Positions 1-44,197 are shown, counted from the stretch's first letter. The stretch: DNA of 44,197 nucleotides from Dehalococcoidia bacterium (GCA_014239685.1 JAAZYK010000001.1:1-44197), one strand, 5' to 3'. Program-made: numbers and translations. Notes: generated by a model from the letters alone, not told the origin.

Positions 1-35
1 GTCAATCAATCTGGAGTGCCTGAGCGGCCAGAAAT

Positions 36-1547
36 TTACGCGTCTGTCGTCGGTCCGGCGAACGGGATATGGACCGTGAAAGTGGTTTCGGAGCCGAAGA
101 CGCTCGTGACTTCCACTTGACCGCCGTGTGCCTCAACAAGCCGCTTGACGATTGTAAGTCCCAGTCCGGCCCCGCCGGTCCCGCGGTTACGTGATGGGTC
201 CACCCGATAGAAGCGGTCGAAAACGTGCGGTAAGTCATCCGGAGATATGCCGGTTCCGGTGTCGGATACGGAGATGATGGCGGCAACGGCGTGTGTTGTG
301 GGACTCACGTTTACGACCACACTTCCGCCGTCCGGAGTGTGTGTGATCGCGTTGTCGACCAAGTTGGACACTACTTGCCTGATGCGTGTCGGATCAAGTC
401 GGATGCCGGGCATGCCGACAGAGACCGTAACTTCCAATCCAATTGAACGATCTACGGCGCGTGGCCGGAACGCCTCTGCGGCGTTTTTGACCAACTCGGA
501 GATGTCTGCATTTATCAGTTCGAGGCGCAGATTTCCGGCCTCTACAAGTGCGAGCAAACGTAGGTCTTCTACCAGTGAGCTAAGGTGATTCGTCTGCGAA
601 TAGATCGTGTCAACGGTGCTCTCATCTGCCTCCAGCACCCCGTCCCTGATTGCCTCAAGATAACCCTGGATATTGGTCAACGGGCTTCGCAGTTCGTGTG
701 CGATATCCGCGACGAGCCGTCGGCGCTCAGATTCGGCATCTTCCAGAGCACCGGCCATGTCATTGAAAGCGATGCCCAGATTTCCTAGTTCGCTCCCCTG
801 GTTCGCATCGACACGCTGCGAAAGATCCCCCCGAGCGACCTCCGAAGCGGCGGCGCTCAAGACATGTACGGGCGCAAGGGCCCGGCGGGTGGTATATGTC
901 ACCATGGCGATTCCCGCGGCGGCGGCGGCTAGACCAGACCAGAGTAAGGACCTATTAAATGCAGAAGCTAATTCCGAGAGTTGCGGCTCGGCTGAGATTT
1001 CAGTTTGTGCCGGAGGGGGAGAAATCTGGCCGGTCTTGTATTGGGGGTTCGTCTTTTTGTCGCTTGTAGCCTCGCTCTGTCGCTGTAAATCCTGACTCAG
1101 CTTACGAATGATGGATGATTGCGACCCTGGAGGGGCCACAAACACATCGCCTGTTTCTATATAGAAATTGCCCCTCTGTATTCCGCCAACGAGCAACGGT
1201 CGTTGAAAGAACACCTGGGACAGCAGTGGGCTCCGGGTGAAGACCGAATGGGAGTCGCCGACGATAAGGCCAGCCTGATCTTCAATCACTATCCGCCAGT
1301 CGTATAGGCGGGACACCTGTTCAAGCGCGTTCTGAACGCCCTCCCAGTTATCGTTCTTTGAGTACGATTGGGATACCACCTGATCCAACCGCTCCGCTCT
1401 TGCAATGGAGATTTCTTCGCTGAAGGCGTCGATCTTCCGCTCGGTAGTTGCATACGCGAACGCGCTTACGGACAGGAGGGCGCCACCTAGGATCAATGTG
1501 AACCCCAGCGTCAAACGGAATTGGAGGGATCGTGCCCAGCTAGGCAT
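36..1547 (-). CDS. Sensor histidine kinase (TM1, ~165-aa extracytoplasmic domain, TM2, HAMP, HisKA, HATPase_c)
   Basis: ORF 36..1676. H-box HELRSPLTNIQGYLEAIRDG, N-box DNAITHTP, G1 VSDTGTGISPDDLPHVFDRFYRVD, G2 GGAGLGLTIVKRLVEAHGG. Start trimmed to the ATG at 1547 (MPSWARSL...), which overlaps the response-regulator stop by 8 nt (ATGCCTAG). Confidence 0.9.
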   Translation of the reverse strand: MPSWARSLQFRLTLGFTLILGGALLSVSAFAYATTERKIDAFSEEISIARAERLDQVVSQSYSKNDNWEGVQNALEQVSRLYDWRIVIEDQAGLIVGDSHSVFTRSPLLSQVFFQRPLLVGGIQRGNFYIETGDVFVAPPGSQSSIIRKLSQDLQRQSEATSDKKTNPQYKTGQISPPPAQTEISAEPQLSELASAFNRSLLWSGLAAAAAGIAMVTYTTRRALAPVHVLSAAASEVARGDLSQRVDANQGSELGNLGIAFNDMAGALEDAESERRRLVADIAHELRSPLTNIQGYLEAIRDGVLEADESTVDTIYSQTNHLSSLVEDLRLLALVEAGNLRLELINADISELVKNAAEAFRPRAVDRSIGLEVTVSVGMPGIRLDPTRIRQVVSNLVDNAITHTPDGGSVVVNVSPTTHAVAAIISVSDTGTGISPDDLPHVFDRFYRVDPSRNRGTGGAGLGLTIVKRLVEAHGGQVEVTSVFGSETTFTVHIPFAGPTTDA

Positions 1548-2277
1548 CGCCAAACCTGTAACCCATCCCGTAAACGGTGTGTACGAACCTCCGGCCGGCG
1601 GACTTTTCCAGTTTTCTACGGATGTTTGAAATATGCGTATCCACGGTGCGGTCCATGCCGTCATAGGCGTGACCAAGGACCTTCTCGATGATGCTGTCTC
1701 TCGACAATATCTGCCCGCCAGAAATCATCAGATATGAAAGCAAGCGCATCTCGGTTGCGGTGAAGCGGAGCATTTTCCCGTCCACCTTCACCGAACCCGC
1801 CCGAACATCAACCTCGATCGGACCAAATCTCTGAATCTCTTGATCCTCTTCGGCATCCTCTTTTGGCGATGTACGCCTGAGAACGGCCCGAATCCTTGCT
1901 GCAAGTTCCCGTGGCGAAAACGGCTTGGTAACGTAATCGTCCGCACCACTGTCGAGGCCGGTCAGGCGGTCTAACTCGTCAACACGGGCGGTCAGCATGA
2001 TGATCGGCACGTCAGACTCAGCACGGAGTTTTTCGCATACAGCAAGGCCATCCATACCGGGCAGCATCATGTCCAGCACGACGAGCTGTGGGGATTCGGC
2101 AAGAGCCATCTGAAGTCCGGTTATGCCGTCTTCAGCTTCGATAACGCTGTGGCCATCGCGCTCGAGATAGAGCCGGATGAGCCGAACGGTGTCGGGATCA
2201 TCCTCGATAATGAGGATGGGTTTTTGTGAGCCGGTGGATCGACGTGAGTTATCCATGACCGTGTGCGGCTGTGTCAT
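1540..2277 (-). CDS. OmpR/PhoB-family response regulator (receiver plus winged-helix DNA-binding domain)
   Basis: ILIIEDDPD...LVVLDMMLPGMDG...MLTA receiver motifs. C-terminal LTATEMRLLSYL...VDTHISNIRRKLE...VHTVYGMGYRF winged helix. AGAGGG Shine-Dalgarno (SD) 8 nt before the ATG at 2277. Confidence 0.92.
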   Translation of the reverse strand: MTQPHTVMDNSRRSTGSQKPILIIEDDPDTVRLIRLYLERDGHSVIEAEDGITGLQMALAESPQLVVLDMMLPGMDGLAVCEKLRAESDVPIIMLTARVDELDRLTGLDSGADDYVTKPFSPRELAARIRAVLRRTSPKEDAEEDQEIQRFGPIEVDVRAGSVKVDGKMLRFTATEMRLLSYLMISGGQILSRDSIIEKVLGHAYDGMDRTVDTHISNIRRKLEKSAGRRFVHTVYGMGYRFGDA

Positions 2278-2300
2278 ATTGATAACCCTCTTTGGATGAC

Positions 2301-3077
2301 CTACAGGTTGACTGGATTGGGCTCGTTCGTCGGGTCCAGTGTCTCGGGCGTGAAATCGTGGAAGGGTGATAATTCTTCTGGGAAGCCGAAGTCGCGTAAC
2401 CTCTCCTGTTCGACCCCATCGATTCTGGGTTGAGAGAAGAACTCCGGGACATCGCCTTCGAACTCAAACTTAAAGTCATGTCCGCCGAATCGGAAGAACC
2501 TTCCCCTAAAGGGTGATAGGCCATGACGAAACGACGGGGTACCCTCGAATGCCCTCATGGAGTCCGGTATCAGTTTATCGACCGACTCTGGGCGTGAGTC
2601 GAGCCAATTTTGAATGACGTCTGCGCCTTCCTGCGAAAGCTTATCTGTCTCAACCATTCGAGCCAGGTGTTCAGCGCTTACCGATGGGATATCCAATTTC
2701 TGAATTGAAGTCGTGGGATCCAGGCCTTCGCCGTGGAATTTGAAGGCTTTTAGCTTGCCCAACTTGATGCTGTTCAGCGATTCAGGCCGCCCGTCAAGCC
2801 AGTTGCCAATTTCGAGAGCTTCGTCTTCGTTAATAGTGTAGTTATCGACGAGCGCCGTCAGCATCTCGGCCTGTTTCTCATTTTTCAGTTCAGATTTTGC
2901 CTGCGCGAACGCATCATCAAGATCGGATCTATCTATGCCGAGGGCTGAGGCTACCCTGTCGAGTACCTCACCCCCGCGAACACCGTCCGGAAAATCTGCC
3001 GAGACCGCGGTCGCTCCAACCACTGCGCCTGTCGCGCCAAAAGCGACAACAAGGCTCAATATCCATCGACGTCTCAT
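2301..3077 (-). CDS. Exported hypothetical protein with an internal duplicated motif
   Basis: N-terminal signal-like MRRRWILSLVVAFGATGAVVGATAVSA. Two copies of a motif (EALEIGNWLDGRPESL / GADVIQNWLDSRPESV). Stop lies 23 nt upstream of the response-regulator start, so probably the first gene of the two-component operon. Confidence 0.6.
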   Translation of the reverse strand: MRRRWILSLVVAFGATGAVVGATAVSADFPDGVRGGEVLDRVASALGIDRSDLDDAFAQAKSELKNEKQAEMLTALVDNYTINEDEALEIGNWLDGRPESLNSIKLGKLKAFKFHGEGLDPTTSIQKLDIPSVSAEHLARMVETDKLSQEGADVIQNWLDSRPESVDKLIPDSMRAFEGTPSFRHGLSPFRGRFFRFGGHDFKFEFEGDVPEFFSQPRIDGVEQERLRDFGFPEELSPFHDFTPETLDPTNEPNPVNL

Positions 3078-3496
3078 CCGTTAAAACTCACTGACCGGGC
3101 ATGTGCCCGCCTTAATTACGTTGCTCGACTCTGTTCTACACGTGCAATGTTAAGAAACTTTCAAGTTTTTACGACAATTCGGATCTCGGGTACTATTTTG
3201 GGTTACTGGACTCTCCTGTGGATGAAACATTTGTTCATCGGCAGGCGTGACTTCATGACAATGAGCACCCAAAAATAAACGGGAGAACATGTAACCCGAG
3301 CGAATTGCGTCAACTCGTCTCGGGCCGCTGGGCCCGCTCGCAAAGGGTGTCCAGACTGGATCCTCGCGATCACGATACGTTTGAAAGAGAGCGGGGTGAC
3401 GCGGGCGTGCTTTTGATAGTGGTCGCACTGGCGTTTGGCGTGGGGGGAGGTTTGTTGGCATTCCAGTATCTGAGCTGAATCGGAAGCGTTACTCGA

Positions 3497-4729
3497 TTAA
3501 AAATCCACGAGGTTCCATGGCTTGCGAGCCGTTATAAACATACGATCCGCCCGACCAAGCGCCCCCACACTGTTCTCAATAACTCGACCGGCGCGCGCCA
3601 GTTCAGATGGTCGAGATCCGCCCATGTAGATGGACGCAAGATCGCCTGCAGACATGGAGATGTCAGGCTGCTCGTTGGTTGACGCGCATTCCGCACCTTT
3701 TGGCCCGCCATCGATTCGCCAATTGCCTTCATTCCATTTACAAAACGAATCTTCCACCCGGATAACCAGCGAAGCATCTTCTGAATAGGTTCGGGCTGAC
3801 AACGCCATCGGCACGTCGATCAACCTCAGCCACAGGCCGTCATATGAACTGCGTTTGAGCCGTCGAGGATCGGACAGCATCCATGGCAGGCCATCGTCTG
3901 TGGTCGCGCCGTGTCCTACGGTGAGTGTGGAAGCGAGGTCGATATCAAAACAGAACCGCCATAATGCGGCCGTGGCCTCGTCATCGGAAGCGACCAACTC
4001 GTGAATTTGAACGCTATTAGTTGAATCGCCGGCGGTCACACCGTGCCGAATTCGGTACATCACGTATCCTGTGGCTACGCCGTCAATTTCGTATACGGCA
4101 TAGAAAAGCGCCGGCGCTCTACTGCGAAGACCGTCCGGATCCGTGATCGCCGCTTCCCATGCGAGATTGTCACGTCGGATCATCGCGGGATATTCCAGCC
4201 AGGCCCTCTCAAGTATCGGAGAGAACACCGCTTGGGCGTCTTCTTTATCCAGAAATCTCATCTGCCCTCGGATGTCAGGACCATGAGTGAAAGACGTGTG
4301 CCGCAGATCGATCTCTCGGTGCTCGTGCGTGACGGCCATGCCGTACCCGTACCGACCGTAAATCACCGATTCAGAGGCCCAGAGAGCGGCCAATGGGATT
4401 TCCCGTTCGTGGTGGGCATCTAACTGCCGCCGCATCATCTCGGTGAGGATTCCGCGCCTCCTGTGTGTGGGAGACACCGTGACCTCGGTGATACCGCCGA
4501 CCGGTAGAGTGTTTGCCCCGGGGATTGAGATTTCAAATGTGAGGGAGCTCGACGTTCCAACCATCTGTTTGCCGTCAAATGCAATGACGCTTTGTTCTGG
4601 CTCAAAGGATCGTCTTGCGAAATCCTTAAACCATGGATTGGATTCCGGGTGCGCTGAGAAACCCCGCATCACAGCGAAGTCGAACTCGTCGAATTCGTCT
4701 AGGGTGATTGGGCGGTACGTGATTGGCAT
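3497..4729 (-). CDS. GNAT N-acetyltransferase, Eis-like architecture (GNAT plus C-terminal SCP2-like region)
   Basis: 410 aa. Acetyl-CoA site VSPTHRRRGILTEMMRRQL. Length and overall pattern resemble the Eis/UPF0256 family. Confidence 0.7.
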   Translation of the reverse strand: MPITYRPITLDEFDEFDFAVMRGFSAHPESNPWFKDFARRSFEPEQSVIAFDGKQMVGTSSSLTFEISIPGANTLPVGGITEVTVSPTHRRRGILTEMMRRQLDAHHEREIPLAALWASESVIYGRYGYGMAVTHEHREIDLRHTSFTHGPDIRGQMRFLDKEDAQAVFSPILERAWLEYPAMIRRDNLAWEAAITDPDGLRSRAPALFYAVYEIDGVATGYVMYRIRHGVTAGDSTNSVQIHELVASDDEATAALWRFCFDIDLASTLTVGHGATTDDGLPWMLSDPRRLKRSSYDGLWLRLIDVPMALSARTYSEDASLVIRVEDSFCKWNEGNWRIDGGPKGAECASTNEQPDISMSAGDLASIYMGGSRPSELARAGRVIENSVGALGRADRMFITARKPWNLVDF

Positions 4730-4883
4730 ATGGTGACCGGTTCAGGCTACGCAGCTGAATAAAGCTAGTTTGGGAATGGCAAACCGATATTCTACGGCTC
4801 GGTGACGCGTGAAAGACCCTCTTGGAGACCAGGTAATGGAGATGGGGAGCGATAGGCGAGTAACGTCCGCAACTAACCAATCA

Positions 4884-7800
4884 CTACCCCCAGTCCTTCG
4901 ACTTCAGGATCCTGACATCTGTCGGCACCGGTGTGAGCGTGCGCACGACCACGTTCAACGTCCCTTCGCGGTGCGACACCACGCCGCTGCACAGCAAAAT
5001 CGGCTCATGTGCTGTTCGGCGAACTCTCTCGTACACATCTGGCCAGATCACCAGAGGCGCGTGACCCGTCTCGTCCTCAATCGTGATGAACACCGCTTTT
5101 GCAAGCGGCCGCTGGCGACGGATCACCACTCCTGCCACACATATCGGCGTGCCATCCTGCAGGTCACGGATATCTGCGCTTCGTACCAGATCCGGCGGAA
5201 GGTGCGGCCTCAACTTTTCCATCAGGTGAGCGCGTGGATACAGCCCGAGCGTGTTGTACTCGCCCTTCATCACGTCCCACTCGGACGCCTCCGGCAATGC
5301 CACCATGTCCTGCTCAACCGAAAACTCGAAGGCGAGCTGGCGTCCGACAGGTCGATATCGCAGCCCAACCTCCCATTTTGTTTCACGTCTGTTCTCGTCG
5401 GTGGGACTCCAGACAGTTCGCTGTTCCCGGACGATAACGTGGGTGGCGGGATTAGACGGCAAGGGCACAGGACCAGGTACCTCAAGCGCGCCAACCAGCG
5501 CTGGAGCCTTTGTCGCTACCGCCCGTGATACAAGCGAATCAAATGTCCCGGCATCCACCAACTTGTCAAGGGACCCGTGCCGCACACCGGTGCGCGTCAT
5601 AAAGTCCGAGACAGAGGTAAACGACCCGTTCACCTCGCGTTCCACCAGCACCTGGTCGGCCGTCGCAGAGCGAACAGTCGCCACGTGCGCGAAGCCGAGC
5701 CGCAAACGCTCATCGTCAATCACCGAGAACTTCCCGCTGCGGTTTGCGTCCGGGTTCAGGACTTGTACGCCGTGGCGCTTCGCGTCCTCCTTCAGCGTTT
5801 CCAGGTTGTAAAACCCCATCGGCTGCTGGTTGAACAACCCGACAAAGAACTCCAGCGGGTAGTAACGCTTTATCCAGGACATCTGGTAGGCGGTGACGCC
5901 GAATGCAAAAGCGTGCGCCTCTGGAAACTGGAACTCCCCGTGGAACTTCTTGAAGATCGTTTCCGCTGTTTCTGGAGGAACGCCCTTAGCAAGCGCGCCG
6001 GTCATGAACTTTTCACGCCAGATGGGGATCAACTCGTGCCGATTTCGTCGACCGAAGGCACGACGCATTCGGTCTCCCTCAGCCGGCGTGAACCCGCCGA
6101 CGTGGACCGCCAGTTCCATCAACTGGTCCTGATAGAGCGGCACTCCGTATGTACGCTCAAGCGCCGCCTTCTCAAGGGGATGGTCGTATTGCCAACCCGG
6201 CTCTTTGCCGTTGTGCCGTCGGATCAGCATCGATACACCGTCGTTGACACCTACGCCGGGGCGGACGGCCCCGACCTCCCACGCCATCTCGAACAGGTTC
6301 TTTGGGCGGATGCGGGGAGTTGTCTGCATCTGGGCGGCGGACTCAACTTGAAATACGCCTACGGTGTCTGCTCTGTGCAGCATGGCGTATACCTTAGGGT
6401 CCTCGAAATCGATGCGCGACAGATCGACACGTTCCTCCGTGCGCTGCTCGATCAGCCTGAGGGCCTCATTCATCTGCGATAGCGCGCCAAGAGCCAGGAA
6501 ATCGATCTTCACAAACCCGGCGTCGTCTGCGCTGTCCTTGTCCCACTGGCAAATGTATCGACCGTCGATGGCGCTGCGCTGGAGTGGTACGGTCTCTGAG
6601 AGCGGACGTGCCGAGAGGATCATACCGCCCGGGTGCTGTGCCAGATATTTCGGGAATCCACCGAGCTGGAGGGCAAGTCGAACGAGGTCCTGCCACAGCG
6701 GCAGGTCTGCACGGTCCCGGTACTCCGGAAGTGACCGCATCTCCACCGGAAGGTCCTTCACACCTGAGTGCCCATCGATCCGCTTTGTCAACTTGTCCAG
6801 GTCATCCCCTGGCAGTCCGAGGGCCTTGCCGATGTCACGTATGGCGCCTTTGATTTGGTATGTGGAGATCATTCCGGTGAGTACAGCGCGATCGTTGCCC
6901 CAGCGCTCGTGGACGCGCAGGATTAGCTTCTCCCGTATGTCACGTGGGAAGTCCAGATCGATGTCGGGAGGGCCGTCCATCTCGGCATCTGGGATGAAAC
7001 GGTCCAGTGTCAATCCGAACTCCAACGGATCAATGTGTGAGAGGCCGATCAGGTATCCAATGAGCATCGCAACCGAGGACCCGCGCCCTCGCCCCGGCGG
7101 GTTTTCCTCAAGTGGCAGCCCGGATTCAACGAGGCCGAGGTCTTCCTGTACCTCGCGGGCGATCCTGATGATGTCGTAGTACTGCAATAGGAAACCGACT
7201 AGGCTGTGCTTTTCCAGCAGCGCCATCTCCTCATCCAGCCGCTCCCGAATTGGGTCGTTGACTTCGCCGTACTTACGGATAGCGGCTTCCTCGCATAGCT
7301 TGCGGAGCCATCTGGTCTGGGTGTGGCCTTCGGGCACTTGATAGTCCGGGAAGTCATATACCTTTGCGGATGTGAGATCGAAATCACACCGGTCGGCTAT
7401 GCGTATCGTGTTCTCGATTGCCTCCGGGTACGCTGTGAACAAGGAGGCCATCTCGTCAGGTGGTTTCAGGTAGAACTGGTCGTTGGCACGTCGCTCCCGG
7501 TGCGTTTCTTCGAGCGATTTGTTGTGCTGTATGGCGACAAGGATGTCGTTCAGGTGGCTGCGCTCACGGAGGTGGTAGTGGGCGTTATTGGTGGCGACGA
7601 TGGGTATACCGAGGTCTGAGCCGATGTCCGCCATGAGCCGGTTGCGCTCGGTGTCGTCGAGCACCAGATTTTGCTGTAATTCAAGGAAAAAGTTGTTCGC
7701 ACCGAACCAGTCCCGGTACTGAGCACTCAGCCGCCGAGCCTCGCTCAGCCTTCCTGCAAGAACGAGTTCGGAGATCTCGCCGTGACGACAGCCTGAAAGG

Positions 7801-8390
7801 CAGATTACCCCGCTTGCGTGGTCTTTGAGCAGGGAGGGAACGAGTGCCGGAAGGACACCGTTTGGGCCGGGCCGCTCGGGCGGGTCCATATGCGCCCGCG
7901 TGGTGAGCTTGCATATGTTTTTATAACCCTCTGCGTTCTCCGCAAGCAGGGTCAGGTGGTGGCCACTCGCGAGTGTGATCTCGACCCCGATGATCGGCTT
8001 GATCCCAACGCCCTTCGCCGCCTGGGCAAACTCCATCACCCCGCACAGGTTGTCGTGATCCGTAATAGCGAGGGCACGCATGCCAAGCGCCTGCGCCTCG
8101 ATCAACAGCTCCGAGGTACTGGAAGCGCCCTCTTTGAACGAATAGTTTGAGTGGCAATGCAGCTCGGCGTAGGAGGATGAGCGGGGTTCAAGGGTTTCTT
8201 GAACACGCGCCTTCGCCTCACGAGCACGAACGCTAGAAGTACGCCGCTTCTCCAACCTTGGAGAACTATCAACAGATCTCGAGCTAATCTGCTCAGCAAT
8301 CTCAACCGCATCAGGTGGCCCACCTGGCGCGATATACAGATCGCGATAATTCCCGGGCCGACTCCGATGTTCCTTCTTACGCCTTAGCAT
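4884..8390 (-). CDS. dnaE2: Error-prone DNA polymerase III alpha-like subunit DnaE2 (ImuC)
   Basis: 1168 aa. PHP motifs YAELHCHSNYSF and ALAITDHDNL, KIDFLALGAL palm/fingers motif, no long tau-binding C-terminus. Immediately downstream of imuB. The N-terminal ~70 aa is basic and low-complexity, so the true start is uncertain. Confidence 0.9.
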   Translation of the reverse strand: MLRRKKEHRSRPGNYRDLYIAPGGPPDAVEIAEQISSRSVDSSPRLEKRRTSSVRAREAKARVQETLEPRSSSYAELHCHSNYSFKEGASSTSELLIEAQALGMRALAITDHDNLCGVMEFAQAAKGVGIKPIIGVEITLASGHHLTLLAENAEGYKNICKLTTRAHMDPPERPGPNGVLPALVPSLLKDHASGVICLSGCRHGEISELVLAGRLSEARRLSAQYRDWFGANNFFLELQQNLVLDDTERNRLMADIGSDLGIPIVATNNAHYHLRERSHLNDILVAIQHNKSLEETHRERRANDQFYLKPPDEMASLFTAYPEAIENTIRIADRCDFDLTSAKVYDFPDYQVPEGHTQTRWLRKLCEEAAIRKYGEVNDPIRERLDEEMALLEKHSLVGFLLQYYDIIRIAREVQEDLGLVESGLPLEENPPGRGRGSSVAMLIGYLIGLSHIDPLEFGLTLDRFIPDAEMDGPPDIDLDFPRDIREKLILRVHERWGNDRAVLTGMISTYQIKGAIRDIGKALGLPGDDLDKLTKRIDGHSGVKDLPVEMRSLPEYRDRADLPLWQDLVRLALQLGGFPKYLAQHPGGMILSARPLSETVPLQRSAIDGRYICQWDKDSADDAGFVKIDFLALGALSQMNEALRLIEQRTEERVDLSRIDFEDPKVYAMLHRADTVGVFQVESAAQMQTTPRIRPKNLFEMAWEVGAVRPGVGVNDGVSMLIRRHNGKEPGWQYDHPLEKAALERTYGVPLYQDQLMELAVHVGGFTPAEGDRMRRAFGRRNRHELIPIWREKFMTGALAKGVPPETAETIFKKFHGEFQFPEAHAFAFGVTAYQMSWIKRYYPLEFFVGLFNQQPMGFYNLETLKEDAKRHGVQVLNPDANRSGKFSVIDDERLRLGFAHVATVRSATADQVLVEREVNGSFTSVSDFMTRTGVRHGSLDKLVDAGTFDSLVSRAVATKAPALVGALEVPGPVPLPSNPATHVIVREQRTVWSPTDENRRETKWEVGLRYRPVGRQLAFEFSVEQDMVALPEASEWDVMKGEYNTLGLYPRAHLMEKLRPHLPPDLVRSADIRDLQDGTPICVAGVVIRRQRPLAKAVFITIEDETGHAPLVIWPDVYERVRRTAHEPILLCSGVVSHREGTLNVVVRTLTPVPTDVRILKSKDWG

Positions 8391-8423
8391 TTAGATGGCT
8401 GCTGTCTCTAGAAGCACAACCCC

Positions 8424-8711
8424 TCACTGCCTGAACCAGCCATCGGCCGCCAGGTCGTGGAACAGCGTTACCTGGCGGCCGTCGGATAAGCGGGTATGGA
8501 AATACACCCGCTCTATCTCCTTATCCAGTCCCCGCCACCATTCGTCGTTGATCTTCCACATGTCCTCGATAGCGACGACCTCATTCACCTTGTCTCTCAC
8601 AGAGACCGACGACGGCATCCCGCGTTCGTCTACATTCACTGTCACCGGAGTCGGGGCATTTAAGGGCTTAATCGCACTAGCGCGTGCCTTCGTTCCGGAA
8701 TTCGGGACCAT
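8424..8711 (-). CDS. Small protein resembling the Trp-rich C-terminal module of ImuB (possibly the DUF6504 family, recalled from memory)
   Basis: Frame open 8424..8816. The ATG at 8711 is preceded by AAGGGAG at 8-nt spacing. Motifs KPLNAPTPVTV, EDMWKINDEWWRG and RVYFHTRLSDGRQVTLFHDLAADGWF match the ...ERIExGWW...RDYF...G...WF pattern I recall at ImuB C-termini. Overlaps the imuB 3' end by 52 nt in another frame. Confidence 0.6.
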   Translation of the reverse strand: MVPNSGTKARASAIKPLNAPTPVTVNVDERGMPSSVSVRDKVNEVVAIEDMWKINDEWWRGLDKEIERVYFHTRLSDGRQVTLFHDLAADGWFRQ

Positions 8712-9847
8712 GGCTCTAACTCCCTTACCTGATAGACCGGCGGTGTTGTGTCCAGCCGTGCCTCTAGTTGATTCACCACTTCCTGCAACTTCTGATCTCG
8801 CCGGACCTCCGCCCACAGGGACTCCTGCCGACCGGCCTCGCCGGTCAGCCCGGAAAGCGTCAGGCGTATGTCCTCTATTGGCCCTGGAAGCGCCGGATCA
8901 TGCAGTTTTGATTTAATAGAAAACAGGGCCTTTGTCGGTGACCCTGCAGGCTCCTTGAACGCCACACGCATCGTCCACGGCGGTCGACGCAGGACACTCG
9001 CCTCCAACTTTGCTTCCCGTGCATACCGGCGTGTGAGTTGTGGGTGGGTGTACGCACGTGACAGGAGGATTTCGATCGCTGGGAGGATCGCCGACATGCT
9101 TACCGTGGCGTCGGGGAATTCCAAGTATTCCGAAACTGCTTCTTCCGTCTGATGTGCCACGAGAGGCCGCTGGTCGATGCCGTTCGAGAGGTCTGACATC
9201 AGCGCCCCGTCCTTGCCGAATTGCGCTTGCATTGCGCCCGGCGGCAGCGCTGCGATGTCTCCCATTGTGTGCAAGCCGAATCCATGTAGTTGTGTGGTCA
9301 GCTTGAAATCCACAGGCAACAGCTCAACCGGAAGCTTCGTGAGGAACCGGCCCGGTTCACCCGTTATCTTGAGTCCGCGCCCCGATGAACTGGCTGATGC
9401 TGCAACGTACGCCAGCCACTTGTTTTCGCCAACACCGATGCGGGCGTCGAACTGGCTCACGGCGTTGGAGAGCGCCCGGACTACATGTGCGTCGTCGCCG
9501 TATAGCCGGTCGAGACCCCAGATGCCGATGTATGCACGGCCGAGCCCGTAACTATCGGCTCTTTCCGTGTCTGGCTCCACGTCGGGACAGCGCGCCTCAA
9601 GCCCGATCAGGACTTCGCCGAATGTGTGCCTATACAGAGGCATATCCGGTTCTAGTAGAAGGACATCCTTACGGACGATAGCCAGCGCCTCGCTGAGCGG
9701 CATACCCCTGCTCATCTTTGGGCCAAGCTCGGGCGACCAGTCGAGTACCGACTGCGCACCTTTGCTGGCGATCGAACCGTTTTCGCCAACGATGATCGCT
9801 GGACGATTGACCAGTTCTGGCCGCCTGATAAACTCCACCTGCCACAT
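8660..9847 (-). CDS. imuB: ImuB-type Y-family polymerase-like protein (N-terminal and central part)
   Basis: 395 aa. RRPELVNRPAIIV start typical of Y-family/ImuB, later LHGFGLHTMGDIAALP (HhH-like) and EPWSRIPERRHAL. Position directly upstream of dnaE2. Only canonical start is the ATG at 9847, but the frame is open 39 codons further upstream (see findings). Confidence 0.85.
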   Translation of the reverse strand: MWQVEFIRRPELVNRPAIIVGENGSIASKGAQSVLDWSPELGPKMSRGMPLSEALAIVRKDVLLLEPDMPLYRHTFGEVLIGLEARCPDVEPDTERADSYGLGRAYIGIWGLDRLYGDDAHVVRALSNAVSQFDARIGVGENKWLAYVAASASSSGRGLKITGEPGRFLTKLPVELLPVDFKLTTQLHGFGLHTMGDIAALPPGAMQAQFGKDGALMSDLSNGIDQRPLVAHQTEEAVSEYLEFPDATVSMSAILPAIEILLSRAYTHPQLTRRYAREAKLEASVLRRPPWTMRVAFKEPAGSPTKALFSIKSKLHDPALPGPIEDIRLTLSGLTGEAGRQESLWAEVRRDQKLQEVVNQLEARLDTTPPVYQVRELEPWSRIPERRHALVRLSP

Positions 9848-10001
9848 GAAGTTGGGGATGTGGACGCAAGCTATGGCTGCGCGGTTTCTATCAGGGGTTG
9901 GTATTAGATCAACCCACCCTGTGCTGTATTCTCCTGCTGTTGTGCTTTCACTCCGCCCCCAGAGTTACTCAGAGCGGGGCACTGATACCGCCGCTAGAGA
10001 T

Positions 10002-10029
10002 ATATTAGAACGTTTGTTCTAATAATCAA
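10002..10029 (-). promoter_or_regulatory. Sigma70-like promoter for the imuB-dnaE2 operon, with the LexA box in its spacer
   Basis: Minus strand reads TTGATT (10029-10024), 16-nt spacer, TAATAT (10007-10002). The palindrome fills the spacer and overlaps the -10 element. Confidence 0.6.
10005..10022. promoter_or_regulatory. LexA (SOS) box, Gram-positive/Chloroflexi type GAAC-N4-GTTC
   Basis: Perfect inverted repeat TTAGAAC-GTTT-GTTCTAA at 10005-10022 (core AGAACGTTTGTTCT at 10007-10020), 160 nt upstream of the imuB ATG. Confidence 0.75.
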
Positions 10030-10139
10030 TCAGTGTTTGGCAGAGTTTGGCAGAAGAAGGGATTGGTTAGAGGGTCCCGATCGTCCACACCTCTTAGGTG
10101 CAAGAATTACTGTTCGCCCTCTGGTGCGATTGGAAAGCC

Positions 10140-10829
10140 CTAAAAATCCAATCCTATTGTTCTGGTCAGGTATTCCACCATCGGGGATACGCTGTAGCAG
10201 GCATCTGTGTAATCGTCTAGGAAATCAGGTGAACATATCTCATCATCTGTAAATGACGCCCAGGCGATAAAATCTTTGCGTTTTATCTCGTCGATTGCCG
10301 GGTGCTCAGGGTCGAATCCACGAGGTGCGCGAACCAACGATTCACCGGAAACATCCCATCGGTGTTTAAACTCATCGCGAGAGGTGGCATCACGCCATCC
10401 GGATGGGCTTATTGCTATCGCTCCACGCACTTTTGCCAGTTCGTCACGTCCCGGCTTCCAGATTCCCGCCGCCGCTCCAGAACCACCTGGCTTCAGGTGT
10501 AAATAGAAACTCGGTGCGTGAGCGTCGCCAGCACGTTCATGCCGAAACTGGATACCGGCGTTAGTTTTGTATGGACTCTTATCCTTCGAAAACCGTACAT
10601 CACGATGGATGCGGAACATCGATCCTCCAACGAGTCTCGGATCGGCCGTGAATGAAAAACTGATTCCGGATAGGCGCGGCGCAAAGTCTGTGATGAACTT
10701 TACGATAGGATCACGCACATCGCGAAGGTATCGCTCGCGTTGGTCCTTGAACCATTCGCGATCATTATTTAGATCTAGCTCACCAAAGAAGTCGAAAAGG
10801 CCATGGGTGAAGTGTGGCTCGCCTGACAT
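10140..10829 (-). CDS. DUF2461 (TIGR02453) family protein
   Basis: 229 aa. FDFFGELDLNNDREWFKDQRERY, FRIHRDVRFSKDKSPYKT and GFYLH-like SFYLHLKPG motifs typical of DUF2461. Confidence 0.8.
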   Translation of the reverse strand: MSGEPHFTHGLFDFFGELDLNNDREWFKDQRERYLRDVRDPIVKFITDFAPRLSGISFSFTADPRLVGGSMFRIHRDVRFSKDKSPYKTNAGIQFRHERAGDAHAPSFYLHLKPGGSGAAAGIWKPGRDELAKVRGAIAISPSGWRDATSRDEFKHRWDVSGESLVRAPRGFDPEHPAIDEIKRKDFIAWASFTDDEICSPDFLDDYTDACYSVSPMVEYLTRTIGLDF

Positions 10830-10916
10830 AAACGCAGTTTAATACGACAGGCGAAAATCCTTTGACAGATGTGAACCGAAGAAACAGTGTTTCGGTCATA
10901 AGTTGCAACAACCTCG

Positions 10917-10944
10917 CCAGTAGATTCAAACCAGTAGATTCAAA
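10917..10944. repeat. Perfect 14-bp tandem direct repeat (CCAGTAGATTCAAA x2) in a divergent promoter region
   Basis: Read directly. Lies between the DUF2461 start (10829) and the SelA-like start (11046). Confidence 0.9.
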
Positions 10945-11045
10945 ACGGTTCAAGCGCGAGACTGCGCCGCGTGTGCCGCAACAGCCGATGGTTGAAACAA
11001 CGGCTTCTAACAATCGTGCCCAATAAAATTCCAAGGAGCGCCACA

Positions 11046-12194
11046 ATGGCAGTGCCCGGCTGGGGAGACATTTATGACGAACTCGGTGTCACGCCTGTAA
11101 TTAACGCCATAGGTTCGGTGACGCTACTGGGTGGATCGCAGACATCCCCAACTGTCAGGGACGCAATGGAGCGTGCCAACTCAGCATACGTACCGCTGGC
11201 AGAGTTGGAGAACAAGGCCGGAGGTTTGATCGCTGACATGTTAGGCGTCGAGTCCGCCTATATAACCTCGGGCGCAGCATCCGCGCTTGTGCTTTCAACC
11301 GCCGCCGCTATGGCGCGAGACAATGATGATTTCGTTGCGCAGCTTCCGGACACGACTGGAATGGCGGACGAAATCCTTATCCAAAAAAAGCAGCGCTATC
11401 ACTACGATCGCACACTGAACTTCGCCGGTGCGCAGCTGATCGAATACGGCACCGATGAAGGCACGTCTGAGGAAGATCTTGAAGCGTCTATCAACGATAA
11501 GACTGCGGCGCTTCACTACGTCGCAAACGAGAAGATAAAAGACCCGTCAGTCCTCACAATCGAACAAGTCATTGCGATCGCTAAAAAACACGACCTCCCC
11601 GTGATCGTGGATGCCGCCGGCCAGGTGTACCCGACGGAGAACATGGGTAAGTACGCCAAACTAGGCGCTGATATGGTGGCCTACGGGACCAAGTACATAG
11701 GTACACCGCACTCGGCGGGCATGGTCGTCGGCTCAAAGACTTGGATCGACCGTGTCCGTTTGAACAGCTTTATCTCATTTGAAGAGCGGAGGGTCCGCGG
11801 AATCGGCCGACCCCAGAAGATCGACCGACAGGAGATTGTCGGCGTGGCCGCAGCTGTGCGTGAGTGGCTGACGATGAACCACGAAGAGCGCATCGCCAAA
11901 CTGGACGTCAAACTGACACATATCGAGCGCGCCATTACCGGAATTCCCGGAGTAAAGGTAGAGGCGGACCGCGACCCGACCGGCGCATCGGTATTCAACC
12001 TTTTCCTGACCATTGACGAGAAGGTTTGTGGCATTTCGGAGGACGAAGTCGTCGCTCGGTTAAAGGACGGAGATCCGCCGATCTGGACCCGCGTGAACCC
12101 CTACTTCGGCGGTATGCAGGTGGGCATGGTCGGACTGAACGATGGCGAGGAACAGATCGTGGCGGAACGGCTAGTGGCGGCGTTGAAGGGATAA
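11046..12194 (+). CDS. SelA/DgaE-like fold-type I PLP-dependent enzyme
   Basis: ORF 10971..12194 trimmed to the ATG at 11046 (AAGGAG 7 nt upstream). VINAIGSVTLLGGS, ITSGAASAL, and PLP-lysine context AYGTKYIGTPHSAGMVVG (compare SelA SGDKLLGGPQAG). Confidence 0.7.
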   Translation: MAVPGWGDIYDELGVTPVINAIGSVTLLGGSQTSPTVRDAMERANSAYVPLAELENKAGGLIADMLGVESAYITSGAASALVLSTAAAMARDNDDFVAQLPDTTGMADEILIQKKQRYHYDRTLNFAGAQLIEYGTDEGTSEEDLEASINDKTAALHYVANEKIKDPSVLTIEQVIAIAKKHDLPVIVDAAGQVYPTENMGKYAKLGADMVAYGTKYIGTPHSAGMVVGSKTWIDRVRLNSFISFEERRVRGIGRPQKIDRQEIVGVAAAVREWLTMNHEERIAKLDVKLTHIERAITGIPGVKVEADRDPTGASVFNLFLTIDEKVCGISEDEVVARLKDGDPPIWTRVNPYFGGMQVGMVGLNDGEEQIVAERLVAALKG

Positions 12195-12202
12195 GGCCAA
12201 TC

Positions 12203-12223
12203 CCTTCTCCCATCGGGAGAAGG
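12203..12223 (+). terminator. 9-bp GC-rich hairpin (CCTTCTCCC-ATC-GGGAGAAGG) just after the stop; terminator-like or REP-like
   Basis: Perfect stem starting 9 nt after the 12194 stop. No U-tract. A related copy lies at 15789-15809. Confidence 0.4.
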
Positions 12224-12334
12224 CGAGAATGAGGGAGAAGTCTCTAACGCGTCGGCAATCTACGTGACCTCTAGAGGCTCTTGCCAGTGTCGAAGCACGG
12301 GCGGAGCGAGCGGTGGCGCCCACACGGACTTAAT

Positions 12335-12751
12335 CTAGGTAACTGGGCGCTGCCAGCCACCCAGCAGATCGCGTGTTAGTTGCTCCATGACCCGCGACAG
12401 GTTGGCGTAGGTCACTATCCCGACCAGCACGCCTGAATCGTCGACCACAGGTAGTCGGCTGACTCCGCGCTCCGCCATGACGCGCGCTGCGTCCACGGCC
12501 TCCATATCAACGCGCCCCGTGTGCACCGGGCTGCTCATGTGTCTGAACACCGGGCAGTCGTGCGGATCGTGGCCTGCCCCAAGACAGCCTGCGATCATGT
12601 CCCAGGTCGTTAGGATGCCTTCAACAGCGTCGTCTCGCATCACGACAAGCGACCCGACCGAAAGCTCTCGCATCTGGGCAGCAGCGTTCACAATCGACTG
12701 TTCGGAGCCGATCGTATATACCGTGCTGGTCATCAGATCCCTGAGCTTCAT
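12335..12751 (-). CDS. CBS-domain pair protein
   Basis: 138 aa. MKLRDLMTSTVYTIGSEQSI...LSVGSLVVM and VSRLPVVDDSGVLVGIVTYANL are typical tandem CBS motifs. GGAGG SD. Confidence 0.85.
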   Translation of the reverse strand: MKLRDLMTSTVYTIGSEQSIVNAAAQMRELSVGSLVVMRDDAVEGILTTWDMIAGCLGAGHDPHDCPVFRHMSSPVHTGRVDMEAVDAARVMAERGVSRLPVVDDSGVLVGIVTYANLSRVMEQLTRDLLGGWQRPVT

Positions 12752-13096
12752 CGGCCTTACCTCCTCGTCTATGGCGCCTTCGCACCTGGTGGCCCTACAC
12801 CCCTATTCTAGTGATTATCAGCGAACGACTTCTTGGCTGGCCTGTTTTGAGGGTCTGATTTCCGCGACAACAAATCCCCTGAAGATCGAAGGGCACCGTT
12901 CCTGTAAACCCCGAATACTTGGAATACGTGATGGAGATGCTTCATCCGCTCGTCAATGTAGCTGCATCGTATTAAGGGATACATGGACAATCTCAGGTCG
13001 ATTTGGTACTTACTAAGGACAACGCGGTATACAGTTACGCCCGCACAATTGAATCAATGAAGCATCGGAATGCCTGGCTGATCGGGGAGATGTACT

Positions 13097-13894
13097 TTGG
13101 ATCTCGAACTCAACGGAAAAACTGCGATCGTCACCGGCGGCAGCCGTGGTATTGGTAAGGCCATCGCACGGGAACTGGCGATTGAAGGCGTAGACGTGGT
13201 CATCGCTTCACGAGGTAAGGAGGCGCTTGAAGCGACCGCTACCGAACTGGCTGCGGAGACAGGACGGCGCATCATACCGATCACCGTGGATACCGGCGAA
13301 GACGATTCAGTGAAGTCGATGGTCGCGCAGGCAAACGAGGCGCTCGGACACATTGACATCCTAGTCAACAACGCGGCCGTCGTCGCAGGTGGTGCGGTTC
13401 CTACTCTGGCGGAGACTACGAAGGATCACCTGTGGGCTGACATGAACGTCAAGGTCATGGGCTACCTTCGAGGAGCACAAGCCGTCGCTCCCCTCATGCA
13501 GGCGCAGGGCTGGGGCCGCATTATCAACATCTCGGGCATGGCCGCCCGAAACTCGGGCTCGACTATCGGTAGCATGCGCAATGTATCGGTCGTGGCGATG
13601 ACGAAGAACCTCGCGGATCTACTCGGCCCGGACGGCATCAACGTGACCGTTGTTCACCCCGGCGCCACGAAAACAGAGCGGACCGTTAGCATCGTCGCCG
13701 ACCGTGCTGCTGTGGAGGGCGTATCGGAGGCGGAGATAGAGGCACAGATGGACAGCATGAATTCGATCAAACACCTGGTCGATGCACGCGAGATCGCATA
13801 TGTGGTTACGTTCCTGGCTTCGCCGCGATCGATCTCAATAAACGGCGATGTCATCTCAGCGGCTGGCGGCTTGGGCACAGCGATCCATTATTGA
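13097..13894 (+). CDS. Short-chain dehydrogenase/reductase (SDR)
   Basis: TTG start. TGGSRGIGKAIA cofactor motif, NNAA. An active-site Y/K was not confidently located. Confidence 0.85.
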   Translation: MDLELNGKTAIVTGGSRGIGKAIARELAIEGVDVVIASRGKEALEATATELAAETGRRIIPITVDTGEDDSVKSMVAQANEALGHIDILVNNAAVVAGGAVPTLAETTKDHLWADMNVKVMGYLRGAQAVAPLMQAQGWGRIINISGMAARNSGSTIGSMRNVSVVAMTKNLADLLGPDGINVTVVHPGATKTERTVSIVADRAAVEGVSEAEIEAQMDSMNSIKHLVDAREIAYVVTFLASPRSISINGDVISAAGGLGTAIHY

Positions 13895-13915
13895 TCTGAA
13901 AGTGAGACCCCACAA

Positions 13916-14377
13916 ATGCGGATCGCTATAGGAGGGGATCACGCCGGATTCCCGATGAAACCTCCGGTGGTGGACCTGCTTCAATCATGGGGCCACGAGG
14001 TCGTCGACCACGGAACGAACAGCACAGAGCCGGTCGATTTCCCGGACATAGCGCGGCTCGTCTGCGGCGACGTCAAGTCAGGTAGGGCAGATCGCGGGAT
14101 CATGGTGTGTGGCACCGGCGTCGGCGCCGCCATCGCAGCCAACAAAATCCCAGGGATACGCGCCTCTCTGAGCCACGATACGTACTCAGCCCACCAGGGC
14201 GTCGAACATGACGATGTGAACGTGATCTGCCTCGGGGCTCAGATAATTGGACTGAACCTTGCCGAGGAGATACTCAAAGTGTTCTTGGACGCGAAGTTCA
14301 GCACCGATGATCACTTTCGCAGGCGCGTGGAAAAGCTGGGCGAATTAGAACGAGACGCTGCCCGAGAATTGGGTTGA
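13916..14377 (+). CDS. rpiB: Ribose-5-phosphate isomerase B (RpiB/LacAB family)
   Basis: 153 aa. MRIAIGGDHAGF, GIMVCGTGVGAAIAANK, RASLSHDTYSA and NVICLGAQIIG motifs. Confidence 0.88.
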   Translation: MRIAIGGDHAGFPMKPPVVDLLQSWGHEVVDHGTNSTEPVDFPDIARLVCGDVKSGRADRGIMVCGTGVGAAIAANKIPGIRASLSHDTYSAHQGVEHDDVNVICLGAQIIGLNLAEEILKVFLDAKFSTDDHFRRRVEKLGELERDAARELG

Positions 14378-14419
14378 TGGGGCTTTAATTCCCAACAGGT
14401 AACGTGAGTGAGTAGGCGT

Positions 14420-14668
14420 TTAGATCGTCAATCTCGTCATTCCCCCCCCGTTGTCCGTCACGTTGTGCGTTATCCCGGATTGCAACACCTCGTCGAGTGT
14501 GTTCACACCGCCTTTGTGGGGGCATGGCCTAGTGATCCAGACTCGGCGCGGGATCCAAGGGTCTGAAACGACTGCTCTCCGGCCGCAAACGCACTCGGTT
14601 TCGTCTCGTACTAGTAAAACCTCGCCATATGCCAGATTGATCACCCTCAGCGGGCCGCTCATGAACAC
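14420..14668 (-). CDS. Hypothetical 82-aa ORF (doubtful)
   Basis: Only ORF of note in the 500-bp gap 14378-14878. No recognisable motif. Has a G8 homopolymer near its 3' end. Confidence 0.2.
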   Translation of the reverse strand: MFMSGPLRVINLAYGEVLLVRDETECVCGRRAVVSDPWIPRRVWITRPCPHKGGVNTLDEVLQSGITHNVTDNGGGMTRLTI

Positions 14669-14878
14669 CGCGACAAATGCCGTTATCCCGTCAGTTACAA
14701 CGCTATGTCAATACAAATCGGCTCATGACGTTTCTCGTGCAACACGACTGGAAGTTATAGAACGCACCGGAGCTAATTAGTCGTCCTCCAATATTCCCCG
14801 CGATATCCATGCCTGCGTTATCCTCCCCGCAGTTTTCCATTCAAACCTCAATCGCCCGTAACCTCAGGAGCTGCCCAG

Positions 14879-15736
14879 ATGCCGTTCGCGAAGATCATCT
14901 CCGAGACGACGCCCGAAGGGGTGCTCATCCTCACGATGAACGACCCGGACACCCTCAACGCGCTTGGTGAACCGCTTCAGCCGGAGCTTGAGTCGGAAGT
15001 CGATCGGTTCGCCGCAGATGACGATCTTCGAGTTCTGGTCATAACAGGGTCGGGGAGGGCGTTTTCTTCCGGAGCGAATGTCCGTGGTTTCCAACGTCGC
15101 ATCAACGACGCCGAACTCGCATCCGAAGCAGTTCCGGAATCAAGGGCTACATCCTGGGAAGAATTGGACCCGGATTACACTGCGCGTGAGGCGTTAGGTC
15201 AAAAGTCTGGGCCCGCGATCGTGCCAAAGCTTCACAACCTCCACAAGCCATCGTTCGCTGCCGTTAACGGCCACGCATACGGCCTTGGTTGTGGCATAGC
15301 GCTTTCTTGCGATATCAGAATCGCCGGCGAGAGCGCGCGATTTAACGAGGCATTTATCCGTAACGGCCTCGTCCCGGCGGATGGCTCGGCATGGCAACTG
15401 CCAAAACTAGTCGGCATGGCGAACGCCCTCTGGATGCAGTACTCGGGAGATCCGATCGACGGACAGGAAGCGTATCGAATAGGTCTCGCCAACAAGGTCG
15501 TGCCGGACGACAAACTGATGGAGACAACGCTCGAGATGGCCACCAAACTGGCCCGTGGGCCTGTCTACGCAATGGGAATCGTGAAGCAGTTGATCCACCA
15601 AGCCTACCAACAGGACCTTGCCGAGCACCTTCCCTTGGCGTCACGTGGACAGGACTTGACCCGCACTACCTTCGACCACAAAGAAGGAGTCGCCGCCTTT
15701 TTGGAGAAGCGAAAGCCCGAATTCCGGGGCTACTAA
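14879..15736 (+). CDS. Crotonase-fold (enoyl-CoA hydratase/isomerase family) protein
   Basis: VLVITGSGRAFSSGANV oxyanion-hole motif, AAVNGHAYGLGCGIALSCDIRIA. AGGAG SD 8 nt upstream. Confidence 0.88.
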   Translation: MPFAKIISETTPEGVLILTMNDPDTLNALGEPLQPELESEVDRFAADDDLRVLVITGSGRAFSSGANVRGFQRRINDAELASEAVPESRATSWEELDPDYTAREALGQKSGPAIVPKLHNLHKPSFAAVNGHAYGLGCGIALSCDIRIAGESARFNEAFIRNGLVPADGSAWQLPKLVGMANALWMQYSGDPIDGQEAYRIGLANKVVPDDKLMETTLEMATKLARGPVYAMGIVKQLIHQAYQQDLAEHLPLASRGQDLTRTTFDHKEGVAAFLEKRKPEFRGY

Positions 15737-15788
15737 GTAGAGCCATAAAAGGAGGGGTTCGACTTACGGAACGTCTTCCTAGGCCTAA

Positions 15789-15809
15789 CCCTTTCCCGCT
15801 GGGAGAGGG
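15789..15809 (+). terminator. Hairpin CCCTTTCCC-GCT-GGGAGAGGG, related to the 12203-12223 element
   Basis: 9-bp stem with one G-U pair, 53 nt after the 15736 stop. Shares the GGCC(A/T)A...CCCTTYTCCC-NNN-GGGAGARGG pattern. Confidence 0.35.
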
Positions 15810-15861
15810 AGCTTTCGAGATCGTTACAAGCGCAGGGTGACCCGAGGGAGGATTGAGCAGC

Positions 15862-17142
15862 ATGCCCGGACCTTTGGATGGCGTTCGTGTTTTGGAGTTC
15901 TCACAGATCGTAGCGTTGCCCTTCAACGGTGCGATCATGTCCGATCTGGGTGCCGAAGTGATAAAGGTTGAACCGCTCACAGGCGACCCACATCGCAACC
16001 GCGGCACCGTCATGCCAAACGAAGGGAAGCGATTTCAGTCGTTGAATCGCGGCAAGAAAAGTGTCGCTGTAAATCTTCGTGATTCGCGCGGACTCGCCTT
16101 CATTCACAAGGTTGTTCAGACCGTCGACATCGTGACCATCAACTTCCGCCCCGGTGTATCAAAGCGTCTTGGCATCGATTACGAAACGCTCAAAAATCTC
16201 AACCCCGGGCTTATCTACTGCGAGATTACGGGTTTTGGGAATCGGGGTCCTATGGGAGACCGCGGCGGCACAGATATCGTTGCCAACGGCTACAGCGGCC
16301 TCATGATGGCCGATCAAAAAGTCGATGAGCACGGCCAGCCTGCCAACATAAGCGCCATCTCACTGGCCGATTATTGCGCCGGATTTTCGGCGACTGTCGG
16401 CATTACGTCAGCGTTGTACCACCGGGCGATAACCGGCCAGGGACAAAAGATCGAGACGTCTCTTCTTCAGGCGGCGATAGCGGTGCAGGACACCGTTGTC
16501 ATGCGGGAGCCGGTGCATGACGCCACACTGCGAGATCCGATGGTGGCGGAGATCTTAGATCTCAGGAAACGGGGAGCCGATTACTCTGAGGTTCAGGATG
16601 CTTACCGAAGAGGACGAGGAGCGTCCCGCGTCGCTTCAAGGGCGTACTATTCGACCTACCAAGTGAAGGACGGATCGATGGTGCTCGGCGCGCTGACTCC
16701 AGCGAACCGAGCTGCCGCCCGAACTGTTCTCGGGATCGCATATGATCCGAGCGATGAGCCCGATTTTGACGAATCACAACAGCAAAGCATGGACCAAGCG
16801 ACCGCGCTACATGCCGAGATGCGGTCGACTCTTCGGACTCGCACGCTGGAGGATTGGCTTGAGGCGTTTACGGACGCCGGTGTCCCGGTAGCTCCGGTCA
16901 ACATGCCCGAGGAAATGTCGGACGACCCACAGGTCGAGGCGATGGGCTTTATGCGGGACCTAGAACACCCACTCTTTGGCCCACAGCGACTGGCAGGCCC
17001 TGTGGTTTCAATGTCCGAGACTCCGACCGATATCCGGGGTGTCTCCCCGGGATTGGGTACCGACACAGAGTCCGTGATGCTGGAGGTAGGGATGCTAGAG
17101 CGAGATATAGAGGAACTCCGCGAGGACGGCGTAATCCTGTAG
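15862..17142 (+). CDS. Family III CoA-transferase (CaiB/BaiF/Frc family)
   Basis: ORF 15853.. trimmed to the ATG at 15862 (GGGAGG upstream). LDGVRVLEFSQIVALPFNGAIMSDLGAEVIKVE, ITGFGNRGP, and Asp-containing GGTDIVANGYSG. Confidence 0.9.
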   Translation: MPGPLDGVRVLEFSQIVALPFNGAIMSDLGAEVIKVEPLTGDPHRNRGTVMPNEGKRFQSLNRGKKSVAVNLRDSRGLAFIHKVVQTVDIVTINFRPGVSKRLGIDYETLKNLNPGLIYCEITGFGNRGPMGDRGGTDIVANGYSGLMMADQKVDEHGQPANISAISLADYCAGFSATVGITSALYHRAITGQGQKIETSLLQAAIAVQDTVVMREPVHDATLRDPMVAEILDLRKRGADYSEVQDAYRRGRGASRVASRAYYSTYQVKDGSMVLGALTPANRAAARTVLGIAYDPSDEPDFDESQQQSMDQATALHAEMRSTLRTRTLEDWLEAFTDAGVPVAPVNMPEEMSDDPQVEAMGFMRDLEHPLFGPQRLAGPVVSMSETPTDIRGVSPGLGTDTESVMLEVGMLERDIEELREDGVIL

Positions 17143-17361
17143 GGACCGGCGAGTTGTTCCTGCATCTTCTCCTGATGGAACCTATGTTCTTGTAGCGGAG
17201 TACGTTTTTTTTACGACCTGGATTGTCGCTTAGAACGCCGTAGGGGACAGATAGAACATAAACGCAGTGGAACGATCATCGAGAGATTCCGCGCGTGCCG
17301 ACTTCGAAATGACAGATGATCCCGGCATCAACCCCATAGCTCGCCTTTTAACCATCTCAGA

Positions 17362-17405
17362 AAACATGGAAGAGGGCCGATGTGAATCAGCCCTCTTCCA
17401 TGTTT
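17362..17405. terminator. Perfect 16-bp inverted repeat with 12-nt loop between convergent genes (bidirectional terminator candidate)
   Basis: AAACATGGAAGAGGGC-cgatgtgaatca-GCCCTCTTCCATGTTT. Lies 16 nt beyond the DUF1501 stop (17421). Confidence 0.6.
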
Positions 17406-17420
17406 GCTCTAGGAGTGGAT

Positions 17421-18557
17421 TTATACGGCCGCAGCGAACGGCGAGATCTTCTCAAAGTTCCCGCCAACAATCTCCTGCGCGTCAAGTCCCAGCCAGTCTT
17501 CCAGCAGGTCCGTGTAAAGACCACGGAAATCAAAGTTGTATTGCAGGTCGCCCTCGATCAATCGGCCAACGTCCAGAGACGGGTATTCGGAGTAATGACC
17601 GCCTTTGACGGCATCTCCGATTACGAACGAAACGCCGCCCGAGCCGTGGTCGGTTCCGTTGCCGTTGTCCTTGACTCGACGACCGAACTCGGAGAACACA
17701 AGGATTGTGACCTCCGGGCCAAGATCGTGCTCTTCGAGGTCCTGATAGAAGGCGCGCAGTCCTGTAGAAACCTCTTCCCACAGGCCCCTCTGTAACGAGA
17801 GTTCATTGGTGTGCGTGTCCCATCCACCGGATGTTGTGTAAAAGACGCGGGTGCCTAGATCTGCAAAGTGAACCTGGGCGACGCCTTTAAGGGCCTTTGC
17901 GATCGGGTTGTCGGGGTACTCCACCGTCGACTCGTACATCTTCGGTGCCTGCTTGAGGATGTCGGCGCCTTTTAGTGCGTCCAAACCAGTCTTGCCCAGA
18001 TAGTCCATCACCATCCCGCTGCCGACACCTGGCGTGTAGATGCGACTGAAAGCGGTCAATGCCTTCTCACGCTGCTCTGCTCCAGACATGCCGGTCAGCA
18101 GCCCGTAGTCATCCAGATTGCCGACCGAGGCCACAGGGACGCCTGGTGCCGCTAGAGCGCGTGGGAGGCCGTTGCCAAAGTTAACGGCGGTCACCACGTT
18201 TGAGCCAGTAGGGTCCAATTGGCGAACGGCCTGACCAAGCCAGCCCTCATCACCGACTCTGTCTGGAGTCGCGGTGTGCCAGATGTCCATCGATCGAAAG
18301 TGTGATCGACTGGGGGTCGGGTAGCCGATGCCGTGAACTATGGCAACACGATCCTGATCGTAAAGCTCTTTGAACGCGCCCATTCCTGGGTTAAGTCCCA
18401 GACCATTGTCCAGAGGAATCACGTCTTCCTCGGTGATCCTGACGCCCGACCGCACGTCCTGATACATGGGATCTTCCCACGGAACGACGCAGTTCAGGTA
18501 GTCGTTACCACCTGAAAGCTGGACAATTACCAGCACCTTTTCTCTCTGCTCTGCCAT
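17421..18557 (-). CDS. DUF1501 family protein (alkaline-phosphatase/sulfatase-like fold), no signal peptide
   Basis: VLVIVQLSGGNDYLN, PSRSHFRSMDIWHT and NGNGTDHGSGG are typical DUF1501 motifs. ATG at 18557 with GGAGG 5 nt upstream (alternative ATG at 18569). No twin-arginine leader with either start. Confidence 0.85.
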   Translation of the reverse strand: MAEQREKVLVIVQLSGGNDYLNCVVPWEDPMYQDVRSGVRITEEDVIPLDNGLGLNPGMGAFKELYDQDRVAIVHGIGYPTPSRSHFRSMDIWHTATPDRVGDEGWLGQAVRQLDPTGSNVVTAVNFGNGLPRALAAPGVPVASVGNLDDYGLLTGMSGAEQREKALTAFSRIYTPGVGSGMVMDYLGKTGLDALKGADILKQAPKMYESTVEYPDNPIAKALKGVAQVHFADLGTRVFYTTSGGWDTHTNELSLQRGLWEEVSTGLRAFYQDLEEHDLGPEVTILVFSEFGRRVKDNGNGTDHGSGGVSFVIGDAVKGGHYSEYPSLDVGRLIEGDLQYNFDFRGLYTDLLEDWLGLDAQEIVGGNFEKISPFAAAV

Positions 18558-18656
18558 CGTTTCCTCCATATGGACCCGTTTGCGTCAGGGTTGTCCCGGC
18601 CATCGCTGGCGACCGGATGCCATCGTAGCGCCGTCGTCGTATTAGCGCATTAGTTT

Positions 18657-19673
18657 TTAGACAGTTTCAAATATCTGGAATCGGTGTCTGGCGGTTTCTA
18701 ACACGAGTAACCGGTTATCGCCATATGTCGTCACCGCAACCGGTACCCAGAAATAGGGTTCGGTGCGGGCCGAAACTTCGTAAGGCTCATCGACATCCAG
18801 TTTGGGGTAGGGGTTGAATGCCTCGCGAGCAATCTTTTCATCGTTGTTGGCGTTGATGTAATCAGCCGCCCACGGAGACAATCCGGCTTCACCGAGAACG
18901 ATTGTCTGGAAGTTCCAGTCCTTGTCGAAGACCTGCACACGTTGATTCTGCCAGTCGGCCACATAAATAAACCCGTCGTCATCCACGGCGACCGAAGAAG
19001 GCCGATTGAACTGACCATCTCCGTCTCCGGACTCTCCGTGCGCATCTATGAACACGCCGTCTGCTTCAAAGCGCTGGATTCTGTCGTTGCGCCAGTCGGC
19101 TACGTAGATCGTTCCGTCCGAAACTGTGGTGATGCCCCAGGGGTAGTTGAACTGGCCTTTGGCCGATCCCTCAGAACCAAACGAATCTATATATTCGCCG
19201 TCCGCTGTGTACCGCTGGATACGGTGATTCTTGTGATCTACAACAAGCAGATTGTTTTCGGCATCAAATGCCAATCCTGAAGGGCCATCAAATTCGTTCG
19301 GCCCGGAGCCGGCGGTTCCCCAGTGGCTCACGTAGTTGTTTTCCGAGTCGAAGATGGTGATCCTCTGCATCTTTTCGTCGGCAAGGAACAGGCGATCAGT
19401 GGAGTCGATCGCAATGGCGGTACCCCATTGCATCTCACCGTCGGCGGTTCCGTATCCGGAAAACTCGCCGTGCCAGTTGTGGTCGATGTCTGTGACGCTG
19501 ATGCCCGTTCCGCTGAGGGACCCTTGTCCGCTGCGACTCAAGACAAAAATAAGCCCATCTTTTCGGACAGCGAAGTCGACAGGAAAGTGGTAACCGCGAC
19601 CACCCGCGGCAGCGCCGAAGCCGTTGGTGTCTATGTACTTGAGTTGTCTTTGTTTCCGTATTCCAGTCGTCAT
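18657..19673 (-). CDS. NHL-repeat beta-propeller protein (paralogue A)
   Basis: Repeated blades ...GxGxGQFxxPxGxAxDxxGxIYVADxxNxRIQxF (e.g. VADWRNDRIQRF, VADWQNQRVQVF, VVDHKNHRIQRY). Start trimmed to the ATG at 19673 (GGAG 7 nt upstream), giving 338 aa against 337 aa for paralogue B. Confidence 0.85.
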   Translation of the reverse strand: MTTGIRKQRQLKYIDTNGFGAAAGGRGYHFPVDFAVRKDGLIFVLSRSGQGSLSGTGISVTDIDHNWHGEFSGYGTADGEMQWGTAIAIDSTDRLFLADEKMQRITIFDSENNYVSHWGTAGSGPNEFDGPSGLAFDAENNLLVVDHKNHRIQRYTADGEYIDSFGSEGSAKGQFNYPWGITTVSDGTIYVADWRNDRIQRFEADGVFIDAHGESGDGDGQFNRPSSVAVDDDGFIYVADWQNQRVQVFDKDWNFQTIVLGEAGLSPWAADYINANNDEKIAREAFNPYPKLDVDEPYEVSARTEPYFWVPVAVTTYGDNRLLVLETARHRFQIFETV

Positions 19674-19715
19674 TGGATTACTCCATGTACCGTTCTTGGC
19701 GCACCTGCACACATA

Positions 19716-21161
19716 TCAGGCAAGTTGGTACTCGCGGGTGGAGACGATCAGTTGGAGTAGGGAAGTGATCTTGCCCGCCCCATCCTCGGTCGACGGATCG
19801 ACATCACCTTGCTCACGCACAAAGGCCACGAGGCCATTGAGTGTGCCGTCTTCCACGCGCAGACGCCCCACAAGCCCAAGACAATCTTCCACCAGTGCTT
19901 CGGGTTCAACATTTCCTGACGGATGTCGGTCCCTTATCCGGCTGATTATGGCTTTAACACCTCTCTTGTTGGGCTTGCCGATGGTATCGCTGGCGAAATT
20001 AATCCGCTGGACCATTGAGCCGGTGCTAATCCAATCATCTCCGCCCATCCATCCCTCAACACTTGTCGGGCCAAGAAGCTGCTGTCCCATGTAGTTGCAG
20101 GCAGCGGTGGCCTTGTAAACGTCATCTGTCGGCCAGTCAAAGTCACCGGCCAGGCGCAGAGTGCCAACTACGACCTCTGCCGGGCTCTTGATTCTTGCGA
20201 ACCGTTTAACTTCTGACTTGAAAATGTCTGACTCAAACATCGCTCGGAGCATGGCCCCGATGCTGTAGTCGTTGGCGAAGTAAGCGTCCACCATCAATTG
20301 AATGGCCTCTGGATCCTTGGGCCCTTCGAACGGCCACTGCGGAACGGGAAGTTCGTCGGCCACAAAGTGGTGATACAGGTGGCGAGCGATGAACTGTGGA
20401 GTCGCCGGGTTCTTGCAGATGATGTCAATGACATCTTCACCCGTGAAGTTTCCGGTCTCGCCAAGGAACGTCTTCTCGCCGTCGTCGTGATCCGACTCGT
20501 CGTACTCAAACTGCCATGCAATGTAGCCGTACGGCCTGAGCGTGTTGTTTCGCATCTTTGTCGACATGTACGGCATGTTGGCGATCGTCCAACCTGTGAA
20601 CGCCCGGGCACACTCTTTGACGTCTTCTTCTGTGTAGTTGCCCACGCCCATAGCGAACAACTCGAGAATTTCACGGCCGTAGTTCTCGTTGATGTTGTCC
20701 TTGTGATTGTCCTGGTTATCCAGCCACAGGATCATCGCCGGGTCTTTGGATAGCTGTACGAGAAGTTCACGGAAGCTGCCGAGGCCGTACTTACGGAACA
20801 TGTCTATCTGGCTGATCATGACCTTGCCCTGGATCACCTTCGTCTGTCCCGTGGCAAACACACGGTGCCAGAACAGGGCGATCTTCTCTTCGAATGGCGT
20901 CTTGGTGGTCACCAGTCGGTACATCCAGAACGAGCCGGATGACGGCGGAATGCGCAGGTCGTTATGGTCTGCGTGATACCGGCGAATCAGGTCCACAGGC
21001 AACGGATCTGCGTCACCCGGGTTGAACAGCTGATCAAGCGTTCCTTCGTAGCCGAGCTCGCCCGCTTCCTCAAGTTCTCCAGGGGTCGGCCCGAACCCTG
21101 TCCGGCGCAGCAAATGCGCGATTAGGTCAAGTTCGGTTCCGATATTCGTAGCGGTAGCCAT
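19716..21161 (-). CDS. DUF1800 family protein (paralogue A)
   Basis: AHLLRRTGFGPT hallmark. ORF 19716..21230 trimmed to the ATG at 21161 (GGAGG 8 nt upstream). No signal peptide. Confidence 0.85.
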   Translation of the reverse strand: MATATNIGTELDLIAHLLRRTGFGPTPGELEEAGELGYEGTLDQLFNPGDADPLPVDLIRRYHADHNDLRIPPSSGSFWMYRLVTTKTPFEEKIALFWHRVFATGQTKVIQGKVMISQIDMFRKYGLGSFRELLVQLSKDPAMILWLDNQDNHKDNINENYGREILELFAMGVGNYTEEDVKECARAFTGWTIANMPYMSTKMRNNTLRPYGYIAWQFEYDESDHDDGEKTFLGETGNFTGEDVIDIICKNPATPQFIARHLYHHFVADELPVPQWPFEGPKDPEAIQLMVDAYFANDYSIGAMLRAMFESDIFKSEVKRFARIKSPAEVVVGTLRLAGDFDWPTDDVYKATAACNYMGQQLLGPTSVEGWMGGDDWISTGSMVQRINFASDTIGKPNKRGVKAIISRIRDRHPSGNVEPEALVEDCLGLVGRLRVEDGTLNGLVAFVREQGDVDPSTEDGAGKITSLLQLIVSTREYQLA

Positions 21162-21276
21162 GTAACAGCCTCCAGATATTGTCCTGAATTGTACCGTGAA
21201 CGCGATAACCTTCAAACCATCGCCACACAATCAATTCAACTGTGCATGTCCGTGCTTACGAAATCAGTCGCTCGGA

Positions 21277-22290
21277 CTAGACCTTCTCGTACACTTGGAA
21301 TCGGTGTCTGCCGGTCTCTAGGACCAAGATCCGGGTGTTGTCGTACAAAGCGATCGATACCGGGTCCCAAAAATAGGGCTCCGTCCGGGCCGAAACTTCG
21401 TGGGGATCGTCCACATCAAGTTCCGGATAAGGGTTGAAGGTAGACCTAGCTTCTTTTTCGTCAGCGTTGGCGTCTATGTACTCGGCCGCCCACACAGACA
21501 GTTCGCCGGCACCACGGATACTCGTCTGGAAGTTCCAGTCTTTATCGAAAACCTGGACACGCTGATTGGCCCAGTCGGCTACGAAAATGTTTCCGTCTTC
21601 GTCAACGGCAGTATTGGAAGGTCGGTTGAACTGGCCTTCGCCGTCACCCGACGTACCGTGGGCGTCGATGAATTTACCTTCGTGAGTGAACCGCTGGATG
21701 CGATCATTGCGCCAGTCTGCGACATAAATCACACCGTCCGGCGCAACCGTGACGCCCCAAGGGAAGCTGAACTCTCCATTTCCATCACCGGGGGAACCGA
21801 ACGAATTCAGATACTTACCGTCCGGCGTGTAGCGTTGGATGCGCTGATTCTTGTCATCCACCACGAGAAGGTTTCCGTCACGGTCAAAAGCTATACCAGA
21901 CGGTCCGTCGAATTCGCCCTTGCCGGACCCCTCGGTCCCCCAGTGAGATTCGTAGTTGTGGTCGGCATCGAAGATGGTGATGCGGTGAAGCACTTCGTCG
22001 GCCATGAACAGCCGGTCGCTGGCGTCGAAAGCGATCGCCGTCGCAGAGATGAACTGCCCGGGCGCGGTCCCGCGCCTGGAGATCTCTTCGAACCAGTTGT
22101 GGTCGATATCCGTGATTTTGATGCCGTTGCCGCCCTGAACCGCGTCGCCGCGGCTCAAGACATATATCCGGCCGTCACTTCGCACCGCGAGATCCACAGG
22201 AAGGTAGTAGCCGCGCCCGCCTTGTGCAGCGCCGAATCCGTTTGTGTCGCGGTACTCGAGGCCAAGCCTGGGCCCAGTTTCGGTTGCCAT
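21277..22290 (-). CDS. NHL-repeat beta-propeller protein (paralogue B)
   Basis: 337 aa, collinear with 18657-19673. Shared runs VADWRNDRIQRF, QRVQVFDKDWNFQT and EVSARTEPYFW. Confidence 0.88.
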   Translation of the reverse strand: MATETGPRLGLEYRDTNGFGAAQGGRGYYLPVDLAVRSDGRIYVLSRGDAVQGGNGIKITDIDHNWFEEISRRGTAPGQFISATAIAFDASDRLFMADEVLHRITIFDADHNYESHWGTEGSGKGEFDGPSGIAFDRDGNLLVVDDKNQRIQRYTPDGKYLNSFGSPGDGNGEFSFPWGVTVAPDGVIYVADWRNDRIQRFTHEGKFIDAHGTSGDGEGQFNRPSNTAVDEDGNIFVADWANQRVQVFDKDWNFQTSIRGAGELSVWAAEYIDANADEKEARSTFNPYPELDVDDPHEVSARTEPYFWDPVSIALYDNTRILVLETGRHRFQVYEKV

Positions 22291-22352
22291 AATTCAACTG
22301 CTCCGTAACGATCCTGACTGCCTCTGGCTGTTATGAGGAATCGGATTCAGGA

Positions 22353-23825
22353 TTAGACCAACTGGTACTCGCGGGTCGACACTATCAACTGAAGGACCGA
22401 AACGATCTTGTCCACTCCATCATTGGTGCGGGGGTCTATATCGCCCTGTTCCGTTGCGTACGTGACGATCCCTTCCTTAGTTTCATTTTCTAGCCTGAGT
22501 GAACCGACAAGTTCCAGACAATCATCCACGAGGGCTTTAGGTGCTACGAGTCCTCGAGGGTGACGGTCAGAAATCTGATCGAGGATCGATTTAATGCCCT
22601 TTTTGGTGGGATCACCGACCGTGGCGCTTGCGAAGTTGATCCGTTGCACCATTGAACCGGTGCTTATCCAGTCATCGCCGCCCATCCAACCCTCGACGCT
22701 TACAGGTGCCAACAATGCTTGGCCCATAAAGCCGCAGGCGGCGGTCGCTTTGAAGATATCTGCGGTCGGCCAGTCAAAGCCGCCGGCGAGTCGTAATGTT
22801 CCGACCACAAGCTCGACAGGGCTTTTGATGCGGGCGTACTGAGTGGCCTCTGACTTGAACATCTCGGACTCGAACACCGCTCGCAACATGGCGCCGATGC
22901 TGTAGTCGTTGGCGAAGTAGGCGTCGACCATAAGTTCGATCGCTTCAGGATCCTTCGGACCCTCGAACGGCCACTGAGGCACGGGGAGCTCGTCGGCGAT
23001 GAAGTGGTGGTATAGGTGGCGTGCTATGAACCGTGCGGTGGCCGGGTTCTTACAGATGATGTCGATGATGTCATCGCCGTTGAAGTTGCCAGTCTCACCC
23101 AAAAACGTCTTCTCACCCTCATCATGATCTTCAGGGTCGAATTTATACTGCCAGGCGACGTATCCGTACGGGCGCAACGTGTTGTTGCGCATCCTGATCG
23201 ACATGTACGGCATGTTCGCGATCGTCCAACCGGTAAAAGCTCGCGAGCATTCTTTAATGTCTTCCTCCGAATAGTTGCCGACGCCCATGGCGAACAACTC
23301 GAGGATTTCTCGTCCGTAGTTCTCGTTAATGTTGTCCTTGTGGTTGTCCTGGTTGTCCAGCCACAAAATCATCGCCGGGTTCTGGGAGAGCTGGACGAGC
23401 AGGTCTCGGAAACTGCCGAGACCAAACTGCCTGAACATCTCGATTTGGGTGAGCATTACTTTGCCCTGAATCAACTTGGTCTGACCCGTGGCAAAGATGC
23501 GATGCCAGAACAGCGCGATTTTTTCTTCAAACGGCGTCTTCGTAGTCGACATCCGGTACATCCATACCGATCCCGATGACGGAGCGATCTGTGTAATCGA
23601 CTGGTCGGGATGGTACCTACGGATGATGTCCGAAGGCATCGACTCTGGGTCGCCCGGGTTGAAGAGAAGGTCGAGCGTCCCCTGGTAACCGAGATCGCCG
23701 GCAGCCTGAAGCTCTTCCCACGTTGCGCCAAACCCTGCGCGTCGCAACAGATGGGCAATGAGCTCGGTGTCGGTTCCGGATTTTGCGGCGGTAGTCAAGA
23801 TCAACGTCTCCCGGGCTTCACCCAA
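22353..23825 (-). CDS. DUF1800 family protein (paralogue B)
   Basis: AHLLRRAGFGAT. Long identical runs with paralogue A (AMILWLDNQDNHKDNINENYGREILELFAMGVGNY, VEGWMGGDDWISTGSMVQRINFAS). TTG start at 23825 has no SD; a TTG at 23798 behind GGGAG is an alternative. Confidence 0.85.
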   Translation of the reverse strand: MGEARETLILTTAAKSGTDTELIAHLLRRAGFGATWEELQAAGDLGYQGTLDLLFNPGDPESMPSDIIRRYHPDQSITQIAPSSGSVWMYRMSTTKTPFEEKIALFWHRIFATGQTKLIQGKVMLTQIEMFRQFGLGSFRDLLVQLSQNPAMILWLDNQDNHKDNINENYGREILELFAMGVGNYSEEDIKECSRAFTGWTIANMPYMSIRMRNNTLRPYGYVAWQYKFDPEDHDEGEKTFLGETGNFNGDDIIDIICKNPATARFIARHLYHHFIADELPVPQWPFEGPKDPEAIELMVDAYFANDYSIGAMLRAVFESEMFKSEATQYARIKSPVELVVGTLRLAGGFDWPTADIFKATAACGFMGQALLAPVSVEGWMGGDDWISTGSMVQRINFASATVGDPTKKGIKSILDQISDRHPRGLVAPKALVDDCLELVGSLRLENETKEGIVTYATEQGDIDPRTNDGVDKIVSVLQLIVSTREYQLV

Positions 23826-23918
23826 ATGAGTTAATGAGTTGGGCGGATTGTAACGGTTGGTTGGGAAGCTTCAAACTCGTGTCACTTTCGATGGGTATCG
23901 GACCAAATGGTCAAGTTA

Positions 23919-25088
23919 TTAGGGACCCGTTCCGTTGCTCGAGTCAGATCTCAAGGTCGGATCGTAATCGGCGACCAGATCGGCTAGCTTCCGGCGGTGA
24001 TATTTGGGGTCACCAAGTGAGTGGTAAAGAGAACGCGAAAGCTGTGTAAAAAGTGATAGGCCGTACTCCCGCATGACGCCCACCCCGGCGTGTACTTCAT
24101 GCGCGTAGTTGGTCGCCTGAACGAACCCCTCGCTAGTGACAGCCTTAGCGAGATGCACCGAGATTTCCTGATCTGGCCTGTGTGCGTCGATTTTCCACAA
24201 AGCCTCGTAGGTGGTCCAGCGCGCTGAGTCAAGGTGGTTTACAAGTTGCACGATGTGGTTCTGGACGTGCTGAAATCGACCGATTAGCTGTCCGAACTGA
24301 ACTCGCTCACGGCTGTACTCAACAGACATGTCGTAAACAGCCTGGGAACCGCCAACTTTGAACGCGCAAAGGATCGGTGTGGAGTGCCGCAGAGCCGCCT
24401 CGAAACCGCTCAACGCCGAGGCCGATCCTCCAAGCAGTGCGTCACCCGGGACGTCGACGTTATCGAAGGTCACTTCGCACTCTGTGGTGAGGAAGCCTTC
24501 AATCCTCCGAATCGATACACCAGGAAGCGCCGTATCCACCATCAGGAAACCTATATCGGCGGGATTGTCGCCGGTACGCACCGCCGTGATTAGGTAGTCT
24601 GCCGTGATGGCGTCGTACACAAAGAGCTTGGTACCGTTCAACCCGTAACTATTCCCACGACGCTCGATCTTGAGCTGAATCCCGTCAACTCCCCACGCCC
24701 AGTCCGGCTCTGTAATAGCGAGCGCAACTACACTCTGGCCGCTGGCGATCTTCGGAAGATATTCCGCCCTCTGGGGCGGGTCGCCGAGCGCTAGCAATGT
24801 GTGCGCTGCCAGTACGCCGGACGAGAAGAATGGACCCGGGACCGGCCCATATCCAAGGGCCTCGTACACGACCGCTGTATCGGTGAGGCTGCTACCGCTC
24901 CCGCCGTACTCCTCCGGGATCACCATGCCAAGCCAGCCGATTTCGGCGGCCTTACTCCACGTGTCCCGTGAGTAACCTTCATCAGTCTCTACGAGCTCGA
25001 TGATTGCCTCACGAGGGGATTCGTGGGCGATGAAGTCCTCGACTCCGGACTTCAGTAGCTGCTGCGTTTCTGTGAGGGAAAGATCCAT
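23919..25088 (-). CDS. Acyl-CoA dehydrogenase-fold protein, apparently degenerate (beta-subunit-like)
   Basis: 389 aa with ACAD architecture. AITEPDWAWGVDG replaces the TEPxxGSD motif, and SLYHSLGD sits where the catalytic-Glu motif (Y/I)EGT is expected. Confidence 0.8.
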   Translation of the reverse strand: MDLSLTETQQLLKSGVEDFIAHESPREAIIELVETDEGYSRDTWSKAAEIGWLGMVIPEEYGGSGSSLTDTAVVYEALGYGPVPGPFFSSGVLAAHTLLALGDPPQRAEYLPKIASGQSVVALAITEPDWAWGVDGIQLKIERRGNSYGLNGTKLFVYDAITADYLITAVRTGDNPADIGFLMVDTALPGVSIRRIEGFLTTECEVTFDNVDVPGDALLGGSASALSGFEAALRHSTPILCAFKVGGSQAVYDMSVEYSRERVQFGQLIGRFQHVQNHIVQLVNHLDSARWTTYEALWKIDAHRPDQEISVHLAKAVTSEGFVQATNYAHEVHAGVGVMREYGLSLFTQLSRSLYHSLGDPKYHRRKLADLVADYDPTLRSDSSNGTGP

Positions 25089-25162
25089 GAATGTTTAAAC
25101 TGGCTTTCTTCAGGAGTTTTTAGGCTGGGCGAAGTATCGAAAATAAGATGGCATATGCCCAC

Positions 25163-26380
25163 TTATTCAGCTGTTTTGCCTGCCTTCTCCCGGACCTTCC
25201 TGCCGATGCCGATACGGCGAGCCATGATCACCTTCTGGATGTCGGCGGTCGCTCCAGGGTGAAGGTCGACGATGCTGGATTTCATGAAAGAGTCCAACTG
25301 CCCGCCAGACGTGTCCCATCGAGGATCGTTCGTCAGGGCATAAGGGCCGACCAGCTCCATGATTGACTCCGCAGTCGCCAGGTGGGCCATCTTCCGGAAG
25401 TAAGAAGCTTGCGGGCCCTCGTACGTCATCTCGATATGTGAACGGTTCATCCAAAAGTTCCGGAGATCGAACAGTCTGGCGACCTCCGTCCTGATGAACA
25501 CATCGGCAAGCCGGTCCCGGACGTCGCTGTCCTCGAGAATCGGGCTCCCACCCTTCTTGAGGCCCATAGCGCGCTGTCGAGCACGGTCAAACCATCGGTT
25601 ACGCCCAATGCGGCCGCCGGAGCCGTGTTCAAGCTCTAGGTGAGTGGTGGCGACCTTCCAACCGTTGTTCACGCCGCCGACAAGGTTTGATGCAGGAACC
25701 CGCACGTTGTCAAAGAAAATCGTGTTCTTATGCCCGCGTCCCGGTCCACCGCCTTCGTCGCCCATCAACTCCATAGGCGTAATGGTGATACCAGGGGAAT
25801 CCGCCGGTATCAGGAACCAACTCAGGTTCTCATGGCGCTTACCGTCGGGGTCGGTACGGGTGATGGTCCAGAGATAGTCAGCACCGTGGGTGCCGCCGAC
25901 ATAGATCTTCTGGCCGTTCACTATGTAGTCGTCGCCATCCTGAACGGCCTCGGTTTGCGTTCCTGCTAGGTCGGAACCAGCCTCTGGCCCTGTGAGCAAC
26001 TGCCATGTAACGACCTCGCCCGTGAAGATAGGCGGCAGCATCCGGGTCTTCTGCTCGTCTGTGCCCCAGACAAGGATCGATGCCCCTCCAAGAGTTCCAC
26101 CTGTGTCGTAATAGGGCGGAATTCCAAGATCGTACGCGTCGATCTCTTCGCCGATCACGATGGCGTTGTCGACCGACAGACCGCCTCCTCCGTACTCCAC
26201 TGGTGCGGTCGGCCTTAACCAGCCAAGCTTGCCCAACTGACGACCGAACTCGCGGTACTTCGGGTAGTTCTCGTCAGAGTCGGAATCTCCCTCGATCACA
26301 GGAACATGTTCTGCTAGCCATGAACGGACCTCCTCACGAAAGGCTTCCTGTTCAACCGTGTAGGCGGGCTCGAAATCCAA
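25163..26380 (-). CDS. Acyl-CoA dehydrogenase (alpha-subunit-like)
   Basis: TTG start with GGAGAG SD. LLTGPEAGSDLAG, NGQKIYVGGTHGADYLW, helix-G-like THLELEHGSGG. C-terminal DLHPGATADIQ lacks Glu at the EGT position. Confidence 0.85.
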   Translation of the reverse strand: MDFEPAYTVEQEAFREEVRSWLAEHVPVIEGDSDSDENYPKYREFGRQLGKLGWLRPTAPVEYGGGGLSVDNAIVIGEEIDAYDLGIPPYYDTGGTLGGASILVWGTDEQKTRMLPPIFTGEVVTWQLLTGPEAGSDLAGTQTEAVQDGDDYIVNGQKIYVGGTHGADYLWTITRTDPDGKRHENLSWFLIPADSPGITITPMELMGDEGGGPGRGHKNTIFFDNVRVPASNLVGGVNNGWKVATTHLELEHGSGGRIGRNRWFDRARQRAMGLKKGGSPILEDSDVRDRLADVFIRTEVARLFDLRNFWMNRSHIEMTYEGPQASYFRKMAHLATAESIMELVGPYALTNDPRWDTSGGQLDSFMKSSIVDLHPGATADIQKVIMARRIGIGRKVREKAGKTAE

Positions 26381-26532
26381 AATTTACTCTCCGCTACTCT
26401 CAAAGGCGTACGGGCATGTCCCAAACAAGACCCAAGCGGGAGTGTACAGCAGGCTCCGAGACAAATATGTCTGAGTTCTATTCGGAATCAAGGCCGTCTA
26501 TTAATGTCGAGAGTTCTAGTGTTGTCGTTAGC

Positions 26533-28071
26533 CTATTTACCGTTTTTGATGAAGTCGGCGACCCGTTCTCCGATCATGATGATCGTGGCATTCGTGTTGG
26601 CGCGGATGCAGTCCGGCATTACCGAGCCATCTGCCAAGCGAAGGCCCTCAACGCCTCGTACACGGCAGTACTGGTCCAAAACCGCCATTTCGTCTGAAGA
26701 TGGCCCCATCTTCGCTGTCCCCGAGATATGGTGCATCGTCTCTACGTTGCGCATCATCCACGCATCTAACGTTTCATCCGTCACGACATCGGCTGGCGCC
26801 GGATCTATAAGGGCGCCGATGATCGGTTCGAAAGCTTTGTGTTCCGAAAGGCGAAGATTCAGCCGCACTCCATCACGCAAACGTTTTATGTCGGACGGAT
26901 CGTCCAAGAAGTTGTAGTTGAGGGATGGTTGGACAGACACATCGGGAGAAGTAAGCCGTAGTTCTCCCGAAGATTTCGCTAGATAAAGCCCGGCGCTCAT
27001 CACAATGAGCCTTTCTGGAGAGTTCCAGCGCATGACCGTAATCATGTCGTTGCGTTGGTTCGAGTCCGTCGCCGTGTACCGGAGAGCGACTTTCTGGGGT
27101 CCGATATCGGCGCCGGGCATCTGAAAGTCATCTTTCGCGTTCCAGCGCGTGTGGACCGTGACGTGATCGCGTAGGTTCTGCCCCACCCCGGGGGAGTCCA
27201 GGACAACCGGTATGTCAAACTCTCGAAGGTGTGCCGCAGGTCCGATGCCAGATAACATCAGCAATTGAGGGCTAGCAATTGGGCCAGTGGACAAAATTAT
27301 CTCGTTGCCTGTAACGGTGAAGGTCTCCCCTCCGGATTCCACCACTACCCCGGATGCTCGGTGGCCGTCGAAAACAACCTTATGAGCCGTACAGTTTGGT
27401 CTTATGGTGAGGTTGATGCGGTGCCGCGCCTGCGACAGGTAACCAATGCTGGTGCTCCACCGGATGTCATTTGGATTGTTCAAGGGTAGGGGGCCGATGC
27501 CGGTGGAATCCGGATCGTTGTGATCTGGGCTATCGGCAAAACCAGCGTCCCGGCAAGCGTCAGTGAATGCCGCCTGGTCATTCATCAATTCATCCGGCAT
27601 GAAGCGACGAACCATGATCGGCCCGTCGTTGCCGTGATAGTCGCCGGAATAGTTAGTGTCGGTCTCTATCTTGTTCAAGTACGGGAACACCTTCTCGTAC
27701 GCCCACTGTTCGTTGCCCCGTGATGCCCAGCCGTCGAAATCTTCAGGCAGGCCACGCAGAAAAACGGATCCGTTGATGGCACTCGTTCCTCCAGTGACGC
27801 GTCCCCGTGGGACACGCATGGGAGGGGATGTGGCTGTCGCGGTGCCGGTGAACTGCCAGTCGTGGTCTCCGCCTACGGCAGAGTTGAGGCCGATTCCAAG
27901 GTCTGTCCCGGTGCCGTGATTGAATTTGACGTCATCTGGAAGTGAGTCGATGTTCGGGTAATCCGGCCCGGCTTCCAGTAGCAAAACGCTAAGGTTTGGG
28001 TCTTCTGAAAGTCTTGTCGCAACGGTCGCTCCGCCGGAGCCAGATCCAACAACTATGACGTCGTAATTCAC
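26533..28071 (-). CDS. GMC-family FAD oxidoreductase (choline-dehydrogenase-like), paralogue 1
   Basis: GTG start with GGGAGAA SD. YDVIVVGSGSGGATVATRLSED, GGTSAINGSVFLRG, HHISGTAKMG and LRLADGSVMPDCIRANTNAT. Confidence 0.9.
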   Translation of the reverse strand: MNYDVIVVGSGSGGATVATRLSEDPNLSVLLLEAGPDYPNIDSLPDDVKFNHGTGTDLGIGLNSAVGGDHDWQFTGTATATSPPMRVPRGRVTGGTSAINGSVFLRGLPEDFDGWASRGNEQWAYEKVFPYLNKIETDTNYSGDYHGNDGPIMVRRFMPDELMNDQAAFTDACRDAGFADSPDHNDPDSTGIGPLPLNNPNDIRWSTSIGYLSQARHRINLTIRPNCTAHKVVFDGHRASGVVVESGGETFTVTGNEIILSTGPIASPQLLMLSGIGPAAHLREFDIPVVLDSPGVGQNLRDHVTVHTRWNAKDDFQMPGADIGPQKVALRYTATDSNQRNDMITVMRWNSPERLIVMSAGLYLAKSSGELRLTSPDVSVQPSLNYNFLDDPSDIKRLRDGVRLNLRLSEHKAFEPIIGALIDPAPADVVTDETLDAWMMRNVETMHHISGTAKMGPSSDEMAVLDQYCRVRGVEGLRLADGSVMPDCIRANTNATIIMIGERVADFIKNGK

Positions 28072-28248
28072 GCCGGTTCTCCCTGATCAAACTCTGGATA
28101 ACTCGACCAAATAATCTCTACGCCGAGTAGGAAATAAAGCGGGGATATGAGCATGCAGCGAACAAGGATAGTCGGTATCGTGGGCGTATGTAGGGACGAG
28201 GGAAATTCGAACTAGCGAAGGGCATTGATCGTCTCTATGCCTCATGTT

Positions 28249-29769
28249 CTAACAGTCTCCCTTGATAAAATCAGCTACGCGCTCGCCGATCATGATGACC
28301 GTGGCGTTTGTATTTGCTCGCACGCAGTCAGGCATCACGGATGCGTCGGCTACTCGAAGTCCGTTGACGCCCTTAACACGGCAGTATTGGTCAACTACGG
28401 CTAACTTGTCGGAATCCGGGCCCATTTTTAACGTGCCAGTGATGTGGTGCATCGTCGTAACGTTTCGTCTTATCCATGCATCTAGCGCCTTGTCAGTCGT
28501 GATGTCGCCGACAGCGGGGTCCAGCAACGGGCCGAGGATAGAGGCGAATGATTTATGTCGCGCGAGACGAATATTAAGTAGCACGCCAGCGCGTAAGCGC
28601 TCGATGTCGGATTGATGAGCTAGGTAGTTGTAGTCGAGAAATGGGTGAACGGATACGTCTTGGGAAGTCAGACGCAATTCACCGCTAGAACGTGCCATGT
28701 ATAAGCCTGCGCTCATCATCACGATTTGTTCTGGCGATTTCCAACGGATCATCGTGAGCATGTCGTTGCGGAGACTCGAGCCTTCCGCTGTGTAGCGAAG
28801 AGCTACATTTTGTGGGCCCTGGTCACCCACAGGCATCGGCAAACTTTCTTTGGCCCGCCATTTCTGATGCACCGTTGCGTGATCGCGAAGATTTTGTCCG
28901 ACGCCCGGCGAATCGACCAAGACAGGGATTCCAAACGCTGTGAGATGTGTAGCCGGGCCTATGCCGGACACCATCAACAGCTGAGCGCTGGATATTGTTC
29001 CCGCGCACAGGATGATTTCATCTCCCGAAACGGTAAATGTCTCTCCCAAAGATTTCACGATAACGCCGGTTGTTCTGTGCCCATCGAAAATAAGATTCTG
29101 TGCCGTGCAATTAGCCCTGATCGTGAGATTCAGGCGGGGCCTGGCTTCCGACAGGTAAGCGATGCTGGTGCTCCATCGGATTAAATCTGGATTGTTATGT
29201 GGCGATGGTCCGACTCCGGTGGAGTCAGGCAGGTTGTGGTCAAGACTGTCCGGGAAGCCCGCGTCTAGACACGCGTCATACAAAGCAATTTGTTCAGCCA
29301 TGAGCTCATCGCGCATGAATCTTCGTACGATTACAGGACCATCTGAACCATGAAAATCACCTGAATAATCGGTGTCGGTTTCTATCTTGTTGAAGTAGGG
29401 GAACACCTTGTTGTGCGACCACTCGTCATTGCCCCATGAAGCCCAGTCGTCGAAATCTTCAGGCAAACCTCGCAAGAAGACAGAACCATTAATTGCACTG
29501 GTTCCACCTGTGACCTTGCCTCGAGGTACTGGCATGGGCGGTGCTTCGGCGGTGGCGTTCCCGGTGTACTGCCAGTCATGTTCCCCGCCAACAGCCAGGT
29601 CTGTACCGGTCCCATGATTGAACTTGAGATCAAACGGAAGGGTGTCTATATCCGGATAGTCGGGCCCAGCTTCCAGAAGTAGAACGCTGCGACTCGGGTC
29701 CTCCGATAACCTTGCAGCGACGGTTGCCCCGCCGGATCCAGCTCCGACAACAATGACGTCGTACTTCAA
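28249..29769 (-). CDS. GMC-family FAD oxidoreductase, paralogue 2
   Basis: TTG start with GGGGGA SD. Collinear with 26533-28071 (YDVIVVGAGSGGATVAARLSED, HHITGTLKMG, VADASVMPDCVRANTNAT). Confidence 0.9.
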   Translation of the reverse strand: MKYDVIVVGAGSGGATVAARLSEDPSRSVLLLEAGPDYPDIDTLPFDLKFNHGTGTDLAVGGEHDWQYTGNATAEAPPMPVPRGKVTGGTSAINGSVFLRGLPEDFDDWASWGNDEWSHNKVFPYFNKIETDTDYSGDFHGSDGPVIVRRFMRDELMAEQIALYDACLDAGFPDSLDHNLPDSTGVGPSPHNNPDLIRWSTSIAYLSEARPRLNLTIRANCTAQNLIFDGHRTTGVIVKSLGETFTVSGDEIILCAGTISSAQLLMVSGIGPATHLTAFGIPVLVDSPGVGQNLRDHATVHQKWRAKESLPMPVGDQGPQNVALRYTAEGSSLRNDMLTMIRWKSPEQIVMMSAGLYMARSSGELRLTSQDVSVHPFLDYNYLAHQSDIERLRAGVLLNIRLARHKSFASILGPLLDPAVGDITTDKALDAWIRRNVTTMHHITGTLKMGPDSDKLAVVDQYCRVKGVNGLRVADASVMPDCVRANTNATVIMIGERVADFIKGDC

Positions 29770-29873
29770 ATTAAATCCCCCTGCTCAACCTCTAGATACC
29801 ATGAGGGAAAGGTTGCTGAACCGTTGGGTAGGCGATGCGATATGAACACTTAGTGAATAACCGATCACACCGG

Positions 29874-31412
29874 TTAATTCGGGGCTGTATCCCCTACGAC
29901 ACGCACTCGCACCCGAAGTGCGTCGCCCGGTACGTATGAAAGTGGCAAATCTTCCACCTCCACGACGGATAGTGTTTCTGAATCGGCACCCGCAAGGACG
30001 GTACGTTTTTTGGCTAATTCCGTGGCCGCCTCGATAGATGCCGTTCGACCCATCTCGGTAAAGACCTGATCTACTTCGCCACTTACCTGGGCGATTGCAG
30101 CCCCAACCGCGTTAGCGACCCCACGATGTTCGACCTGAATCACTTCGGAAATCCCAGATAGTTGGGCCGGAACTAGAAATGCGCCTCCCCCGACCGCGAT
30201 CAGTGGAACCGGGTTGGCATCGACCTTCATCCTGTCAACGGCTTCATCGACCATCTCAGCTATTCGGCTCATGGCGGCGTCCTGCACCGATGGTTCTAGA
30301 GATTCCACGGCAGTAGTATCGCCAAGTTTGATTAAACCAGCCGCTGAGGCAACGTCTGTGGCAGTCAAGGTATCGCCACCAAACACAAGCGCTTCTGTGG
30401 TGATCCGATGTCCGACGCTGACCGGCCCAATGGAAGAACCACCTGCTTGCACGACAGAACCTCCTCCGAGTCCCACTGAAAGCAGGTCTGGCATTCGGAA
30501 AAGCGTGCGGACTCCACCGATTTCGACTACGTTATTGGCCTCACGGGGGAAACCTGCTTGTAGCACCCCTACGTCTGTGGTGGTGCCACCCACATCGATA
30601 ACAATTCCGTCGTTGAGCCCCGTCAAAAAGGCGGCTCCCCGCATACTGTTCGTCGGTCCCGATGCGAAGCTGTAAATAGGGAACTCTGCGGCGAATTCGG
30701 CCCGCATCACGGTGCCATCGTTTTGTGTCATATAGAGCGGTGCTTGTATGCCACTTTGGCCAAGCGCCCTAGTGAAAGCGCGAGTGGTTTTACGGGCAAG
30801 ATCGATGATGCAGGCATTCAGGAGTGTGGCGTTCTCACGCTCCAACAGGCCAATGCGTCCTAGATCGTGAGAGAGAGTGATGTCCACTCCTGGGCATTCC
30901 TGTCGGACTATCTCGCCTGCAGCCTCTTCACACTCCGCGGTTAATGGCGAAAAGACGCTCGCTATTCCGACAGACGTGATACCTGACTCAGCGATCTCCC
31001 GTGCCGCTTTTCGCATTTCCTCGACATCGAAATCGACAATAGGGCGCCCATCATATTCGTGTCCACCTTTGATCATGAAAACGCGTCCACGAACGATCCT
31101 CGCAAGATCATCGGGCCAGTCCACAAATGGCGGAAGAGATGCACTTGCAGGAAGACCGATACGTACGGCGGCGACAGGTTTTAGATCGCGCCGTTGTATC
31201 ACGGCGTTGGTGAAATGCGTGGTTCCGATCATCACGGCATCGATTCGCCCGGGACCTTCATCCATCCCCGACACAAGATCCTTCAAAGCATTCAAAATGC
31301 CGCCGGTGACATCCTCTGTGGTTGGCGTTTTGACCCCGGCAACCACAGAGTCATCTTGGATCAAGACAGCGTCCGTGTTAGTTCCCCCGACATCTATTCC
31401 GATACGCCTCAT
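29874..31412 (-). CDS. Hydantoinase/oxoprolinase A-type (HyuA-like, ASKHA-fold) protein
   Basis: MRRIGIDVGGTNTDAVLI, IVIDVGGTTTDVG. Start overlaps the DUF917 stop (ATGA). Confidence 0.88.
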   Translation of the reverse strand: MRRIGIDVGGTNTDAVLIQDDSVVAGVKTPTTEDVTGGILNALKDLVSGMDEGPGRIDAVMIGTTHFTNAVIQRRDLKPVAAVRIGLPASASLPPFVDWPDDLARIVRGRVFMIKGGHEYDGRPIVDFDVEEMRKAAREIAESGITSVGIASVFSPLTAECEEAAGEIVRQECPGVDITLSHDLGRIGLLERENATLLNACIIDLARKTTRAFTRALGQSGIQAPLYMTQNDGTVMRAEFAAEFPIYSFASGPTNSMRGAAFLTGLNDGIVIDVGGTTTDVGVLQAGFPREANNVVEIGGVRTLFRMPDLLSVGLGGGSVVQAGGSSIGPVSVGHRITTEALVFGGDTLTATDVASAAGLIKLGDTTAVESLEPSVQDAAMSRIAEMVDEAVDRMKVDANPVPLIAVGGGAFLVPAQLSGISEVIQVEHRGVANAVGAAIAQVSGEVDQVFTEMGRTASIEAATELAKKRTVLAGADSETLSVVEVEDLPLSYVPGDALRVRVRVVGDTAPN

Positions 31413-32506
31413 GTTTGAGCTCCATCAACGAACACAGACCTGAACTCCATATCGTATCCGAACGCCCGCGGCCCAACGTTTTGAAGGCCACGCTCGGAAG
31501 TCAATATCGACGCCGCGGGCAGGGCTATCACGGAGACGCGCTGACCGTAGCGAAGTGTCTCGGTGCCGATCGCCTCGCCGGATAGCGTGTCCATTACACA
31601 GATAATCTCCGGCACCGTGGCCGCTGGTTTACCATCCAAGAGTCCGATGGTGAATTCGTTCTGGAATTCCAACCGAAACTCGTGGCCGGCGTTTTCATCA
31701 AGCCCGTCGATCGCGGCCGAGCCGCGCAGGAATCCCTCGGTCGCCCGTCTGTCTATATCCGTGATCTTCCCGCGGAACAACAGTATTCCGCCTTCTTGAT
31801 CCAGTGCCGCCGCCACCGGGTCTTCATGCGCGGCACGGGCGGCCTCGACGGCGTGACCGAGTTCGATGGCCCTTGTTGTGGTGTAGAGAATGCCCCAGTC
31901 CTTGACTTCTTTGCCGGAACGGGGCGCTTTGCATGTAGAGGCCACCGAACCCACTTCGGTACAGATCTTCCGACTGATCCGCTCCATCCACTTCCAGCTC
32001 GCGGCTCGGGCGACGATCGTCTCGTTATCCCGGATGTCGGCCAGGCAGAGCGGGAACATCTGGAGATCTCCAATGGCAAAACTTGTCATTTGAGCTTCGG
32101 GGAACGCACGGCCCATCGAGTCAGCATCGACCACCGGAAGCCCGGTCACGGCCGCCACCATAAGGGGCTGCAGGGCGTTGCCGCCGCCGATTTCCAGAGA
32201 CATGACGGCATTAAATTTGCGTCCGAGGTACTCCTCCATCATCCGGACGGGTTTGGCGGCGAAATCAGGATCCCGCAAGCGCTCTTGCCCAACCAGAGGC
32301 GCTCCCATGCTGGAAACGACCGCTACGAGATCGTCATCGCCCAACGTCATCGGGTCGATCAGTGTGACCCGCTTGTTCGCCTTGTACATCTCCCGCATGT
32401 TCAGATACGAGTAGTAAGGGCTTCCGCCGCCGCCTGCGCCAAGGATCCAAGCTCCGGTGGAGAGAGCGGTCAGTTCGGCGGTCTCAATCTCTCTGGAATC
32501 AACCAT
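31409..32506 (-). CDS. DUF917 family protein (usual partner of HyuA-like proteins)
   Basis: ORF 31409..32629 trimmed to the ATG at 32506 (MVDSREI...), which overlaps the upstream crotonase stop by 8 nt (ATGGTTGA). GAWILGAGGGGSPY motif. Confidence 0.8.
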   Translation of the reverse strand: MVDSREIETAELTALSTGAWILGAGGGGSPYYSYLNMREMYKANKRVTLIDPMTLGDDDLVAVVSSMGAPLVGQERLRDPDFAAKPVRMMEEYLGRKFNAVMSLEIGGGNALQPLMVAAVTGLPVVDADSMGRAFPEAQMTSFAIGDLQMFPLCLADIRDNETIVARAASWKWMERISRKICTEVGSVASTCKAPRSGKEVKDWGILYTTTRAIELGHAVEAARAAHEDPVAAALDQEGGILLFRGKITDIDRRATEGFLRGSAAIDGLDENAGHEFRLEFQNEFTIGLLDGKPAATVPEIICVMDTLSGEAIGTETLRYGQRVSVIALPAASILTSERGLQNVGPRAFGYDMEFRSVFVDGAQT

Positions 32507-33356
32507 TCGACTCTGACTCGTTTCGTTTTGATGCTTGAAGCGCCTCGTAGTTGTCGAACGCCCGCTGGACCATCGGCCGTCGTCTTCCTTCTGGCTGCTG
32601 CAGAGCGTATCCCGGGTCGCTTTCACCAAGCGAACTCAGGTTGAAGAGTGGGAAGGCGCCCTGAATATGCTGGGTGAAACCCTGGGCGTCTTGCATCTGG
32701 TTGATCGCAAGTTTGATCATCCGCAACTGGAACGGATCGTTCGCCGCCACGCGCGCTGCGTATGCCATCGACTCTTCTTCAAGTTTCTCCTTCGGAAACA
32801 CCCGGTTCACGTAGCCAAGATCCAGCGCCTCCTGAGCGTCCACGAACCGACTCTCAAACAGGATCTCTCGGGCCTTACGGTGATGCATTTCCCAAGGCAC
32901 CGAGAAGTACTGGAAATTGGCCGGGAGGAACATGGCGTCTTCAGCGGCGAACACCACGTCCATCGCTGACGAGATGATCCATCCAGCGAAGATACAGTAA
33001 CCCTGAACGGCGGCGATGGTGGGCTTGGGAAGATTGCGCCAGCGTAAGGATTTATCGATGTTTTGGTCAAACCCTCGCCTGTACTTGCCTCGGAGTCCCT
33101 CCTCGATGGGACGCAGTTCACGGTCTGCCATCTCTTCCGGTGTTCCCAGATCGTGGCCTGCCGAGAAGTGGTCGCCTCCGCCCGCAAGGACTATCGCCCC
33201 GATACTGTCGTCCTCGCCCGCATACGCGAAAGCGTGGTCCAGCTCTTCCAGCAGGATGCGGCTCTGGGCGTTACGGTACCTCGGCCGATTGAGAACGATC
33301 CGAGCAACCCGCCCGTGCTGCTCGTAAATGATCTGTTTGTAGTCGCTGGGTGGCAT
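32499..33356 (-). CDS. Crotonase-fold (enoyl-CoA hydratase/isomerase family) protein
   Basis: ARIVLNRPRYRNAQ, AIVLAGGGDHFSAGHDLG, AAVQGYCIFAGWIISSAMDVVFA. GGGAG SD. Confidence 0.85.
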   Translation of the reverse strand: MPPSDYKQIIYEQHGRVARIVLNRPRYRNAQSRILLEELDHAFAYAGEDDSIGAIVLAGGGDHFSAGHDLGTPEEMADRELRPIEEGLRGKYRRGFDQNIDKSLRWRNLPKPTIAAVQGYCIFAGWIISSAMDVVFAAEDAMFLPANFQYFSVPWEMHHRKAREILFESRFVDAQEALDLGYVNRVFPKEKLEEESMAYAARVAANDPFQLRMIKLAINQMQDAQGFTQHIQGAFPLFNLSSLGESDPGYALQQPEGRRRPMVQRAFDNYEALQASKRNESESNG

Positions 33357-33389
33357 GAATGTGCTCCCGCACTTATTGATTAACTTTGT

Positions 33390-34646
33390 TTAAGAAGGCC
33401 CTGCGCCGGTGATGCCGCGATTAACTAGATCCGCGTATTCGTCTTCTTTGAGGCCAAGCAGTCGTTCAAGCACTTCCTGCGTGTGTTGACCTTGCAGGGG
33501 GGCGTGACGGCTCACCATCACCGGAGTGCCGGAGAACTGCACCGGTATCCCTGAATGCGGGTGAGTCCCGGCTTCCGGGTGATCGATTTCTACGATGAAG
33601 CCGCGCTCGCGGAGTGTCTCGTCATCGGCAACCTCATGGGCGTCCAGCACCGGCGCCGCGATTACACCCGCGTTCGATAAGCGCCCCGCAAGGTCGTCAC
33701 GTTTGTGGCCGCCAACCCATGCTGTGATCTCAGCATCAAGCGCGTCCTCATTCGCTTTTCTGGCGGCGTTGTTCGAGAACCGGATGTCTTCGAGCCAACC
33801 GTTCCCACCGGCGACCTCACACAGAGTCATCCACTGACTCTCCGTCTCGGCGGCCAGTGCGAGCCACTTATCGTCGGCCGTTGCATATATGCCGTGCGGG
33901 GCGAATGTCATATGCCGATTGCCGCGCCGACCACGGACATTTCCGGTCATACGCTCCTCAAGGAGTGCATCGCCGATGAATGCCAGGCTGGATTCCTGCA
34001 TCGATAGGTCGACGTACTGGCCCTCGCCGGTCATCTCGCGGTGCATCAACGCGGTCACGATTCCGGCGAATCCGTTCAACCCGGCTGCGGCGTCCGGGTA
34101 CATCTGCCCGGAGTTGAGCGGAGGGCCGTCTTCGTAGCCAAGTAAGGACGACATCCCAGAAATCGGTTCGATGGTGCCTCCGATTCCGGGGACATCCCGC
34201 CATGGCCCGTTATTTCCGAAAGCCGAGAGGCTGCATACGATGATGTCCGACTTGATGTGGCGCAGCGCTTCGTATTCGATCCCCAGATTGCTGAGCACGC
34301 GCGGCGCAAAATTCTCGGCCACGAAATCGGCCAGCAGGACGAGGCGTTTAAAAAGATCTACGCCCTCCGGGTCTGTCAGATCCAACGTGATGCACTGTTT
34401 GCTTAGATTGACGGAGTTGTAGAGTGGATTGACGTTCCATGGATGCTGGTCTGCAGCGGCTCCGGGAGCATCCGCCACAGTGTCTGGTATCGGCCGATCG
34501 TAGGAGCCGCGCCATGAATCCGGCCGGCCGTGAAACTCCACCTGGATTATCTCTGCCCCGAGCATTCCCAGAAGTTGTGTCGCGTAAGAGCCGGCCCAAG
34601 CCTGAGTTAGAACGATGCCCCGATATCCTGTCAGGGGACCAGTCAT
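33390..34646 (-). CDS. Family III CoA-transferase-fold protein lacking the expected catalytic Asp
   Basis: GIVLTQAWAGSYATQLLGMLGAEIIQVE, LSAFGNNGP, then VPGIGGTIEPISGM where PG(Y/F)Dxx(A/Q)xxxSG is expected. Start overlaps the upstream paralogue stop (ATGA). Confidence 0.85.
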   Translation of the reverse strand: MTGPLTGYRGIVLTQAWAGSYATQLLGMLGAEIIQVEFHGRPDSWRGSYDRPIPDTVADAPGAAADQHPWNVNPLYNSVNLSKQCITLDLTDPEGVDLFKRLVLLADFVAENFAPRVLSNLGIEYEALRHIKSDIIVCSLSAFGNNGPWRDVPGIGGTIEPISGMSSLLGYEDGPPLNSGQMYPDAAAGLNGFAGIVTALMHREMTGEGQYVDLSMQESSLAFIGDALLEERMTGNVRGRRGNRHMTFAPHGIYATADDKWLALAAETESQWMTLCEVAGGNGWLEDIRFSNNAARKANEDALDAEITAWVGGHKRDDLAGRLSNAGVIAAPVLDAHEVADDETLRERGFIVEIDHPEAGTHPHSGIPVQFSGTPVMVSRHAPLQGQHTQEVLERLLGLKEDEYADLVNRGITGAGPS

Positions 34647-35827
34647 CGAGCCACCCTAGATGCGAGAAGAGCATCTATAGCGGACTCATCAAGACCGGCG
34701 AAATCGCGCAACACCTCTGCTGTGTGCTCCCCCGGACCCGGTGCCCCCTGATTTAGATGCGCCGGCGTTGCGCTCATCTGGAATGCCGGGCCGGGGTGCT
34801 GTGGGCCACTGTTTTCCGGGGCGCGAAAGAACCCTCGTTCCTTCAGGTGCACGTTTTCAGACAACTCGTCGGTTTCGAGCACCGGTCCGGCGATCACACG
34901 CAATGCTGCCAGAGTGTCGAATAGGTCCATCTTGTTCCACTGCGCAAGCTTTTCCTGGGCACGGTCCACGTACTCGTCGGCATGCTCCTTCCTGTACCAA
35001 CTCGTGCCCCAGCGCGGGTCATTTGCCAGGTCGTCCAATCCGAGGACGTTCATAGCGTCACGCCAGAAATGCGGACGACTGATGGTGAGGGCGAAGTGGC
35101 CGTCTTTGACCGGCACTGGACCAGTGGACATATCCACTTTCGTCTTCCTGGGTTGTGGCTCACGCTGATATTGGCTGGTCAGTAGGGCAGGACCAAATGT
35201 TGAAGTCATCACCTCAAGCTCAGACACATCAATGAACTGTCCAAGCAAGGGGTTTTGATTGCAACTTGCGAGAAGAGCGCTCACGATCGAGGCGTATGCA
35301 ACCGTTCCGGCGCAGTAGGACGACTGAAGCCCGCTCGGCTTTAGTGGGGGCCTACCCGCAAGCCCGTTGATCGAAGCCCAACCGGACAGGGCTGCGGTGG
35401 TGAGATCGTTGCCGGGGTGTTTGGATCGCGCTCCGGTTGATCCATGCGGCGTGATCGAACAAATGACTATTCCTGGATTCAATTTCAGTAGAGAGTTGAA
35501 GTCGAGTCCACAGGTTTCCATCTCGGCCTGCGTCCCGGAGCATACCAACACGTCGGCACTCGCCACGGCCGCCCGAACCGCCGAGATGCCATCTGATGAT
35601 TTGAACTCTAGGATGGCCGAACGCCGATCGGCAAGGACGTACTCGGCGATCACGCTGTTCCCGGTGTCGTCGAACGGCCCGAGACGCCGCACAGGATGGC
35701 CGTCAGCATCCTCGAAGAGCGCCACGTCCGCTCCGAAATCGGCCAGCATTCGGGCGCACCATGCGGCAGATACGGAAGTCGAAAGGTCGACCACCCGTAT
35801 TCCGTGCAATGCCGAGTTCGTAATCAT
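34643..35827 (-). CDS. Family III CoA-transferase (Asp-containing)
   Basis: LHGIRVVDLSTSVSAAWCARMLADFGADV, ITPHGSTG, HPGNDLTTAALSGW. Confidence 0.88.
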   Translation of the reverse strand: MITNSALHGIRVVDLSTSVSAAWCARMLADFGADVALFEDADGHPVRRLGPFDDTGNSVIAEYVLADRRSAILEFKSSDGISAVRAAVASADVLVCSGTQAEMETCGLDFNSLLKLNPGIVICSITPHGSTGARSKHPGNDLTTAALSGWASINGLAGRPPLKPSGLQSSYCAGTVAYASIVSALLASCNQNPLLGQFIDVSELEVMTSTFGPALLTSQYQREPQPRKTKVDMSTGPVPVKDGHFALTISRPHFWRDAMNVLGLDDLANDPRWGTSWYRKEHADEYVDRAQEKLAQWNKMDLFDTLAALRVIAGPVLETDELSENVHLKERGFFRAPENSGPQHPGPAFQMSATPAHLNQGAPGPGEHTAEVLRDFAGLDESAIDALLASRVAR

Positions 35828-35864
35828 CGGGCCTTCCGGGCCGTATGCCAGTGCGTTTCTAAAC

Positions 35865-36662
35865 CTACCAGTTCGGATAAGCGTGCCGGGATATGACCGA
35901 CATTCCGGCGTCTACAGACAGCACGTGTCCCGTTATCCAGCGGGCATCGTCGCTCGCCAGGAACAGGGCGGCGTTACCTACGTCCCACGCCGTGCCTTCG
36001 GTCCCGAGCATCGTGGAGTTTCGTCGATGCTGTCGCATATCTGAGTCCAATCGGTACTCAACCATTGGCGTGAAAACGACTCCAGGCGCAACGCAGTTGA
36101 CCCGTATTCCCTCTCGCCCATGATCGCCTGCCATGGCAATAGTCAGTCCGATAACCGCCGCTTTTGAGGTCGTATAAGCGGCGTCTCCGATAGCCTCGAT
36201 ACCGGCCCCAGAGGAAATGTTCACGATCGACCCGCCGCCGGTCTCGATCATGCGCGGGATGGCGTGCCGGGAGGTGAGCACCATGCTCCGGACATTGGTG
36301 CTCTGCACCTTGTCCCAATCGTCCATATCGATCTCGGGCACAGTTTTGCGGAGGCTGATGCCGACATTGTTATCGAGCACGTCTAACCGGCCGTAGCGCT
36401 CCACTGCGGTGTCTACCATGGACTTGCAGTCTTCCTCGTTTGTGACGTCCGCCTGGAACGTACTGGCGATCCCACCCTCGGCCTCGATCATGGCGAGCGT
36501 CTCTTCTGCGCGCTCAATTTGCGCATCTACGAGTAGAACGCTTGCGCCCTCGCGTGCAAAAAGCACTGCGGTTGCCTTGCCGTTGCCGACGCCCGGCCCC
36601 CGAGAGCCCGCGCCTGTCACGATCGCGACCTTCCCTTCAAGCCGACCTAAACGTTCAGCCAT
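35865..36662 (-). CDS. Short-chain dehydrogenase/reductase (SDR)
   Basis: ORF to 36680 trimmed to the ATG at 36662 (AGGAG 8 nt upstream). VTGAGSRGPGVGNGKA, NNVG, YTTSKAA catalytic Y-x3-K. Confidence 0.88.
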   Translation of the reverse strand: MAERLGRLEGKVAIVTGAGSRGPGVGNGKATAVLFAREGASVLLVDAQIERAEETLAMIEAEGGIASTFQADVTNEEDCKSMVDTAVERYGRLDVLDNNVGISLRKTVPEIDMDDWDKVQSTNVRSMVLTSRHAIPRMIETGGGSIVNISSGAGIEAIGDAAYTTSKAAVIGLTIAMAGDHGREGIRVNCVAPGVVFTPMVEYRLDSDMRQHRRNSTMLGTEGTAWDVGNAALFLASDDARWITGHVLSVDAGMSVISRHAYPNW

Positions 36663-36696
36663 GTATTTATCTCCTGCCATCTAGAATTGCGCCAGA

Positions 36697-37044
36697 TCAG
36701 TCAAGCGTCACGAAGATACTACGGCGCATCTCGCCGTTAACCGCTCGGCTGATGTGGCCGTGGCCGTGCGTGTCTTCCGCGAGCAATATTTCTCCCGCCG
36801 GGATCAAGCGTTTAGAGCCGTCTCCGACCTCGATCTCCACTCCCCCGGATAGGTTGATTATGTATTGCCGACGGGGAGCCGTGTGAAAGTCTAGATCGTA
36901 ATCGGGACTGGTCTCTCTGAAGATGATTTTCGTAACGTCCTGCGGCTCGGAGAGTGCCCCGGTCACTGTTGGGCTGAGTTCGATATCAAGGTCCTCGAAG
37001 TGGGATTCGCCATCATCACCTGTGTAAACGCGCGTGATCTTCAT
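36697..37044 (-). CDS. Cupin-domain protein
   Basis: 115 aa. HTAPRRQYIINLSGGVEIEV...GEILLAEDTHGHGH cupin motifs. Confidence 0.7.
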   Translation of the reverse strand: MKITRVYTGDDGESHFEDLDIELSPTVTGALSEPQDVTKIIFRETSPDYDLDFHTAPRRQYIINLSGGVEIEVGDGSKRLIPAGEILLAEDTHGHGHISRAVNGEMRRSIFVTLD

Positions 37045-37098
37045 TGAACTAATTATTCCTTCCAGTTAGTAATCGAAGCCCCCCTCCCAACTAAAACC

Positions 37099-37905
37099 TC
37101 ATACCGGCTCTACAGCTGCCAATCGCGTCTTCGTAGCCTCATCCGCAAACCGCTCTACCGCTTCCACGTCGTTGAAGATGCCACCGGTGCATGAATCAAC
37201 CGTCTGCATCGCAAGCAACGTGGCCGCTTCGACATAGCTGTCGGGTGGAGGCATCTTGTTGTGCGGAGTGCTGCCGCCCACTTGGCCTGGAGCGCGTCCG
37301 AAACGGATGCCGGGAGTGTCAATACCGCCAACTGGTTTCAGGGCGTTCACCACAATCCCGTCGTCCTTCATATCGTTCGCAAGCCCTCGCGTCATCGCCT
37401 CGATCGCAAGCTTAGTGGCACCGTAGTGCGAGAGACCGCGATCCGCCGCTACCGATGAGATGTTGATGATGTTGCCGCTCTTCTGCTCCACCATCGCAGG
37501 GAGCACAGCACGCGAGCAGTGGAAGGGGCCGTGGACGTTAATCTTGAACTCTAGTTCCCAGTGCCGTGGCTGAATGGTGTTGATGTATCCGGGCGGTTGC
37601 ACCGCTGCGTTGTTCATCAGAATGTCGATACGACCGTATTTGGCCAGAACGGTGTCGACCATCCCCTGGATTGACTCCACATCACCGACGTTGCAGACCA
37701 CAGCAAACGCTTCTCCGCCTTCTTCTTCGATCATGCGTACGGTGTCGTGTATGGTGCCCGGAAGTCGCGGGTCCCGTTCCTGCTCAGTCCGTGCTGCGAC
37801 GATCACCTTTGCCCCTTCTCTGGCGTATTGCACTGCGCAGTACTGACCAAGGCCCCGGCTTGCACCGGTCACGATGGCGATTTTTCCGTCTAGTCTTCCG
37901 GCCAT
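37099..37905 (-). CDS. Short-chain dehydrogenase/reductase (SDR)
   Basis: VTGASRGLGQYCA, NNAA, YGATKLA Y-x3-K. Confidence 0.88.
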   Translation of the reverse strand: MAGRLDGKIAIVTGASRGLGQYCAVQYAREGAKVIVAARTEQERDPRLPGTIHDTVRMIEEEGGEAFAVVCNVGDVESIQGMVDTVLAKYGRIDILMNNAAVQPPGYINTIQPRHWELEFKINVHGPFHCSRAVLPAMVEQKSGNIINISSVAADRGLSHYGATKLAIEAMTRGLANDMKDDGIVVNALKPVGGIDTPGIRFGRAPGQVGGSTPHNKMPPPDSYVEAATLLAMQTVDSCTGGIFNDVEAVERFADEATKTRLAAVEPV

Positions 37906-37991
37906 ATCTTTCTCCCGTTATTGAGTTTCCTGAATGGTGTCGGACAGTGTCACCGTCCGCGCATTTTCGTTCACTTGGTAGAGGGCATAAC

Positions 37992-38927
37992 TTACGTCGC
38001 GAAGCGCTCCATCCGACCCAATGTCTCGTCCGGCGTCGAACCGGTAAGCCCGACGATCAGATGTCGCACGCCAAGTGATTCAAATTCACGTATGTCGGCG
38101 ACGACCTGGTCCGGTGTTCCGGTGAACACCATCCGTCCGCCATCACGTCCGCTCTTCTCTCCACGATCGTCATACCAGCCTGCGCTATACCCAAAGTCGA
38201 TCGACGCTGGGTCTCTTCCTGCCTCTTCGGCGTGTCTGCGCACGGTCGCAATACCTTCTGCGAGTCGTTCGGGTGTATCCATAGGGAAGGCGGGGTTACT
38301 GCCGATTGGATACCAGGCATCGCCAAGCTGACCGGCGCGTCTTAACGCAGGTGGGCTCTCTCCTCCGACCCAGATCGGTGGGTGGGGATCCTGCATTGGC
38401 TTCGGGTAGAAGCTCATTCCGGAAATCTGGGCGTAAGTCCCGTTGTACTCCGGTGTGTCGCTCGTCCACATCTCCTTGAAGGCCCCGATGTACTCATTGG
38501 CGACGGAACCACGATGTTCGTACGGCGCCGTGTCCAATGCCTCAAACTCTTCCTGCATCCAGCCAGCACCAACGCCGACTATCAGCCGACCCCGTGACAA
38601 AACGTCCAAGGATGCCAGTATCTTTGCCGCCAATACCGGAGGCCGATGGGGTAGGACCATGACCGATGTCATGACCTTGATGCTGGCGGTGTGGGCGGCG
38701 AGAAACATCGCCACCGTCAACTGCTCTAGGCACTCACCGGCATCAACCCCGGAGAACGCGCCGTCCTCGCTGTACGGGTAGATCGATTGCACTTCCTTTG
38801 GGATTATGACGTGATCGGACACCGTCACGACGCCGAATCCCAGTGATTCTCCGTGCTTGACCTGGCGCTCCAGGAACTCCGGCGCGGCTGCGTCACCACG
38901 CATCGCAACTCCGAATCCAAACTCCAT
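37992..38927 (-). CDS. Luciferase-like monooxygenase (LLM) class, probably F420-dependent oxidoreductase
   Basis: 311 aa. GFGVVTVSDHVI, LDVLSRGRLIVGVGAGW, HPPIWVGG. GGGGAG SD. Confidence 0.8.
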   Translation of the reverse strand: MEFGFGVAMRGDAAAPEFLERQVKHGESLGFGVVTVSDHVIIPKEVQSIYPYSEDGAFSGVDAGECLEQLTVAMFLAAHTASIKVMTSVMVLPHRPPVLAAKILASLDVLSRGRLIVGVGAGWMQEEFEALDTAPYEHRGSVANEYIGAFKEMWTSDTPEYNGTYAQISGMSFYPKPMQDPHPPIWVGGESPPALRRAGQLGDAWYPIGSNPAFPMDTPERLAEGIATVRRHAEEAGRDPASIDFGYSAGWYDDRGEKSGRDGGRMVFTGTPDQVVADIREFESLGVRHLIVGLTGSTPDETLGRMERFAT

Positions 38928-39046
38928 ATAGATGGCTCCCCAAGTCTGGAAATGTGTGCCGGAACGGGTGATCGTAGATCACAGATTGGCGGAAGCATAA
39001 CCCGGCTTGCGATATCCCGGGGGGTCTGGAACGCTACGGAATGGTG

Positions 39047-40192
39047 TTATACGTCGGGATCGGCCCCATCCGAAGTAACCTCCGCTGCGATCAAAGCGTC
39101 GATCTCGGCCTCTGTGCGACCCAGTTCGCCAAGAATTGGACGTGTATGTTGTCCTGCGAGTGGGGGGCCGAAAGTCGCTCCGCGTCCTGCACCTGAAAAC
39201 ACGATAGGCGTGTTGATAGCCCGTAGCGAACCGTCCAACGGGTCCTCGGTTTCAACGATCATCCCGCGCTCGGCGAAGTAGGGGTGGTCAACGGCGTCCG
39301 GCATCGACTTTGACACGCCATAAGGAGCGCCGGCCGCCTCAAGGCCTGCCGCTGCATCCGCCGCAGTGTGCTCGCGTACCCATGCCCCCACAAGCGCATT
39401 CGCTTCGTCCGGCGATTCCGGCATGGTCACTCCGGAATGTCCCAGACCTTCGGCTATCCGCTCCCAGTTGCGTGCCCCGCCAATGTTGATCGTTAGATGA
39501 CCGTCTTTGGCCACGTGCAGCGGATGCCGGAACGGCTTCCAGTCGTCGACTCCGACACCGCTAAGTGGAGCCGCAGCGACCTCGTTCAGAATGGATAGCT
39601 GAGCGTCCATCAGGGACACATCGACCCGCTGTCCCTGCCCGGTGTTTTCACGATCATATAAAGCCGCCAGAATTCCAGAGAAACACGATAAGCCCGCCGC
39701 CATATCCGCGATGGTGATGCCGGGGGCAAATGGTTCACCGGTTCCCGCCGCCTGTTGCTGCACCCACACCCACCCGGCTTCGGCGTGCGCCGTCGCCCCG
39801 TACGCACGTCGGTGCGCGTATGTACCCGACTGACCGAACCCTGAAATCGACGCGAACACAAGTCGATGATGATCTGCCTTCAGGTCGTCATACCCGAGTC
39901 CCAGACGGTCCATGACACCGGGGGAGAAGTTCTCAACCACGACATCTGCCAGCGCCACAAGTTCGTGGGCTATCTTGATACCTTCAGGATGCTTCAGGTC
40001 GAGTGTGATGGATCTCTTGCCCATGTTGTTGCCGGCGCTTCCGGATGTTCGGGTCGTGGGAGACTCCGGGATGGCATCAATTTTAAAGACGTTCGCTCCC
40101 ATATCGGCCAGCATCCGGGTGCAGTAGGGTCCGGCAATCACTCTTGTAAAATCCAGGACACTAACGCCCTCAAGAATCCGTCGGCCGTTCAT
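39047..40192 (-). CDS. Family III CoA-transferase-fold protein lacking the expected catalytic Asp
   Basis: ORF to 40306 trimmed to the ATG at 40192 (MNGRRILEGVSVLDFTRVIAGPYCTRMLADMGANVFKID). ISGFGQSG, then RRAYGATAHAEAGW (Gly at the expected Asp position). Confidence 0.85.
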   Translation of the reverse strand: MNGRRILEGVSVLDFTRVIAGPYCTRMLADMGANVFKIDAIPESPTTRTSGSAGNNMGKRSITLDLKHPEGIKIAHELVALADVVVENFSPGVMDRLGLGYDDLKADHHRLVFASISGFGQSGTYAHRRAYGATAHAEAGWVWVQQQAAGTGEPFAPGITIADMAAGLSCFSGILAALYDRENTGQGQRVDVSLMDAQLSILNEVAAAPLSGVGVDDWKPFRHPLHVAKDGHLTINIGGARNWERIAEGLGHSGVTMPESPDEANALVGAWVREHTAADAAAGLEAAGAPYGVSKSMPDAVDHPYFAERGMIVETEDPLDGSLRAINTPIVFSGAGRGATFGPPLAGQHTRPILGELGRTEAEIDALIAAEVTSDGADPDV

Positions 40193-40256
40193 GCTCAACC
40201 TCTCGCCAACGCCAGTGGCGTTTGTATGTTGATGTCGAAATAGATTGAAGTACTGA

Positions 40257-40769
40257 CTACGAGCGCCCGTCCAGCACCAGTGCCCAGGCGAGCGCCACGA
40301 AAGCAATCGTCGAAGTCACCACACGTATGTGGTTCCAGTTAATCCATCGTCTCTCATTGAACCGTTTGCGTACCCCGGCGAGGTCGATAATTTCGTTTGG
40401 GCTCCCGGCATCTTTTATGGCGTTGTTGAGTGGGACGTTGACCACGATGGTCGTGGCAACGATCACCAGTTGCAAAACAAGTGCCCCAACTATCCAGAGA
40501 AGGGTTGTTCCTTCTTCGATGCCCACGTGAAAAACGGCGGCCAGCGCAGTGAAAACAAGTGCTCCCACGAAGAAGACGATCAAGTACGGCCCAACGATGG
40601 CCTTATCGATCTGCTGGAAAGCGCCAACGAAGGTTCGATCGTCAGTTTTACTCAGGCCAGGCATGATTACGAAGGAATATAGCTGGTAGACGCCTGCAGA
40701 TATTCCCATCGTGATTACTGCCGCTAGAAGCGATATCGTTCGAAGATTCTCCAAGTTAGATACTCTCAA
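40257..40769 (-). CDS. DUF1772 (anthrone-oxygenase-like) integral membrane protein
   Basis: 170 aa, 4 predicted TM segments, NVPLNNAI motif. TTG start is uncertain. Confidence 0.7.
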   Translation of the reverse strand: MRVSNLENLRTISLLAAVITMGISAGVYQLYSFVIMPGLSKTDDRTFVGAFQQIDKAIVGPYLIVFFVGALVFTALAAVFHVGIEEGTTLLWIVGALVLQLVIVATTIVVNVPLNNAIKDAGSPNEIIDLAGVRKRFNERRWINWNHIRVVTSTIAFVALAWALVLDGRS

Positions 40770-40920
40770 ATTCCTTTATTGCCCGTACTGGGCCTCATAT
40801 GAAGTATCGGGTGTTAGCGATTGCCTGTCATCAGACGAGATGAACCGGATCGCCACTTACGGACGGTTACCTTCGGGTGCAAAATGGTCCAGGTTGAAAG
40901 CTAATTCATGAAAGTGATCG

Positions 40921-41886
40921 ATGACGCAATCATCAGGAAACGGCAGGTCTGGCGTCCTCGCACTGGCGGGCGGGGTCGGCGGTGCGAAACTGGCGGTCGG
41001 GTTGGCCAGAATTCTCAATCCGAACGCCCTAACTATAGTTGTGAATACAGGTGATGATGAGACCTTTTACGGCCTGCATATATCGCCCGATATCGACACC
41101 GTCACATATTCCTTGGCTGGCCTGGCAAACCCCGATACGGGCTGGGGTTTTGCAGGCGACACGTTCAACGCGCTCGAAACGTTGAAAACACTTGGCGCAG
41201 ACGCTTGGTTCGGGCTCGGCGATCACGACCTTGCACTGCACCTGCGCCGCACAGACATGCTGCGGAGCGGAATGACACTTTCTGAGGTAACACTTGATCT
41301 GGCGAGACGGATGGGCGTGCGTCATCCGGTCATTCCCATGAGCGACGAGCCGGTCAGGACCATTATTAAATCGACCGATGGCGAAATGTCGTTTCAGGAG
41401 TACTTTGTTCATCGCAGGTCGGAGCCAGAAGTGATCGGATTAACGTTCGAGGGGGCTGATTCAGCAAATGCATCGCCGGTGTTTCAGAGGGCGCTTGAGA
41501 ACGTAGAAGCGATCGTATTTTGCCCGTCCAACCCGTTCCTCAGCGTCGACCCCATATTGGCGTTGCCGGACGTGAGGGAAATGATTGTCGCTTCGGACGT
41601 GCCGCGCGTGATAGTAAGCCCGATAATCGGTGGTAGGGCGGTCAAAGGTCCGGCGGCACGGATATTTGAGACGTTTGCGCACAAGCCGCCGAGCGCGCTG
41701 GCCGTGGCCGAGCACTATGAAGGAATGGCGACGCATTTCGTGATGGATAACGAGGATGCGGCAAGTCGTGGCGCCGTTGAGGCCCTTGGATATCAAGTCC
41801 TTGTGACAGAGACTCTCATGATTGAAGACACACACAAAATCGCCCTTTCGACGGCCGTATGCAAAATGGCCGGGGTGTCGATCTGA
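40921..41886 (+). CDS. cofD: 2-phospho-L-lactate transferase (F420 biosynthesis)
   Basis: VLALAGGVGGAKLAVGL, VVNTGDD, SNPFLSVDPILALP, VSPIIGG. Confidence 0.9.
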   Translation: MTQSSGNGRSGVLALAGGVGGAKLAVGLARILNPNALTIVVNTGDDETFYGLHISPDIDTVTYSLAGLANPDTGWGFAGDTFNALETLKTLGADAWFGLGDHDLALHLRRTDMLRSGMTLSEVTLDLARRMGVRHPVIPMSDEPVRTIIKSTDGEMSFQEYFVHRRSEPEVIGLTFEGADSANASPVFQRALENVEAIVFCPSNPFLSVDPILALPDVREMIVASDVPRVIVSPIIGGRAVKGPAARIFETFAHKPPSALAVAEHYEGMATHFVMDNEDAASRGAVEALGYQVLVTETLMIEDTHKIALSTAVCKMAGVSI

Positions 41887-41894
41887 GTTCGGAT

Positions 41895-42617
41895 ATGGAT
41901 CAGGGACGGATCAGGGCGATAGTGCCTATGAAGCCGATCACCGAGGGTAAGTCGCGCTTGGCCCCGATGCTGAATTCAGATCAGCGGGCGCTGTTGTCAT
42001 TAGCTATGTTGATACGGGTACTCGGTGTAGTCACTGCTACACCAGGGATTACAGATGTAGTTGTATATGGCGGGGACGATGCTGTTCGACGGGCCTGTGA
42101 GCGGGATGGAGCCGGTTGGTTGCCCGATCCTGGGCTTGGGCTGAACGGATGCCTGGCCGCCGGATTCTCCGATGCCATCGATGAGGGATTTACTCACGGC
42201 ATGTTTCTTCCGGCGGATATACCGCTTGTCACGCCTGAAGCTCTATCTATCCTGATCGAGGCTGGCCAGGACAAACATCTGGTCATCGCCCCGGATCTGG
42301 CGAATGACGGTACAAACGCACTACTGGTAAACCTGTCTACAACCTTTCCAACCTTGCTTGGCGAGGCTAGTTTTGATCGGCATATCGATCAGGCAAGGCA
42401 ACTCGGTATAAATTACGTCGATCACCGACCCGAGAGTTTCAGGTTAGAACTCGGGCTGGATATAGATACCGCCTCTGATATGGAACTGCTCATGGATCTA
42501 GTGCCAGCTCTCTGGATCGATCTTCGGCGTGAAATCCAGGTGGCTGGACTCGAAGGATTACTGCCAGAAACTTCCGGCAATTCAGTCAAAGAAACAGTAG
42601 AAGAAGGTACTGAATGA
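41895..42617 (+). CDS. cofC: 2-phospho-L-lactate (or PEP/3-PG) guanylyltransferase
   Basis: ORF 41859.. trimmed to the ATG at 41895. IVPMKPITEGKSRLAP, LPADIPLV, DGTNALL. About 240 aa, slightly longer than typical. Confidence 0.8.
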   Translation: MDQGRIRAIVPMKPITEGKSRLAPMLNSDQRALLSLAMLIRVLGVVTATPGITDVVVYGGDDAVRRACERDGAGWLPDPGLGLNGCLAAGFSDAIDEGFTHGMFLPADIPLVTPEALSILIEAGQDKHLVIAPDLANDGTNALLVNLSTTFPTLLGEASFDRHIDQARQLGINYVDHRPESFRLELGLDIDTASDMELLMDLVPALWIDLRREIQVAGLEGLLPETSGNSVKETVEEGTE

Positions 42618-43579
42618 CAGGTGACCGACCATTGTTGGGAATCGTTCTTCCGACTCGCGGAGTAGTTCTGGCCGGTGGCGACTCCCCGGACGCAGGACTT
42701 ATCGTAAAAATGGCGCGCCTTGCAGAAGATGCCGGGGTCGATTCAGTGTGGGTCGGAGACAGCCTGGTTGCCAAGCCCCGCCTGGAGCCGCTGGCTACTC
42801 TGGCTGCAGTGGCCGTATCTACCTCAAGAGTCCGGCTGGGCACGTCCGTACTACTGCCTGCACTGCGCCACCCTGTTTTGCTTGCGCAGACGGCCGCAAC
42901 GGTGGATCAGTTATCAGAAGGTCGGCTGACATTAGCAATGGGCGTAGGCGGCGCTTTTACCGATGCACAACAGAACGAATGGGCGACCGCTGGCGTGGAA
43001 AAACGGACCCGTGCAACTCGAGTGGAAGAGATTGTCGAGGTCATGCGAGGGTTGTGGTCCGGTGACCCCGTTACGTTCCACGGCAAGCACTTCGATTTCT
43101 ATGACGTGAGTCTCGGCTACCGTCCTTATCAGCGGCCCGGGGTACCGATCCTATTGGGCACTCACTCCGGAGAAGGCCGGGATCGGCAACCGGCACGTGC
43201 GGCTAGGCTTTCGGACGGGATAATTTCGATTTCAGACAGCCCGGAAGAGTTTGCATCTGTAAGGGCTAGGGTCGCCGAAGAGGCCGTCGCTATCTCGCGA
43301 TCGCCGGACGAGCTGAGGTCGGTCTATTACATGACCGTCAATCTGGACCCGGACGCTGCTCGCGGCAAAGAAGAAGGCGTGCGCTGGGTGACGGACTATT
43401 ACGGTTTGAACTTCTGGGGCGACCGTTGGGGACCGTACGGCGACACCGAGGGTGTTATCGAACGCATACGGAAGTTCGCCGCGGCGGGGGCCGACGAAGT
43501 GATCGTGCGGTTCGCGTCATACGACCAGCCCCGGCAGATGGAACTGTTTGCAGAGCGAGTCCTTCCGGCATTCCGCTGA
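42614..43579 (+). CDS. LLM-class, probably F420-dependent oxidoreductase
   Basis: ATG overlaps the cofC stop (ATGA). DSVWVGDSLVAKPRLEP, LSEGRLTLAMGVGG. Confidence 0.82.
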   Translation: MTGDRPLLGIVLPTRGVVLAGGDSPDAGLIVKMARLAEDAGVDSVWVGDSLVAKPRLEPLATLAAVAVSTSRVRLGTSVLLPALRHPVLLAQTAATVDQLSEGRLTLAMGVGGAFTDAQQNEWATAGVEKRTRATRVEEIVEVMRGLWSGDPVTFHGKHFDFYDVSLGYRPYQRPGVPILLGTHSGEGRDRQPARAARLSDGIISISDSPEEFASVRARVAEEAVAISRSPDELRSVYYMTVNLDPDAARGKEEGVRWVTDYYGLNFWGDRWGPYGDTEGVIERIRKFAAAGADEVIVRFASYDQPRQMELFAERVLPAFR

Positions 43580-43641
43580 CTGGAGAGTATGGTGAAGAGC
43601 CGAATCGATTGAACGGTTGAGATTGGTAGGTCGTTTAAAAC

Positions 43642-43971
43642 CTACGCGCCGCGTTGAACACGCTCGGAATGATGAATTCCACGGCCGCAGTTTTGGCAGA
43701 GCGTACCCAATAGAGCAGGGTCGACCTGATTCGGGCATTCGCAGGCATCACAATGACACCATGGCCAGCGATTATCTGTGGTGGCGCCATCGAGCGCAGA
43801 TTTCAGATCGCAAGCGATGTCGTGATAGCCGGTAGACTTGATGGCGCCACAGGATGGACAGCATGCGTCTCCGTCAGGCGTCCGACCTTCCCATTCAAGT
43901 CGTCGAACAACAGCGAGCAAATGGGAAAACGCCTCGTTTTGCGTGATACCAGAGGGCTGGTCTTCCGTCAT
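43642..43971 (-). CDS. Hypothetical Cys-rich small protein (zinc-ribbon-like CxxC pairs)
   Basis: CPSC, CHCDAC and CQNC motifs. ATG at 43971 with GAGG 6 nt upstream. No family recognised. Confidence 0.3.
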   Translation of the reverse strand: MTEDQPSGITQNEAFSHLLAVVRRLEWEGRTPDGDACCPSCGAIKSTGYHDIACDLKSALDGATTDNRWPWCHCDACECPNQVDPALLGTLCQNCGRGIHHSERVQRGA

Positions 43972-44197
43972 CTGAAGCCTCGTGTGCAATGGTTTGAAAA
44001 ATCCCGCCGACCTAGCGTAGCGGCCTCCATCGTCACGACGCTAGGAGGTCTGATGAATGCGTGAATGGTTACCGCGCATCTAACACCGGGTTAGCTGCTA
44101 AACCCCCAAACCCAACCTAGGGCCGGGGCTTGCACTACCCCTCAGTCGGAGGCCTGCAGTTACTTCTCGGTGAAGAGGGCACAGGTTCTACAAAGCC

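What the first reader, a model, noticed from the sequence alone, without database searches (positions are those of the whole stretch)
17421..23825. Duplicated DUF1800-NHL propeller module ending in one DUF1501: a signal-less five-gene set of unknown function
Seen in sequence: five consecutive minus-strand genes in the order DUF1800(B), NHL(B), DUF1800(A), NHL(A), DUF1501, with gaps of about 40-115 nt. The two-gene module DUF1800+NHL is present twice. The paralogues are collinear and share long identical runs (DUF1800: AMILWLDNQDNHKDNINENYGREILELFAMGVGNY, ELPVPQWPFEGPKDPEAI, LQLIVSTREYQL; NHL: VADWRNDRIQRF, QRVQVFDKDWNFQT, EVSARTEPYFW). They have still diverged elsewhere, so this is an old duplication rather than an assembly artefact. 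None of the five proteins has a signal or twin-arginine leader under any plausible start. Established: DUF1800 and DUF1501 usually occur as an adjacent pair of unknown function. DUF1501 has an alkaline-phosphatase/sulfatase-like fold and typically carries a Tat signal. Inference: an NHL beta-propeller sits between the two partners and has been co-duplicated with DUF1800. This suggests a cytoplasmic three-component assembly (two DUF1800-NHL specificity pairs sharing one DUF1501 hydrolase-like core). It sits at the distal end of a 23-kb catabolic gene block. I know of no described function for this arrangement.
Basis: partly seen in the sequence, partly recalled or inferred. Interest (0 to 1): 0.72.

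Follow-up and report, generated by a model that had tools for sequence, protein, structure and literature searches.

The report
Leaderless DUF1800–NHL–DUF1501 gene module, duplicated
Five neighbouring genes form a conserved three-protein module of unknown function (DUF1800, an NHL propeller and a sulfatase-like DUF1501), which has lost its export signal and is widespread in deep-ocean SAR202 and sponge-associated bacteria.

Summary
Five minus-strand genes lie in the order DUF1800(B), NHL(B), DUF1800(A), NHL(A), DUF1501. The paralogues are 76% (DUF1800) and 66% (NHL) identical, and none has a signal peptide or membrane helix.

The NHL gene is not a local oddity. In 85 related loci, mostly Dehalococcoidia/SAR202 plus Entotheonella, DUF1800 lies upstream of NHL on the same strand in 84, and DUF1501 is present in 68. 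Tandem DUF1800-NHL pairs arose at least twice, and DUF1501 is never duplicated with them.

Canonical DUF1800-DUF1501 pairs from seven other genomes have no NHL gene, and every DUF1501 there carries a twin-arginine leader. Here that leader is absent across the whole subfamily, while the conserved core motifs are kept.

The DUF1501 model has a sulfatase/alkaline-phosphatase fold. The DUF1800 model is all-helical and matches no solved structure.

Neighbours are often Dpp/Opp-type ABC importers and catabolic oxidoreductases. The best reading is a cytoplasmic catabolic enzyme module in which DUF1800-NHL pairs diversify around a shared DUF1501. Physical assembly and chemistry remain untested.

This is a new variant of a known, still uncharacterised system. 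It was previously noted only as correlated COGs in SAR202.

The parts
23847..23874 (-). Promoter-like element TTGAAG-16-TACAAT upstream of DUF1800(B)
   Evidence: The same hexamers and spacing recur upstream of DUF1800(A). The number of such sites in the region is not above chance, so this is suggestive only.
22353..23825 (-). DUF1800(B), 490 aa, all-helical, leaderless
   Evidence: Pfam PF08811 E 1.6e-102, full length. AF2 mean pLDDT 75.7, pTM 0.81. No PDB fold match (best E 0.3).
21277..22290 (-). NHL(B), 337-aa NHL repeat protein (inferred six-bladed propeller) with a family-specific C-terminal insert
   Evidence: Pfam NHL E 1e-31. PDB TRIM71 NHL domain E 9.4e-68. The C-terminal 88 aa occur over their full length only in about 340-aa relatives or fragments.
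21188..21215 (-). Second copy of the promoter-like element, upstream of DUF1800(A)
19716..21164 (-). DUF1800(A); likely start ATG at 21164 (MATATN), longest ORF reaches 21230
   Evidence: Pfam E 6.1e-104. 76% identical to B. The N-terminus aligns with orthologues.
18657..19673 (-). NHL(A); likely start at 19673 (MTTGIRK), longest ORF reaches 19712
   Evidence: Pfam NHL E 5e-35. 66% identical to B. Alignment A3.
17421..18569 (-). DUF1501, 382 aa, sulfatase/alkaline-phosphatase-superfamily fold, no Tat leader
   Evidence: Pfam PF07394 82.8 bits. Foldseek hits to sulfatases, YejM and LtaS, E 1.6e-5, TM about 0.4. D23, R88-S89-H90, D251-T-H253 and GTDHG 305-309 are invariant, including in Tat-bearing relatives.
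17355..17414 (-). Intrinsic terminator: 20-bp perfect stem followed by a U-run, six bases after the DUF1501 stop codon
   Evidence: Fold -40.4 kcal/mol, z -7.1, 0 of 200 shuffles as stable. Sequence.

Best explanation
The five genes are two copies of a DUF1800-NHL gene pair followed by one DUF1501. Together they form a cytoplasmic derivative of the widespread, Tat-exported DUF1800-DUF1501 two-protein system. Shown: in this lineage (Dehalococcoidia/SAR202, also Entotheonella) DUF1501 has no twin-arginine leader, a dedicated NHL beta-propeller gene sits directly after DUF1800, and all three proteins are leaderless and soluble. Inferred: DUF1501 is the catalytic subunit. It is a one-metal alkaline-phosphatase/sulfatase-superfamily enzyme that lacks the formylglycine motif. 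Its proposed metal ligands are D23, D307 and H308, and its proposed nucleophile is S89. It would cleave or transfer a sulfate, phosphate or similar ester group. Inferred: DUF1800 and its co-evolving NHL partner form the substrate-recognising or adaptor part of the enzyme. DUF1800 is an all-helical protein with no solved relative. Duplicated DUF1800-NHL pairs would give one DUF1501 more than one specificity. Inferred: the substrates are small organic solutes imported by Dpp/Opp-type ABC transporters and passed on to the oxidoreductase and CoA-dependent catabolic genes that surround the module.
For: Conserved module. DUF1800 is upstream of NHL on the same strand in 84 of 85 loci, and 81 of 97 NHL genes have it within 400 nt. 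DUF1501 is present in 68 of 85 loci, downstream in about 46 and upstream in about 22. Flanking genes differ between loci, so the module is autonomous. Co-evolution. Pairwise identities of NHL and its adjacent DUF1800 correlate at r = 0.91, and each correlates with DUF1501 at about 0.80. Pair duplication. The window's A and B pairs are orthologous to the two pairs in L001 and L007. A separate tandem type (L055 group) has pairs only 51% (DUF1800) and 41% (NHL) identical. DUF1501 is never duplicated. Leaderless state. For all three families the longest possible ORFs add a median of 0-1 residues before the profile start, and the window proteins have no signal or membrane helix. Contrast with canonical pairs. 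Seven canonical pairs (Thermus, Bacteroidota, Proteobacteria, Actinomycetota) lack NHL, and all seven DUF1501 proteins carry RR leaders. Most of their DUF1800 partners have no signal of their own, which fits co-export as a complex. Catalytic core. The invariant DUF1501 residues are shared by both types, and the fold matches sulfatases, LtaS and YejM. Context. SBP_bac_5 and two permeases lie co-directionally in front of DUF1800-NHL-DUF1501-Gfo/Idh/MocA in 8 species. Dpp/Opp permeases occur in 16-18 of 85 loci. Literature. COG3391, COG4102 and COG5267 are among the 50 most abundant COGs in SAR202 and are named alongside the Dpp transport COGs (PMC6946804).
Against: There is no direct evidence of a physical complex. 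No multimer model could be run. No DUF1800-NHL or NHL-DUF1501 fusion proteins were seen. Genes are spaced by about 60-80 nt rather than translationally coupled. About a dozen untruncated loci have DUF1800-NHL with no DUF1501 nearby and no substitute enzyme, so the pair may work alone. The AF2 models are of moderate confidence (pLDDT 74-76), with low confidence at the proposed active-site loops (residues 87-91 and 299-307). The substrate class is a guess, and most loci have no adjacent transporter. The NHL protein could itself be an enzyme: its Pfam SGL lactonase-family hit is above the cut-off but partial.
Confidence: 0.45

Rival explanations
1. The genes encode three separate enzymes of one pathway, not a complex. 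DUF1800, NHL (for example as a lactonase or lyase-type propeller) and DUF1501 would each catalyse a successive step on the same imported substrate, and conserved adjacency would reflect co-regulation only.
For: Intergenic gaps of about 60-80 nt without coupling. No fusions. Gene order varies, with DUF1501 before or after the pair, and DUF1501 is sometimes absent. NHL matches the SGL lactonase family above Pfam's cut-off (47.4 against 26.3 bits, partial). Neighbours include Gfo/Idh/MocA dehydrogenases, enolase-superfamily proteins and HpcH aldolases, as in sugar-acid pathways.
Against: DUF1800 and NHL identities track each other very tightly (r = 0.91), and the two genes always duplicate together. 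In canonical systems DUF1800 usually has no signal of its own while its partner has a Tat leader, which suggests a pre-formed complex. NHL-linked DUF1800 proteins carry a conserved 22-residue insertion that is absent in the Chondrinema canonical protein and only partly present in the Azospirillum one. The AF2 model has low confidence there, as expected for an interface loop.
Confidence: 0.25
2. DUF1800, with NHL, is a maturation or chaperone factor for DUF1501 rather than a substrate-recognition subunit. It would act like the cytoplasmic helper proteins encoded next to other Tat substrates.
For: Four intact DUF1800 partners of Tat-bearing DUF1501, plus the IS-split Thermus copy, lack a signal of their own out of six scorable partners, and DUF1800 is all-helical. 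DUF1501 lacks the formylglycine motif, so any modification or metal loading would need another route.
Against: One canonical DUF1800 (Paraburkholderia, L090) has a Sec-type signal, which implies a periplasmic role. DUF1800 is large (about 480 aa) with many invariant polar residues. DUF1800-NHL pairs persist without DUF1501 nearby. Two diverged helper pairs for one enzyme are hard to explain.
Confidence: 0.1
3. The module has a non-catabolic role, such as metal or mineral handling, storage or stress protection.
For: Two DUF1800 proteins are among the 15 most abundant proteins in the arsenic/barium-mineralising vesicle fraction of Entotheonella (PMC12981691). Entotheonella genomes carry this module (L030, L035, L052, L082).
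Against: It is not shown that the Entotheonella proteins in that study are of the NHL-linked type (one search found no link). In SAR202 the neighbours are overwhelmingly catabolic genes and importers.
Confidence: 0.08
4. The proteins are in fact exported, either by an unrecognised route or through mis-called starts.
For: The canonical system is extracytoplasmic. The envelope biology of SAR202 is poorly known (my own knowledge).
Against: The longest possible ORFs leave no room for a leader in most of the 70 DUF1501, 94 DUF1800 and 98 NHL genes examined. The few long extensions have no RR motif followed by a hydrophobic stretch.
Confidence: 0.05

Closest known systems
Canonical DUF1800-DUF1501 two-gene operon (for example Thermus thermophilus, Chondrinema, Azospirillum, Rhizobium, Paraburkholderia); function unknown
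   Same: Same two Pfam families. DUF1800 lies upstream of DUF1501 on one strand. The invariant DUF1501 residues (D23, RSH 88-90, DTH 251-253, SEFGR, GTDHG) and the DUF1800 motifs (FWH, NENY.RE..EL, ARAFTGW) are shared.
   Different: Canonical pairs are directly adjacent with no NHL gene, and all seven DUF1501 examined carry a twin-arginine leader. Here an NHL gene follows DUF1800 and no leader is present. DUF1800 has extra conserved insertions (NMPYMSIRMRNNTLRPYGYVAW in all NHL-linked members; PVPQWP in one subclade). The DUF1800-NHL unit can be duplicated or occur without DUF1501.
PVC-superphylum DUF1501 modules paired with PSCyt1/PSCyt2/PSD1 proteins (Kamneva et al. 2012, PMC3542564)
   Same: DUF1501 acts as a constant partner of a larger variable protein. 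The modules are multi-copy and rearranged, and of unknown function.
   Different: Those modules are Tat- or Sec-targeted, and the partner is a cytochrome-c-motif protein rather than DUF1800 plus NHL. The only trace here is a sub-threshold PSD2 hit in DUF1800 (E 0.18).
Alkaline-phosphatase/sulfatase superfamily (S1 sulfatases, phosphonate monoester hydrolase, LtaS, YejM, EptA-type transferases)
   Same: The predicted fold matches (Foldseek E about 1e-5). There is an Asp after the first strand, a DHG motif, and a Ser at the start of the helix after a central strand, where these enzymes carry their nucleophile.
   Different: There is no sequence-level match to any solved member. The Cys/Ser-x-Pro-x-Arg formylglycine motif is absent: the sequence is Y-P-T-P-S-R-S-H. 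TM-scores are only about 0.4. Activity is untested.
NHL-repeat propellers (TRIM71, TRIM2 and TRIM3 NHL domains, ScyF, SMP-30/gluconolactonase family)
   Same: Strong NHL repeat similarity (TRIM71 E 9.4e-68; ScyF model 181 bits).
   Different: The protein is a stand-alone 337-aa cytoplasmic protein. It falls below the ScyF equivalog cut-off (350 bits). It has an N-terminal GGRG motif and a C-terminal insert (about residues 255-310) found only in this family.

Membership tests
DUF1800 (PF08811) | Full-length match to the family profile above the gathering score | tested here: met
   344.3 and 348.9 bits against a cut-off of 26.1, profile positions 1-419 of 419.
DUF1501 (PF07394) | Match to the family profile above the gathering score | tested here: met
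   82.8 bits against 27, but only profile positions 201-334 of 390. The N-terminal motifs align with canonical members.
DUF1501 (PF07394) | Twin-arginine (Tat) leader, typical of the family | tested here: not met
   The protein starts 11 residues before the first core strand. The same holds in 57 of 70 relatives even with the longest ORF, and no RR plus hydrophobic leader appears in the rest. Seven of seven canonical members have the leader.
Canonical DUF1800-DUF1501 operon | DUF1800 immediately followed by DUF1501 | tested here: not met
   NHL always follows DUF1800. DUF1501 follows NHL, lies upstream of DUF1800, or is absent.
NHL repeat beta-propeller (PF01436) | Multiple NHL repeats above the gathering score | tested here: met
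   107.8 and 118.2 bits against 20. PDB NHL domains to E 9.4e-68.
ScyF (NF035926, equivalog) | Score at or above the curated cut-off of 350 bits | tested here: not met
   181.3 and 159 bits.
SMP-30/gluconolactonase (PF08450) | Profile match plus the catalytic metal ligands | tested here: inconclusive
   47.4 and 39.4 bits against 26.3, but partial coverage. The metal ligands were not examined.
Type I sulfatases (alkaline-phosphatase superfamily) | Superfamily fold | tested here: inconclusive
   Foldseek probability 1.0 and E 1.6e-5, but TM only 0.42 on a model with pLDDT 73.8.
Type I sulfatases (alkaline-phosphatase superfamily) | Cys/Ser-x-Pro-x-Arg formylglycine motif | tested here: not met
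   The corresponding sequence is G-Y-P-T-P-S-R-S-H-F, with Pro at the formylglycine position.
Alkaline-phosphatase superfamily in general | Bound catalytic metal and a covalent Ser/Thr/formylglycine intermediate | not testable with these tools
   The candidate residues D23, S89, D307 and H308 are invariant. Their roles are inferred.
PVC DUF1501-PSCyt/PSD1 module | Adjacent PSCyt1/PSCyt2/PSD1 protein | tested here: not met
   No such domain in the window or in the sampled neighbours.
Anti-phage defence systems (PADLOC) | Match to any defence protein model | tested here: not met
   No hit for DUF1800, NHL or DUF1501.

The most novel reading that the evidence does not exclude
DUF1800, the NHL propeller and DUF1501 form a previously unrecognised cytoplasmic three-subunit enzyme. 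DUF1800 would have a fold without solved relatives. The enzyme's many paralogous copies would give SAR202, one of the most abundant deep-ocean bacterial groups, and Entotheonella a new chemistry for de-esterifying or cleaving imported refractory organic matter. DUF1800-NHL pairs would act as interchangeable specificity modules on a common DUF1501 catalytic core.
Probability: 0.3. Interest if true: 0.8.

Novelty: new variant of a known kind. Interest (0 to 1): 0.6.

Why it matters
DUF1800 and DUF1501 are large, widespread families that have stayed without a function for about two decades, partly because the canonical proteins need Tat export. A leaderless, soluble version with a fixed third partner should be easier to express and test for assembly in vitro. 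The three families are among the 50 most abundant COGs in SAR202 genomes (PMC6946804), so their function bears on how refractory dissolved organic carbon is turned over in the deep ocean. If the pair-duplication logic holds, with variable DUF1800-NHL pairs and a constant DUF1501, it would be a new example of modular specificity in bacterial catabolism. It would also give a first handle on the canonical periplasmic system and the PVC DUF1501 modules.

Tried and rejected
- Sequence and profile searches of DUF1800 and DUF1501 against PDB found nothing meaningful. The only hint was a short N-terminal motif in DUF1800 resembling a phycobilisome-linker repeat, E 0.08.
- Foldseek of the DUF1800 model against PDB gave no match (best E 0.3, TM 0.13).
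- NCBIfam has no model for DUF1800 or DUF1501.
- Rfam found no riboswitch or other RNA in the window. The sub-threshold 'miRNA' hits are the terminator hairpin.
- PADLOC gave no defence-system hit.
- A search for gene fusions as evidence of interaction found none, either in the top 120 homologues of each protein or among 151 representatives matching the NHL C-terminal insert.
- Genes next to DUF1800-NHL in loci without DUF1501 are unrelated (cyclase, RNase J, helicase, transposase, SBP), so no substitute alkaline-phosphatase-family enzyme was found.
- An attempt to link the abundant Entotheonella vesicle DUF1800 proteins to this subfamily through cluster membership found no accession link.
- A Zn-dependent lyase role for NHL, like peptidylglycine amidating lyase, was considered. 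It was not pursued because no set of three conserved histidines is present.
- An assembly artefact or recent duplication was rejected on third-codon-position divergence.
- Literature searches for the triad, and for SAR202 plus NHL repeat, found no description of the module.


Full report
**1. The observation**

The window carries five consecutive minus-strand ORFs:
- 22353-23825, 490 aa
- 21277-22290, 337 aa
- 19716-21230, longest ORF 504 aa
- 18657-19712, longest ORF 351 aa
- 17421-18569, 382 aa

Pfam assigns them to DUF1800 (E 1.6e-102), NHL repeat (E 1e-31), DUF1800 (E 6.1e-104), NHL repeat (E 5e-35) and DUF1501 (E 3.7e-23). The DUF1501 score is 82.8 bits against a cut-off of 27, and only profile positions 201-334 are matched.

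The two DUF1800 proteins are 76% identical over 480 residues without a gap. The two NHL proteins are 66% identical.

At the DNA level, third codon positions are only 45-48% identical, while first and second positions are 77-88% identical. Synonymous sites are therefore close to saturation and both copies are under purifying selection. This is an old duplication, not an assembly artefact.

With the starts supported by orthologue alignments (21164 for DUF1800(A), 19673 for NHL(A)), the intergenic gaps are 62, 112, 42 and 87 nt.

None of the five proteins has a hydrophobic leader, a twin-arginine signal or a membrane helix, even when the longest possible ORF is used. The 'RRAGFG' in DUF1800 is a conserved motif of the mature domain and is not followed by a hydrophobic stretch.

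The set ends in a strong intrinsic terminator six bases after the DUF1501 stop codon. It has a 20-bp perfect stem followed by a U-run (-40.4 kcal/mol, z = -7.1).

A promoter-like TTGAAG-16-TACAAT element lies at the same relative position upstream of both DUF1800 genes. The number of such sites in the region is not above chance, so this is only suggestive.

**2. The module is conserved, not a local oddity**

The NHL protein belongs to a large family of full-length proteins of about 335-345 aa: 2,202 clusters at E <= 1e-10, with the best 120 all covering at least 95% of the query.

Gene neighbourhoods were first read for three hits.
- In close relatives (NHL 83% identical; one hit is named Dehalococcoidia by NCBI) the same five-gene set lies between the same flanking genes.
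- On two distant large contigs (3.3 and 3.6 Mb; NHL 57-58% identical) a single DUF1800-NHL-DUF1501 triad sits in quite different surroundings.

Of the 80 loci kept, nearly all are from Dehalococcoidia, SAR202 or Chloroflexota assemblies. Four are from Entotheonella. The closest is a Dehalococcoidia assembly at 94% identity (L007).

I built profiles from alignments of the three families and scored all ORFs of the 85 loci.
- DUF1800 lies upstream of NHL on the same strand in 84 of 85 loci.
- 81 of 97 NHL genes have it within 400 nt.
- DUF1501 is present in 68 loci.

The architectures are:

| Architecture | Loci |
|---|---|
| DUF1800-NHL-DUF1501 | 41 |
| DUF1501-DUF1800-NHL | 15 |
| DUF1800-NHL only (three on truncated contigs) | 15 |
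| DUF1501-DUF1800-NHL-DUF1800-NHL | 5, plus L085 |
| The window's arrangement | 4, plus the window |
| Singletons (L041, L058, L062, L067) | 4 |

DUF1501 is never duplicated. The apparent double hits in L041 and L085 are frameshifted single genes.

Median gaps are about 60 nt from DUF1800 to NHL, about 76 nt from NHL to DUF1501, and about 520 nt from DUF1501 to DUF1800 where DUF1501 comes first. DUF1800-NHL is therefore the tightest unit.

**3. The pair duplicates and diverges as a unit**

The window's B pair is orthologous to the first pair of L001 and L007, and the A pair to the second.

| Comparison | DUF1800 identity | NHL identity |
|---|---|---|
| Window B pair vs first pair of L001/L007 | 88-96% | 83-94% |
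| Window A pair vs second pair of L001/L007 | 88-98% | 74-94% |
| A vs B within any of these genomes | 75-78% | 65-71% |
| The two pairs of the L055 group | about 51% | about 41% |

The duplication therefore predates the split of these genomes. In the L055 group the two pairs belong to different DUF1800 subclades, so tandem pairs arose at least twice.

Over all loci, pairwise identities of NHL and its adjacent DUF1800 correlate at r = 0.91. Each correlates with DUF1501 at about 0.80. DUF1501 is the most conserved of the three, with mean identities of 60.6% against 56.7% for DUF1800 and 50.4% for NHL.

**4. Comparison with the canonical system**

A protein search of plasmids and chromids found DUF1501 relatives at 29-35% identity. 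Seven loci were examined, from Thermus, Chondrinema, Persicobacter, Azospirillum, Rhizobium, Paraburkholderia and Miltoncostaea. In all seven, DUF1800 is immediately followed by DUF1501 with no NHL gene. In Thermus the DUF1800 gene is split by an IS982 insertion.

All seven DUF1501 proteins carry a clear twin-arginine leader, for example MDRREFLRKSLLALALG and MKRRDFIKTSGLVSAMGL.

Of the six scorable DUF1800 partners, four intact ones and the IS-split Thermus copy have no signal of their own. One has a Sec-type signal. The simplest reading is that DUF1800 normally travels with DUF1501 as a folded complex. This is my inference from the known 'hitchhiker' mode of Tat export.

In the window's subfamily the leader is simply absent. 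For 57 of 70 DUF1501 genes, and for most of the 94 DUF1800 and 98 NHL genes, the longest possible ORF leaves no room for a leader; for DUF1501 it adds at most 13 residues before the profile start. The few longer extensions contain no RR motif followed by a hydrophobic region.

The core is retained. D23 (in GGND), R88-S89-H90-F91, D251-T-H253, S293-E-F-G-R297, N302 and G305-T-D-H-G309 are invariant across leaderless and Tat-bearing members.

NHL-linked DUF1800 proteins carry a conserved 22-residue insertion (N204 to W225). It is absent in the Chondrinema canonical protein and only partly present in the Azospirillum one, the two that were aligned. One subclade carries a second insertion, PVPQWP. 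The first insertion falls in a low-confidence loop of the model, as expected for a partner-binding loop. That reading is inference.

**5. What the proteins look like**

*DUF1501.* The AF2 model has mean pLDDT 73.8 and pTM 0.81. Its best structural neighbours are carrageenan and glycan sulfatases, choline sulfatase, phosphonate monoester hydrolase, YejM and LtaS (E down to 1.6e-5, probability 1.0, TM about 0.4). No sequence-level match to any solved structure exists. The formylglycine motif of sulfatases is not present: the sequence is Y-P-T-P-S-R-S-H. S89 sits at the start of the helix that follows a central strand, where this superfamily places its nucleophile. D23 and D307-H308 match the usual metal ligands. 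These roles are inferred.

*DUF1800.* The model has pLDDT 75.7 and pTM 0.81 and is all-helical. It has no structural neighbour in the PDB (best E 0.3, TM 0.13).

*NHL.* The protein is very close to NHL domains such as that of TRIM71 (E 9.4e-68). It falls below the ScyF cut-off. Its C-terminal 88 residues, scored against 1.84 billion representatives, match over their full length only in proteins of about 335-345 aa or in fragments. Long multi-repeat proteins match only the last blade. No fusion with DUF1800 or DUF1501 was seen.

**6. Context**

In the window the set lies between two groups of catabolic genes.
- On one side: two acyl-CoA dehydrogenases, two GMC oxidoreductases, a hydantoinase-A/S-Me-THD pair, enoyl-CoA hydratases, four family III CoA-transferases, short-chain dehydrogenases and luciferase-like monooxygenases.
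- On the other side: a CoA-transferase and an enoyl-CoA hydratase.

These flanks are shared only with close relatives.

Across the 85 loci the most recurrent neighbours are:

| Neighbour | Loci |
|---|---|
| Dpp/Opp-type ABC permeases | 18 and 16 |
| SBP_bac_5 binding proteins | about 12 |
| Gfo/Idh/MocA oxidoreductases | 8 and 5 |
| FMN-dependent hydroxy-acid dehydrogenases | 7 |

Acyl-CoA dehydrogenases, CoA-transferases, GMC oxidoreductases, luciferase-like and enolase-superfamily proteins also recur.

In eight species the order SBP - permease - permease - DUF1800 - NHL - DUF1501 - Gfo/Idh/MocA is co-directional and tightly spaced, which looks like one operon.

Saw et al. [quoted passage not shown] They name them together as uncharacterised families within a correlation analysis, alongside the dipeptide-transport COGs. 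They did not describe the gene module. In my sample one genome (UBA1123) contributes three loci and another two, so the module is multi-copy in at least some genomes.

**7. Most likely mechanism**

I read the set as a cytoplasmic derivative of the DUF1800-DUF1501 system. DUF1501 would be a metal-dependent ester-cleaving or group-transferring enzyme of the alkaline-phosphatase/sulfatase superfamily. DUF1800 and its dedicated NHL propeller would form the substrate-recognising part. Duplicated DUF1800-NHL pairs would extend the range of one DUF1501. The substrates would be imported small organics.

Shown:
- family membership
- conserved synteny
- co-duplication and co-divergence of the pair
- loss of the leader
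- retention of the core motifs
- the superfamily fold of DUF1501
- the recurrent transporter and catabolic context

Inferred: physical assembly, residue roles, substrate class and the 'specificity' role.

I give this 0.45. The main rival (0.25) is three separate pathway enzymes without a complex. Lesser rivals are a maturation-factor role for DUF1800 (0.10), a non-catabolic role hinted at by abundant DUF1800 proteins in Entotheonella mineralising vesicles (PMC12981691) (0.08), and unrecognised export (0.05).

**8. Novelty and verdict**

The DUF1800-DUF1501 pair and the PVC DUF1501 modules are known as conserved systems of unknown function (PMC5122149, PMC3542564). I found no paper that describes the leaderless, NHL-containing form, its pair duplication or its distribution.

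It fails two features typical of the canonical pair, the Tat leader and direct adjacency, while keeping the families and core motifs. I therefore file it as a new variant of a known kind.

Interest is 0.6: a real, widespread and ecologically relevant unknown that is now well delimited and experimentally approachable, but still without a demonstrated function.

Noticed in passing
window 17355-17414 (-): A 20-bp perfect hairpin followed by a U-run lies six bases after the DUF1501 stop codon. It scores as weak 'miRNA precursor' hits on both strands in Rfam. It is very likely a terminator, possibly bidirectional, between the convergent DUF1501 and CoA-transferase genes.
   Followed up: yes
window 23847-23874 and 21188-21215 (-): The same promoter-like hexamers and spacing (TTGAAG-16-TACAAT) lie upstream of both DUF1800 genes. 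The duplicated unit may therefore have included its own promoter.
   Followed up: partly
window 4884-8390 (-) and 8660-9847 (-): An error-prone polymerase cassette: a DnaE-type polymerase III alpha subunit (1168 aa) next to an impB/mucB/samB (Y-family-like) protein. This resembles an imuB-dnaE2 mutagenesis pair. No imuA-like gene was identified.
   Followed up: no
window 26533-28071 and 28249-29769 (-); 29874-31412 and 31409-32629 (-): Two tandem GMC oxidoreductase paralogues, and a hydantoinase-A gene overlapping by 4 nt with an S-Me-THD-like (DUF917-type) gene. The window also holds four family III CoA-transferases.
   Followed up: no
window 40921-43579 (+): CofD and CofC (coenzyme F420 biosynthesis) are followed by a luciferase-like monooxygenase. 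This fits F420-dependent enzymes among the luciferase-like paralogues nearby.
   Followed up: no
L005 7056-7990; L012 8011-8361; L017 6148-6516; L021 8023-8752; L024 7975-8334; L025 8878-9231: Small PaREP1-family genes (about 95-125 aa; Pfam PF05942, E 4.6e-20 for L017) are inserted inside the module in several genomes, between DUF1800 and NHL or just after NHL. Their role is unknown.
   Followed up: partly
L018 1117-3273 (+): The SBP_bac_5 binding protein in front of the module has a long N-terminal region of near-identical repeats (ETVVQTVVVEKEV...). This may be a surface tether.
   Followed up: no
window 22353-23825 (-), DUF1800 residues about 22-60: The N-terminal motif (LAHLLRRAGFG...GYEATVD.LL) weakly resembles a repeat of a phycobilisome linker protein (Glr1262, E 0.08). 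This probably explains the 'ApcE homology' claimed for Entotheonella DUF1800 proteins in PMC12981691. It is a short motif, not homology of the whole protein.
   Followed up: partly
L086 1000-3005: In Thermus thermophilus plasmid 4 the canonical DUF1800 gene is split by an IS982 transposase, while the Tat-bearing DUF1501 is intact.
   Followed up: no
L041 5147-6968; L085 4127-5289: DUF1800 (L041) and DUF1501 (L085) each appear as two overlapping ORF pieces in different frames. These are frameshifts that could be pseudogenes or assembly errors.
   Followed up: no
L042-L048, L057 (between DUF1800 and NHL): In one DUF1800 subclade that lacks the PVPQWP insertion and has no nearby DUF1501, an opposite-strand 3-hydroxyisobutyrate-dehydrogenase-like gene sits between DUF1800 and NHL in four loci (L042, L043, L046, L048). 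A split TPP enzyme and a methyltransferase lie nearby in L042 and L048. L044 instead has a transposase and other genes in that gap.
   Followed up: partly
window 2301-3077 (-) and 12477-13016 (+): Two ORFs (258 and 179 aa) have no Pfam match at E <= 1e-4.
   Followed up: no
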